A DNA stretch of 64,000 nt, from NCBI GenBank assembly GCA_036172245.1, contig JAYWIR010000037.1, forward strand, positions 1,488,001-1,552,000, given 5' to 3'. The stretch is from Raillietiella orientalis. Taxonomy: Eukaryota. The number at the start of each line of letters is the position of its first letter. Within the stretch, counting starts at the first letter, position 1. Under the pieces are notes generated by a model. The model was not told where the DNA came from. It was given only the letters and a program-made list of their open reading frames with translations, and searched no databases. Positions 1 through 64,000 of this stretch are shown piece by piece. Both the position numbers and the translations under genes were made by a program.

Positions 1-1300
1 ATCTTCTGGCTTTTAAAAAGATCTTGTTTAATTTCAAAATTTTAGGAGATCTGAATTCTTCGGAAGTTTAATAAAGAAGAGATCAGTAGTCGAAAATTAA
101 AACGCGCAAACGTTTTTGACATTTTCAGAGCTTGAATCCAGAAGAACAACCCCAGAACTGGTATCAATTGCAACAACTCATCTTGGGGAATGAAGGTATT
201 CAGTCTCCAAGACAATACTTATTCAAAAGATCACTGCTAAATAAAATGTGCATACTGATGTCAAGAACAATGTTCGTCATGAACTGAAGCTCCCGTAAAA
301 AGAAAACAGCCAATAACGCAATTAAATAAAAGAATTAATAGGCAATAATTCTAGAAAATAAGGAGAACGAGGTTTAGAAGTGAATAGCTATTGATCAAAA
401 CAGATATGTGATGAGAGGAAAAGTAGATTAGGTGATGGAATATGATGATTTTTATCGGTCACTTGTAAAGAATTCGATAAAGAACCAGAAGTAGTAACAG
501 AATCCACAGACAAGAAATAAATTGACGGCGATCAAAGAAATAAGAAAAGTGTGAAACTTAGCAGTTAGCACTCAGAGAGCTATCATATTCTATTTTGTTT
601 CCACATAGACAGGGCAAGAAGCACTTTGCAGACCTAGAGTTTTGCGAATAGCAAACCTTAATCTCTACCCTAGCAGCTTCTCAAGTGAAAAGACCGCACT
701 GGGTAAAAAGTTGAAGAATGGATTCAGGGAATGATAAAACAATGTGATTCCCGCAAATGATCTGAGGTCCTTGATGTGCTATCCCAAGGACCTCATTTCC
801 CTCTCAGTCAATAGACGAACAAAAGATCGTAACATAAAATGCAAGTTGTTTCCTTATAAGGGGACACGATGGAATCAAAACTGAAAAGAGGGTGAGGAGG
901 GAGCTGCACTCTTTGTTCTTGCATGTGTTTTAAAAAGCAGGATACACTCTAATGTGATTGACATCTGGGAACCATCATTTCTCTGATTTCGGAATAATTT
1001 CATGATACTGACCAGATATTATGTGCAATTTTACTATCTCTAAGAAAACAGTACTGGGAAAGGCCCTTGTGAAAATCAAACTCCGCATTCGAATCGGATG
1101 AAGATGGAGAGCACCTTTCAGGATTGATTTCTGAGGAAGTGTCCAGGAAAGCACGCGATTTCTCCGATCCTGCTATGTTGAGAACCTATCGGGATGGCAG
1201 AAATTATTTTTACAACTGCTTCCTGTTCCTATGCTTGAAGCTCATCGGGTCGTCTCTGCCAAACGGACTCTAACAGGTAAATAAAAACGCACACTGACAC
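1..1300 (-). mobile_element. Decayed L1/Tx1-like non-LTR retrotransposon, APE endonuclease to start of RT, running off the window start
   Basis: Minus-strand reading gives an RTSDH-like APE motif near 760-775 and a degenerate NKSPGPDG-like segment near 200-235. Many stops and frameshifts. Confidence 0.45.
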
Positions 1301-2153
1301 ACACGCACGCGAGAAAAAAAGGAAGCAGAGCGAGCGAGCGATTTATCTCAGAATGCAAATAGCAAATCTGGTTTCACACCTGAGGAAATTCTCACGATCC
1401 CTGGATAAGTTTAGCTCCTTCGATGATAGCATGCTTCCCACTGAGATTGTAAACAAAAGAGTCCAGAAAACCGTCCAGGAATTGGAATTGTCCTTGAAAT
1501 CACAGTGTAAGGTAATGCATCTTCGCAAAGTTATGTATTTTACTGCGGTGCGTATTGAATTCCATTCTTTTATTCCGGTCTGGGTTCTTCCAATCTCGAA
1601 GAGACTCCGCTTTCCATTTGAAATAAGTGCAGACTCTCAATGTGGATCAATGTGGATCTCAAAGAGCTCCCAGATGTTTCAGAAAGTTTGGTTCCGAAGA
1701 GACTTCAGGAACTTTTCTTCTTTCTGCACTTGACTGTGACATGACGGGATTTCGATTATTCAGTGAATCTCGAAGACTTGGGTTCCTTGGCCTCCCTGGA
1801 TTGCATGGACGGAGGAAGAGTGAGTTTGCAGGAAAGCGTAAAAGTTACCAAGTAGCACTCCACTGAAACTGGAATCATACCGGTCTTCAAGAGGATTTTC
1901 TATTTCCCCCCTCAAAATAAATGCGCTCTTCACGTTGCTGTGTAATTTCGTGTTCAAACGTTGTTGGCTCCTGCAAAGCCTCCCAACTGAAGTGAGCTTG
2001 AGAATCAGATCGATCTTGCAAACATCCAACTCCCTACTCAAGCGCCACTTTCAAATTTTAATGTGGAATAAACGAGAAAGCAAACGTTCACACCATCAAA
2101 GCGTACTGTATTGGACGCAGATAGAAACACGAAAAGCCACGCTGCTTTGAACC

Positions 2154-2178
2154 TTTTTTTTTTTTTTTTTTTTTTTTT
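2154..2178. repeat. Poly(T)25 tract
   Basis: Seen directly; AACCT(T) lies on both sides (2150 and 2179). Confidence 0.95.
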
Positions 2179-2399
2179 AACCTTCGCTATTTTGTATTCT
2201 CAACTTTCTATTTCGTGTTCATAGGAAACCGTTTTTATACTAGAGCTTCGATTCTGTTGCGTACACGGAAGACAGGAATGTGTTGCATTTTTTGCCAGTT
2301 TTTTTTCATATGAATTTATTTATGGTTAATGCAACCAGATCCATCACTCGTCCAGATGGGGAAAATTATGATGGGCTTATTCACTCGTGGTATATTGGG

Positions 2400-4070
2400 A
2401 GATCAGTTTCAATTGTGACGACCATGATTACTTACCTTGATGAACGAATATGAGTTTTCAGTTCCATCAGTAAGATGATGACAAAAGTACTAACAATATG
2501 GCAATAAGTTGAAATTGGGGAAAAACAACGAGACACTGCGAAATGTACACCATAATTCGAATAATCTTGCTGGCCATACCGGCCATAATAGGTGCCTTCG
2601 AAGTTGCGAACTCCTGCTGGAAGCACCTGATGTACTTTTCCTACGATTAAACAGTTTCAGAGTTCGAGTTCCTCCAGTATTTTCCATAATACTCTTCCCA
2701 GTATTCCAGTTAAGAAAAGGCCGAAGATGCAAATTCATGAATCACCGTTAGCCAGATACTCCTAATCATCATCTTCCATTCACAATAGTCCTCGCCAGTC
2801 TTTGAGTCACCGGAAGATGAGCAAAAATTACCTTATGATTAGACTGTTGACGACACAAATCCCCATAATTTATCCTCACAGACTCTGTCAATCCTGGTCC
2901 TATCCCGCTATATTAGGATCCATCACCATGCTCCTATCTGATCGAAATTTTAATGCATCATTCTTTGATCACACAACAGGGGAGGACTCTGTCCTATATT
3001 GTGGAAGCTCATCCTTTACAAATCACGCTTCTTCTCACATTAAGAAGGTCTCCTGTTATCAAGGATTCCATGTGCGAAGGTTTTCAATTTATGCCCAAAC
3101 GTGTTTTTCAGAAGTACAATGTTTTCTCTATTCATCTTGCCATTCGTTCAGATTTATAACTTATTCGCAGCGAATTCAGAAATTCAAACTTTATCCTTTC
3201 ACATGTATGTGGGTGACCTTCCAATGCCTGAATCTTTCGTGATAAAGCAGGCTCGCACTGATATGATCTGCTCGATGATCCCAAAGAAAAGTGGTCTTCG
3301 TCTAAGGAAACTTGATGACACCTGGCCGGTTGTTTGAGAGGCAGTTTTTAAGTGGTTCGACTTCTTTGTGTGATCAGACTCGCACGAAACTCTTGAAATC
3401 CCATCCGAAGCTCTCGAGTACCATTAGTGGAAGAAGTTTATCGAATTGCGTGCTTCAAATTTCTGCAATCTTCAGGACGTTTTCCTGATTTCCCCACTGT
3501 CCTTCCACTGCTCCAGCAAATCCGAGTGAGACTTTTATGGCATGCTTTCATGGAAGGAGCTTTGTGATCACTCTTAAATTTTCCATCACCAAATTGACGA
3601 GAAAATTTGATACCAAGAGTTCAAGCATTTTCAAAGGGATAAAAGGTTTAGCTCCAAATCTTTATCCGACGCTGAAAATGAGATGGACATTGAATTTATT
3701 TATTATTGAATTTATTCCAGAAGTTCATCGTAATTTCGTCCAAATCAAGAGAGATTCCATTCCTCTGTTTCCTTCTGCTTTTCAGGAAGGGTTGCCTGAG
3801 CTTGCAGACAGATTGCCAGTAGGAAGTTGAATGTGATTCGATCAATATATGATGAGGTAGCTAAGATAAGAAAATACATGTGCAGCGATGATGGAGTCTT
3901 CCATTTAAAATTCAAAAATTCATTTTCAAGCTGATGACGATTTGTCTCTCGATTGAACGGAATGGCAGAGGATACTCGTCTTTGAAACTGTCTACACGAT
4001 GTCTCCCTTTCACTCACATTCTGCAAAAATCGAAATTGTCCGGGGGCTGTAACTGTTCGCATAGCTGCCT
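2400..4070 (-). mobile_element. Decayed L1/Tx1-like ORF2 remnant (RT to C-terminal zinc-binding region)
   Basis: Minus-strand motifs in the expected order: TAPG (~4050), LLGIKF-like (~3620), FLW (~3285), HGILITGDLL (~3045-3075). Confidence 0.5.
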
Positions 4071-4071
4071 A

Positions 4072-5950
4072 TGTTTTAACACGCTTACTCTGGGATGTTT
4101 ATTTAAAAATAAAGAAACACACAAATCACTGGGAACTCAGTTCCCAGAAATCAATGACAACAACAACAACAACAAGTTGCCAGAGAATGACCACCGCCCT
4201 TTCAAGAGAGTTCGGAGTAGGAATGGGGAGGCAATAAATAATTGAAAAAAAGGGGGGATAAGGACAGGGGTCTTTGGTGTTGTCAAGTGTTTTCTCCCTA
4301 GAGTTGGAGCTGGATGCAAGCGATCTCTCTGACGATTTCTTGGAGGTGAGGCCACCTTTCAGCCATCCTCATCAATGCAGCTGCCGTGCAGGTGGTCCTC
4401 CTTCGTCTGCGCCTCAGGCACACGGCGAGTTGTGACGGTGGTGCGGATGCAACAGATCACTGCGACCACGGTGGCTGCCGTAAGTCTTCTTTGCGTGAAG
4501 AAACACCACCGCATCACATCCATTGCGGTGTCCTCCGGTTTGTAGAGCGTCAAAGACAGCCTCTTGAAGAGTTCCTCGAGGACACTGCACTCTCCCAAGA
4601 GGTGCGGAAACGATCCCATCGCCCCACACCTTGAGCAATTTGGGGTGCAGCTTCCCCGGAAACCAGGTGCCTGCGCTGATTGTGCAATCCCCGGTGCAGA
4701 ACATCCCGTTTCCACCGCTACGGGAGTATTGCAGTGTACAAAGAAGGGACTTTGACTTCTTCGGAGATCGCACTCAGCAGCTCGCTGCACAGTTCTTTTG
4801 CCCGAGAATGAGCAGTGGCAACATCCACCAACTCATTTGTCTTCCAGCCATCAAGAAATTTTTCTACTCCTTCAGTTTTGCAAGAGAACTCTTACTCGCT
4901 TTTCGACGGCTATCATTGTCTGTCCATTGGGCAGACGGTGCTGCGGCTAAAGGTGCGATGGCTATCCGGGACCATTGGGTTCAGTCCTGTAGGATATCTC
5001 CCCCAGGTTAGGAAAAAATGTTGCCTGTGCAGCCGTGCGGCGAGGGCAATCGACGAGGGGAGGAGTTGCAAGCTCATCCAGAAGCGTCTCATAGACCAGT
5101 GCGTGCACAGAATGCAGAACATGACCAGGGTCTTCAGTGACGTCGGGCAGAGGCTGAAAAGCTACGAACATGCAAGCAGGAGTTTCGCACAGATGAGGCG
5201 GCGCTCGAAATGTCACGGAGCAGCTCCATCGCCGAAAGTTTGAGGTAGAGAGTCGATTTGTGGTGAGTGGTCGATTTCTAGTATTGATTTAGTAAGTGAT
5301 TCTGTACCGCTGCAAGTTCCTCGTATCAGCTCATCTCTGCTCAGAGATTTACCAGGAGCATCGATACTACCCGATGCTACTGCTCAAGGTTATTTGTTTT
5401 CTCTTTGCTTCTGGAAACTGTACAGCTTGTTCGGAAATTCCAAGCATCACTCCTCGTGTAGACGATAGGGGATGAACCATGCCCTATCGTCCACTATTCC
5501 TTCCACATCTACCGTTTACAGCCTGCATGAATGCAAACTTCCAGCGTTAAATTGTGCTCCAGAGTAACCGACGTTTGCTCAAAAGTCGCTGCAATATATT
5601 GGTCTGGTCTCACTCCGGAGGAATGATCGTCTTGACCTCGAACCGATGTAAGTGTTGTGATGACTGAAAGTGCTTGGAGCTGTTAGGAAACAACAACTAA
5701 AAGGGCAAGACGAAAGTACGGCAGGTCATTCATCTGTCTGCTTGCAGTTGATGAAACGGCATGTTTCCAGACGCTTGGCTGACTGTTAAGTGTGGTACAA
5801 TGCTCATGTTCATTTGATTTCCAGCTTCCAAGAAGTTTAGCCCTTCATCTCGGAAATGCTGTTGAAAATCTCACCAGAATTTACAGTGTGAAGTCTTACT
5901 GAAAAGCGATCACTTGAGCTGTGGTTGGTTTCAAGCTGAAAATCCAAAAG
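4072..5950 (-). mobile_element. Family A L1/Tx1-like element, old copy (RT remnant plus C-terminus and 3' UTR)
   Basis: ORF 4359-4790 contains NCSRCG...FPHLLGECSVLEELFKRL, homologous to 28420/52261. The 3' UTR shares AAAGACCCCTGTCC (4261-4276) and a decayed AATAAA terminus at ~4072-4103. An NG...G...PLS RT motif lies at 5460-5520. Confidence 0.75.
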
Positions 5951-8900
5951 CACCGAGGTACTCTCTATTAATTTTCTTCTGCTTCAGGAACAGACTTTTG
6001 GACTACAAGCAATGTGAATTTGCAGGCTTTGCTTCAATGACGTGTTTTTTTCCATAGTTTGGTTCTTCTATCAATAACTTCTCCAGCCTCGTTTGACAGA
6101 ATATATGGTTCTATTTATTCTATTCTGTTCTCCATAGGATCATTTGTTTTTTATCGTTCTGATTTTATCCTGTTATGTTTTTTATCCTGCTGATCTAATG
6201 CTTGAAGTTCAAACGGTGCTTCTTTGGATTCGACTTATTGGAAATACTGTGCTGCTCCAAAAACAGACGAAGAAAATTTAAAAAAATAATGACATTTATC
6301 CTGTTTAATTGCTATTCTTTGATTGAGCTCGAAATTCAATTTTCTATCGTGCAGCTCCTGCTTGCTTTACTCTTTCCCTTTTTCATACTTTCGTTTATTT
6401 ACCACTCATTTGAAAGTCACAAGAATAAGGCAACCCAAAGAGTGTCCAAGGATTGCCTCAATTTAATCCTTCCCAACACAAAAGTAGTCCTGCAGCGCTA
6501 ATACGTATATTGACGAGTTGTATAGAATTCTTTTACTTTGTGGAACCAGCCAGTTCCCATGCAAACATGTCAAGACCTCAGATATTTGCAATTCACTTTT
6601 GCAATCAACAAACCGCTTTGCTACCATCTTAGAGCTACTCTGCTTCGAAAATGAATGTTCAGTACCACGTGTAGTTTAAGATTTAAAATTTGACATTGGC
6701 GCATCACCACCCAATGTCATGGGTTTCTGAAAAGTTTATGATTTTTCTATTTCCTCAGCTTCCAAAGTTCACGTAATTGCTAGTCCTGGCACCGTGTATA
6801 CTGGCAGTTGCCATTCTTAAAGATTCGTTTATTTTGATCCCATCAAGATCCTTCGTGCTTTTCACTGTTTTATCATATCTCTAATCGGAACTTTTTCTTT
6901 GGAAATTTTTGGGGATCATTAGGTGAAGTCAAATAGAAATTATCCAGCGAAGATGGATGCCTTCTTCCATATCTGCGTTTCGTGCTTTCTGGATGCTCTG
7001 CATTAGCCAAGATGCTTCACTGAATTGCTTTTAAGCTATTGTGCAATTGCGAGCCTTTTCGTTCTTTTCTAAAATTCGCTAGTCACTGAATTAAATTGAT
7101 GTTCTTATTAAATCAGCAGATTTTAATTTGTTCACACTGTTTAGAATGCAATTTAGCTGCCTTCTCATATTCCTGTGATTTTTTTCACTGTCATCAAAAG
7201 AACAGTTATTTCTGAGAGAGAGGAACCTACCCATTGAAACTACTGCGTGTTGAATCTGTATCACATAAAGGATCAACTCTGAGATCAGTTGTTCACCAAT
7301 TTCGTTATCCATCATTCAGCCCCTTCAACGTCAGCGTACAGTAAAAATGATGGCTCCTGAGAAAGCACGAAAAGATTTGTAGTGATAATACATATACACA
7401 ACTCGGCCACGGTAAGAAACTTGAGGCCGTAGTAGAAGGATTCTCACTCCACCATCAATAAAATTTAGTCATGTTTTGTGATGGAACGCGTATCAGAATT
7501 CCAAAATGATCGATTTCATTATCTGCTCCACGTGGAGGATGAACAGATCAGAATCTAGTTAGAAATTTTCATTTTTAAGCGACGATACACCACTGATAAC
7601 ACATTACTCCTAATTCATAGAAAATGATCCAGAATGCAACGGTGATCGTCTAGGAGCCGGAACGTGTGTTTCCCAAACTGTTATCGGGAGAAATAGCGAG
7701 AAAACGGAGGAAAGCCGCAGCGCAAAATACTTTGTTGAAACCCAAATGTTCATCCCCTGCTCCAGAGTCCCTTTGTGCCACGCTCCCTGTACTCTTGCAT
7801 TGATTTTTTAAATTTTCAGCTACCCAAGGAAGTCCGACACGAAAAGCAAAGAGGCAGTGGGGTTTTGAACCGGATGCTGTTAGTCGTAGGGAGCATTTTC
7901 GAACGGACCCGCTCTTATGGGAACAACTGAAGAATTTTGACTGCCACTGGGACAGCAACCGATAATAAGACTTTGCCTTCATCCGCCCGAAAAACGAAGC
8001 CTTGTGCTTCACAACTGCATTACAAAAAGTTGCGGAAAATTCACCACCACCAACTTCCTTTGCTATGTCCCTGGAAGACCTCTGTCTCTCCATTCTTCCA
8101 TTACGCCATTAGACGTAGATGTAATGGCAGTCAAAGAGACGGGGAAAGTATATTATTTCATTTAAAAAGAAAAAGCTATTAAGGAACGAGGGTAACCATA
8201 GAATGGGCAGAAAAATAGCCGCAGTTTTTTTTTAGACTGGAATGTGCTCTACCCATCTTGTACAACCGCATGTACACAGCGTCTTTTCCTGATACAGCGA
8301 ATCTTTTACGACATGTCAATATATTTCCCTCATCAATGCATGCTGACAGCACACGAAATAGTAGTCGGCATCGGCATGTGGGTCATCAGGACGGGTACGA
8401 AAGGTTTCAAAGCACAACTCAGCCGGAAGTTTGGAGCGAAATGCTGGCAGAAATCGCGAGTAAGAACACGTTGGAGAACACACAGTTGGAGAACACGAAA
8501 TCCAAGCTGCTTTTCCGGAGGTTATGAACATAAGTGGAAAGTTTGAAGGCTTAGTGGAATCAGTTTGTTGGCGCTCGGAATTTGCAATGGTCCAATTTTC
8601 TTTTGAGATCGGAGATGGAATGCTCCAATGTTAAAAAGTTTCTTTGTGAAGAATGAGACTCAGAGAGAAAGGATTCAGTAGAGCCATTGATGCCAACTTT
8701 TCGTGGAAGAGGGATTTATCTTTTTTTCGGTGGATTTTTGTATTGGAGAGATTCTTCAAAGAGGACAAATAGGAAGAATTTCAAAACGAAAATCAAAAGT
8801 GCAATAGTCCTTGGATGCACCTATGAGCTGAATTAAGTTTTTTTCAAATATGCCATCGTGCAGTGAGATGCTCTCTGTCCGTCCGGACATTGGCTACTCT

Positions 8901-9082
8901 GCTGTTCTCGCAGATGAAAGCGTTGACTGCGAAAACGCATTTCGATAATGTCAAAAGTTCTTCACGATTAACTGCGAATACTGAATTTTCGAACGATTTG
9001 CTCGCCATTTTACGTTAAATCGACAGAACCCGAATGAGTTTTCCCTGCCTGGAATACTGAAGGATTAAGTTTAATGAGGAAG

Positions 9083-9720
9083 TCAATGGAAACATTTGAT
9101 GGCGATGAAAACATCGCAAGTCGATGGCTTCCATGCATCGATGCGGTGATCCGGTAAAGAAGTTGGGACAAGCATTGCAGATGTGCTGTCAGATGTATGC
9201 TTCAGGGACGTGGCAGAGCCAACGAGATGAACGTCCTTGAAAGCTCTCGCTCTCTGCTTATTCTCGGTGGAATCCAGATGAGAGCGTGAGCATTTGTAGA
9301 TCACTCTCGGTAGCATCCACAGTGGCACTCTGCTCCCTGAGTCACTGTGGGCCTTTACAACATCTCCAAAGGCAGGGGCTGGTCGCTCGCGCAGTCGTTG
9401 CTATCGACGTCATCCAAGAAAGTCTTTGCAGAAGGATAGCCAGACGAAACACTCTTCTCGATGCACCCACATTCCGTTTGCTTTGGTAGCCTCAAGCGCT
9501 GGTTCTTGGTATGTTCCAAGGAAGCTGTTGTGTTCCGATCGTGCCTGGCTCGATCCATCGTCAGGTACTGGGTGCTGCAAACGGTTCACCTCCCACTGAA
9601 TGTGTGTAGTAGCACGGAAGAAAAAGCATCCGGTCATCCAGATGCACCTCGATGCAAGAGACCATGCAGGAGAAAAAGTGCACTCAGCTTCCCTGAACGC
9701 CATGCTGCGGCGCACATCTA
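9083..9720 (-). mobile_element. Very decayed C-terminal fragment of a family A-related LINE
   Basis: HIQWEVNRLQH and TECGCIE resemble FIHWEFQCNERRH and CARCGSTE of the 62.8 kb copy. Weak. Confidence 0.4.
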
Positions 9721-9779
9721 TCGGAAGAAAATGAAGTGAGCAACTTGATCCACAAGCCTGAGAGACTGGAAAAGAGGGT

Positions 9780-10250
9780 GAGAGAGAACCAAGAAGTCAC
9801 AAGTTGTCACTTGCGAGGAAGAAGTGGAAGGGGCTATCCACTTTACGACTTATCGAGTCCGAGTGCAATGCAAAAAGAAGTCTTTCACCATTCTACCTTC
9901 CAGATGAGAATGGGAGAGAAGTTTTCCTATCATCATCATCACAGAGCCCTTTAGCGTGTTTGGGTGCTAGTTCGGATGAAACGAAGTCACGACTAGAAGT
10001 CCGTTGATCGTAAAGCAACTCCATACAGGAGTTGCTTTCGCTTCTAGAGGATCCCTGCCAAAGTTTTCCATCCTTGTCGAGGGAAGCTGCAGTCCAACAA
10101 GAGATAGAGAAACGGCTCGATCGTTTCGTGCTTGGTACAGTCTCTCCTTCTTGTCCAGAACTGCCAGAGTCTTGTGGAGTGTGAAGAAGAGGGTGATGAG
10201 AATCCCGAAGCAGTTATTTGGCAGTTGTTAAAACGAGGTTTCTTGGTGAT
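9780..10250 (-). mobile_element. Family A LINE C-terminal part (3' half of the copy split by the H3/28S block)
   Basis: Minus strand 10130-10060 reads ETIEPFLYLLLDCSFPRQGWKTLA versus ETLPHLLLDCSVLQGLWRRLA. A CTRAIDKA-like nucleotide match lies near 9850-9875. Confidence 0.65.
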
Positions 10251-10255
10251 CAGTC

Positions 10256-10491
10256 ATGATTCTCACGAAGCGAGCTGCGCGTAAGAGTACTGGTGGTAAG
10301 GCACCATGGAAGCAGTTTGCAAAGAAGGAGGCTCGCAAGAGTGCTACAACTATGGGAGGTGTGAAGAAGCTTCTTAGTTACCGACCAGAAACAACTGCCT
10401 TACGGTAGATTTGTCGTTACCAGAACATGGAACATCCGATTCGCAAGTTGCGTTTTCAACATCCAGTGAGCGAAAAGATGAAGATTTCAAG
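10256..10491 (+). pseudogene. H3: Histone H3 pseudogene, 5' part (codons 1 to ~79)
   Basis: Reads [72 protein letters not shown], then a frameshift to DFK. Colinear with canonical [57 protein letters not shown]... Confidence 0.95.
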
Positions 10492-10494
10492 AAG

Positions 10495-11227
10495 GAGGGA
10501 CGTTTCCAATGCTCGGCCCTTTAAAAAGCCAGCGAGGCTACCTCTCTGGGGAACTGGGATCGACTGAATCGTGTTCAAAGGCTGTTCGCATGGAACCCTC
10601 TTCCCACATCAGACCTCCAGGATCTCTAGGGAATATTCGCTGTCACCTCCAAGATCTGCTCCGATCGCGGCTCTAGGCGAGTTCCTGTCCAAACCCTTCT
10701 GCGCTCACCGTTGCGACCCTCCTACTCCCTGAAACCTGAGGAACCTGCCGTTCTCCGATGACCGTGCATCGGAAGGCAGAAACGTCTCGGTCTTAGCGGT
10801 CGGCTGTAGGGTCGGAGTTTGAGCGCCATCCGTTTTCTGGGGCAGTTGCTTCCTCAGGAGAGTCGTTGAACATTCCTCAGCAGATTTCGAGTTCCATGGC
10901 CACAGTCCCGCTCTCTATAGCAACCAACACCTTTCATGGGATCTGATGAGTGTTGCATCGGGCGCCGTAAGTCCCCGAGGTAGCGCCAGTTATGCTTGCC
11001 AAAATGAATCCACTGGGTGCTTATGAATCCGACAGTCGAGCTGCAGCAATCAAACAAGCCGGTGACTGACCATTGAAAGTTTGAGAACAGGTTGAGGTCA
11101 TTTCCACCCTAAGGTCTCGAATCATTCGCTTTACCGAACGAGCCTCGGTTCTCCTTCCATTTTGGCTAGCGCCAGCTATCCTCAGAGAAAATTGGGAAAG
11201 AATTAGCGGTTGCTAGATGATTCGATT
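10495..11227 (-). rRNA. 28S rRNA: Decayed internal fragment (~730 bp) of 28S/LSU rRNA; non-functional copy
   Basis: The plus strand matches the reverse complement of conserved LSU blocks in order: GGATCGACTGA, CCAAGATCTGC, CCCTCCTACTC, AGCGCCATCC, TTCCATGGCCAC, CAACCAACACCTTT, AAAGTTTGAGAA.AGGTTGAG, AATCATTCGCTTTACCG, GCGCCAGCTATCCT, CTAGATG.TTCGATT. Many substitutions fall in invariant positions. Confidence 0.95.
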
Positions 11228-11337
11228 TGATCAGCCTCTTCGGAGACACGAGTGTGTGCCTCATTCATGGCAAGCTTGCAACCATCGCGCCGGAAGATGT
11301 TCAGCTGACTCGCTGCGTCTGCGTCGAGCATGCTGAA
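11227..11337 (+). pseudogene. H3: Histone H3 pseudogene, 3' part (last 36 codons; stop position now GAA)
   Basis: LISLFGDTSVCLIHGKLATIAPEDVQLTRCVCVEHA versus [36 protein letters not shown], 18/36 identical and ungapped. Confidence 0.92.
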
Positions 11338-11339
11338 GA

Positions 11340-12400
11340 ACCGACGAATAGCGTTCGCTTGTTGCTCAAGAGAGGTTTTCACTACAGGTTGGAGTCCTGT
11401 TTCGTCGGGGAGCTCATTGTAAGCAGCGAACGCACCTCCATGCAAATTGAAGGCAGTTGCCATGTAGTCAGACTGCTGGCAGGAGAGATCCACTTTGCAA
11501 ACCTCTCCGGCCACTTGAGGAAGGGAAAAGACATGGAAAAAATGAATATATGTGGCATCCTTGAGTAGGGTATTGCAGAGTATTGAGGTATGGTAGATTA
11601 GTAGCAGGTGAGTTGCAGGCAACCAGCAGTAGCTGAACATCAATACAAAAAAGATCCGCGAGACGAGGACGGCGTTATCTTCAGAAGTAAATACAAAGAC
11701 AAAAGTGTGCAGTAAATCTCAAAAATGCACATGTGGGAAGAGAACAAACCACGTGTAATACACACAGGAGAAGACACTGTTTTGCTTACCGGCAACTCAG
11801 GAAACGAGTTCAAGAGGGACTCTCAGTGCTACGTGCTAATCAAGCTCTCTGAAAGATGGTATCTGATCAAGTTGTCAGCGATGGTTGGAGAAGGTGGCTG
11901 CGACTCACATCGACAAGCCAATACTTAGTGGAAGAATTTAAGATCCTTTGGCCCTTGAAGGAAATGTGATAGCAGCTGAGTTATTCCTCAAAAGCGACGT
12001 ATATGGAACAGAAGCTTGCCAAGGAACTTGTGGATTCTTTGAGCCACCTGCAGACTTCATGGTGCTCCTTGGAAACCCAGTAGTAGAGATTCCAACAGGG
12101 TTTCACCTACAAAGTATCTTGCAATGAAAACGAAACCCTTGGTTCCAATGCGGCTCCTGAGCACTTCGGGAAAAGCGACCTCTGTTAAGGCACGAATCAT
12201 TATTACTAACAAGAGGACAGTGAATCCATACAATCTCTCTGATGTTTCCTGGTACAGACAGTTCAGGTTCTCTGGAGCTCAAAGCACAACCGGAAAATTC
12301 CATCCGGCTCTAAGCTCGTGTGCTTTCCACTGTCTGACGACATGGATGGAAAGTGCAGCATCTTCGTCCTAGTCTAATCCTAGGGCAAGCTGTTTTGAAA
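11340..12400 (-). mobile_element. Family A LINE, RT/thumb and post-RT part (5' half of the copy split by the H3/28S block)
   Basis: Minus-strand nucleotide patches align in order with 62160-62730 (CTCT.GAAC, CCTGTGTG...GTGG, GTTC.GCT...GCAACTC.CCT, GCCGG.GAGG, GCGAAC). Degenerate LDxxxA, LLLVIMIRAL and ISFKG RT-region motifs lie at 11950-12380. Confidence 0.55.
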
Positions 12401-15400
12401 GTAAGTAAAGAGAAGCTCTTATTCTATTTTCTCCAACCAAGATGCATTTTATCTATAACTTCGGTTTGTGGAATTTGATTTGCTTTCTAAAGATCTGCTC
12501 AGTTCGTAAATCATTACTCGTGATTTTGTATCAGCAGAACACAGAGCGTGTGAGCAGTATGGTGGTACTTCCACTGACTAACCTTTACATATGAATAAGT
12601 TACATGGCTTAAAGACAATCTCAGTGATCAAACTAAAGGAGCAAGACCAGCAAGCGAATTTCCGCGAATACAGTAGATTTTGCAAAGCTTCTTCTGAAGG
12701 CTTCCTGTGACATTCAATGTTTTGATTGAATGAATAAGCATGTGGTACAAATGGTATGGAAAATCAGCAAGCAGCTTGGACCCCTTTTTTCAAGTGTATT
12801 TGAAAATTTGAACCCATGGGATCCAAAAGATCGTTGTTTATGAGAAAATTTCACTTTTTTGAACAGGTACTGCCTCTTGCATCCCTGCATCCCAGCTTTT
12901 AATAGCTCCACATCGATGCTTCGGAGCTCAGTGCAGCACTCCGTGATCTGACTCGAACTTCTGTGAAAATCACGTTGTTGGTCCATTGGAACTGATTGCC
13001 CGCTTCGGTGTCTTTTCCTCGTTCTTTCTTCGGTTCCAGTTTCGTGCAATCTAATTGATTGAACTTTCTACCCCTTCTAGCTTTTTTCCACCTCTGTGTT
13101 TGCTTTTATTCAAAAATCATTACTCACTAAATATGGAGCCGCCTTTTGGGAGCTAATAGCGCTTTGTTTCTGGTGGCAAGATTTGAATTGAAGTCTGACT
13201 TCGAGAGCAATGCTTTGTACTCCTCTGTTTTTAAATGGAGTGCTCAAATTAATAATGATTAGGTTTAATGAATTATGAATACAACAGAGCAGCTTGAAAC
13301 TACATCATCTTTCTTATAATTTCATGAGAAATTCACGCCAGCTATTTCATCCTTATTTTACTTTGAATGATTGGTAGTGTCGAATAGTGTACTTCTCCCA
13401 AATACCAATACTCAGATTGCTTCGAAGAGTAAAATATCGAAGTCCGTAAGTTCAGTGAAGAAGGATAAGGTCTTTCAAATAATGCATAACTTGGTTTCTA
13501 GAAATGCAACGAAAATTAGATTTTGCTCTGATATTCTCTATCTCTGCGAAGATTTAAACTGAAGGTGAATCATCAGGAAGCAAAAATTTGAAAAAGCACA
13601 AAAACACGAAGGAAAAAGAAGACGAAAGAAAAAAGCTCTCGGAATATAGAAGTTTCCATCATACATTCTTAAGATGACAGAAAATTCCAGAACTTTTACC
13701 GAGTCGCAGATAGTTAGTGAAGGCACACTATGCTGAGAAGGTATGAGAGGAAACTGATTTCTCTGTACATTGGCCAATGGACATGATGTAAAAAAAACAT
13801 ATTGAGAAGTCAACTACAGCTTCAGCGTTGTTTACATAAGAACAAACGAGCACAAAGCGATGAAATGTATTTGTCATAGCACAACTGAGCATCTGAAAAG
13901 GAATATAATCTTTATTAATGGGATACGGGATGTTTAGAAAACCGGAAATCATAAAAATCTCATTGGAAAAACATTTTGAAGAGTGAAAAACGATAAGCAG
14001 CACGAAGACAGAAAATGTGGAATGCTCATGTAGGAAATCTGCTAAAAGCAGTGCTGTAAGAATTTTGGAAATTAAAGGTTATAGACATTGGAGGTTGTCA
14101 TCGAGTATCTGTCACATTGTGAAGAACAACGAAAACCAAAAAAAAACAAAAACAAAAACAAATTAATTTCCCCATCATTATGCATCATTTTGTAACAACC
14201 TTAAAACCCGTAGCGGGTAACCAACGCATTCCACATGAAATGGAGTGAAATGCTGGTCGGTCTAAGCTGGAAATATGCCTACGAATCACACTTGGAATGG
14301 ATGGCATCTTATAACGGCGGGTGACATCAATCAGTTCAACAGGATCCCTGTGAGATGCTCTTTCGCCAAAACTCTTGCATCTTAGGAGCCAATTTAGTTC
14401 ATTTGCACTACAGAAATTACTGCTAACAGCAAACTAAATCACCTCCTTAGAGCGGCATACTAACATGACACTGTGGTCTAGGATTCCTGGCTCCAAAGAT
14501 TTAATGCACCGCACAAACAAAACTCAAACGATCCAAATCTTCAACTCTGACTCGGTTATATGGGTGTCGGATATTGCTCAGTGGGCGCGAGCTGAAGAAT
14601 TTTCATCTCATTAAAGGAAGAGGAACACCGTTTTAGTTACTTCCCATCGGTTCATCAAATCAGTTTTTGAAGGAAACGGAAAGGATACATTGCATAGGTT
14701 ACTCTGACTCATTTGGGAAATACACAAGTCTTCAGATTAACTACTGTTTAAAGGATGCTTACCAGACACTCCGATACATCTTATTAGGAACAGTATAGAA
14801 ACTGTATACAGATAAAGATGCATTCAAGTAAAGAGAAACGCAGATCAAGTCTCTGATAAATTAAGATTCCGAAATCGAGTATGAAAAGACTAGAAAGCAG
14901 GCTTTTTAAACACTGCAAAACAGTATGCCGGACAACGCGCCGGTGTTCCAAAAAAACAGCTGCCAGAAAGCTGGAAAACGTTCGTTCTTCGGGGGGCAAT
15001 GTGATGAACCGCCCATATTTGACGTCGGGATGTTATTGTGCTTCACCGTCGTAAGAATCACAGATACGCAAGTTGTATTAAGGTCGGAGTTTTTTTTACA
15101 AACGAATTCTGAAGGCATGCGTACATCAGCAACATTTGGAAATGTGGCAGCCAACATCCCAACAAACTTGTGGAGCACTTTTGAAGTATAAGGAACAAAT
15201 AATCGAGAGGGAATTTCCTGAAGTCTGGGAGAATTTAAGAACTTCTGATCTATCAAGAATTTCATACACTTTAGAAGTTCTCAAATTTCTCCGGAATTCA
15301 GGAAATTTCCTCCCCAGGATAATAAGCTCAGGGACACAAGTTCCTCACATGTTCAATTTAGGAACTTCGAAATTTGCAGGTCGCCGTCAATCGCATGCAG

Positions 15401-16571
15401 CCGTAGTTGGTTTATGCCACACAAATCCTTATCAACTCAGAACTACTACTCATTAGAATTCACGGTCAGGTCATTTTCATTTGAAGAATTCCTGCATGTG
15501 ACGCTTCCTTTGAAGAGACCCCATCAAAATGATTTCCAGTTCAAGATATAAAAATCTTATTCTTCGCCACAGTTGCTTCACATTGGAAGACTGCATTCTC
15601 AAGAGTAAATCTTCCTGGAGTCAGAGAGATTATCTGTTAGAATCAGGCCATCCTTCATCCTAATAGCAACTTCTAATCGAATGTCAAAGAAAGAACCATG
15701 AAATGAAATTCTTGGCATCGGCAAATAAAATCCCAGTGAGCTCTTAAATGGCTCCTATTGAGAATGGTGCCGCCTGATTGATTTTGAAATTTTTTCATGA
15801 GGGAGTATTTGGATAGCATCCACTTTACCGGAGCATGATTTTTTATTTCGCATGTTGGACGGAAGTTTCCAATAAAACGGACCCTTTAATTTCAGCATCC
15901 CCAAGAGTGAATTTCAGTTCAGCCTCCATCACTGTGTGACTGCGAATTACAGTGAGGAACAAAGATAGAATAGAAAACAATTAAAATATGGTGGTCGATT
16001 TTTCATTCTTCTGGAAACGCATCTGCTGCTTGCACAAAGGATTCAGAGCTTCTGGGACGCACAAGAAACAACCTTCGATGGAGGACCAAGAAATTAAAGA
16101 AACTATTCCATATGGAAAGAAATTGATCTGCAAGCTTTTCTCTATTGAGTAGCCGCATAATTGTTCGCAAGAGTTTCTGCGGTGTTGCAAGGAATCCGGG
16201 TTTTAGAAATGCAACGGAACTCCACTGTTAATGAAATGCTCTACGGATCATTAAAACTCATAATTTGCAGAGTATTCACTGACCCTGTATTCAACTAATA
16301 AGTTAATAACTTTGATATGTTTAATAATCAGTAGCTAAATTAAGCCTTTAAGTATACAGTCTCATCACTGCTTACGCACATCACGTTACCAAGCAACTAG
16401 TCTTCCCAAAGTGGCTCCAATTGGTCCCCGAGTGTTATTCTCACTGGAATCTGTTTCTTGATTCATCTGAACTGTAATAACCTATAATTAATCAGCAGCG
16501 CAGGTTTCAGGCTTGATTACCTGTAGCGGCATCCGATGCACGGCCTAGCTGATTCTGTTCAAATGATCATC

Positions 16572-16810
16572 AGATGCTCTCTTGCAAAGTCCACATGAAA
16601 GCTTTATGTGGATTATGTTTGACTACACAAAAAGTATATCATTGTCACAATCTTGATTTCCATTCAATTTAGGAACTTCGAAATTTCCAGGTCGCCGTCA
16701 ATCGCATGCAGTCATAGAGTGACAGTCTGTTGCAGAAACTCTTGCGATCTGTATAGTCTGGATTCTTGTAAAGATGCTCTCTTACAAAGTCCACATGAAA
16801 GCTCTGTATG
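16572..16810. repeat. Mosaic of locally duplicated segments bounded by a 39 bp direct repeat
   Basis: 16572-16610 matches 16772-16810 (4 mismatches). 16610-16652 equals 18995-19037 (43/43). 16663-16717 matches 15352-15406 (52/55). 16732-16747 is the reverse complement of 16165-16180 (16/16). Confidence 0.92.
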
Positions 16811-17299
16811 CTTCTTATTTCCCTTACCTTTCTCTTCGCGTCATGAACTTTTCAATGACCCTCAAAATTAGGCTGCGTTTTTGCTTTTTCTTCCTTTCTT
16901 TCCTCCACTTGTTCTTCCCGAGAAAGTGAAATCCCTTTAAAAAAACAAAGCTTCCTCAGTACTTGAAATCTCACGCGTAGCAGTGGCAACGGAACATCCA
17001 GAGGCACAACAGAATCATGAACCACACTACTTGTGACCACCTGAGTCATGTTTCAGTGATTCTCTACATGAGTTCTGCTCACAACAACAGCAGCGTATGC
17101 AAGGAGGATGTAACGCATCTTTGACAAGCGAAGTTACTCAGATCATGAGTCGTAACTGTTAGTTTTACAGCAACCTCGAGAACGCCAACAGGTGCCTGCA
17201 TGCTCAGCATGCGAGAAAGATGAGCAATGGTAGGGATGGTAGGGATCCTCGCTTTACTGGCAGCTCGGAAGGTAATTCTGGAAGTGCTTATTCATTCCA

Positions 17300-18010
17300 T
17301 GTTTTTGGTATGGAATAGGATGTGCGTCTCTCATTGCAGGCACCAGAATCAAACCTCGTCCTGCGCTGAGCAGCATGGGCCTGTTCTATCCAATGGAGAA
17401 CACTTTGGGTTTACGGATTTTATCCATGCGGACCGGACCGCCGCCTGCACAGTCATAGTACATTAGAGACAGGACTAATAGCTCATTCAGGAGTTGTGAA
17501 AGATGGGAGGATCTGCTAGGTCTCACTGAAAAGAGTCATGATGTGACCAACAGCAAGAGCAATAACCCTCTGTAAGTCGGTAGCTGCTCTGACCAAACTA
17601 CTCTGAAAAGAAACAGATTCAAAGTTCAAGCCAGATTTATTGCTACAGAGAAAATGGAAGGTAGTCATGCTGCAGATCTTTCAATTGGAATATTTATCAA
17701 CAGCGCTAGAGGGCGCAGCGCAGGAGCAAGCTCCGAAAAATTTTCCTGCACTCTTCCTCTAAAGGAGTGGTCTGTACCGTAAGGACAATTGTTCCTGAAT
17801 CTCTGCGATCCGACCAGCCATGAAGCGTTGAGAGAACTGAAACTTTTCTGGAAGCAGGCGGAGTACATCAGAAAAGAAATGGTGTCACGGCAGTGGTCTC
17901 AGAATGCCTGCTGGAGGCACCTGCTGGATCATGTCGCGTTAGGAAAAAACACCCGTAACTTGAAAGTGCTTGAAACCCTCCCTTCGGTCTGCTGCATCCC
18001 GTTTTAAAAA
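17300..18010 (+). mobile_element. Decayed L1/Tx1-like ORF2 remnant (RT thumb and FxW region)
   Basis: GIFI (~17690) and LFWKQAEYIRKEMV (ORF 17789) resemble the LGI and FxW...RI motifs. Weak. Confidence 0.35.
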
Positions 18011-18115
18011 TTGCTTTATCGTTCCCCATTTTCGTCTATGCTCCTCGAAGGCCAGGAAAGATGCGAAGGGCTCAAGGCGTTCTCGTAGGTTTGCCGTATC
18101 GTTGCTGCCGGCTGT

Positions 18116-18436
18116 TTGTCACCCGGGTGCGCCGGGGCGTTTATTACAAACTATCCGGGAACAGAGTTCCCGGACAAAGGGGAAAACAAGATACGAAGGG
18201 GGTGGGATCCCCGACACGCAGGTCGGTATGCTGAAAGTCCGGAACGAAAGGGAGGGGACCACAAATACACTACTATAAAAAATAAAAATAAAAATATGGA
18301 GGGCAGGGGACAGGGGTCTTTGGTGAGTCCGTTCCTTCCTTTCAAAACCGGCGATGGATGCCGGCGATCTCTCTCCTTACGTCCTGTGGAAGATGGGCCC
18401 ACTCGGCAGCCGACGACATGCATGCGCTGGCTAATC
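18116..18436 (-). mobile_element. Family A young 5'-truncated copy (~320 bp)
   Basis: Highly similar to 28670-28973. Perfect 16 bp TSD CGTTGCTGCCGGCTGT at 18100-18115 and 18437-18452. No poly(A). Confidence 0.95.
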
Positions 18437-20399
18437 CGTTGCTGCCGGCTGTAAGATACAACAACGGAAACTCTTCAACAAGCACGTATGAAGATGGATG
18501 CACGCCGAACATGTTTGAGGAAGTACCATCGATGAGACACAGTTCTAGTCAGATTTAGCAAGTTGTGGCAAGTACCTCCGTCCACCTGGCCAAAAGGTTG
18601 GCGGAAGAAAGCTTCCTAAGATGTTGTCATCTTGCAAAATGGGCACTAGTTGATGCAGTGGCTGAATTAGATAAATCAAATGAAAGTAGTGGCAAAGACT
18701 CAACAGTGCTGCTTTTGCGGGACAACTTGGGACATCTGCTGCAAGGACAGAGGATGGGTAGCAAAAAGGGGGCCATAATTAATTGCTGCATTCGGTTGTA
18801 TCAGTTCCAAAAATAAAAGCTCAATATCAAGTAATATAATGATTATATTCAGCAGCCTTGGCAAGCAGCGCATCACACTCCTTTGCTCAACAGAACTGCT
18901 GTTTTTGTGTGCCATGCTTGGCTTATGCAATCTTAGGTACTTGTGCTGCGGTGCAGAAGAGTTTCCTACTTTTTGTATAGTCAAACAAAATGTCGGATTA
19001 TGTTTGACTACACAAAAAGTATATCATTGTCACAATCCTTTTGTCATTGTTTGTTGTATGTCCTTAAATAAGGAGTCCTACAAATAAACACGCTAGCACT
19101 GGGAAAAAAAAGATACTACGAAGAGGAATGATTCTTACATCATATTCCTAAGAACGTCTTTGACGTTCTAAGAAGATGTGGATTCCTTGTTCTTAGGATG
19201 AACATATTGTTGATGTGGGAATGCGTGAAATACTAAATATGAGCCATGCATCTGAAAAACGCCATTAGTCTGTCTTCGTGCAGTTCTGTACGGCTATGTA
19301 GCTGCCCTCCAGATCTTTGAGTATAAACTGCTCAAATTCCATCTTCAAAGTTTCCTTGTAACAACCAAACGAGTGATGCAGTTTAGGAGCCAGAGCAAAA
19401 GAGGAAATCTGGTAAGCTTTATAAGGAACTTCTGAATATCTGTTCTTCTGAATGCCTTTTGAGCGCACTTTTGAGTCTTTGCTTCTCCTTGAAAGCATCA
19501 ATCGTATTTTCGGTAACCTGATCGTTCGGATGGGTTTCCCGGAAACATTCTGCTCCACGTCACGAAACTGCAATTTTCAAAACTCGACAGACATTCAGAA
19601 GAATGCAACTGTAAAATTTTGCTGCTGCTGAAAAATGTGATGTCTCTTTGAAGAAATATCAGATCGAGATGATTCCGATTGCGAAATTCGTTGGGTGCGA
19701 AATGATTGCAGATGAAACTCGTAAGTACTCAGTTTTGAAGAAAAGTACTGTGCTTTTAGCTCTGTGCTGGGTTTAATCATGGTTACCTTCATTCATTATG
19801 ATTGCTATTGGTTTCACTCACTACAGCTGAATTGCAACTGCGTCTTTCACGGATATTGAAGTAAGTGCATAAGCTGTATACTGGCTCAAAGCAATGAGAA
19901 GTGATGAGACTGTATACTTCTTACCTCAACTCGCATCTGTATGACAATTACCTGTCATCTTAAATTCCTTCGGAGACATTACAATTATCTCTTTTGAATT
20001 CCAATTTGGAATGCAATTCACATGTATCGTTGGAATTGCAATGTCTAACGACCACACTCTACATGATAGAAAACTCAAATTCGATTAACTTGCATGTTTG
20101 ACAATGTACAATTTCTAATGCAACTGTTTTTGATCGATTTTTCGTATTAGGGAATGGTCCATATTTCTTGATTCTGTCATGTCTTTTCTCTCTCCATGGA
20201 GCATACGGCCATTTCATGGTGTATCTTCTGTTTTGTCTGGCAAGTGAAATTCAAAACTATCATGAATCTGGACTTATCACGACTTGTTGCAACTGCATCC
20301 TGATCAAGATAAACCAGCTTCCTAGGATAGGGTCCAAGAGAAGCAATATATTCATATACTATAAATAAAGAACCCAGCAATTCCAGAATGAGGAATCAC

Positions 20400-21450
20400 T
20401 CTGGAATGAAATTTCGCTGTCATCCGTATTATAATTTATACATTTGGACGCTAATAAGCTGCACGCTAATCTCGATTGCTCCGTTTCCAGTCCACCTAAA
20501 CATAAGGGTGCCAAGCAGGGAAGCGTGGTTTCAGAGTAAGTGTGCGGAGAAAATCCTCTCTGCACCTGTAAAGTGGATTGTGCTGCCCTTCAGCGTGTAT
20601 CAGTCTTGCTACAGCCTCCAGATCATGGTGGACAATCTGTTTGGACGTAATGAAGTGCCTCCACGTGAGACGTGCAGTGTCCACTGCCGCGCATCATCTC
20701 TTCCCAGGGTACTCCATAAAGGATTATTTTTTAATTTACTAATTTTTTTCTTCCTTCTCCTTACCTTCGCACAAAGGACCTCCCATTGCAGCTGGCTAGT
20801 CACACGGCATCTTCCTTCCAGTGGTTAGGAGAACTCGTAAGGAACCTGCAGGCCAACTAATGTTGCGTGTTCTTTGTCCACAATAAAAAGAAGGTATTTC
20901 GGTGTTCAAGGTGAACAGTGCGGATCTGGAGATCCCTACATCCATCCAGGAGCTACTGAAATCAGCAAATATGAGTTGGAGAAATTGCTTCTTACATATA
21001 CTGTGTGCCACTTGCAGTTTACGACTACATGGGAAAGGTAGAAAGCATTCCGTTTCTGTTTCAAAAGCCGTTAAAAAAGTCAACATCGAGGAAGTAGAGG
21101 GAGTGAGATGTTGAGCTCTCAGAAATGTTTCAGCTGGTCGTCTAAACTGGTACAGTAAGGGTTGTTGTATTCATCGCTCTATTATACTTTCATCGGAAGA
21201 GATGAATAGCTACTTGAAATTCATAGCGCAAGCAAATAGGATCTGACTCTCATACAGTCTTGGAAGATTCTTTCTATCCATAGTCCATCATTCCTCTAAG
21301 AGAAAGTGAATTTCTTTATGCATGGTAGTAATTTTTGATGCCCAAAGGCTACTTGTTGCTCAGTGGCTGATGTTTTTGCAGATGCAGTTGAACTTCTTCT
21401 AGCACCTTTCCACGGGAAACACGAAGACACTGTATCCCGAGTTCATCTTA
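20400..21450 (-). mobile_element. Decayed L1/Tx1-like ORF2 3' half
   Basis: Minus-strand LGI (~21340), a GG.G.PD-like patch (~20930-20950) and W...LRPNRLSTMIWRL (zf-RVT-like, ORF 20609-20803) occur in the expected order. Confidence 0.45.
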
Positions 21451-22099
21451 TGGATCAGATTGTTCTTCCACTTCGTCATTTTCATCAGTGAATTAAGGGT
21501 ATGGAAGCGATGATTGTCAAAACTGAGTGGAAAATATGAAAAAAAATATTGAGAAAATTATTAATTCATATTGAGAAAAAAAGCCGACCAGATCTAGTGA
21601 GATCTAATGTGATTTACGTGTGCAGGAAAGAATGGAAACTTTTGAATCCGCCGTCTGTTGACACAGATTTCCGCTCGTTTGGGATATTTGCTTCTTGCGA
21701 ATGAGAATGGCCACCTCTTTTTCTCACAGTTGGATTTATCAAGCACCACCAAAATGATCTGCTTTTATCAAGTCTCTCCGGAGAATTGGAGCACGCAGAT
21801 ATTTTTTTGGTAGACGTGATGCTGCCAAGACGTTTGTTAGAAACGTTGGAAAAATCCAACTTTAGAAGTGAAACGAGGAGGATGCACTCATTTTTGTACG
21901 TCCTTTGGCATAACTTTGCTAGTACGATCACTTGCTTATTTCTTTGTCTGAATTTCCCGTCCTCATCATCAGCCGCAGTAACATGGACCAGCCTGAACGC
22001 GAAGCACATGCTTTGAAAATCTCAGGATTTTTTTTCGGTTTCGCATGGAACAATTTCCTTTCTCACGTTGTCTTTACCGGAAATTCTTGTGAACGTGGT

Positions 22100-22400
22100 G
22101 CATCTGAGAACCAACCAGGCGGGCTGGAGAAATCAAGGCAGGTCACTGATCGGAGATGCAAAGCTGGGAAGCAAGTCACCAAATGGGATTTGCTTTTTCC
22201 TTCCATCTGGAGTGCGTGGCCTCTTGAGGAATCCCCAGCTGCTTGCCTCCGAACTTCCACTGTTTGTTTTCCGTTTAAAATTATGCGGTTTGTCATGGGC
22301 ACTGCACTGGAAATGGGGAAGACAGAGAGCGCGGGAGATGGGTCTCGTTGCCCCAGCTTTCAATTAGGGATGGTCGATGGTAAGCGTGAATCTTAGAACG
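22100..22400 (-). mobile_element. Short non-LTR RT remnant
   Basis: TNRIILNGKQTVEVRRQ resembles the I.lNG....GVRQG RT segment. Confidence 0.35.
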
Positions 22401-22953
22401 TGAATGTGGGCGCGTATTCATGTAAGGAAGGGCAGAGAACCCCTTGTAATACCAGTTCATGTAGGTTCAATATGCAAACTCATTTGGATCACAGACCTCA
22501 TATGATTTTTGTGTCTGAAATCACATCTGTCGGTGTCTGAATTTCAAATTAATTTTTTTTTTTACTTTTCTAGAAGACCAAATTGGAAATACCATCAACG
22601 AGGATTTTTTTTAAATCGAAATTCCGCCTGAATCGAAAGCGAAATCGTAGAGACGAAATATGTGGATCGGCGACTAAAAAAAGAAATCCAACCATGTCCA
22701 GAGAACAAAAATCACTATTATTTTTAATTTGAAGATACTTCATATGTTCTAGAGCAGGATATGCAGGCGTTTCCAGTTCATGTAAAGAATTTCCATGATA
22801 TCCCGTCGTTACTCACCATTCAACTGATGCGGAAGAAAATTTGGAGCTTCGCACGTTCCACTTATTAATAAATATGCAAAGAGACATGAGAAATTTTAGT
22901 TAAACTGACAAGCACGGAAGAAAGATGCAGCAACATCTTAATGGGTACCTCAA

Positions 22954-23593
22954 TTTTCCCCAAAACCCACAAGGGGTGGGGTGAATTTATTTTTGCATTT
23001 TTAAACATTCATACTATAGTTTCATTCGCACAATCACTTTCGCTTCACTTGAAGGTCCGTTGGGATATTCAAAGTTCTGCATTCAGGGTGGGTTTCCAGA
23101 TGTTTGGTTCCGGGCGTCGTCCTCAATCCTCTTCAGGATGAATCGGTACGTCCAGGCTTGGAGTCGTCCACAGTTCCTGATTCCAATCTCCCTGCGGATA
23201 AGTCCTTGTAGGATCTCCATGGGGGTTCTGGTTCTCCTGGCTTTTCTCATATTCCACCACCGCACACGTATGGCGGTGAAGAGGGCAATGGTCATCCTCA
23301 CCATGGGATTGTAACAGGGAACATTACCATCTCCCTGAAACATCCCGGCGAGGATTTCCATCACAGACTTGTTGTTGTGTCCTATGATCCTTTTCAGGAT
23401 CAGCCAGTCTCGTAGCAAAGTGGGACACGTCAAGATGTGTAGTCTCGTATCGATGTCTCCACATGCCGTGCAGTCTTCATCTTCCCTTCTCCCTGTGAAG
23501 TGCTTGAGCCTGGACCCGGTCTGGATTCCTCCATGGTAGAACATCAGGAGGTCGTCCAGAGTGTCCAGCGCAAGGTCACTCCTCCAGAGTACC
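22954..23593 (-). mobile_element. Family B L1/Tx1-like young 5'-truncated copy (640 bp) with open C-terminal CCHC-type frame
   Basis: ORF 23083-23544 contains HGGIQTG...CTACGDIDTRLHILTC...W. Perfect 15 bp TSD TAATGGGTACCTCAA at 22939-22953 and 23594-23608. It ends in AATAAA, a GC hairpin and A4. Confidence 0.92.
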
Positions 23594-26500
23594 TAATGGG
23601 TACCTCAAGCAATAATGATGAACCAGATATGAGTTCTTTGAATAATTCCATTCTCTGAAACTTATTTAAAGTGAATCAGCATTTTGAGCTCCTTTGGATG
23701 TGTACTAAATCTTGCTGATTTGCCTACAGCGTCTCCTTTGTTCTCGACGTTTAGGGCTTCAACCTTTTTTACCTAATTTCAGATGGATTAATCATGTAGT
23801 GTCCTGAGATAGAGTGTGTGTGGTGTCCTAGTGAAATCCACACAGTCCTCCATGCCGGAAAGCTGTCCGCGCTATTTAAACGTTAGCCGTTTTGTGGCTG
23901 TTTGAGTAACATGTGTATGTTTTGTGGTAGCCAACGATACGGATGCTGAAAAGTCCGATTTCGGAGCCAGAATTATAGAGTGAGGCCGATGACGGTTTTC
24001 TCGGAAATCACAGGTTTCATTTCTTTGATGCTCCGTGTGATTTAAAAACCGTCTATCTTTCCTGAGAGGTTCCGTATTTCCAAATGGGGTTTCTGTCGGA
24101 CTTGTGGTCCGGCAAAATGGAGAGCTCCTGATCCAACTAGAGAACATCGAGCTCGGCTCGAACTCTGCATACGATTGGACTCTGTCTTATTTCAGACAGA
24201 ACTCCTGTTGTAGTGAAGGATTTACCACCTTCCTTTCAATAATCTTCCATTTGCGATTGCAGGACGGCAGTCGTAGTTGATGATTCGCACTCTCATTTTT
24301 GTTTCACGTAAGAATGTGCATATGAAGGAAACCACGAATGTGCACTTCTCAAGGGATGGATGCAATGCTCCTTGATGTATGATGCGCTTCATGCTTTGCA
24401 GGTTAGTGATTTGCAGAAGTTTCCGTATAGATGAAGGAGCTCAGAAGCATCTGAACTTCCTTATCAGTTAAGCTCTTCCTTGAAAGAAGTTACATCTGTG
24501 GAGTTTTCGAAAATTACTCGCAGGAAACGAAGATCACGGAAATCATTTCGGGAGAAAACTTCCTCCGTGCTTCTCGGGTAGTGTGGTGAGAGATGGGAAT
24601 AGACCCAACATCCAGCTTCACCCGAAGACCTCTTTATGATAACCAGCAAAAATACTCTTTGCGTACTTTTAATAATAACTGCGCTAACCATTTACAAGGT
24701 GCCTCACTTTCTGAAATTTGTTGTCTGATGTTCTTCGAATGACCTTTCTTGCTAATAAAACGCAGGCTCTTTCAGAAAAGTCTCCGAAAGTGGGGTTCTG
24801 CTGCTGGGTGTGTTCTACCGTGCTTGAAATTTGCTATTTCGCTTCCTTGATGATGTCTTCCAGTTTCATCTAGCTCGAAACTTTTCTTAAAACAGTACCC
24901 TTTTCTCTTAGCCTTTATACTACTACAATTCCTACTTTTTAGGAATTTGCTTTTCTCTAGTTAACTTGGGCCCTGTGGTTTTTTCTTTTTTTTCAAGCCG
25001 TCTTGCTAGGATGTAAAGGACTCCCGACCGGGTTCGTTGACGTACGAATCCGTCTGGAGAATTCCCTCCATTAAGGAACAGCCTTCCCTCCTGGATATTC
25101 GCCACAGACCAACCCTGGCACGAGCGCCGAAGCTGGGCAGACGTTGGAGATCGCGGAAGCTGTGGAAAGTCTCTCCTTTGAACTTTGCTCGATCCCGAAT
25201 CTTCTCATTTTCATCCACTTGGCTTCATTTGTTCTTCCTTAATATCTACTTACAAAGTGCTATGTAGAGATGGAAGACAAAAAGTACTGTTGGTTTATTA
25301 TTTATTCATAGGAACACTGTGAGCTTGTTTACTAGCTCGTGTTTGTTTTCTCGCTTCTCATTCGTTGGTATGAATTTCTTTTCCTTTAATGAGCGCAGGT
25401 CTGATAATAAATGAATAAACTCGCTGCTTTGGCCACAACTTGGAATGACAAATTTTCGAAGGAAGGGGGATGAAAATCTTATGAAGAGATCATAGAAGGA
25501 ACAGGTAAAAAAAAAAGCACCGTTATCGCACACTGATGCACTTCAGCGGGAAACAACACAATGGTTACTATCATTCTTCCTACAATTGTAATTTTTTGTG
25601 TTCTTCATGGAGGTCCAGCGAACCTGTTCCCAAGGAAGAAAAGGAACCAACGTTGTGATGGATATAAAATTCATGGGAAGACGAAAATGGAGTGGCAAAT
25701 AAGTGCTCTGTCTCTACATCCCAAGGGAGGAGTGCCACTACTAGCGTGGTGCTAACCGACAAAATATGCCACCAAAAGATCACTTTTCAAACAGGAACCA
25801 ACCGCTGCACTAAATAAATTGGAAATTGCAAATTCTCCAAATGAAGATACGACTGATTTTCATTGCTTGGACACGGAGCCTCACAAAGATATCGGGCGAA
25901 CCTATTATGAAATCTCCATCAACTATCGTGAGTAGTTGCATAAGAGAAATGACTTCTTCTCAATATAATGCTTACGATTTTCGAATACGTTGAAAGTGAG
26001 CTTCTTTCCCCAAACAGCAAAGATCCCATGTACACGAAAATACTGGTTGTACGAAAATGTAATGGCATAATGAGAACATATAACTCACAAGGGCATCTGG
26101 AAAACTAGCAGTTCTGAGTGTCTGCAGCAATTGCTGCTGACGAGTCACTGTGGCTGTAGTGCCTAGAAATAGTTAAAAGCCAGAGTAACATGTGTATGGT
26201 TTCTTTTCTTAGCATTTCAAGAGGAAACATCTACTTAAAAAAAAGAGATGAATCAGGGGTGGGGAAATTCAACCAAGTATGGCTGTGGATGCAGCATCCA
26301 TGATTTGCATTTGATTGGTTACTCGAAGTCATCTAATCCACTTCCATATGCATGCTTACGTTCTGACATTCTAGTTTGCACTTTCGAACAATTGCAGTTT
26401 TTTGTTTTCCTTCCTGAAAATACAATGCAGCATTATAATTCTGTTCTAAGATGATAATAAGGCACGTTTTTTAATTTCAGAACTGAGGTAGCAGAACTTT

Positions 26501-27483
26501 GGTAGCCGTTCTTTTGCCACAGTGAATGACCAGAGTTGGGGGACAATAAGAATTGGAGGATCATTTATCTGAAAAAAATCCACTCTGCTTAAGGATGATG
26601 AAGAGAGTTTGTTACAGTGAGATCAGTTTCCTTGCTCGAGTTTGCTTTGGGAAAATTCAGTGATACTCCATCAGATAATGCTTTTCCTAATATCCTTTCA
26701 AAAAGTAAAACACGTGACATTTACATTATAAATAACCTTTAAAACTGCAGAAATTACCACGTTATATTTAGTGAATCCTGCCATTTTAGCTTATTTCTAC
26801 GAACCAATAATCCTGCAAAGCGTGTTGTCACCGACTCGAATACATCATGGATGATGCTATTCCCTCAAGTGACTATCCTACATCTACTCATCATTCCGAC
26901 CTAATTAAATCGAATCATTAAATAGATCTAACAAGCAACCAATATGTATATATGCAGTGTGGAACATGCAGCTTTACACATTCGCTTCGTACTCACATGT
27001 AGCCATCAGAGTGCTCATGATAAATGCACTGTAAGATAAACTAGCAATAAAATGCAAATTGATACTTTTATTCCAGAGTAAGCTGGGGATGTATTTCATG
27101 GATTGAAAGAGAGGGAGCCAATCCTTCTTAGCATTTGCTGGTAGCGAAACCTCTTCAAACTTAATTTTACCACAAATTCTGTTCCTCATTCTTCTGTTCA
27201 GAAGAGCACAGACTGAATTCTCGTATCGCTGGTAACGGTTTTCAGGATAACTGATGCAAAGTACCTACTACATTCCTACACATGCTGTCCCTGGTTAAAA
27301 ACAGCAAAAGAAGGGTTTGCAGAAATGTCACTGACGGTTCCATTTGTTTTCATTTTTGGCTTTTGGGGGAGCTGTCGGAATTTGCAAAAGACACCAAATG
27401 GAAATTCATATGAAACAACTGTTACGCATCGGAAGTTCAATCGAGGCCTAATTCGGCCTGCATGTTGTAGTTGTGTGTTTCAG

Positions 27484-27624
27484 ACGATTCCGATCTACAG
27501 CCCAATGGCCGAAACAAGAGGCAGCTCAAGAGTATGGGCTCACCTGTCGGAGGAATCGAAATCATGATAAATCTTCTAGCCGTTTCCAATGCAATGCTGC
27601 AGCAAAAAGCTGCTGCTTGTAACT
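27484..27624 (+). other. Candidate internal coding exon (141 bp, phase 1-1) of an unidentified host gene
   Basis: GTGTTTCAG acceptor, GTGAGT donor, and open frame DDSDLQPNGRNKRQLKSMGSPVGGIEIMINLLAVSNAMLQQKAAACN. No partner exons identified. Confidence 0.25.
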
Positions 27625-28076
27625 GTGAGTTTGCATTTTGCTATCTGGATGAGTTTAAGCCTTCTTGAAGGTTTATTGGTGCACAGGTTGCACGAATGTT
27701 TTCCATTTTTCCCCAAGTGGAATGCTTTTTTTTTTTGTTTTGAAAACTACGCAGCCATCATGCTGTCTGCCTGATTCCAAGCTTGAAAAGCAGATGTGCA
27801 TTTAAATTTTAAATACAGAAAAGAAACTCAACTTCAATAACAGGCAAGCGGTCCTGGTATTGGACATCATGAAACAAAAGTCAACAGCCTGATTTTATAA
27901 AACATCACCAAAAGTGTCCATGCACACAGTAAAAACCTCATGTCCGTAAATGCCAGGAAACGAGATAATGTGAGCAATGAATGCATTAGAGCAGATATGC
28001 TGTGAAGAATTGATACTTCAGGTTCGCTAAAGATGATATGCCTCTGCAATATGCCTTCACTATAGATACATCTCAC

Positions 28077-28973
28077 GCGCTGTCAGCCAGCAAGTGATGA
28101 CAGCTGCCTACCGGCGATGTAGGAGGTCGCCTGCAACATCGCAGGAGCAACCCGACCCATAGGTGGCTGGAGGACTTGCTAACTGGCAGACACCTCCATG
28201 CCTCGCATCATCCCCAAGGGACTCCTTCGGTGGAGCGAACATTTGAGTGTGCCCCCCGAAGAATTTGTGGTCCCTCTCTCCTGTTTGAACACTTCTGTGT
28301 TCCCCCTTTCTTGGAAGCAGGACGTCATCATGCTGGTGCATTGAGGTGTTCACTCCAGCCATCGGACGAACCGTGTTTCCGGGGGAGTTGTCTCCCCGAA
28401 CTGTGAACGGTGCGGGAAAGTGGAAACGCTACCGCACCTGCTCTTGGACTGCAGTGTCCTCCAAGGACTGTGGCGGAGGCTGGCCTCAGCTCTCCAGGAC
28501 CAGGGGGACACCGCAAGAGACTTGGTGCGCCGCTTCTTCACGCCAGGCAGCCTGTCCTTGGGTGCTGTCATCGCAACGGTCTGTTGCACCCGCGCCATCG
28601 ACAAGGCCCACCGAGAGCTGGAGAAGCAGGCGATTCGTCGACAGGCCACCGGAATAGCCGACGAGAACATGACGTCGGCTGCCGGTTGGTCTCATCTTCC
28701 AGAGGACATAAGGAACGAGATCTGCGGCATCCATAGCCGGTTTTAAAAGAAAGGAACTGCCCAAACCAAAGACCCCTGTCCCCTCCCCTCTTCATATCTT
28801 AATTTCTATTTTTTATATGGGCATTTGTGGTCCCCTCCCTCCCGTTCCGGACTTTCGGTTTACCGACCTGCGTGTCGGGGATCCCCCCCTTCGTTTCTTC
28901 TGTGTCTTTTGTCCGGGAATTCCGTTCCTGGATAGTTTAGCAATAAACGCTCCGGCTGACCCGGGTGAGAAAC
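28077..28973 (+). mobile_element. Family A young ~0.9 kb copy (ORF2 C-terminus plus structured 3' UTR)
   Basis: Contains CERCGKVETLPHLLLDC. 13 bp TSD AGATACATCTCAC at 28064-28076 and 28974-28986. Near-identical in inverse orientation to 52036-52913. Confidence 0.95.
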
Positions 28974-31165
28974 AGATACATCTCACAGAGGCATGATCAA
29001 GGAATTTTCAATGAATTCATGAGATCGCCCGCTATGAATTTGCCATTTATTATGAGGGTTCTAATCAGAGTGCCCTTCCAGTTTCAAAGAATCGTTTTTG
29101 CGAAAGCTTGCAAGAAACTGAGGATGGAAGAGCGTTTCAGTTTTTGAAAGTAACAAATTATTTTATAACAAGGGCGAGAGTCGAGCGCTTCTTGAGAACC
29201 TATGCTGAGCCAACACGAGTTGCTTAGTAATCTCATAGGCATGCTGTGCAATTAAGAATTTGATCAAATGTCTCAAAGTGGAAACCGAGTTGAATCTTGA
29301 CTGAATCTTGAGTGAGTGAATCGTATTTCACCCTTGAAGTTTAAACCAATGTCTGTCTATGTTTCATACCTTCAGTTCGCTTTTCTGAGGCAGCTGAAAG
29401 GATCGTGACACTGGTATGAAAAATTCAATGCCAGGCTTTCCTAAAGAGGACAGGCAAGAACTCCCTTAATGAAAATCTACTGCAGGAAAAGAAGAAGAAA
29501 AAAAAAAAACCTCATTATCGAGAATGCAAACTGCAGGCTTACGGCTTTTAATTGAAGTGCACTTGAATTTCAAACTGATTAATAGCTTTCGTCACGAACG
29601 CACTCTGTTTGGCCTTTTACGTATCCTTCATACCCTTGGTGGAGGAAGTTTGCTATTCCTGAGCAGCACGGCTACTATTAACAGCTCTGATATTTTCTAT
29701 TAAGCTAAACTTAGATCCCGTGAGTTCAGGAAATGAGGGGCTTTCTGAGCTGTCAATGGCGACTGTACGCCAAGAAGCTTATTGAAAATTTCCATTTCGC
29801 ACCTTGGGATATAATTTTTAGTAGCTCCTTCCATGAATCTAAAAAAAACGAGCAAATAATGTCTGGACCACGACGGATGCGAGGGAACTTCACACGCTAA
29901 AAATATAATAATGGACGGTATAAAGCATAATACAAGTAGTTGTGGATTCGGAAGATCTTTCAGGAAACTGATTTCCATTCCAAACAAAAAACGCTTGACG
30001 AGAGAGCAGTCCGGGTGACTCAATAAAAATGGCTATTTGGATTGGATAAGAGGACGGAGCTCATAAGTCCCTTTGGTTCGCAGCTCTTCAGAATTGGCTT
30101 TATTTGCATAAGGAACAATCGATTGCATGTGAATTTGCTTTAAAAAGGAAAAAATACATCCGTTTAGAAATCCTCTTCAACACAAAGTCTGTTCTTGTTT
30201 CTCTGATAAATTAGCCGATAGCCCTGCCTTTAGAGCTTGCAACGACTGTGTTGATGAGAGGAACAAGCATTAAAAGTCTTCGGAGCATTTTCAGCAGCAA
30301 ATTTCTCCACTTTCAACTTCCGACTGCAAGATGACGGTGACGAGTTGACATTTCAAGCTATTAACTTCGTTTCATGAGCTTCTTTCTTCGAAGAGATGAC
30401 TTGAACTGCTTATTTCTCAAGAGGGGCTCCTGGAAGGTCTTTTAGAAGAAATGCAGGATTGTCGAAGCATCCATTTGGAACCAATAGTTAAGGAAACTCT
30501 TCCGACCAATTCTCAATCCTCAAATTGAGTTCCACTTTTCATGTCGCTGCTGCTTATATCTTTGTGTCAGGAAAAACTGCTCACATAGTGTTTTACTGGC
30601 AAAAGAGCAAGAAGCTCGGTGAAGCCTTTGGAAGTTCGGCACACCTACACTTGAAAGTGAGCACCTATTCAAAACCGTAAAGCACTATCAGAAAGACCTC
30701 GGAAAATTAGTGGAAAATAATCTACATCAAGGTTCAAATATTCCAAAAATTGAAGAAAAAAAATTCTCAACTGTTGCAACATGGGTACAAATATTAAAAC
30801 GGAAACTGGAATCTAGGATTCCAAAGAATCCCAAGAAAATATGGGTCCATGAATAAAGCTTTTTGTGAAAGCGAAGATAACACCGGGTACTAGTTGCAGG
30901 TGCATCTACAGTACAGGTTATAATAAAAGAGGTCAATTCCTTGGAGCACCAAGTAGGATGAAAATACAATGCTGGATTTTTTAAAGAGAATCTATGACCT
31001 TATCTGACTGATTGCTTCTAGCAACAGCTTCGTGGCGGCATTTCCTCTCACAATAAGGGTACCGTGAAATGAGCACGAAACCTAAAGATAAAAAGGCTGA
31101 AAAAGGTTGAGTGTTATTACTATCTTGTCTCTGATGGATGAACATCAAACATTATCAATGAATTT

Positions 31166-31575
31166 TGATTCCAAATTCAATGAGTGGAATTGTGCCTTTC
31201 GGCACAAGTGAAATTCGAGAGCATTTTCAGCAGAAATTGTACACATCAAAATTGTAATTAACAACTACCGACAAGTTATTACATGCGATTGCGTTCAACC
31301 GAAGACGGTTGTATTCGTCCGTTAATTCCAGGCTGCGTATGTAATCCCAATGATTAACTCAACACTAAGTGAAACAACCATCATCGATGTAGAATCAGTG
31401 GCAAGTCTCCTGTGGCTCACTTGTTGGTCGACATGTAACTGTCTTCGGTTGCATGCAATCTTATGTAATGACTTGCTGGTAGTCATGAATTACAATTCCG
31501 ATGTGTGAAATGTCTGTTGAAAATGCTTTCACATTTCTGTTTAAAGGCGTACTTCCGCTAATTCAATTTGGATCA
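31166..31575. mobile_element. MITE/foldback-like element with ~150 bp imperfect terminal inverted repeats
   Basis: 31166-31315 pairs with the reverse complement of ~31430-31575 (e.g. AGCATTTTCA.CAGA, CACATC..AATTGTAATT, ACTACC..CAAGT.ATTACAT, CAACCGAAGAC.GTT). Non-coding spacer of ~115 bp. Confidence 0.8.
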
Positions 31576-34228
31576 GTAAACGAGAAGTGCTACTAGAGTT
31601 CTTCGTTTGCTTAATTGCTGTGCTTCTCTTTGAATTATTATGGAAGAAACGTGACTCCTTTGAAAATGAATCCGATCAGTCATTAACACTTTGCTAAAGG
31701 CAGGATTACTTACGCAAAAAGTTACATGCATCTCTCAACTACATAAAGCCTTTCCACCTGAGTTTCTAATAAGGTCTCCTTCATGATGTTTTCGAGGTTT
31801 GCAAGCATTTAATTGAACACCAAGCAGCAGCATTTTTATCGCTTTTGAACACGATTGTAAGCAAACATGAGGTGATTTCCTAAAGTGAAAGTGATTTTCT
31901 TCTGTGTATCTTCACAAAAGAAGCCGAATAGGTGAACCAAAACTTGAAGGAACAAAACCACTTTTGAAAAGCACATGTTCCATAGTCTATCAATACGTTC
32001 AACAAGCGCAGCGTATCAAGGAAAGAGTTTTCTTCACTCTTCAAAGAGTGATCACGGAAGCCACGCTTGATTTTCGAAAAATTCATAGAAACAGAACCAA
32101 GTAAATTTGCGAAATTGATGAATCACAAACTCAAACTTTGCTTAATTCTCCATCAACCAAGACACAAGCCGAAAAGAATAAATGCTTTTCCATCAGAGAA
32201 ACTCCTGTGGGTTCCATGACAACCAAGGCTTTCCTGTCTTTAGATATAAGTTGAGCAGAAAAAATTCACTCCTCACGAATGGGGACGGAGATACTCTTTG
32301 CAGTGAAACAGAGGTAGACGTGTGTATAAAGAAGTAAGCATCTTTTCGTCGTGCACCGTTTACCACACGTTCATTTGGCTTTCTAATTTAGCACCCCTAA
32401 TTGGAATAAAATCTCCGTGGTGCTACTCCTTTGACATCAGAATAAATTGAAAATGATTTATTTCTGTCTGTTTCAAATCGCATCTTCCAAAGGAAATGTC
32501 ACGACATGAAACCTCAAGCCTCAGCTTTGAGGATGCTACAAACGTCTAATGGGCGCAAAAAACAGTGAGTCAAGGAGGCACAAAAGCTCTAAAAGTTCCC
32601 TTGAATTGATGGACTGCGAAGGGATCAAACTTAGTAGAAAAGCACATCTCAAGTGAGTGCTCTTTTGTCACTAACAAAATGCTTCAAAGGAAGACTTTTC
32701 TGAACCACCGACTTTTCCTTTTCAGCACATTCAGAAAAGGAAATCACGCCGTTTCCCATTTTGTTCCATGCATCATTCTGCTGCTTCTGGATATCTTCAA
32801 CTCTTCGAACGCTTGGAGTGAAGATGCGGGCAGCAGCACAAATGGTCCCGGAATTTCCTCAGAATCCACCTTCAAATTTCATAGAAGCTCCTCATTAATT
32901 TGGTAAAGATTCTGAAACCAAAGTCAAAACGCTTCCTTTTCAACTATCCAACTTTGATCATGAAAGAAGAATCAGAAGGAGAAATGGTATTTTATTTTAA
33001 AATCTTGTTTATCATTTAGAATTTCGAATCTCTGAAGAAGCTGAAGGACCGAACAGAGCTCAGTGGAGTCCTTCCTTTGATGAAGTCTGCAGGAAAAGAT
33101 CTATCGTTTACTTACCCTGATGGAGCTGAAAGAAGAAAGGCAAAACAGTCACCATGCTCTTGTCTGAAGAAATTACCAGACAGAATACCTTTAAATTTTT
33201 CAATTTGTGAATAATGCAGAGATGGAACCTTTATGAAAGCGCCTTCGTTTCTTGCCAATGTCTTAGAAACAGGCTCGAAAATCTTAAGATTCCTTAAACC
33301 CCTTGCAGAATGTCAGACCTGATGAGCCGTCTGAACAAATAACCAACTCGAAATGCGCAAAATCCATGAATTCCTAATACCGAAAGCAGAGAAGCTCCAT
33401 ACCGGCTGCAGAGAAAACCATCCTGGCGTACACTATGAGTGCAGGGGACAACATGATCCATAGCAACAACAAGAGCATTTTGTGAAATTTCTTGTACTCA
33501 AAGAGTACCCTCCTAGAGTATGGGAAGAAGGGAAACAGCGCTGCTTAGTGGCCCAGGACTTCATTTCTTGCTGAAATGCCGAGGCAACCACGTTCCACTA
33601 AAGTGGACCACTGTTACTCTCCTTGCTTGAAATGTGTTCCCTCTTGCAATGCAGAGGGCCTTTAGCACGAGACAGACTTGTGCTCTCTCCTTTCACTTCT
33701 AGGAGGCGTTCCGCTTGGCACGACTTGTAATTGTACGTTTCAGTCGTGCGAAATTGTGCCCTCGAAGATCCGTTATGAAAAAGGAAGTTTTCCTCAGCGT
33801 CTGGAGCCTATGGATGCCACTCTTATCCTTTTCAGGATGCACAAGCACTGTAGCTGCACAACAACAGCGTCGTCAATCGGCGGTGGTGTTTCCTCCAATG
33901 CGACTCGCTATGCGGTGAATGTTATTTTTTCTTTTTACAACCACTGATCCAGCGACCACGATGCCTTTTTCTGTGGGACACTGCCCTTGTTTTTTCGTTT
34001 CTGCCCTTGAAGGAGCTCCTATTTCTCATTAGGTCACGACTGTTTCGTCCTTTGCGCGCAGCACGAGATCGGCGTGGGCAGTTGGTGGGAGGCCCTCCTA
34101 CCGCATGGGATTGAGCCTCGCACTGACTTGTTGCTCTGCTTCCCGTATTCTTCGCAGGGTGTGTCTGACACTCCATGCTGGCACCCTGCCGCAGTTTCGT
34201 ATGGCTACTTCTTTCCACAGGAGCCGCA

Positions 34229-35570
34229 TTAGGATTTAAGTGGCGGAGATCTGCACGTCCCCTCGAGGCTTTGCACGGAGGACGAAATCACCCGTAACAA
34301 GGGATTATACAAGGGGAAAACTCCCTCTCCTTCGAAGAGTTCTTGGACGATCTCCAATCGTGGTTGATCTTGTAGATCCATCTCCTGCTTGACTACTTTG
34401 AAGCTATTAAGAGGGTCCAACATGTGCGCAGGTGGAGTGGGACTTTTATACTCCCACATGAGGGGCAGTCTGCATAGGTCAGATGTCGAGTCCTTGTGCC
34501 TCACACGATCCTCCCGTGAAAAAACATCAGGAGGCAGTCCCGGGTTTCTGGCGACAGCTCGGGACCCTAAATTAGGATCCCTGTGGTCATTGGGTTTAGG
34601 GGCTGTTTCCTCAGCCTTCTCCATATCTTTGTCGAAGAGTCTTCGGCGTTACTTTTTGACTTGAAGAGGGCATTCATTGCACACAATTCTACTCTGAACC
34701 ACCGGGAGCCCTAGTCTTGATGTTCACGGGTTCGATCAATCATCTACTCTTTCAGCAAGCGGTTGTAGTCAAGCATTTTTCTTACGTGGGTGTGTTCCCA
34801 CTGATGGCAAACTGTTCGCATTCTTAGATGGTGTCTTCCACCTCTCGAGCCATTTTTCTGTGGCAGACAGTACGCTAATAAACAGTGAAATGTGCTTGCC
34901 AGCTCCTTGCTACAGAATTCTCTGCTTTTCGAAACAATCATTAATTTCTTCTGTTTTAGCAGGTCTCGTTTTTCATTTTTTTTTCCAGTGTAGGATATAT
35001 TAGGTTCCACCATCCTCCTGTTAGTCGAGACATCAGGACGTCGAACGCGTTGTGTCACCTGGAGACTCGGTGGAACACGTAGGGAGATCGGTCCCAGGCG
35101 GTGGCGTGCCTGATGAACTGTCGCAGTTCCTGGAGTTGGGTGGTGTGCAACCACATGGCTCATGCCGGTGCCTTCTTCCTGGTACGGCCGACGCAGATAC
35201 TTTGGTCTGAAAGTCTGTTTCTGGTCGATTCAGGTGAAGTGCTGTTGGATGTTGACCTTCTTCGGCATGTCGAAGAAGACTGCCCCGAACTGCAACTTGT
35301 GTGCTGGCAGCTCATTCCATTGACCTTCTCTTTCAGGGGGAAGTTCGCTTCTCGGTAGTCCATGCTTTGTTTTCCAGCTGTTGCCAGGATATTCTCCCAT
35401 TGGAGTGCCAGTGGTGTTTCCAATGTGAACTCCTAGGTATGTATTTTGCTTCTCCTGCTATTCTGAATCCGTTGGATTTCAGAAGAGTGATGGCCAGGTT
35501 GCCGACCGTGATGATATATGCACTGGATCCATTTATCTGCTTTCTAGGTCCAATGTTCTTAAATTCTTAA
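34229..35570 (-). mobile_element. Family B decayed copy (RT thumb to C-terminus)
   Basis: LEIVQELFEGEGVFPLYNPLLRV matches MEILAGMFQGDGNVPCYNPMVRM of 23083-23544. KYIPRS/YLG-like (~35440) and ANFPLKEKV (LSLKGK-like) motifs lie upstream. Confidence 0.7.
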
Positions 35571-36949
35571 ATATCAAACTCTTGTATTTGAAAAACTTGA
35601 TTGCATTACGTCATATGGGAAATCTACATGGTTGAGGCTTGGATGGTGATCACTGCAGTGTAGAAAGCGGTAGACTTATTGGTATTGCTTTCGAAACGGA
35701 GCACAGTGAGTTCCAAGGAAAACTCCTGGTGTGCTTTTAAGCAGAGACGTGTCGATGCTCGTGGAAAATCCCTTGAACAAGTTGGGCATCGAATACGCAA
35801 AACACCGGGTGTCTCGCTTCTTTAGTGCTCTTCCCTGAATTTACTGAAAGTGTGGTACGTTTTTGAACTTTCGCAATTCTCTTCGTGAGCGAATCACTGG
35901 GGAGTCGTCGTGATTGATCTTCCTAGTTTAATTTTCCTCGATCGTTATGATCTGAATATTCCTGAAATCACAGTTGATTGTCACACTCATATTTGAGAAA
36001 CTGGACAATCTATCATGAAGAACCCTCCTTTCAATAATGCTGACAGTAATGAGTTTGTTTCTTCATGTGTGCATCATTCGATTACAGTTTCATTAGATGC
36101 CATAGGATGGCAGAGGTAATGATGGCTATGCGAGATGCGAATATCGAATCAGCTTTCTCGTGAGATGAAGATGCAATTTCCTCTGAGCACTACAGACATC
36201 CTCCACTTTCAGAGCAAAAATGAACTGCGCTAGGAGAAAGACCACAATGTAAAACATTGTGTTTAAGCGTTTAATCTCCAATGACTGAGTGTGGAGCTCG
36301 AACTCAGCTCCCTGGTCTGTAGACTGTAAGTTATTACGGACTGTTTACCGCTTTTCGCATTGCATACATGTGTGCATTTTGATAGGATGCAAGTCTTCGT
36401 AATCTTATAGGATCTGTTTCTTTGTGTGTTTTTTGTTCATTTTAAAATAAGGGCTCCTTCAGCGTATTTTTTTGCAATTTTATTGGCTAATTTTATAAGC
36501 AATAGTGTGATGAGAACATAGGTGTTTTTTTGCTGGCAGAGATGGTGAAATGAAGTCATGATTTGACCCAGGGAAGGAATTTCATGGTAACTATAAGCTG
36601 ACAAGGCATAGGAATCTCATGAAAAGAAGACTTCAAGCTTTTATTGCAGAGTACACTTTCGCATAGCTTTTAATTCAATGTCGTTTGAGCAAGGTTCATT
36701 CATCTGAGCTGAAATTCTGCTTTCATCGATTACTTTCAACATAACGGGGACATCAGTCAGTAGATTGCGTGCATCTGAAACCTGGAAGTGTGATAGACTG
36801 ATTCCAGTGGAAGGAGCAACTTCTAGAAAATTCATCAGGACGGCGTTTCGAACTCAGTCTGTTTCGGTTGGAATTTATGATGATTCCAGCAAGAGAAGGG
36901 AGCAGATAAAGTCCAAGCAGGAAGTTTAAGCTGCCAAGCAGTAAGGAAT

Positions 36950-37800
36950 TTCGGCCACTAACAGTGATAGCAGCGACTCTCAGAGAATCGTGTTAATTGA
37001 GAGAAGCAGAAATCAGAAGCGTCCAATACGGTGTGAGCGCATCTTCCGGAAGCCCTTGATGCAAATGACTAAAAAAGGAAACTGCGTTGGGTACTCGAAA
37101 GCATCACTGGAGCGTGAAACTCTGGAAATAGAGTGTAATCAAAGCTCATATGATGTGAGAGTGAAGGCAGAGAGGAAACCGGCCACTGGAAAGGCCTCTT
37201 GAGGAGGAATACTGCTCGACTCAAAGAGGGAAAAATTCCTTGAACAGAAGGCACGATTTGGATCTAAAAATCTTATTTGTAAATGGGAATCACGGCAAGC
37301 TTTGCGGATAAATCTCAGGAAAATCTAAGCGATCGGTATTAAAAGACAAGGAGCACAAAGCTGATAACAGAAAACCAAGATCCTCGAATACTTGATCGCA
37401 TCATTAAAATGATAGTGATCTCGGCTCACCTCTTCCCAATAAGGCGAATTGTTATTGATCACGCTTTGGTCTCAGCAGCGAACCTTTTCTGGAAACACAG
37501 CGTTTTACCAGCGCGTTTATTCCACATTGGCAGCCCGGCGAGCATCCCTGTAACAAGAAATCTATATATCTGATTCTCCCTAAGACTCGGAGTCCTTATG
37601 AGGAAAATCATGATTAGAGAGTTCGTTTTATCTTCCGAGATGAAGGGAAGAATTTGATCCGCAAAATGGGAAAATCAATCCAAGAACTAGGGAAGCGGAA
37701 ATCCAGGTCCAAGATTTCCACATTGGAGCTCCCTGGAAGGTAGGAAAAACGCATTGAGAGATTCCTTCTTTATCGGCTATGATAGGGGAAAATTGTATGT
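36950..37800 (+). mobile_element. Possible very old L1/Tx1-like APE-RT remnant
   Basis: Only faint VIA.D (~36965) and EI...KxPGP-like (~37555-37600) patches. Confidence 0.25.
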
Positions 37801-38066
37801 GAGAACCAAAAGTTATTGCACATCCACTGTTTTTCAATTTTCATAAGAGGGCAGTAAATGATTCGGTAATATCAAGTTGAGATTGTGGAGAGTTTAAATG
37901 ATGGTTGCTTTCATCCTTTCCTTCTTCGTTTTGAATGCTGTATGAAATCGTTAATTAGTTGACAGGAAGAAAATGATCAGTCCGTTCCTTATTTGTCATG
38001 TTTGAATTTGTCCATTACACGAGGGAAAATCTCTTTCCTTCAATAAATTGGAGCGTACAAAGAGAA

Positions 38067-38107
38067 AATTGCAGACTGCCAAATGCAGTCTGCAATTCAG
38101 TCTGCAA
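38067..38107. repeat. Perfect 13 bp hairpin followed by a tandem copy of part of one arm
   Basis: AATTGCAGACTGC-caaat-GCAGTCTGCAATT followed by CAGTCTGCAA. Confidence 0.9.
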
Positions 38108-39899
38108 AAATCAGGGTGACCCCCTGTCAGCATGTTCAGAGAAATCCGTCAATTCCTGAAGCCTAACAGGTAAACTTTGGAGATTTCCTGATTTCATTTC
38201 CCAGAATACATTACGTTGTAATGGCATGCAGTGGTATTTATTAACTTAACGCTCACCTTGCGCTGACACGTGGGTAGGCGGCATGGAAATGAAGATTTAT
38301 GTGAGGGAAAATTTATCGATTTTCCTGAATGAAATCACCGTTTGTTCCGCAGGAGTCTACTTTGAACTCAAATTCCTGTGAACACATTGAACAAGGCAGA
38401 ACATCGGGAACATCTATCTGCACCGCTTTTGCGTTCACGTCCGCGCGCAGAGGTGCCGAAAAGCTTCATTTCGCTTTCCTTATGCCGAAGTAGAAGCATT
38501 CACTCTGAGCAGCAAAAGTGTGTTCCATTTTATCCCTTCCCAAGGTGGAGACACACATCGTCTGATGACTCTCGAGGAACAATACGCTGTCGTTGAGGTT
38601 GCACCAGCTTCACTGGAGTTTGTGCCTGACGAAAGATTGACCTGACCATTCGATTCAAGCAAGCGTTGAACACTTTCTCGTCTTCTCATGCCCTCTCAGA
38701 CAGTGGCAAATTCCATCAATGCTCACAGAATCCCTTGAAACAATAATTATTTTGGAATAGATCCAAAGGAGTAGTAACTTCAGCAACAGCTCATTAATGA
38801 AAGCCAAAGTTCTGATTCCAAAAAAAGCGGAGAACTACGACTTTATCCTAAATGAAATGACATTCTTTCCTAGATACACACTCGACGCTCCTTTTTTGTC
38901 CCTCCTGCACTCCAATTTATCCGATAATTTTTCAGAAAATCCTTTCAGGCGATTCTTTTCTTTTTCCCTTTTGACCTCCAAGTTCATCTTGAGTTTTCGC
39001 TCATCTGATCTTGCGACACGGAGCGTCTTCGGGAGAGAATGTGAGTCACTGTTCAGTTAGTTCCCCACAGGATGATTCCGTGTGAAGTTATGGTCCGGCT
39101 GCATGAATGGACGTGATCTGCTGCTGCAGACGAAGCAAAACATATCTTGCGTTGCACAGTCAGTTTTAACAACAGAGTTTTTTCTTTCAAAACAAGAGCC
39201 ACCGCCCTTTCAAATTCTACTTCATGCTAATTCACAGCTTGCTCCTCAATAAACATAACTGTACGGAATGCATGGATTCGTAGTGTGCTCTTCCATTTTT
39301 TTTTTTGGTCGTCAGTTTGTGATCCCAGCTTGGAGATCATGCATTTCCGTCATAGTCATATCTGATGCAATTTGCATTAGCTGCTTGGAGACAAAAATAT
39401 TTTCTCCAAATGCAGCAATGTGGTTGTGAATGGACCAGTTCCTGTGTCTTCGGTTCTTCCTTTCTTTCATGAACCAAGTATCTTTCAGCTGTTAGGACTT
39501 AGAGTAAATGTCAGAACATGGTTTTTTGCTTTGAAATCCACTTTTTCCACGTTAGCACATGTGTGACTGATTCGTTCTCGTCAATTCTACCCGTCATTCT
39601 GACTGGAATCAAGAAATCCTCATTCTGATGAAAACAGTGAAAAAGTTTTTTCTCATGTAGTAAGGAGACGTAACTAGCTGGGCGGCTTTGAGTCATATGG
39701 CGCCCACTATAAACCTTATCGCAGATCCTTTTGGAGAACTCGCGCATTCTTTTGTACAGAACAGCAAGTAGAAATCAATTGCTGAGCACAGCACTGTGAA
39801 ATTCACCCTTCATTTTTTCATCTTACCATTTCATTCACTTTGCTACCAATGCGGCCAAAGTACCTGCATGTAGTCTCGGGGGTATTACTTCTGCAGGTT

Positions 39900-42800
39900 G
39901 TAGGGAACCGAGGACGAAATTGCAGGAAGCACGCCCTGTGACTACAGACACAGGGAATCCCTGGAATCCATGAAAGGAGAGTCCCGCAAAAAAGGGAAAA
40001 AAGGAAACAAGGAGGAAATTGCCACCGTGGACGCAGAATTCTTCCTGCCGGAAAGAAATGTGAGGGAGCAGAGGAGGACGAAGAAACACCCAGAGCTCCC
40101 AGCCTCGCAAGTGCCTTCGGGAAGGGTGGTAGCACGTTAAAGTCTACGGGCAACAAATTGCGAAACTCGACGAAGACATAACAGAAAAAATGAGCAAGGA
40201 AATACACCGAATTCACGAAGTGCCGAACGCAATAACCGTCGTCAAGAGCCATCTCGAGCTGGAAAGACTATCAAATGCCGTAAAGAAAGGCACAAAACTC
40301 TATCAGACAAAGGAGGCCAAAATATGTGGTTACAGAAGGGGCGAACAAACCACAGAGAATGCCAAGTCCAACAGCAACATGGAGATCGAACAAGCCATGA
40401 AATCTGCACAACCTTTTGCGTGCAGAAAAGGGAAAGTCATCACGTAAAGCACGATGGTCTTCTTCCTGTCAACAACCAGGAGCGTAGGGATTGCCGCCTG
40501 GAACATCAGTGGGTATTCGAATCCGGTAGACGCAAGCGGACCTGCAGGGAACATGCCGGTTATCCAAAATGATCACGTGCAGACGGTTTTCAATGTCCTC
40601 TATGAAAAGGACACGCTCAGTCGGCTTATGGCCTGCTCTGAGTCATCTGAATCTCAACTCCTACGAGAGTCTCCAATACTCTTCGATTCCTTGGGTATCC
40701 AAGGATCGCCTGGTTGTGTGCTGAGTGCCCACATCACGCACGACAACGACAATGTTTACTGGAGTGGTTTTTCTTTGCAGAAGATTCCGCATAGCCTTCG
40801 GGTGTGGTCTTTGCTCGTTTTCCAGAAACGTGTGAATACTTCCGGACCAGGATATACTAACTTCAGTTGTGCAGTCCTCTCGGGCTACGGACGTCTCGAG
40901 GACGGTGTGTGATAACTTGCTTTCAACTAACATCACGTCGCCTGCAGCCAAGAGACCCATGACACGGCTGAAAACTTCGGACAGGAGCTCCAAAAGCCCA
41001 ATTGCTTGCCAAAGGCGGCACCATAACCTAAAGGAGTGGTGGTTATGGGGAATAGCAAATTGATATTCTGCAAACCCTTCGTGGGAAAGCAAATGAGAGT
41101 TATCGCGATGGAATAATCGGAAATTTCACCGTTCACGAATCCGGAACGGAGCATTCACTTAACTATGGGAAGATGTGTCAGCAGGAGCTGGTGGTGTGCC
41201 CATCTTGCACTGTTAGTGTTACTTGCATTCCCGCCTAGCCGACTTCCAGAAACCGACACCCTGTATTCGAGAGGGACAACTTCCGGCTTTCGTTTTTCAT
41301 CAGAGCAAGATGAGGTTACTGCTGGAAGAAAGGGATCTGACTCAGATCACTCAATGCAGGCCAGTCTTCACTTTCAACAAAGCCCAAAGTGCTTTGCAAA
41401 AATCTGGACCAACCGTTTGCAAACGATCAAGTCCAAGGTCATCTATCTCTTCAGCGAGAATCGCTCGGTGGCCGAACGTCTGACAATGACGAGAGTGCCG
41501 AAGCAGCCATCGTTTACAACGGATACCTGGACAATAGCCTGGTTCCAGTCCTCAAGAGAATGGAGAATTTGGATCACTTTGGATCATCAGGATCCTGAGA
41601 AAACAAGAGCTTCTAAGACTGTTCTGTTATTATCTGAAAGAAGCCGTCTAAGGAATCCAAATGAACGGACGGGCGGCAAAAACCATCCGGATGGAAGACA
41701 TCCAGAGTTTTTATGAGGAGTACGTCCAGGACATTTCACCATTCGTGACGCACATGGAATCGGTGTCGATTCACCGCGGAGGACTCCTGCAAGGCATAAA
41801 AATAAATGAAGAGCGACTGATCCACCTGACATTCGCCAATGGGTTTCTTTCCCTCATGAAGGACAAAGGGATAAGGTTAGATGTCCCGAACGATCAAAAC
41901 AAATATATCTGTTCCAAGAATATTACTGTGAATAATATGAACATTTATAAATATGAATAACTGCGCATGCTCGTGTTTACTATGCAATGCTTAACTAAGC
42001 ATATTTAAATAAATTTGTATATTTATATAGAATAAGCATTTGTATGATCCTTCGGGATTTTGATACTGGAACTCTCCTGAAACTGGTAGATCCATCGTGT
42101 ACGCTTTGGCCTTGGTGATCCATGCCAGCAAATCTAAACTCCACAGAGGATCCTGAATGTCTCCGCATCAACAGAGAAGAGATTCGGAGTCTCGGAAATC
42201 GTGGATTAGCAGGAAATACCTGGGCCGCTTCGTCCTATTTCATAAGTCTTCCCGGTGGAAACTCCTCAGCCCTCCACCATCAGCGATATGTAATTCTGTA
42301 ATCACACTCCACACTCCACAATCTGCCGGATCACGTCAGTGGGATGAAATCCCAGGAAAGGCAGAGAAGCGGATGAGCGCAGCCAGTCCGAGCTCAGCAT
42401 CAAGCAGTGGACCAACTTGTGGAACAATCCCCAGGGTACTCCCTGGAGCGTGCTCTTACGTGCTAAAGCAAAAATCGAAAGTAGCGACGGAGGGGATTCT
42501 GCGGAAACCCTTGTTGAGGTACCATTTGCTACGACTTAATCTCAGTAGAGATGAAATACCTAGGTTTACTCAGAAAGGAATATGGCAAAACGATAGAGAG
42601 GATGGAATGCACGATGCAACTGCTAAACGCCAAGACAGACTCTGGAAGCCCACGGACAAATGCGCCTAGTATCCTACAATCTATGCTCACAGAGTCTACT
42701 CGAAGCTGACCTCCAGATTGAGTGGTCATCAGTCAGCTCAAATAGCCGTCCACGACCAGCAGTGAAGGAGGAAACAGAAGCAGGTAAACATCTACCGCCG

Positions 42801-43230
42801 GAAATGGTTCCCCAGAGCAAAAAGCTTTAGGACGGTGGACTAGCCCTGGAGATTTCGTACTTCCAGCCCAGTCCATGGGAAACGGGACAGATCATCAGTG
42901 GACCGTTTAAGGAGGAAGGAATCGTAATTATACCTTTGTGCAGTCCAATGGTAAGCACGGCCAATACCTTCCTCAGAGCGCCCATTTGGATAAGAAGAAC
43001 GAAAATCCTAAAGGGAGAACTGTAGAGGCCATGGACAATGAAATGGGCCGGCTGATGGCACATAGAACTGTAGTAGGTTTCCCATATGGCCACATCTTCA
43101 CATCCTGAAGAAGGTATATGCTTACGCTAATGCACGAAGTACGGCCGCAACCCCAAATGAGAGGGATTCTACTAACGGAAGTCTGCGAGCTGCTTAGGAA
43201 GGAACTTTGAAACAAAGTGATTGTTCAGTG
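39900..43230 (+). mobile_element. Family B near full-length but decayed L1/Tx1-like element (ORF1-like part, APE, RT, C-terminus)
   Basis: IAAWNISG (APE start, ~40490), SDH (~41342), KCFAKIWTNRL (RT), NGRAAKTI...LQGIKINEERLIHLTFANG (YADD region, ORF 41661), and PFKEEG..IPLCSPMV (~42903) matching the family B C-terminus. Confidence 0.8.
41884..42057. mobile_element. Small AT-rich MITE-like insertion inside the family B RT
   Basis: Terminal inverted repeats TCCCGAACGATCA (41884-41896) and TGATCCTTCGGGA (42045-42057), 12/13 match, extending inward to ACAAAT. The interior is abruptly AT-rich. Confidence 0.6.
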
Positions 43231-45899
43231 TGTCATTTCTGTTTTACTTTTGCACATGAAATGCGGATTGCCTCCCATTAAATGGATTCAATCCACTCCT
43301 TATAAAAGAAAATTAGCATCAGTGGGTATTTGTGTGTCCTGTAATTTTGGTCCGATTAGCCAAAATCAAGCGTAAGCAGGACAGGCTGGCATGGGTGAAT
43401 AGAATTTTATCCACCCGTCCACCCCATTTCGGGGTCCTGAGATGAATTTGCTCTTATCAGTATACCATTTGACGCATCACGATCTAGTAAGTAGCCACTT
43501 GAGCAAGTAGAATAATGGATGAACAAGAACATCAGTTAAGCAGTAATGGGTACAGGAGTTTGGCTACAAGGAACCTATCACCTACAGGCTATTTCCCTCC
43601 ACCTTTATAAGTAGGAAATACCATCAAGGAACATGTTTTCACAGCAGAAATCGGTGAACGCAAATTTGTGATACTTTCACATTTCAATGGGAGCTTCATA
43701 TCTTCTCGATGAGAGGTGACAGATGTCAGTTCAGTGAATAGTAGATATCTTTTCCCTTAAATTGAGCTTCAAGGAGATTGCAGGAATGTGAAAACTTCCA
43801 TTTCTGTAAATAGGGACTACATAATCTCGTGTGTAACACGGATAAAACTTTATTCGAATGATGGCTGCATCTGGTTTCTGCTGAACTGAGAAAACTTTGC
43901 TGTTGTCGTTGAAGATGTAACTTTCACGGATCACAATCTGCAGTGTGATTCGCTGCATAGTGTCACGGAAGAATTTAATTAGTTTCAGCTTTAAATTCAG
44001 TTGCATCTCATGATGCATTCTGGAATTCAAGACATCTTTAAAAACGTCTTAAGTTTGGGCTTCCTTTCCTATGAATTTTCATTTTTTTCTCCCGATCGGT
44101 TACTCCTATAGAAACACCACGGTTACGAAATCTTCAAAAGAGGAACTGTCGGGTTCTCAGTGTCAGAAAAGTTTGCAGTGATGGCTGCATGCAATCATTT
44201 CGAAATGCACGTTCCTCATGCTTTCCTTGTGGATTTCTCTTTGCAAAATGCTCACCTGTAAGCAGCAAGACGAAATAGTTTGCACCCAGTGAAATTTAGT
44301 TGGTAAGCACACAGACGGTACACCCAGAATCTGTAAACTTTGCTCATCTATTATAGCTGTAGCGTGTGTTTAGTTCAGAGTGGCCTGTATTGGAATAAGC
44401 AGGCTAATAGTAAACAGAACAAGAAAACGGATTGAATCTTCATCTGCAAGATATAATGACAGATGAACAGTGAGTCACTGATGTGATGAATCACTAGCTG
44501 TTTTCATGCAAAATCTTTGCTGATTTTGCTTTGTATGAGCACCTGAAAGTCCAAACGGCAAAGGATTCAGAAGGTGTAGCAGGAAATGTCATCAGTTTAT
44601 GATGAACATGATGATCCGTGAAGCACGTCATTGAAATTTACATATCGAATCTTTCAATGAGACGTTTCACAGTGCGTACCACCGGCACAGACGCACACGT
44701 GGCACCGAACACCCGCAAACACAGTGCAGTTCTATCATTTCCAAGAAATTTTCCAGACCATTTCACATGGTAACTCTTTGAGATTATTCACCAGGAAGTG
44801 AGCAAATTGCAGAAGCGCTGTTGAAGAAAGGCATCCATGCTTCGAGGAACACTCGGAATTCGTGTGCGGATGAAAAAAAGTATGTGGAAAGCGTGGTTTT
44901 TGGTAACCTTTTGCCAGCTTTTGTTTGCGTATCTTCCGGCTACTCTGATCGCATTTCTTGCTCCCGAAATCTAATCGAACTCAAACGTCTTCTAAAACAC
45001 ACACACAAAAAAGTCAGATCCAAGCTCTAGAGCTTCACTCACACAATGCTAAAAGGACTGTTTAAAGATATCATAGTTGCAATTCTCAGTATTTTGTAAT
45101 TCATCAGGAAGTGCAAATTTATTTTTTTTTTTACTGACAATCCAAGCACCCGTATCCATGCACCTCCGTCGGCTGTTCACAATAAATAAACGTGAGTAAT
45201 TCTGCAAAGGTATAATCTTTGGGATTCAGGGCACCGTGAAGTATACTTGAAGTTAATTCAGATCGACGTATGCCCTCAACAGATTAGCTCTTATATGAGA
45301 TTACAACATGGAATCGCCGGTTAAATATACCTCCACTCTTTTGGACAGGCAGTTTTGTTATCTTATTCTCCGCTAAGTCCATTATCTGAGAAAAGCAGCC
45401 ATAATTCATTTTGAGATGTAGTGAATGCTAATGCTTAAATAAATTACATTAAAACACTGTTTGGAGGCAAATTTAATAGTCTCAGATCACGTAAGTACTT
45501 CCTGAAACATTATTCGCAGAAACAGACACGATAGCACGGTTTTGTAGTAGCATAGGAAACCGAGAATTTGTTTCACGAAATCCAAAAATATAAGAGACGA
45601 AGATCTAAAATTTACTGAGAACTAAATTTTCATTGAGATTTTTGCTGGCGGTAAATTATACATAAAGATTTTATCAACGAATTCATTTCATCTATCAACT
45701 GCACTTTTCATTGCAAGAAATATATGCCTTTCCATTTTCTTTGAAGAATAAAAAACCGGACTGTCTCACAACCTTTCTCAAATTTCTGTTCGTAAATCAG
45801 GAGGTCTTGATGATCCCTTCCGAGTTTTATGACAAAATCGCGACTTTATTCCGGTAGCCATGCAGTTTTAGCTGGAGTTATCAACAATATAGAATTTGC

Positions 45900-46300
45900 A
45901 AACCAATTTACTGATGGGTTGGTGATCATGACAAGCATATGAGTCATCAGCGTCTACTATACTGAAATGGAAGAAGTCAGTACACTGTCTACTGGTGTTC
46001 GACGAAAATGCAGGAATGCACACAAAGCATCCAAGAAACGGCGCATATTGGGAACCTCCGGTGAACCCCATGCATTCTATGGAAACTACGCATCTCGCGT
46101 TCTTGTGATTTCAGATGATAGCATCCATAGTCACGAGCAGAGAAAGAGAAGGAATTCCCAAATAAGCTGTAACGAGAACCTTCAATGAGTAATGGAAGCT
46201 ATAGGAGGAGCTTTGACAATAGAATTAATCTGAGGGAATCCACACAAGAAACATTCACGATGTATAATAGGATATGCTTCCACTGGAGATGTCACCGTGG
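45900..46300 (-). mobile_element. CR1/L2/Jockey-type RT remnant
   Basis: Minus-strand DSLRLILLSKL (~46210-46240), GV(P)xGSQYAPFL (GVPQGS-type, ~46035-46070) and DADDS (YADD, ~45940-45955) occur in order. Confidence 0.55.
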
Positions 46301-48439
46301 GATATGTAACTCTGTAATCCTGCCACTATGAGTATGCAAAGCAGAGAGAATGCTGAGAATGTCGCATGTTTCTTGTTCGCAACGAACATACCACATTAGC
46401 TCGGTGTCACCAGCAGGTTTCAAAAGCAATGGGAACTCGATGGCTAACGGACTTTAAGGACTGACGAAAGCCCGATAATTGGATTCTTGGTACTGCGAGC
46501 ATCCATCCATCTGGATGGAATTTTGTGAAATCGTGATAGGAATACACCTTGAGAACGCATTCGTTTCTGCTCGTCGTTGTGAGATTATGAATGCATTCTA
46601 GTCGTAGGTCTGGCATCGTTTTCTGCAAGGAAAAAGCAAGAAACACTCTGGAGAAATTGGCATCAGTTTGCCATCAGGATCCCATCTGCCTCAAGACAGT
46701 ATGTCTTCGTTTCAGCTCTTCACAGACTTGCTCAGGAGTTCAGAGTTTCAGAGTAAGAATCGAAATGCCAGCCTGTTTCCAGATTCCGTTTCTTCCTCAT
46801 CAACGCTCATCTCAGATAAGTTCTCAGATTTGTGTGAAATGGCCGGTGTAATGACTTTCTGAGAAAACAAGTTTGCAAAAGTGTCTTTCTTGCTGCTGGC
46901 ACGCGCCCGATAAGGCGGCTTGAAATTTCAGCGTCATGTGACCCACTGTTTTGATGGATTACAAGCTTATTTGTCTGATGACACACTGAGGAAAGGATCC
47001 AAAGATCGGAAGTAAGATTCACGTGCAAGAGAAGGAGTGAGAAGAGAACGAGAAAGCAGGCACAGTTTGTTCCCCCAAAAGGAAAGACATACAGCTCAGA
47101 TCCAGCTCTTTGGGTTTTCTGCAAAAAGCACATGGAAGAATGCAGTTTAAGAGAGAACAGAAAAGCGTAATGGATTATCGACATGAAAAGCATGAACAGT
47201 TTGATCAAAGATATCGGATAGGATCATAAAATTGAATCTCTCCTAGGAGATGAAGATACTTATTCGTTATCCACATCCGGAAAAAAAATTGAAAATGCAA
47301 ACTCATTTCGGGCACGTGGAATTATTTCGAAGAGTGATCTTCCTCTTATGTTTGGCCATTCGAGCTATGATTGCATTAAGGCTGAAATCACCTCCGAAGG
47401 TATTTCCACCTATTTGTGTAGGTCTGTTCCGCCAATCCTGGAGGAACAAGTACGTTGCATACGAGAAGTACACCTATTCGCTTTAAATGATTGTGCATTA
47501 CTGCGCAGCATCATAACAGTGACCCTTCGTATTCAAATGTACGTGCTTTCTCATGTTTAACTTACTTCTCAATAAAAATGAAGTTCAGAACGAAGTGATT
47601 CAAGAAAAGAAAAAAAAAACTTCTTGCAAACTAAATAGCATTCGCACGAAAAATGCGCAACTCGACTATCATTCCGAATCAATTTCCTGATGGTCTTTCG
47701 GAGTAATATGGAGCAAACGACTTTTCGAATGTACTGCCAACGGTGAAATTTGACTGTATTCACGAAAAACCATGGCTGTTATGGAAATTTGAGAAATATA
47801 CAAATGCCGGCATCTAACGAAAATTCTGAAGGAAGCTCGGGACAAAGCATCCTCAATCTGGGCTGGAAGGCTTTTCTATGGAACAGCGTATCTTGCAGTG
47901 TGATTGGCAAAATTTATAAGTCCATTCCAAAACTCAGGAAAGAAATTTTTCTAGCCTGACGTGTAACCCATGGGATGAGAAAAGGGAAAATTTTCCTATA
48001 AACAGTGTCTCTTAAAAGTCTGCTTGGATGAACACCTGCAAAGGTTTATTTGGAGACCCGAATGGAGTAAAGTGATTCAAAAGAACGCAACTTTGCAAGA
48101 GACTAAAGGGTGTCGTATTACATCATTGAAATTGTCGAATTAGTCATCATCATGTGTGGAATTGGCTGTGCGATGAATCCTTGCCAAATTCGTTTTCGGT
48201 AACTCCCTGGAACAACCTGCCTTGGCGCTGCGAGTTACTCACATAAGTTCATGCTTAAATATGTTCTTGCGCAGGCACTCAATGGAAATTCAGAGTGCAT
48301 TGCATGGTTGGGCCTTCCATCAGGGCTGCTGCTGCTGTTGACAGAATCAGTTCATCAAAAATTCACTCAAAAGTTCTTTTTGAATTTTATATGGAAGCAG
48401 ATGACATTTCCGTTAGACCATCCCTACAGCCTCAGTCGC

Positions 48440-48706
48440 GAGGAGAGAGCGAGATCGCCGGCATCCATAGCCGGTTCTGAAAGAATGGAACAGCCCAAAC
48501 CAAAGACCCCTGTTCCCTACCCTCCCCATATCTTAATTTCTATTTTTTATATGCGTATTTGTGGTCCCCTCCCTCCCGTTCCGGACTTTCGGTACACCGA
48601 CCTGCGTGTCGGGGATCCCTCCCCTTCGTTTCTTCCGTGTCCTTTGTCCGGGAACTCTGTTCCTGGATAGTTTACTAGTAAATGCCCCGGCGCACCCGGG
48701 TGGCAA
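48440..48706 (+). mobile_element. Family A young 5'-truncated copy (~270 bp, almost only the 3' UTR)
   Basis: Highly similar to 28715-28973. Perfect 14 bp TSD ACAGCCTCAGTCGC at 48426-48439 and 48707-48720. Confidence 0.95.
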
Positions 48707-48799
48707 ACAGCCTCAGTCGCATCCGCATTTGGAATCAGCATGCGAATAAAGCGCACTTTTTTTTTTTGGCCGACAAAAAAGAATAAGTTGATGCTTACT

Positions 48800-50650
48800 T
48801 CGAAGAACTAAGAAATTGCTTGACCGTTCCAGTGGAACTCTGTGGCTGGATCGCAAAGTTAAGGTCGATGAAGAAACTGGATTCAACTATTATTCATTTA
48901 TTCCGACGTGCTTTTAAAAAGTTCAAGTTGTTGGCTAATCAAGTTTTTCTTTCGTGAACATCCTTTCCAGGCACGGACTCCTTCGAAAGCAGATGTCTGA
49001 GGGCAGGCTGGAATTTCGGAAGGAGAAAGTACCAAAAGACGCATCACAGTCGTCATTTGCGTAATTCCCTTGATACTGATGAATTTGTAGGACGGCAGTA
49101 GGTGCAGACTATCAATGCCATCAATGAAATGCACAAAGATTCCCGTATTTGCGAAACTGAATGATCAGGAATTGGCTGAAACGTGTTTTTAATTTTGTTT
49201 TTTTTTTTTTTTTCTTCTTCCAATGAAAGCACCTATTTTTTGAGTTAGTTCAAAGACACATGACATTTGACTTAGAAACCACACGCCGGCAGCAGCAACA
49301 AGTTGAACTCCGAGAATCAAAATAAACTGACTGAAATGGAAAACGCGGAGTTTAGGTCTGTGGGCTTGCACTTAAGGACAAACTCCCTATTTAGTGGGTA
49401 TTTTCGAAAAGCTAGCTATACTGTTCTGTTTTATACTGAGTGCTTTATTATCAGAAGAATCACAAGGAAATGAACCTACTTTAGTTTGATGACTATATTC
49501 CTAGATTAGAAACGTAGGGTTTAAGAATAAAGGGCTTTGCTGTTCCTTTATTTTCTTTTTCCGATCCAAAGCAGTCATTGGCGAAAAACATTGAAAAACT
49601 TCTGGATTTCAGGGACGGGAGAAGAAATGGTCAACACAATATTCCTTAGAAACATCTCAAAAACACGACCGCACCTCGAGTTACTGATCAGATGGAAATA
49701 GTTACTGATACGATGAAAGATTAACCAAAGATACTCTTGAAATCGTAGGAGCGAAATTATTTTTTGCCAAATCTCTCCATGCACGAATGCCTTTTTGACA
49801 GAGCTGTGGAAATTTCAATGCTGAGACGAAAGCTGTTTATCTTTCCCATCCCAGAACCCAGGTTTCTTTGAGTCTTGAGGAAGCAACACAACACCTCTCA
49901 ACCCGGGTTGGCATCGAAATCGGTAAATCGCAAGCCACTCTGCTCCAGAAAACTGCTTCCTTCTCATCCACCAATTTGCTCCGCAAAGTGTCTATCAGTG
50001 CTGGGAATTAAAATCTTTACTCGCAGCTTCCTGAAGCACATGCGCGACGTTGGTTTTCCTCTCCGATTATCATATTCCCGAACTTTCCTGCTCACTTCAT
50101 TTCCTGCAAGAATGATACTCCTGGTGTTTGAGAATGAAGACTCTTTACTGATGCTTCTAGGAAACTGTTTAATAAAAGTCAGTCATCGCATAATTGTCCC
50201 CTCTATTCATACCAAAAATGCTTTTCCTGAATGGTCTACCCTGGAGATCCATTTCCTAATTTTCTTACTAAGCTAATGAATCATTCGTTTTTGCTCCTTA
50301 GCCTGTTGTTTCCCTTATCTTGGGCTCAAAATCGTGAAATTGTTTTCTGAAGTTTTGAGCATAATATCAGCTGTGTGACATATCTTCTTTCTGTTCCGAG
50401 CACTAATTTCTTCATGCACTTCTACAGCAGCAACTGTCTGTTCTTTTGTCCTCGTTTTCTCGATGTGGAGAATCTCATAATTCAGTGTTTCACGAAAAAG
50501 GGTCCAGTTTCCAAATAATTATTTAAAGTTATGATCTTCTTTTATTTATGGTGGCTTAGCCATTGCAATAAGAGGGAGACATTGTTCATTTGGGTAACAT
50601 TATAATGGAAATTTCTTCGTCTGCATCAATAAACTGATGAGTCATAAATC
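48800..50650 (-). mobile_element. Decayed L1/Tx1-like ORF2 (end of APE to RT)
   Basis: Minus-strand IWKLD (WKLN-like, ~50505), IWQKIISLL (WRPISLL-like, ~49760) and IDGI...KGITQ...LLVL (NG...GIRQG-like, ORF 48898-49134) occur in order. Confidence 0.55.
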
Positions 50651-51888
50651 TTCGATTGCGGACCATATAAAATAAATGCCTCAGTCTCTCGGTTATCAAG
50701 GTCACTCCTTGTCATCTTTTGGAAGGTGCGTTTTGACGCTCTATTGCGACGTAAAGCAAAAAGAGAAGGGCAAACTTTGCAGGCCTTTTCCCTACAGTCT
50801 TAGACTTTGCAGTTCTTCAATTCGACAAAATTTTACTTTTCCAGCTGTAAACGAATTTGCGCACCGTTTTCGACGTGTCAGTGATTTGTTTTCAAAATCT
50901 GATCCTTCTGAGGGGACTTTTGTCTTAGGAAAGGATCATCTGGTCCACTTCGCTTTCCAGTTTCTTTAGTTGGAAACAAACATAACAGTATTCATGAAGA
51001 CAAGTAGCGCGGGAACGTGAAAAGAAAAATCAAGCAAACTGATTTGCGAAAGATTTTCATTTTTAGTGAGAGGCAGTAAACTCCTGATCTTGGAATCCAA
51101 ATGATCCAGGGATTTTCGGGAAAGAAATGCGTGTTTCTGGATCTTGCTAACAGCTATCTAAACTCGGTGACTGACCACTTACAAAGAAAAGTACATCTGT
51201 TCTCCTTCATGATGAGTTTGTTGGATGCATCCTAAATAATTCCTGTTTTATTCAGCTGCATTAAAAAAAAAGGAAAGCGCTTGTTTTTATGTATGCCCTG
51301 ACTTTCCCGGCTTACTCAAAACCGTTTCCCTGGTTACAGTCCGGATTGTAAATCCTCAAGTGAAGCATTCAAAGGGATTCGATGGAGTTCATCTCTTGGC
51401 TGGTCGGCATTTCGGGGCTGATGAACGGAAGACGTCAGGCTCGTTTCGCTGATTCCGATAAACACTTGTATCCCATGTTATCTGATTCTCACCTTGGATC
51501 ATTGGTCCGATCCACTTGTGCTCCTCACACTGAGCTCGCAAACGGCGCTTTGGCAGGCACACGCGTGATCTATTGCTGTCCAAACGTTTCTCACAGACGT
51601 GTGGTCCTTCAGCTGTCGTGTGCTCACTTCGCAAACAGACAGCAGTTCTAAGAATTCTATTTGAGGATCGCTGCTCTTTTCGTATTCGTGTTCCTGCTCG
51701 TATGCTGATCCAAGACCTCGGCGGTTTCTGCTTCAGCACTTGCGTGTTCATGCACTTCTACAGCAGCAACGTGTTACGAGATGTTCACTCATTTAGTCCG
51801 TTTGGCTTTCATACAGCCATTCAGGCGTTTACATTCCCGATTAGAATGGAAATACCTCACAAGCGATTGATCCAGAACAAAACCTTCC

Positions 51889-53740
51889 TTTTTTTTTTTT
51901 TTTTTTTACAAACATATCTTCTTGTAAACGCTACAGCGATCTCAGGATCCTCTCCTATTCGGAAAACATCCAAATTCCTCCGCTCCCAATCCGACTCGAT
52001 GTCTATTGTCTGATTGCCCGCGTCGGAGGCTTTGTTTGTCACCCGGGTGCGCCGGGGCGTTTTTTCATAAACTATCCAGGAACAGGGTTCCTGGACAAAG
52101 GACACAGAAGAAACGAAGGGGGGGATCCCCGACACGCAGGTCGGTAAACCGAAAGTCCGGAACGGGAGGGAGGGGACCACAAATGCACATATAAAAAATA
52201 GAAATAAAGATATGGGGAGGGGAGGGGACAGGGGTCTTTGGTTTGGGCTGTTCCTTTCCTTCAGAACCGGCTATGGATGCCGGTGATCTCGCTCCTAACG
52301 TTCTCTGGAAGATGGGCCCACTCGGCAGCAGACGTGATCTTCTCGTCGGCTATTCCGGTGGCCTGTCGACAAATCGCCTGCTTCTCCAGCTCTCGGTGGG
52401 CCTTGTCGACGTCGCGGGTGCAGCAGACCGTTGCGATGACAGCACCTAAGGCCATGCCGCCTGGCGTGAAGAAGCGGCGCACCAATTCTCTTGCGGTGTC
52501 CCCCTGGTCCTGGAGAGCTGAGGCCAGCCTCCGCCACAGTCCTTGGAGGACACCGCAGTCCAAGAGCAGGTGGGGGAGCGTTTCCACTTTTCCGCACCGT
52601 TTACAGTTCGGGGAGACAACTCCCCCGGAAACACGGTTCGTCCGATGGCTGGAGTGAACACCTCAATGCACCAGCATGATGACGTCCTGCTTCCAAGAAA
52701 GGGGGAACACAGAAGTGTTCAAACAGGAGAGAGGGACCACAAATTCTTCGGGGGGCACACTCAAATGTTCGCTCCACCGAAGGAGTCCCTTGGGGATGAT
52801 GCGAGGCATGGAGGTGTCTGTCAGTTAGCAAGTCCTCCAGCCACCTATGGGTCGGGTTGCTCCTGCGATGTTGCAGGCGACCTCCCACCTCACCGGCAGG
52901 CAGCTGTCATCACTTGCCCCGTCGGAGACTCTGTGGTTGAGGCTTTCGTGCGTGTCACCTTGCGTCACGGGTTCGAATACTCCGGCAGAAACTGAGGCCA
53001 CTGCGTCGTTGGGTTCCGAGTTTCTCCTGCGATGGCGCTGATTGGCCGAAACATTCGGGCGTGGCACCGAGGGTGAATTAAGCTGGAGTCCCTCGATGAA
53101 GGCCGGAACAATGGGAGTCGACCTTCGAGTCCTTCCAGGAATCAAGGAGTGGGGAGTTCCCCCTCCGGTCGTACAACGGAGAGCAAACCCCCCACACCGG
53201 GGGAACCCTTCCGGTTTAAAGATGGAGCAGGAGCCTTTACAGGCACCTCTCTAGTTGTTCAAAGAAGCGGACTCCCCCCTCTGTTGCGGGGGGAGACCCT
53301 CCGAGTCTTCGTCTCTTCACAGAGTGCAAGGAAGCAAACGAGAGCGATTCCCTGCGGGAAGCTGCAGCTCCCCTTCTGAGTTTCGGAAGCATCCCTTCGG
53401 GGTTCTCTTCAGAGGAGTGAACAGGAGCAGTTCCCTTGCGGGTTGCCTCCGGAAAAGAAATTCCTACTAACGGATCCTTTCCGCATTTCCTTCGGAGAAG
53501 TCGAAATGGAGAGCACATTCCCCCCCCCCACATTGGGGGGGAGGTGTGTCGCTCCGAAGAGAATGAAGAAGGAGATTCCCTTCGGGGTTCCCCTTCCGAG
53601 ACAACCAGGAGGGAGGTGAGATCCCTCCGTCCAGGGGGATCCCTCCCCACGCGTGAGAGGAACGGACTCCGAGCCCTTCCTGGACTCGTAGGGCGGACCC
53701 CCATCCAGGGGTGCCCCCTATTTTGATGTCTCACCGCCTC
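51889..53740 (-). other. GC/CpG-rich, low-complexity coding-like segment ending in a minus-strand A19 run, interrupted by the 52 kb family A copy; possibly a retroelement ORF1 fragment
   Basis: Sharp GC rise at 52920-53740 with overlapping R/S/P/G/E-rich ORFs. The frame continues across the TSD (...HESLNHRVSD | SDAGNQTIDIESDWERR...) to T19 at 51889-51907. Confidence 0.35.
52036..52913 (-). mobile_element. Family A young ~0.88 kb copy
   Basis: ORF 52261-52587 is nearly identical to 28420-28746. Imperfect TSD TTGCCCGCGTCGGAGGCTTTGT (52014-52035) versus TTGCCC-CGTCGGAGACTCTGT (52914-52934). Confidence 0.95.
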
Positions 53741-56700
53741 CGCATACTCTTAAGTAAGATTTCGATTAATATGGTTCCAGTAATCAAATTCAAGACATCA
53801 TCTTCGGGTAATTTCCATCTACCGACGAGATAAAGTACATTACCCATGAGATGATGGCAGCATTTTGGCATTCTTATTTATTTTAAAGGAGTTTTTGTGT
53901 CATTCATAGATGAACATGCCGTTTTTTGCTTCAACAGGTGCCGCACTGCATGTTCCGTTTTCGATTTTGCTATTCATCGACTGTATAGCCTGCACGATTT
54001 TCATAAACGAAACCACTTTTTTTCCTTTCTCCAATGCAAAGACCAGAGCCGCTGGCACAACTGGTTGTACGCAGTTGTGTCGGCGGCTCTGGTCTCAATT
54101 AAAATAAGAAATAAATAGAGTGCTCAGGATGTTCTCCATACTGGAAGTAACAAAACGCAAGGCTCCTCAACGCAGCTAATGACCTCTGGTGCCTTACGGT
54201 GTTACAAATGTAAAATTCTCAGAAGCTTCGGAGGAAACTTCGACTGCTTTTTGGAAATTTTCTAGAAATTGCATTATTCGCAGAACTCTGTTCCGTTTTC
54301 CGTGCTAGAGGCCTCCCGAAATCACGAAAAGTCCACTAGCCTCAGGGTTCTCGAGAAATATCAGTTGGAGGCTTGTGTAGATCGAGATGCAATTTGTAGC
54401 AACGTGACAAGTGACCTCTACCTTGAGGTTACTCGCATACATGGTTACCTATAAATACGACCATTTTTGTGTGTAGTATAATTAAATGTGAATAAGAATA
54501 CAAACCAAAATAAATGAACTGTATGGCTCTGCAACGTTTCTCTGTCTGCTCGTGGCGTCTAATTAATTGAAGCCTTTTTAATTATTAACTCTGAAGGCTC
54601 TTCCTTACATAGTTTCACGATATACAAATCGCATTTGCATCTAGTTCATGCTTTATGACTCCTCTACAATTTCATGGCTCATTATACATTAACAAACACT
54701 ATGCATAACCATGGATGTATGCAGTGAGCGGGTCACGTATCCGCAAGTGCTAAATTTCATGCTTGATAATGAGTTGGGTGTATACGTTATGTGTAGATTC
54801 GGGCACATGTGTGAAATCAGCATGGTGAACCCACATGTATGGTATCGTTCTGTATACATATTCGCCCTATGATTCTCACATTCATATTGTTCATTCGCAA
54901 TCTATGAGAACAATGTTGAAGTGGCCACCATCGCAAGACTTGGGAACATGGAGTAAGTTATTCGTCATGACGAAAACATAATGATAGCCGAGTATTTTCA
55001 GAAAATACACAGGATTCTTCGAGAACGTTTTATCGAATCCCTTTCATATCATTACTGCTATAAATTTATAGGTAGTAAATTGTATGTTTCTCTTTCTCTT
55101 TTCTTCATTTTGTTTTTCTTATTGTTCGGTGATTCTGCATGAAAGCCATGGGAGATAAGGGAAATTTCCTTCATCTGGCAAAGAGGCTTGCAAGGATGTT
55201 CTTTAGAGAAGTGTGATTTTCACGAGGTATCTTCGAGAACCGTGTATGGAGATTCATGAGAACATTGCGAAGGAATGCAATGAAACGCAGTGCAGTCTGT
55301 TGCTAGGAAACCCCAAATGTTTCAAGGAAGAAAAGAAGCTTTTGAAATGGAACATGAGCCTCTAGCCAAAGTTAAAAAGCACTGCTCTATTTAAACGATC
55401 CGCAAGAATTTCAGAATACCTAAAAGATAACTTTGTTGCTAAATGCTTACCCATTTCTACCTTTGAGAATTCTTCTACCAAATGCTTATCAAGCAGAAGA
55501 AAATGAAGAGCAGGTTCAAGAGCTTTGCTGACCTTTAAGAGTACAGTCTACGACATCTCGAAATCATATTGACTGCATTCACTTTTGTGTAACTGAAATT
55601 TCCCATCAGTGGATTACATATGCTTATGCTCATGTGCTGATTGGAATCTGCATACACACGTTGCCTTAGAAAAACAGCTGAACACATATTAGTAAGAATA
55701 AATCGAGCAATCGGTCCGTCACTGTGTGTAGACAACCAAATATGGTGAATCGAAATGTCCCTTTCCGTGTCCAGGGGAAAAAAAAAAGAACGTCTACGCT
55801 GCAGAGACGGCAGAAATTCTTCCATCAGCATGTGCTTTAAAAGCTGACTGTGAATAAACACGCCTGTGTCCACTTCAGTAGGAATTTCTACACTGATGTG
55901 CTTTCTGTGATTTCGAAGAATTTGGAAACTTCGTGCGCCTGGTCATACACTTTGTGCATTCAGTGTACCTATGTGTCTGATGTGTGTTCAGTTTCATCCA
56001 ATGAGCGCTCACTATCAGTGAAATAAATGACGCTAAAGGGAGCTGATTTTTGCTATCAGATCTGACATATTCGAGGGGGAAACATGGATTCGTTCATTGT
56101 GGCAGTATTTATTTAATACAGCGACTATTGAAAGCTTCGTTCTGCAGTCTCCGCAACGCTCTCTCCTCTTCCTCATGATCGCTTTGGAGAATGATCGTCT
56201 TACAAAGGTTTCAACAGGTTATGCAGTGGTTGTACTGCGTGGACAAAACTGGCAAATTTCTGAGCAAAAATCGCCAACTTTTGTTTTGGAGCCTGCAGAT
56301 GAAACATTTGCCCAAAACATCCACGTCGTGAATTAAAACCAGAGTTTGTGACTTCTAACGCTGACTTTGTAAAACAGTACCCACTTGAAAAACGCAGCTT
56401 CCGTATATAAGTTCTGATCTGTCCAAAGAAAGAACTGATCCAGAGGTTATTAGAGCATTTATAGTAGCGGCGAAAATTTTCAAAGCTGGAAACCTAAAGC
56501 TGATTTCGAACATCACCGTACCCTCTTCACAAGTTCGCAAACTCGTATATTGTGAGTATTAATGAAATTTGTGAATCTAACCTATAGGTGAGGCTTTCAG
56601 TAGGTCTTGTTGATGAGAAATCCTAAAAGCTGAGTGAAGCTGGAGTTGTTGCCCAGGAAAATGATGCAGAAGATCTCCCGAAAACGACGTAAACAAGACC

Positions 56701-56807
56701 TTGCTCTTGGAGCATTGTGACGTGTATCGAAGAGATGGACTTCGTTGTGAGTAGAATACGTGAGAAACTATGCAAAACTTAGAGACATTTAGAGTTTTTC
56801 TCCATCT

Positions 56808-57650
56808 GCTGTCACCAGGGTGCTTATTGAAAAAACAAAATAAACAAACAATAAACAATTTTGAGACGCGACTCCCGAAACCAAAACAAGGGAAGTTCAA
56901 GAGCAGACCTCAGCGACACGCATGTCGGCTACTGATTAAGTCCAAAGCGGGAAGGATGGGGTTGATAAATACATAAATAACGGGAAGGTAGGAACCGAGG
57001 TCTTTAATGAGAGACGCTCTGTCTGGATCAGCACCTCTGAAGAATGATGGCTATCTCCTGCTTAACATCCTCCTGCAGGAGAGGACACCTCTTAGCCGTT
57101 CTCATGTGGGCAACCGCTTTGCGTCGCTTCGCTGCGTCCGAGACTCCAGAACCTGGCAGACTGTGGCGATGGAGAGGATGCAACACATCGCTGCAATGAA
57201 GGCGCCTACAGAGAGTCCACGGTGCTCCAAAAATCGCCGCGTCAGATCCTTGATCAGGATCCTCCAGAGTGCGGAAGAAAGCCTCCTCCACAGTTCCTGG
57301 TGCTCACTGCAGTCCAACAATAGGTAGGGATACGATTCTATCATCTCGCATCTTAAATAGTTTACGAATAGAACTCTCTTAGAAACCAGGTTTCCACGCT
57401 GGTTGTATTGAAGATCACAATGCAGAGACAGCAGGAAGTGCTGTTTCCGCCTCAAGGGGAACACAAAAGTATCATCTCTAAAGTAGAACACTTTCTGCTT
57501 CCAGGAATTCCAGTTCACTGGAAAGCAGAAGAGGTTTCAGAAGCAAGGTCAGTTTCCTCAGCAGAAAGCCAAATCCCCGCATTCCGTTTCGGTAGCGCTG
57601 CTGCAGCGATGATTGTCTTCCGGTGCTGGCTCAGCGCCGAAGGATGATGC
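56808..57650 (-). mobile_element. Family A older copy (C-terminus plus 3' UTR)
   Basis: IESYPYLLLDCSEHQELWRRLSSAL...TRRFL (ORF 57102-57518). Terminus AATAAGCACCCTGGTGACAGCA on the minus strand. Confidence 0.85.
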
Positions 57651-58837
57651 ACGTCGGCACGCACTATAGGTAAGTCCACAATTTAATACAGGGTGCCAGC
57701 TGTAGGAACTGGACCGACAGCCTGATCTTTTCCAGTGTCAGAATGCCCAAGCCACAATCCTGATGAGGCGCTACCAAGTCCTAATGGCGGATCTAGAACC
57801 TTGCAGCTCCCCACAGGATTTTCTTCAGATGACGCGGTGCCTGGATCATTGCCAAATCGGAGTAGGAAAAGGTGGCGCCAGACAAACAGAAATCAAAACA
57901 AAAAACTCACAAGTTGAGAACTAATGGAAGAATGAGAACTAAAACTCTTTCCAGAAAGCAAAGAGTAGCACTTCTTTCAATGTTTCTCACAAGAAAACCT
58001 ACTCGCACTTCGATCTCAGTCAACTGAGATCGATCTGTCACTTTTGCAGACCACCCGAAATAGAATGATGGTTTCTATGATCAGCTCCTGACCGCATAGC
58101 AGTATCTAAAATTTTCTCCGTGTGCAACGCATGTGGACAGCTTTGGAACGCCGTTTTTCCCGCAACCAATGAAGAGACAAACAGGAATCTCTTTCTGAGG
58201 AAAATGAATGTGGGAAAATTCCAAAACTCACCACGCTTTGGGGCTCGAAGCTTACTCATGCTTAGCTGCGCTTCAGGAAAGAGTTGATTCTGCATCTTCA
58301 GCTGCCCTTCTCGAAGCCATTTTTTTTCTATCAGCATCGGATGACCAGCCTCGTTCTTTCCATAGTTCAGGAAATACTAACGTTAGCCAGTAATTTTTTT
58401 TAAGTTGAGAATCTCACTAGCAATCGCTTCGCTCCCCCGCTAAGCATTCTGGGGAGCTACAACGTAAAATTTTCTGAATGCTTGCCCTCAGAGGCTTAAC
58501 TGATCGGAGGAGCTAAGCTTCTCACGCAGGACTTGATGATGCGCCTGAAAGGAAGACAAGCTGCTCACAAACTCTTCATGCCAAGTACGAAGTTTGCGAA
58601 GCAAACCAGCAGTCTTTTCTCTACTGGCTGCAGCTGCTTCACTTCGAAAGCTTTGGAAAGCATGACAAGGATCAAGTTTGACAAGGTTTTCCACTATTTC
58701 CACCATCTCTTTACTGTGAAGATCCTTTTTTTGGACGATTCACTGTGATATTCTAAATTCAGAGTGGTTCTGGAAATCCTGGACCTTCGGGTTGGAACTC
58801 GTGGCTAAAGTTAGATCATGATTCTTGCACGAGAATC

Positions 58838-59740
58838 TTCCACTTAAGGACGCCGGGACATTTATTTATGAAAAATAAATGGAGAAATCGGGAAGGCTGC
58901 TCCCGAAGTAATAAAAGCATCAAGAAGAAACCAAAAAATTTCAAGAGTAGAGTGCACTGCCATGCAGGTCGAGATTTCTAAAAGTCCAGAACAGGAATTC
59001 ACAGTTAAGAGGGAGTCTGGAACGGAAATTGACTTTTCCAGGAGGAAAGGGACAAGAAGTAAATAAATAAAGAAAAGTTAAGGGTTTGGACAGGGGTCAC
59101 CGGTGTTGGCTGTTCCTTTTTTTAAAAACCGATGCTGGGTGCCAACGATCTTCTTGACTTCTTCTAGGTAAGGCCACCTAGCAGCCGTTCTCATGTAGAT
59201 GGGTTGCCGTTGAAGTGACCTTCCTTCACTATGCCCAAAACTCCAACAAATGGCCGGCCGTTGCCTTGGTGCAGATGAACCATATGATTGCAATCATGGC
59301 TCCTAGCGTGACCCCACCTCTCGCGAAGAATCGCCGCAGCAGGTTCTTAGCAGTGTCATCAGTGTGCAGGAGTACTGAAGCTAGACTTCACCAAAGTTAC
59401 TAGAGGAAACTGCAGTCCAAGAATAGGTGCGGAAACGACTCAAGCAGTTTGGGGATGCAGCTCCCCTGGAAACCAGATTCTTACACTGGTTGCATTATGG
59501 ATCCTAGTGGGAAGTGCTGTTTCCACTTCAAGGGGAACACGAAAGTGTACACGAACAGAAAAGGGACAACGAGTTCTTTGGAGCTCGCTCCACCGAAGCA
59601 GTCTCTTCTCCCGACGACGTGGAGTCAAGGTGTCCACCAGCTTGCTCGGCTTACAGCCGCTCGGGAGTTTGCTTCTTCCTGCAATGGTGCAAGATTCCAC
59701 GAAAAGATGGTTCTTTTTCGTTTAGCTTAGCAGACATTCC
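58838..59740 (-). mobile_element. Family A older copy (C-terminus plus 3' UTR)
   Basis: Colinear with 52200-52880 (GCTGTTCCTTT, GAAGAATCGCCGCA, TGCAGTCCAAGA, GGGGAACAC, GCTCCACCGAAG). Terminus AATAAATGTCCCGGCG on the minus strand. Confidence 0.85.
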
Positions 59741-60079
59741 AGGCAATCCAGTGTAGTGAAGGGAAGCCAACACGCGCAGTTTTTTGTTGGCTTCTGGCGA
59801 CAATTTTTGCACCTCAGTTGACACATTGCCCGAGGTTTCTAACTGTCTTATCCTTACCTGCTAAGGAATTATTGGGCCCACTCTAAGGCCCATCTTTGAG
59901 AATCTTTGAGCCCGAAGAGCTCCATAATTCTCTTCAACACGCAGAAATACGGTGGTACTCTTTCTCCACCAGGAACTCGCGCGCCAGTGGAGCCGTCACC
60001 ACAGCAAATGGTAAGTAAGATCTCTCTGATCTGATCTGATCTGTGATCTAGGATGGGTGCACAGGAGATGAATGCTTGC

Positions 60080-60590
60080 CGAAGTTATACTTGAATGACG
60101 ACCTCTGTTCCGGCCGCGAGCACATCACAAAAAGGCTTTCCCACCCGAACGATATTCCAAAAGAACTTGTGCGGCCCTTACTTGTCCAGAAAGAAAATTA
60201 GGTAAACTACTTAGTCACGGACCTGTGCTACACTCACGGCATCGCTGCATCTCTTCTCGTCAAGCAGATCAGCCAACAGTGCCCCTCTCCTACCCGTCTT
60301 TATGGCATGGAGAGCGAAAAGGTAACCTCAGCTGACTCTAACAGAACTCGCATTTCAAGAGGACTGAACATTAGAAAGACGGGAGACCAGGGATCTGTTC
60401 TCCTTCCTTCTTAACACTGCTTGCTTGTTTTTTGCTCATTTGTTGTTTTCTACTCCTTGTTATGCAAGTTCTCCTCCTCTGGATCAAGTGCGCAACTGTT
60501 GGCGCATTCTTTCGTTCTAATTCAACATGCACCCAGCACCTGTTTGTCTATTTATGATAAATAAACATCCTGGAGTGACCTTATCATCCC
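60080..60590 (+). mobile_element. Family A very old 3' fragment
   Basis: GATATTCCAAAAGAACTTGTGCGG resembles GACACCGCAAGAGACTTGGTGCGC (DTARDLVR). A pyrimidine-rich UTR and AATAAACATCCTGG lie at ~60560. Confidence 0.5.
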
Positions 60591-60749
60591 GCTTGGCTCG
60601 TGCATTTGTTTAAAACAAATGGTTGAAATTTGTAAATGTCAGGGATATCAGAGAAGAATGAGGGTAGGGCCCTTGTACTGCCTCCATAACCTTTTCCCCA
60701 TTGACTTCGGTAACAGCCAAGAATTCTTTTGCTGAGGAATCATCTCGCG

Positions 60750-63563
60750 CGTAATCGAGGATGCGGAAGTACCGATGATCAACTCGCTTCTTATGTATTC
60801 ACGTGGTCCTAACCCTCCTTCCCCCGAGGCAGGATCGAGGGAGGCATTGTGAGAAAGCCTCGCATCCAGGAAGTTGATCCCTGCCGAGGCTCAAATCCTA
60901 TTCCTGGAGGTTGACGCTACCTCTCCTGCATTCCGGGGGCGCCATCTTTCGAATTCCAAACCAGCGTCTCCTTTTTGAGACCCATTACACCAGAACACTG
61001 TGTTCGTCCCAGACTGCGCGGCTGATGCACCAGAATCACTCGCTGGTAACTTTGACGCTGCTGAATCGCTTCCTCGTCTTGTAAATCGAATCACCAACTG
61101 ATTTTTCGCTCGTCCAGAGTATGGTTACGGTATTTCAATTTCGGGAAGTTTATTTGAAAAAACAAACTACAAGTTAGAGGGAAAAGGTAATTCTCAAAAA
61201 CAAGAAATGACAAAAAGAAAATTTTTCCTAGTGAACTTGTCCTTTTCGCGCGTACCTGGTTGCAGATTCAAGCACGCGTAGCGCAGCAAAGCCCGGAAGC
61301 GGAAAAATCGCTGCTGCAAACAAGCGTCATCGAAGGGAACGTCGGGTACCTTGATGATCGTGGTCGATCTCCACAATGTGTTCGACTAAGTCAACCAAGA
61401 GCTTCCTCTGGAGCTCTTGGAACGCATTGATCTCCCGGAACAACTCTTAGTCTACCCATGCTCCTGCTGGAACCACACGCTAACCTGAGTTCATTTCAGC
61501 GGCCGCCACGTGTACTGTATTCCCGTGCGCAGGGGTATCAGTCTGGACGACAGCTTAAGCGCTCTGCTCTTCAGCATCATCTTCGAATTGGGGCTCAGAA
61601 AGTACAGGCTAACTCTGACTGACCTGCCAAGCTCCTGCCCGGGCACGCCGTCCGTGGCTGTCTACGTGGATGACCTGCTTATCGTTTTATCCATGTCCAA
61701 TGCGGTGTCCTGTCTCGAGGATTGCTTCGAGCTGATTCGTCGGAGAGCGGGCGTGAGCGTGAACAGGAGCAAGAGTATGGACGTTCCGGTGGGTGCCTCG
61801 TGGGAGGGGCAGTCCGACTGGCCGGATCCACAGGAGGATCCCCACGGGCAGGTATTTAAAGTACCTTCGCTTTCCGTTGGGCGTCCTTGGCGTTGCCGAA
61901 GTGTGGTCGAGATGTCTTTGGAAGGCTGAGTTGGCCCTTAGCCCGTTCCTCCATGGCAAGTTCAGCTTGCCGAAACAGGCTCTTATTTGGAACACCTTTG
62001 CGGCTCCCTTGTCCGCTCACTCATTTTTGTTTGTGCGCCACCCTACGAAGAGAAACAGAGGGCTCAGTGTTTGCTGAAGAGCGCTCTCCGGGGACCCGCA
62101 AGGTCCAGGATACGCCTCAAAGACTTGGAGGCTCCGCGTCGGCATGTCGGCTCAGGCATCCTGACTCTGGAACGATTCGGGCTGCGAGTGCAGCTCCGAA
62201 TGCTGTCCCTGTGTGCCCAGTTGTGGACTACCCTGTTGTGGGCGCCTGTACGCTTCAACCTGCAGAGATGCGCCGACAGCGAAGAATTGCTCTCGCTGCT
62301 GACGAGCTTGAGTTACAGTATGCAGGAGTTCGGCTCCCACCTGAGGCAACTCGCCTTTCTAGTAAAAGCCCATCCGTTGATCTCCTGCCGCCCAAAGAAC
62401 TTTAACGCGTGGAGGAAGGAGACTTTTGAATCCTGGGCTGCAATTAAGGGAATTCGCTCTGAAGGTCTTCACCCTCTGAGGCATTTGTTGCCATGACCTC
62501 TGGAAGTGGTGGTGCAGGACGGGGTGAAGTTTTCGACCCTCGCCTCCATACCCGTCTACGAACCGCTGTCTGCCCTCAGGGCGAGAGACGATATTAGCCA
62601 AGCGGAGAGGTGGGAGTTTTCTTGCACCACCGTGGTAAAAGCCTCCTCCTCCTCGGTTCCTGGAAGATGCGTGAGTTGGTGGATGCTGTCACTCAGCGTT
62701 CTGTAGCGAAGGAACTCCTTCTGTGGGGCGAACTTTTGAGTATTGCTCTTGAAGTACTCGTGGTTCCTTCCCATTGTATGGACGCTTACTTGTTCCCCTT
62801 TGTTCGGAAGCAAGCCGTGCTGCTCTTCATCCACTGGGAATTCCAGTGTAACGAGCGACGGCATCGAGCTTCCGGAGGGGTTCCATCTCCGAACTGTGCC
62901 AGGTGCGGGTCGACGGAGTAGGTACTGCACTTGCTATTGGACTGCGGTACCCTCCAAGAACTGTGGCGGAAGCTAGCAACAGCACTCCTGTACGAGGAGG
63001 ACACCGTCCGAGACGTCCTGCAGCGATTCTTTGCTCCGAAAGTCCTCTCGATGGACGCTGTTATTGCAACCATGAGCTGCATCCGTGCCATCATTGGTGC
63101 CCGACAGGTACCAGAAACCATCACGCAGCGAAGGGAGGTCACCAGTATGGCAGCCACCTACATCAAAACAGCTGCAAGTAGCCTCACCTGGAAGAGGAAG
63201 CGATGAAGGAGATCACCTGCATCCACCGCCGGTTGATGGACGGATAGGAGCGGCGGACCCAGTGATCCTTGTCCCTTTCCTTTTTTTTTTCTTCTTGTTC
63301 TCCATTCCTGTTCTTTCTGTAACTTTCCCGGGGCTCTTTGTTCTCATCTCGGCGCATACAGAGCAAAAACAAAGATCCCTGTATCTTCCCACTCATTTTG
63401 TTTTCTTTTTTGTTGTCTTGGGCTCTCCACGTTCCGGACTTTCTGTTGTCCCGGTCTGCGTGCCAGTGAACTCTCTGCTTTGTTTCTTGCTGTCGTCAGT
63501 TGGGAACCAAACCACTGCTTTATTTTCATAAAATCAACTATGCGGCGTGACTGGGTGAAAAAC
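60750..63563 (+). mobile_element. Family A longest copy: pseudogenised L1/Tx1-clade ORF2 with reverse transcriptase and C-terminal zinc-binding motif
   Basis: VVDLHNVFD*V (~61360), RRGISLDDSLSALLF...YVDDLL...AGVSVNRSKS (ORF 61510), KYLRFPLG, GSGI, HW...CARCGSTE*VLHLLLDC. The UTR has CGTTCCGGACTTTC and the terminus GCGGCGTGACTGGGTGAAAAAC. Confidence 0.92.
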
Positions 63564-64000
63564 TTCGTTGTCAAGCAACCATTTGCACAGTCTTTCAGCA
63601 GGACATTTTGCGTTGAGTTGATAGGTAGATTTACTTGTGGATTTTGGAATCCATCTGGAGACGTCAGTAGCAAGAAGATTCAACAGAGAGAAAGAATATA
63701 TGCTCTCAAGAGTTCTTGTGCGTTGTACAATTGAACGAGACAGCATGCAGTCTAAAAATCCAATACACAGGAGTAGCACATACAGGCAAGAGATGCAAGC
63801 AAGAGTAAGGAAGTGAGACTGGAAAATGAATGAGGCAAGATCGCCGTGAATTATGAAATGCTCGGAATAACTGAAGAAAAACTTCTCAGCGACTTCACTT
63901 GTAAGACCAACTATAGTCAGAAAGCAATGTCATCGAAAGCACTTAGAGCTGCAGTGGTTTCAGTCGGAAGAAGGAGAAAATTTGGACTTTTCATGTGATT

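What the first reader, a model, noticed from the sequence alone, without database searches (positions are those of the whole stretch)
9780..12400. Triple nest: 28S rRNA fragment inside a histone H3 copy inside a LINE
Seen: an H3 pseudogene (10256-11337, +) is cut after about codon 79 and resumes at about codon 100. The missing ~20 codons are replaced by ~730 bp of antisense LSU rRNA. On both sides lie consecutive parts of one minus-strand family A LINE (RT/thumb on the right, HLLLDC region on the left). The H3 part runs almost exactly from ATG to the stop position, and I see no UTR, histone stem-loop, poly(A) or TSD. Known: LINE RTs can template-switch onto abundant cellular RNAs, and double-strand-break repair can capture cDNA or DNA. 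Inference: two abundant non-polyadenylated RNAs (or their tandem-array genes) were captured inside a LINE that itself lacks a poly(A) tail. The 28S is sense and the H3 antisense relative to the LINE, so a single pass of template switching does not explain it simply.
Basis: partly seen in the sequence, partly recalled or inferred. Interest (0 to 1): 0.8.

Follow-up and report, generated by a model that had tools for sequence, protein, structure and literature searches.

The report
Dead H3 copy split by rRNA
An old, dead copy of a histone H3 gene has a 680-base piece of large-subunit ribosomal RNA inserted cleanly into it and sits next to a worn LINE remnant; this is ordinary genomic debris made by reverse-transcriptase accidents, not a three-layer nest.

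Summary
The core observation holds. A decayed H3 coding sequence lies at 10256-11337 (+). It is interrupted by a eukaryotic LSU rRNA fragment on the minus strand (Rfam 185.5 bits).

Two parts of the description are wrong.
- No 20 codons are replaced. H3 runs to Tyr99 (about 10541) and resumes at Leu100 (11227). The ~671-686 nt LSU piece is therefore a clean insertion between two adjacent codons.
- A LINE is detectable on the left side only. It is a zinc-knuckle remnant at 10047-10190 (-), with profile E 9e-6 (protein) and 4.6e-6 (DNA). Six tests found no RT/thumb on the right flank.

H3 and LSU are about equally decayed, at roughly 0.2 changes per site. This argues against an assembly chimera of live genes. 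It does not separate one event from two.

Best reading (0.45), in two steps:
- H3 cDNA became joined head-to-head to a 5'-truncated non-poly(A) LINE, which is the twin-priming topology.
- Separately, 28S rRNA was reverse-transcribed from a break inside H3.

The main rival is three independent insertions (0.33).

No genome or reads were available, so copy number and junction support remain untested. Interest is low: a new member of known kinds.

The parts
10047..10190 (-). Remnant of the C-terminal zinc-knuckle region of an APE-type non-LTR retrotransposon (LINE). It reads ...SSHSTRLWQFWTRRRDCTKHETIEPFLYLLLDCSFPRQGWKTLAGIL. The second Cys is lost.
   Evidence: A protein profile built from tblastn matches at 7 places in the window (six LINE copies plus a 3' fragment at 18345-18443) gives E 9e-6, 22.8 bits; apart from ORFs of those copies it is the best hit among 2191 ORFs. 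nhmmer DNA profile: 10057-10141, E 4.6e-6. tblastn to copies at 57267-57347, 28345-28743 and 52264-52662 gives E 2e-4 to 3e-3. The family is identified as a LINE through P0001 (RVT_1) and P0010 (Exo_endo_phos + RVT_1 + zf-RVT).
10191..10255 (.). Unassigned 65 bases between the LINE motif and the H3 ATG. They could be more LINE, the H3 5' UTR or filler. The LINE/H3 junction lies somewhere in here.
   Evidence: No significant similarity to LINE copies or references. UTRs are not conserved, so an H3 origin cannot be tested.
10256..10541 (+). H3 pseudogene part 1, Met to Tyr99. Lesions: Glu50 is a stop (tag, 10406-10408); the Lys56 codon is lost; a 1-nt frameshift at 10475-10479; a 3-codon deletion within Ala88-Ala91; Gln93 is a stop (taa, 10522-10524); 1 nt is lost in the Tyr99 codon.
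   Evidence: PDB phmmer E 1.2e-12. tblastn with P0012, P0014 and P0022: 10250/10256-10474, E 2e-22 to 5e-24; 10480-10569, E 0.003-0.011, including 'AL*KASEA' against 'ALQEASEA'. Codon-by-codon table.
10542..10556 (.). Left junction zone, ambiguous between three readings: H3 codons 100-102 (a possible ~9-nt target-site duplication), LSU sequence just past CCUAAG, or a shared microhomology (H3 GCCTACCT-like against LSU-rc GCCTATCT-like).
   Evidence: Reading. It cannot be resolved without the host's own 28S and H3 genes.
10557..11227 (-). LSU (28S-type) rRNA fragment, Rfam model about 928-1550. It runs from AAUCGAAyCAUCUAG to GUCGAUCC(C)AG, the CCUAAG motif at the start of expansion segment D7a. 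It is a decayed pseudogene.
   Evidence: Rfam RF02543, 185.5 bits; alignments. blastn against 12 metagenome LSU loci: 8 of 12 start at 11227, and in the 5 loci whose alignments reach the lower end, all end at 10557. In the MAFFT alignment with 5 of those 12 loci, 68 of 323 reference-invariant columns are changed and 5 deleted. Beyond 11227, 24 of 37 differ, as for unrelated sequence.
11227..11337 (+). H3 pseudogene part 2, Leu100 to Ala135 (11227-11334) plus the former stop codon position (gaa, 11335-11337). Base 11227 is shared with the LSU end.
   Evidence: PDB phmmer E 8.1e-6. Pfam Histone E 0.005, below the cut-off. tblastn E 1.5e-8 to 1.8e-9 for P0012 and P0014 over 36 codons, and E 3.1e-8 for P0022 over 29 codons to 11313.
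11338..12400 (.). No detectable LINE, RT, histone or repeat similarity.
   Evidence: tblastn with ORFs of eight stretches of the window holding LINE-like copies (six of this family, two of the second family): only noise. P0001 and P0010: no hit at E<=10 in the whole window, and best E 0.14 in the 5-kb region. Pfam on 117 ORFs of 8800-13600: only Histone. Protein and DNA profiles: nothing on the minus strand. blastn self-comparison: no repeat.

Best explanation
This is an old, non-functional composite built in at least two steps by stray reverse transcription of abundant non-polyadenylated RNAs.

Step A (inferred). A LINE of the window's non-poly(A), APE-type family inserted by target-primed reverse transcription and was 5'-truncated just upstream of its zinc knuckle. 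The opposite DNA end primed cDNA synthesis on a canonical histone H3 mRNA, starting near its 3' end and running to its 5' end. The two cDNAs were then joined. This 'twin priming' gives exactly the observed topology: read on the LINE's sense strand, H3 is antisense from stop to ATG and abuts the truncated 5' end of the LINE.

Step B (anatomy shown, mechanism inferred). A nick or break between H3 codons Tyr99 and Leu100 exposed a plus-strand 3' end. That end paired by a few bases with 28S rRNA at the start of expansion segment D7a and primed reverse transcription back to about model position 928. The cDNA end was ligated to the Leu100 side with 1-2 nt of overlap. The result is a clean ~680-nt insertion, antisense to H3, with no loss of H3 sequence.

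All parts have since decayed by about 0.2 changes per site and do nothing now.
For: Shown:
- H3 is colinear from Met to Ala135. Tyr99 ends part 1 and Leu100 starts part 2.
- The LSU fragment is bounded at 11227 and 10557.
- The LINE zinc-knuckle remnant on the minus strand lies 65 nt from the H3 ATG, head to head.
- The LINE family ends without poly(A).
- Decay is similar: H3 has 57 minimal nucleotide changes in 129 codons, calibrated to d ~0.19-0.20 (range 0.16-0.24). LSU has 68 of 323 invariant columns changed, 0.21.

From the literature (passages read; 10.1101/2025.02.02.635956):
- In human L1 chimeras, same-orientation parts are ascribed to template switching or RNA ligation, and opposite-orientation parts to twin priming.
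- 5S, tRNA and U5 parts are mostly antisense to the L1.
- 2 of 17 mRNA/L1 chimeras are antisense.
- 18 28S/L1 chimeras are known.

Inference:
- The plus strand reads H3(1-99), then the complement of LSU starting from the LSU 3' end. This is the polarity expected if the H3 plus strand primed the LSU cDNA.
- The LSU 3' end falls on the CCUAAG motif. PMC12880105 (passages) gives this as the start of D7a, the segment that holds the natural 28S 'hidden break' in many invertebrates.
- Rough chance estimate from about 11 LINE fragments in 64 kb: a truncated LINE 5' end within ~100 nt of a given H3 end, in this orientation, is expected in a few per cent of cases.
Against: - No target-site duplication, endonuclease site or LINE 3' end could be identified for either step.
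- The LINE is supported only by a ~145-nt motif, so its extent and its junction with H3 are unknown.
- H3 UTRs cannot be recognised and no histone stem-loop was found. RNA origin of H3 is therefore not shown, because canonical H3 genes are intronless anyway.
- Twin priming is documented for mammalian L1. I know of no demonstration for this LINE type (recalled, not searched).
- The LSU fragment could equally be rDNA or cDNA captured by end joining without any LINE enzyme.
- The adjacency of H3 and LINE may be chance in a repeat-rich region.
- Equal decay does not order the events.
- There is no genome and no reads, so I cannot say whether this is a single locus or one copy of a repeat family.
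Confidence: 0.45

Rival explanations
1. Three unrelated events piled up by chance in repeat-rich DNA. An H3 pseudogene arose by any route, an rRNA fragment later landed in it (as cDNA or DNA filler at a repaired break), and a LINE happened to insert, or be truncated, next to the H3 start.
For: The window is dense in LINE debris: about 11 fragments, roughly 15% of 64 kb. No TSD ties any two parts together. The finding was picked from a very large scan for oddity, so rare coincidences are expected. Dispersed rRNA-derived fragments are known in genomes (introduction of 10.1101/2025.02.02.635956).
Against: My rough estimate for a head-to-head LINE 5' end within ~100 nt of the H3 ATG by chance is a few per cent. 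H3 homology begins at the ATG and ends at the stop position, with no detectable gene flanks or other histone genes within 8800-13600. That fits a cDNA better than a genomic duplication. H3 and LSU decay are equal.
Confidence: 0.33
2. A pre-existing LINE copy was split by insertion of the H3+LSU block, so the LINE continues on both sides (RT/thumb on the right, zinc knuckle on the left).
For: The left motif is genuine LINE. At ~20% decay plus frameshifts, the less conserved thumb region could escape detection; the zinc knuckle itself scores only 22.8 bits.
Against: Six tests found nothing on the right flank:
- ORFs of eight stretches of the window holding LINE-like copies, six of this family and two of the second family.
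- P0001, which covers RT to thumb and matches copy 61318-62463 at E 6.6e-75.
- The full-length LINE P0010.
- Pfam on 117 ORFs.
- Protein profiles of the thumb and the pre-knuckle region.
- A 1.1-kb DNA profile.
Confidence: 0.1
3. One complex event. A single retrotransposition intermediate (twin priming plus template jumps onto RNA and cDNA) assembled LINE, H3 and 28S together. Alternatively, an H3 gene already carrying the LSU insert was transcribed and that chimeric RNA was copied next to the LINE.
For: H3 and LSU have equal decay. All parts are of RNA types that are abundant. Multi-jump chimeras are described: the tripartite pseudogene in Magnaporthe, PMC2104539 (search listing and start of abstract only).
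Against: LSU lies inside H3 in the opposite orientation. RNA-to-RNA jumps in one cDNA keep orientation (passage), so four junctions and a strand inversion would be needed. The variant with a pre-interrupted source gene needs an extra unobserved locus.
Confidence: 0.08
4. Assembly chimera. Reads from rDNA, histone arrays and a LINE were wrongly joined.
For: rDNA and histone genes are tandem arrays that assemblers handle badly. No reads could be laid, because none was listed.
Against: Both parts are heavily mutated relative to functional sequence: two stops, two frame breaks and about 0.2 changes per site in H3, and 21% of invariant LSU columns changed. Reads from live arrays would be intact. 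H3 resumes at exactly the next codon after the insert.
Confidence: 0.02

Closest known systems
Twin-priming chimeric LINE-1 insertions (antisense 5S rRNA, tRNA, U5 or mRNA joined to a 5'-truncated L1)
   Same: A foreign RNA copy lies in inverted orientation directly at the truncated 5' end of a LINE. The source RNA is abundant. Passages read in 10.1101/2025.02.02.635956: opposite orientation is ascribed to twin priming, and 2 of 17 mRNA/L1 chimeras are antisense.
   Different: The LINE here is a non-poly(A), stringent-looking family in a non-identified eukaryote. The partner is a whole H3 coding sequence. No TSD or endonuclease motif could be shown, and contemporaneous arrival is untested.
28S rRNA/LINE-1 chimeras and dispersed rRNA-derived pseudogene fragments
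   Same: An internal, 5'- and 3'-truncated piece of LSU rRNA has been copied into the genome. It is in the same orientation as the nearby LINE, as in 83% of the 18 human cases.
   Different: The fragment is not joined to the LINE. It sits inside H3, about 300 nt from the LINE. Its length of ~680 nt exceeds the 50-482 nt range reported there. Its 3' end lies at the start of D7a, whereas the human fragments often start around position 3636 of the 28S consensus.
Template-switch chimeric retrogenes (U6-L1 type; tripartite pseudogene of Magnaporthe, PMC2104539, listing and abstract start only)
   Same: Copies of different cellular RNAs are fused with a LINE 3' part and no intervening genomic DNA.
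   Different: Those chimeras keep all parts in one orientation. Here H3 is inverted relative to both LINE and LSU, so this defining feature is not met.
cDNA or filler-DNA capture at double-strand breaks, and endonuclease-independent LINE insertion (recalled from the literature, not read here)
   Same: The target interruption is clean, with at most a few bases of microhomology, no poly(A) and no clear TSD, as at the two H3/LSU junctions.
   Different: It cannot be shown here whether a LINE RT, another polymerase or plain end joining of an rDNA fragment was responsible.

Membership tests
Histone H3 (Pfam PF00125), canonical type | Full-length colinear similarity to H3 | tested here: met
   tblastn with 3 real H3 proteins covers Met-Glu73, Gln76-Tyr99 and Leu100-Ala135. 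PDB phmmer E 1.2e-12 and 8.1e-6.
Histone H3 (Pfam PF00125), canonical type | Open reading frame able to encode the protein | tested here: not met
   There are two in-frame stops, a 1-nt frameshift, lost codons and a 680-nt insert. 57 minimal nucleotide changes in 129 codons. It is a pseudogene.
Histone H3 (Pfam PF00125), canonical type | Replication-dependent signature (Ser87 and neighbours; 3' stem-loop) | tested here: inconclusive
   Residues 85-87 read Q-C-S, matching canonical Q-S-S; the next three codons, within Ala88-Ala91, are deleted. No stem-loop by Rfam at E<=1. The pattern scan gives only a chance hit inside the CDS. The diagnostic residues are recalled knowledge.
Eukaryotic LSU rRNA (Rfam RF02543) | Covariance-model score above the gathering threshold | tested here: met
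   185.5 bits against 50, E 3.4e-46.
Eukaryotic LSU rRNA (Rfam RF02543) | Complete molecule with conserved core intact (a functional gene) | tested here: not met
   Only model positions ~928-1550 of 3401 are present. 68 of 323 columns invariant in 5 real LSUs are changed and 5 deleted.
APE-type non-LTR retrotransposon (the window's LINE family) | C-terminal zinc-knuckle motif of the family | tested here: met
   Protein profile E 9e-6. DNA profile E 4.6e-6.
APE-type non-LTR retrotransposon (the window's LINE family) | Reverse transcriptase/thumb upstream and the family 3' UTR downstream, colinear with the motif | tested here: not met
   No RT or thumb in 8500-13500. No 3' UTR match in the locus. 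Only a fragment is demonstrable.
Template-switch chimeric retrogene | All RNA-derived parts in the same orientation, fused directly | tested here: not met
   H3 is +, while LINE and LSU are -.
Twin-priming chimeric LINE insertion | Inverted segment abutting the 5'-truncated end of the LINE | tested here: met
   The H3 ATG at 10256 faces the LINE motif ending at 10190, on opposite strands. The 65-nt gap is unassigned.
Twin-priming chimeric LINE insertion | One TSD flanking the whole insertion, and simultaneous arrival of both parts | not testable with these tools
   The LINE 3' end was not found. No convincing direct repeats. No genome or related loci for timing.

The most novel reading that the evidence does not exclude
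A LINE that recognises its own 3' end rather than poly(A) produced, in one retrotransposition intermediate, a multi-template product. Its own truncated cDNA, a twin-primed full-length copy of a non-polyadenylated histone H3 mRNA and a cDNA of the 28S-alpha half-molecule primed near its natural 'hidden break' 3' end in D7a would all have been joined together. This would be a natural record of how stringent-type LINE enzymes use free 3' ends of abundant RNAs.
Probability: 0.07. Interest if true: 0.55.

Novelty: new member of a known kind. Interest (0 to 1): 0.22.

Why it matters
The practical impact is small, because the locus is dead sequence. Its value is as a clean worked example. An rRNA fragment is inserted between two adjacent codons of a histone pseudogene. 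The polarity points to priming from the broken target strand, and the rRNA end sits at the start of D7a.

If further copies or orthologous empty sites were found, the locus could show two things:
- whether non-poly(A) LINEs outside mammals make twin-primed chimeras with histone mRNA;
- whether the natural 28S break supplies templates.

For annotation, the lesson is that the 'LINE on both sides' and 'replaced codons' readings were artefacts of reading by eye.

Tried and rejected
- Whole-genome search: no genome is held for this window.
- Public sequencing runs for 9780-12400: none was listed. No reads or contigs could therefore be laid, and assembly support, copy number and host rDNA stay untested.
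- Earlier findings by place, sequence and words: nothing.
- Word-based protein search with the LINE C-terminal ORF and the RT ORF, longer lengths: 0 hits each.
- The listing of cluster members for P0001, P0010 and P0008: the query could not be made because the database is switched off. The source organisms of the LINE references are unknown.
- blastn of 8500-13500 against the window: no repeats.
- Pfam on 27, then 134 larger ORFs of the window: only weak RVT_1, zf-RVT and Histone hits, and no host gene.
- tRNA idea for 11342-11408: Rfam 21.8 bits, below the threshold of 29. ARAGORN finds 0 genes in the window. Fold z -1.24. Rejected.
- Histone stem-loop: 87 pattern matches in the window against 109 expected. 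The 1-mismatch hit at 10515-10530 lies inside the H3 CDS and does not fold (z 0.01). Rejected.
- A weak plus-strand nhmmer hit at 11398-11437 (E 0.26, 1.7 bits) and a tblastn hit at 11332-11397 (E 0.15-0.95): treated as noise.
- An rDNA-specific LINE (R1/R2-like) as explanation: rejected. Only 1 LSU match exists in the window, while there are about 11 LINE fragments.
- Other H3 copies or other histone genes nearby: none seen.
Full report
WHAT IS THERE

The window is eukaryotic DNA rich in decayed LINE copies. No whole genome is held for it and no sequencing run was listed.

Rfam finds exactly one RNA family match above threshold in the 64 kb. It is eukaryotic LSU rRNA on the minus strand at 10659-11202, scoring 185.5 bits against a gathering score of 50. 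Relaxed scans extend the good alignment from about 11229 (model ~928) down to about 10557 (model ~1550).

I fetched twelve metagenome contigs carrying real LSU genes, using a 20-mer from the fragment. In blastn, 8 of the 12 alignments start at 11227. In the 5 loci whose alignments reach the lower end, all end at 10557. In a MAFFT alignment with five of them, columns beyond 11227 differ at 24 of 37 reference-invariant positions, as expected for unrelated sequence. Inside the fragment, 68 of 323 such columns differ and 5 are deleted.

THE H3 COPY

The plus strand from 10256 (ATG) encodes a recognisable histone H3.
- PDB phmmer gives E 1.2e-12 for H3 residues 3-49 and 8.1e-6 for residues 100-133.
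- Pfam Histone is weak, E 0.005, below the cut-off.
- I obtained real H3 proteins from the protein collection and ran tblastn on the locus. It gave three colinear matches:
  - Met-Glu73 at 10256-10474 (E 2e-22 to 5e-24);
  - Gln76 onward at 10480-10569 (E 0.003-0.011);
  - Leu100-Ala135 at 11227-11334 (E 1.5e-8 to 1.8e-9 with P0012 and P0014; P0022 aligns 29 codons to 11313, E 3.1e-8).

The middle match is the key correction to the finding. After Ser87 there is a 3-codon deletion. The sequence then reads 'AL*KASEA' against H3 'ALQEASEA', followed by the remains of the Tyr99 codon at 10540-10541. Part 1 therefore ends at Tyr99 and part 2 begins at Leu100.

Nothing was replaced. The LSU piece (671 nt secure, up to 686) is a clean insertion between two adjacent codons.

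The other lesions in H3 are two stops (10406-10408 and 10522-10524), the loss of the Lys56 codon and a 1-nt frameshift at 10475-10479. The former stop codon position (11335-11337) now reads gaa.

THE JUNCTIONS

- Right junction. The LSU reverse complement ends ...TTCGATT and H3 continues TTG ATC. The overlap is 1-2 nt.
- Left junction (10542-10556). This is ambiguous. The stretch can be read as H3 codons 100-102, which would make a ~9-nt target-site duplication. It can also be read as LSU just past its CCUAAG motif. H3 (GCC TAC CT) and the LSU reverse complement (GCC TAT CT in two of the reference LSUs) are themselves alike there, which would be a microhomology. I cannot resolve this without the host's own genes.
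- Polarity. The plus strand reads H3(1-99), then the complement of LSU beginning at the LSU 3' end. This is the arrangement expected if the broken H3 plus strand primed a cDNA on 28S rRNA.
- D7a. The LSU 3' end coincides with the CCUAAG motif. PMC12880105 (passages read) describes this motif as the start of D7a in all pancrustaceans examined. D7a is the expansion segment that contains the 'hidden break' of many invertebrate 28S rRNAs. This is a lead, not a result, because neither the organism nor its break site is known.

THE LINE

The window holds a LINE family with copies at about 4234-5390 (-), 27768-28975 (+), 52032-53228 (-), 56899-58093 (-), 58848-60187 (-) and 61282-63563 (+). There are also short 3' fragments at 18112-18390 (-) and 48440-48710 (+).

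An exhaustive HMMER search with the RT ORF of the longest copy (61489-61926) gave 10 proteins at E<=0.001. They include P0001 (619 aa, 54% identity, RVT_1) and P0010 (1274 aa, Exo_endo_phos + RVT_1 + zf-RVT). The family is therefore an APE-type non-LTR retrotransposon. Four 3' ends share a ~280-nt UTR that stops at ...CCCGGGTGACAAACAG without poly(A).

In the locus, only the zinc-knuckle region is detectable, at 10047-10190 on the minus strand.
- A protein profile built from tblastn matches at 7 places in the window (six LINE copies plus a 3' fragment at 18345-18443) gives E 9e-6; apart from ORFs of those copies it is the best hit among 2191 ORFs.
- A DNA profile gives E 4.6e-6 for 10057-10141.
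- The family 3' UTR is not found in the locus.

On the right flank (11338-12400) every test for LINE sequence failed:
- tblastn with ORFs of eight stretches of the window holding LINE-like copies, six of this family and two of the second family;
- P0001 and P0010, with no hit at E<=10 in the whole window and best E 0.14 in a 5-kb database. P0001 matches copy 61318-62463 at E 6.6e-75 in the same run;
- Pfam on all 117 ORFs of at least 30 aa in 8800-13600, where only Histone appears;
- protein profiles of the thumb and pre-knuckle regions;
- a 1.1-kb DNA profile.

The picture of 'consecutive parts of one LINE on both sides' is therefore not supported. I cannot exclude it. At this level of decay the best-conserved motif itself only reaches 22.8 bits.

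AGE

For H3 I counted, codon by codon against a real H3, the minimal nucleotide changes needed. There are 57 in 129 codons. Simulation of neutral decay calibrates this to about 0.19-0.20 differences per site, with an acceptable range of 0.16-0.24. For LSU the figure is 0.21 at reference-invariant columns, or 0.25 with Jukes-Cantor correction.

The two parts are thus equally old within error.
- This rules out a mis-join of reads from live rDNA and histone arrays.
- It is compatible with the insertion having killed a then-intact H3 copy, or with both being simply very old.
- It cannot order the events.

MECHANISM

Read on the LINE's sense (minus) strand, the order is:
1. right flank;
2. H3 antisense from stop to codon 100;
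3. LSU sense;
4. H3 antisense from codon 99 to ATG;
5. 65 unassigned bases;
6. the 5'-truncated LINE.

An inverted foreign cDNA abutting the truncated 5' end of a LINE is the signature ascribed to twin priming in human L1 chimeras (passages in 10.1101/2025.02.02.635956). In that work 5S, tRNA and U5 parts are mostly antisense. [quoted passage not shown] Same-orientation parts are ascribed to template switching or ligation.

I therefore favour a two-step history (0.45):
- H3 cDNA and LINE were joined in one twin-primed insertion.
- The 28S cDNA was captured separately at a break inside H3.

The LSU part cannot come from an RNA-to-RNA jump within the H3 cDNA, because its orientation is opposite.

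Rivals:
- Three independent events (0.33).
- A single multi-jump event or a pre-interrupted source gene (0.08).
- Misassembly (0.02).

Not shown: any TSD, the RNA origin of H3 (canonical H3 genes have no introns, and no stem-loop or poly(A) is seen), and the enzyme responsible for the LSU capture.

COMPARISON AND VERDICT

Each element has a known counterpart:
- antisense RNA/L1 twin-priming chimeras;
- 28S/L1 chimeras, of which 18 are known in human, 50-482 nt long and 83% sense;
- template-switch chimeric retrogenes. The Magnaporthe tripartite case, PMC2104539, I saw only as a listing and abstract start;
- cDNA or filler capture at breaks (recalled).

The locus fails the defining 'same orientation' feature of template-switch chimeras. 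It meets the topological feature of twin priming, while the TSD and timing features are untestable here.

It is a new example of known kinds of accident, in a LINE type and host for which I know of no described case. I ran no dedicated literature search for histone-LINE chimeras beyond, whose listings showed none.

Interest is low.

Noticed in passing
window 10012-10038: A perfect 11-bp inverted repeat (AAAGCAACTCC / GGAGTTGCTTT) with a 5-nt loop. RNA fold -19 kcal/mol, z -5.85, 0 of 200 shuffles as stable. It lies just downstream (in LINE sense) of the zinc-knuckle remnant, in sequence that is otherwise about 20% decayed. Origin unexplained.
   Followed up: partly
window 11342-11408 (+): A weak tRNA-like match directly after the H3 stop position: Rfam tRNA 21.8 bits (threshold 29), E 0.11, with a 7-bp acceptor-like stem. 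ARAGORN finds no tRNA in the whole window and the fold z is -1.24. Probably chance.
   Followed up: yes
window 10515-10530: GGCCCTTTAAAAAGCC matches the histone 3' stem-loop pattern with 1 mismatch. It lies inside the H3 coding sequence (codons 87-95 after the 9-nt deletion) and does not fold (z 0.01). This is a look-alike created by the GGCC repeats of the H3 CDS.
   Followed up: yes
window 28698-28975 (+), 52032-52309 (-), 18112-18390 (-), 48440-48710 (+): Four 3' ends of the window's LINE family share a well conserved ~280-nt 3' UTR. It ends at ...CCCGGGTGACAAACAG with no poly(A) or microsatellite tail. Two of the four are short 5'-truncated fragments. This suggests a LINE that recognises its own 3' end.
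   Followed up: partly
window 27768-28975 (+) and 52032-53228 (-): Two LINE 3' parts about 23 kb apart in inverted orientation are 87-99% identical at the protein level. That is far closer than the other copies (35-50%). They are either young insertions of one subfamily or an inverted duplication.
   Followed up: no
window 23086-23592 (-) and 34107-34527 (-): A second repeat family with a weak similarity to the LINE C-terminal profile (E 0.047) and mutual tblastn similarity (E 5e-16). Not characterised.
   Followed up: no

Follow-up and report, generated by a model that had tools for sequence, protein, structure and literature searches.

Inverted pair of 5'-truncated LINE copies in Raillietiella orientalis with shared nonsense codons and mosaic similarity

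Two copies of the 3' end of one LINE family, A and B, lie as an inverted pair with 23 kb between them in the window, as we call the whole 64-kb stretch of Raillietiella orientalis DNA that was analyzed; all the copies examined come from this window, and four of them belong to this family (A, B, C and D; Table 1). An earlier note on this DNA had placed A and B at these sites, and both were recovered there by an inverted-repeat search (arms 28090-28974 and 52033-52917, 885 nt, 94% complementary) and by blastn, in which positions 14-897 of A aligned with 52917-52034 at 94.1% identity. For B the site stood as described, while its 3' end was found at 52032 and not at 52036. When A and B were compared without gaps, 52 differences and no indels were counted in 884 nt (94.1% identity). 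Copy A contains the C-terminal 222 codons of ORF2 followed by a 3' UTR of about 227 nt, and the description of both copies as the end of a LINE ORF2 plus its 3' UTR holds. The flanks of A and B could not be aligned with each other and each copy has its own TSD, from which it follows that the two were inserted separately; A and B are thus independent insertions, as the note had maintained, and a segmental duplication is excluded.

The surroundings of the pair are rich in repeats and apparently poor in genes. When the 24 ORFs located inside A, B and R (a related LINE, see below) were left out, the other 97 of the 121 ORFs of at least 95 aa in the window matched no Pfam family. The sole Rfam match in the window is an isolated 544-nt fragment of eukaryotic LSU rRNA at 10659-11202 on the - strand (RF02543, 185 bits, model positions 955-1444 of 3401), which might represent a pseudo-fragment of rDNA or else have been retro-copied. 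The upstream flank of B (52940-53000) has G+C-rich surroundings (55% over 52-54 kb) and shows, by eye, a GGGTTCGAATAC-like stretch on the + strand that resembles the T-arm of a tRNA; B may have been inserted into a decayed tRNA-derived repeat, and ARAGORN calls no tRNA in the window. Immediately downstream of the 3' flank of B there is a run of about 20 A on the - strand (~51885-51907), which may be the tail of another retroposed sequence.

Table 1. Positions in the window of the LINE copies, their duplications, stop codons and relatives, and distribution of the differences between A and B
Feature	Position	Strand	Remarks
Copy A	28077..28973	+	897-nt 5'-truncated LINE 3' end
TSD of A	28064-28076 (5') and 28974-28986 (3')	+	Perfect, 13 nt, AGATACATCTCAC
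Copy B	52032..52913	-	882-nt, 5'-truncated, same family as A
TSD of B	52914-52930 (5') and 52014-52031 (3')	-	Imperfect, ~17-18 nt; 1 substitution and 1 indel
Copy C	48440..48710	+	271 nt, same family; 5' end at ~A position 630
TSD of C	48430-48439 / 48711-48720		Perfect, CCTCAGTCGC
Copy D	18112..18436	-	325 nt, older; 5' end at ~A position 576; 15-19% from A, B and C
TSD of D	18437-18448 / 18100-18111		Perfect, CCGGCAGCAACG
(A)CAG/TAG target sites	28060-28063, 48426-48429, 18449-18452 (-), 52931-52934 (-)
Pair of predicted terminal hairpins	28909-28935 and 28948-28967	+	Precede the final ...AAACAG; no poly(A)
Relative R	61201..63560	+	Decayed 2.4-kb LINE of a related family, used as outgroup; RT with YVDD, zinc knuckle, related 3' UTR core
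ORF2-tail fragments	4407-4850 (-), 23338-23553 (-), 57120-57841 (-), 59201-59762 (-), 61201-63560 (+)		Related, distinct LINE families
Shared TAA in ORF2 frame	28180-28182 (A); 52825-52827 (B)	+ / -
Shared TGA in ORF2 frame	28342-28344 (A); 52663-52665 (B)	+ / -
TAG private to A	28120-28122	+	TGG in B; third in-frame stop of A
ORF2 stop codon	28744-28746 (A, TAA); 52261-52263 (B, TGA)	+ / -	Same codon position in both
Near-identical block in A	28122..28404	+	1 difference to B in 283 nt
Near-identical block in B	52603..52885	-	Contains the shared TAA (52825-52827) and TGA (52663-52665)
3' UTR stretch of 86 nt	28821..28906	+	0 A-B differences; core partly conserved in R (63.4 kb)
A-B differences	28091-28121		4/31
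A-B differences	28122-28404		1/283
A-B differences	28405-28540		6/136
A-B differences	28541-28820		29/280
A-B differences	28821-28906		0/86
A-B differences	28907-28973		12/67

The four copies of the family have a common 3' end, variable 5' ends and TSDs, of which three are perfect (10-13 nt) and one is imperfect. All of them end in ...AAACAG (AAACAA in B) and lack poly(A), and the 19 base pairs predicted in the last ~70 nt are kept in every copy, with variation confined to one side in five pairs and never affecting both sides of a pair. A hairpin tail of this kind, without poly(A), would plausibly permit copying in trans; such tails, as work by Kajikawa and Okada in 2002 (cited in PMC5786205) is said to have established, let SINEs be copied in trans. 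In the four copies the target bases that directly precede the duplication are (A)CAG or TAG, matching the last bases of the element, and apart from the (A)CAG beside the TSD the four insertion targets are unrelated. Priming in which the 3' end of the RNA pairs with the nicked target may account for this match, as may a target preference. The position of the ORF2 stop codon is also common to the four copies, being TAA in A and TGA in B, C and D. No longer copy of the family was found in the window, since blastn with positions 1-570 of A returned A and B alone.

Other LINE remains are abundant in this region. The decayed LINE R retains an RVT_1 match (E 7.1e-08, 32.8 bits, cutoff 29.6), and the best PDB matches of its decayed RT are R2 (6e-05) and L1 (6e-03); A and B are too short to include the RT. 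Counting R, at least five decayed fragments of ORF2 tails are present that belong to other, though related, LINE families and have 23-45% protein identity to A, and the window is a LINE graveyard. Regarding DNA copies from elsewhere, a 46-mer of the near-identical block described below had no exact match in metagenome contigs, and a 24-mer common to the four copies had none in metagenome, genome or viral contigs. A word-index protein search returned nothing among longer proteins or among proteins of similar length. With an exhaustive protein search eight matches were obtained at E <= 0.001. Seven of them come from the ORF2 tails of distantly related LINEs, with 30-41% identity over 53-94 residues and E values near 1e-4; the best match, P0002 (3398 aa, 20 stretches), a repetitive protein of surface type, was judged spurious. 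Cluster mates of two of the matched tails carry APE, RVT_1 and zf-RVT, and one of them matches human L1 ORF2p with an E value of 7e-59. These relatives make the label L1/Tx1-like plausible for the family, the sole detectable outside relatives of its C-terminal domain having the domain set of L1/Tx1 APE-type LINEs; on the other hand, they are distant, the tail of the family lacks poly(A) and its four insertion sites share only (A)CAG. This L1-like LINE family is uncatalogued; its tail has two hairpins and lacks poly(A).

The ORF2 frame of A and B was set by a gapless alignment to R (62.65-63.18 kb), which extends over 175 residues with 45% identity (E 3e-51). Read in this frame, both copies carry a TAA and a TGA at codons where R has E (in WKMRELVD) and W (in FIHWEF), in agreement with what had been noted against the relative at 62.6-62.9 kb. 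The third in-frame stop of A is located at the left edge of the 283-nt block, its last base (28122) being the first of the block, and outside the block B has no in-frame stop before the end of ORF2. An altered genetic code in which TAA and TGA stand for E and W would fit the aligned residues; this idea was discarded, as long frames do not appear in the window under any reassignment of stops and the relatives have GAG and TGG at those codons. The translation of A ends with a CxxC-x7-H-x4-C knuckle, and the zf-RVT match in A is weak (E 0.0012, 19.9 bits), under the Pfam cutoff of 27.5.

The differences between A and B are far from evenly distributed. A block of 283 nt shows a single difference, versus 51 in the remaining 601 nt (8.5%; Fisher 4e-8), so that its divergence is some 25-fold lower than elsewhere in the element. 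The longest run without differences is 218 nt (28187-28404), a length reached in only 2 of 200,000 permutations (P 1e-5), and four differences are found within 12 nt at the left edge of the block, which is flanked by divergence on both sides. Both shared stops fall inside this block, a direct observation. When compared with R, the block has 61% identity and a dN/dS of 0.40, and the sequence 3' of it 63% and 0.39; judging from this correspondence, the block is not an intrinsically slow-evolving part of the gene. Nor was any special RNA folding detected in it, with a z-score of -3.1 as compared to -2.7 for the neighboring 283 nt and -2.0 for the homologous segment of R, and a role as a structured RNA was discarded given that the score is unremarkable beside both controls. 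The block, with its 218-nt run, thus has properties expected of a recombination tract, namely identity beyond chance with divergence on both sides, and the comparison with R and the folding controls speak against stronger constraint as its cause. Since both stops are in a block whose common ancestor is about 25 times younger, they count as one linked character, recently shared, and do not demonstrate that a stop-bearing lineage lasted while the remainder diverged by 8.5%. The shared stops had been taken in the earlier note as the sign of a defective source: they are indeed present in both copies, but both lie in one recently shared block. Gene conversion between the two loci had been named there beforehand as the finding that would speak against such a source, and its signature, a near-identical block, is what was found.

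The rest of the element is not uniform either. Differences between A and B were polarized with the distant relatives at the protein level and with copies C and D at the DNA level. Between 28405 and 28683, one derived change was assigned to A and seven to B, with three uninformative; between 28684 and 28973, the figures were 15 in A and five in B, with five uninformative. With derived changes mainly in B to the left of ~28684 and mainly in A to its right (Fisher 0.004, for a breakpoint picked after looking), neither copy represents even decay from a single source. Both A and B are mosaics, made up of blocks along the element with different histories, as can be seen directly in the alignment. 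The differences outside the block are also unevenly spaced (chi-square P 0.0009, for segments picked after looking), and the difference-free run of 86 nt in the 3' UTR is marginal once the 218-nt run is removed (P 0.03); one 24-mer inside it, at 28862-28885, is identical in the four copies. No asymmetry in CpG decay was observed between A and B (6 versus 5 sites). Between A and B, 9.5 synonymous and 18.5 non-synonymous changes were counted 3' of the block; the resulting dN/dS of 0.61 is not clearly below 1 and does not separate the readings considered below.

The 5' ends of A and B are 13 nt apart, or 17 if the GCAA common to the target of B and the element is counted, so the claim that they nearly coincide (within about 15 nt) is upheld. 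Alignments of the first 13 nt of A (GCGCTGTCAGCCA) with R (CCGCTGTCTGCCC, 62565-62577) and with a second relative, at 4.6-5.0 kb and here called relative E, show that these extra nucleotides are templated LINE sequence and contain no filler. At the 5' junction of B, GCAA (52914-52917) constitutes both the last 4 nt of the target and the 4 nt that precede the start of B in A, a microhomology that points to a template extending past the 5' end of B. In A coordinates, the 5' ends of the family are at 1, 14, ~576 and ~630, so that two of the four are within 13 nt; the chance that two ends among four copies lie no more than 13 nt apart is 0.03-0.15 under uniform or exponential length models. Copy A is colinear with the ORF2 of R and of relative E up to its first base, and no 5' part of the kind left by an internal deletion is present. 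Inspection of the alignment suggests that relative E extends beyond the A/B boundary, in which case this boundary would not be common to related families.

The explanation that we tentatively place first, at something short of even chances, combines two independent 5'-truncated insertions with a recent exchange of the block, most simply by gene conversion. A and B would each have arisen by its own target-primed insertion of a 5'-truncated cDNA from a single LINE family, whose source RNA would have the two hairpins and ...AAACAG at its end and lack poly(A), and both shared nonsense codons would most likely have moved as a single piece in a recent recombination event. The simplest route could be non-allelic gene conversion of the DNA itself, either between the two inverted copies across the 23 kb that separate them or with a third copy as donor; a long-lived defective master of 0.9 kb would probably not be the way in which the stops were inherited, and the proximity of the 5' ends would be either a coincidence or the result of a favored truncation point. 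That the exchange took place in DNA after insertion, and in which direction, is what we infer from the pair. Exchange is supported by the fact that the stops inside the block are shared, the one at its edge is not, and none exists elsewhere in B. The TSD of B has 2 differences in ~17 nt, and this imperfection fits with an insertion of B that is older than the 0.35% divergence of the block. For Alu elements, partial gene conversion between dispersed copies is described in PMC554112, at a rate said to be comparable to that of human Ta L1 elements.

Some points sit less comfortably with exchange. Gene conversion is inefficient between sequences that are only about 91% alike. About 3% of random substitutions in the frame create a stop, so that two or more would arise in 283 nt with a probability of 0.06 if decay has reached 5%, and of 0.13 if it has reached 8%; to this must be added the chance of coincident 5' ends given above, and the uneven, indel-free character of the differences outside the block, together with the fact that the difference-free 86 nt coincide with the conserved core of the 3' UTR. 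Such differences are more suggestive of source elements that diverged under selection than of copies decaying neutrally where they were inserted. If so, the exchange would have occurred among sources, with the stop-bearing block in a transcribed template, which comes near to the idea put forward in the earlier note: a defective source of ~0.9 kb, consisting of the LINE 3' end alone, transcribed and copied in trans. The copying would be done by the RT of an autonomous partner that reads the hairpin tail. A would then be a full-length copy and B one 13 nt shorter, and the block would be a constrained 5' module or the product of recombination between source elements. The nearness of the 5' ends and the improbability of two shared stops arising by decay of one copy are in its favor, as are the structured tail without poly(A) kept in the four copies, the lack of a dN/dS clearly below 1 after the stops, and the fit of the uneven, indel-free differences with divergence between source elements. 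However, if the stops were older than the split between A and B, the block should have diverged like the rest, and it did so ~25 times less; an identity of 99.6% over 283 nt beside ~10% divergence is hard to attain through constraint alone when the block is unremarkable in comparison with R. Furthermore, the 5'-most 31 nt form the second most diverged segment (4 differences), two of the four copies start elsewhere, the TSD of B is imperfect and there is no promoter-like head: ARAGORN found no tRNA genes in the window and Rfam, at gathering thresholds, nothing in A or B, so that neither a tRNA nor a 7SL, 5S or snRNA head was detected by these searches. Having rested on the shared stops and the similar 5' ends, the short source copied in trans has seen its main support weakened, and we regard it as possible but doubtful.

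Alternatively, both copies might be ordinary truncations of longer sources that already had the block with the stops, i.e. a defective or recombinant subfamily moved in trans, whose mosaic structure would derive from template switching or recombination, whether among the RNAs or the DNAs of the sources, and whose 5' end would be a favored stop of the RT. This agrees with the mosaic polarity, the uneven divergence and the shared stops, and the microhomology at the junction of B places the template further 5'; template jumps during LINE reverse transcription are reported in PMC2104539. Against it, the window has no longer copy of the family, a dead but mobile lineage plus a truncation hot spot would be required, and relative E appears to continue past the boundary, in which case none would be common across related families. 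We hold this origin to be unlikely. An artifact of assembly or polishing, in which reads of several copies were mixed and the consensus of the block became falsely identical, seems very improbable. Polishing errors are known that leave near-identical blocks within diverged repeats, and nothing in the data directly supports one here; the 3' part, common to all the copies and presumably most exposed to mis-mapping, is more diverged, and the junctions and TSDs of both copies are clean. Whatever likelihood is left after these four explanations belongs to others.

Several known systems can be set beside the pair. As in 5'-truncated, 'dead on arrival' LINEs, the copies have variable 5' ends and a common 3' end, TSDs of 10-18 nt, one microhomology at a 5' junction and a decayed ORF2 C-terminus with CxxC...H...C; A and B differ from these in their two common nonsense codons, near-equal 5' ends and mosaic similarity. 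The resemblance to the conversion of Alu Ye/Ya5/Yb8 and human Ta L1 elements, as described in PMC554112, resides in a short tract with a separate history and in flanks and direct repeats that remain untouched, whereas there donor and recipient are known from subfamily-diagnostic sites and from orthologous loci of other species and here the exchange itself is deduced from one pair. Non-autonomous LINE derivatives, as presented in PMC5786205 and PMC5753468, are either SINEs, with a small-RNA head and a LINE tail, or bipartite elements with internal deletions, such as RIME from Ingi, NARTc from L1Tc, Vingi derivatives, Bov-A and HAL1. A source made of the tail alone would be a variation on them. 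Elements of the RIME/NARTc/HAL1 type are likewise short and LINE-derived, have no working ORF2, need the enzyme of a partner and keep its 3' end; yet, according to the same sources, they retain the 5' part of the LINE, with the promoter, joined to the 3' part, and A and B have no 5' part. With SINEs that have LINE-derived tails the pair shares a structured LINE 3' tail for recognition, in this case the two conserved hairpins without poly(A), but no small-RNA head or internal pol III promoter was detected in A and B, and their body is entirely LINE coding sequence and UTR.

As the evidence stands, A and B are an ordinary truncated pair of an uncatalogued LINE family and a clear example of mosaic similarity, and no new mini-element has been shown yet. 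They also hold a lesson of method, in that shared nonsense codons argue for a defective source only if the sequence around them has the history of the element itself, which is untrue here. It is rather unlikely that the pair derives from a promoter-less, tail-only non-autonomous LINE, that is, a source of ~0.9 kb made up of a dead ORF2 C-terminus and a hairpin 3' UTR, transcribed and copied in trans by the RT of a partner, in which 28122-28404 would be near-invariant because it is useful, for instance for transcription or RNA stability. If true, a tail-only element would represent a third route to non-autonomy, beside SINEs and the bipartite, internally deleted LINEs. A short master would likewise mean that a LINE with a structured tail can yield a mobile derivative having neither a small-RNA head nor the LINE 5' part, and would bear on the first origin of SINE-like elements.
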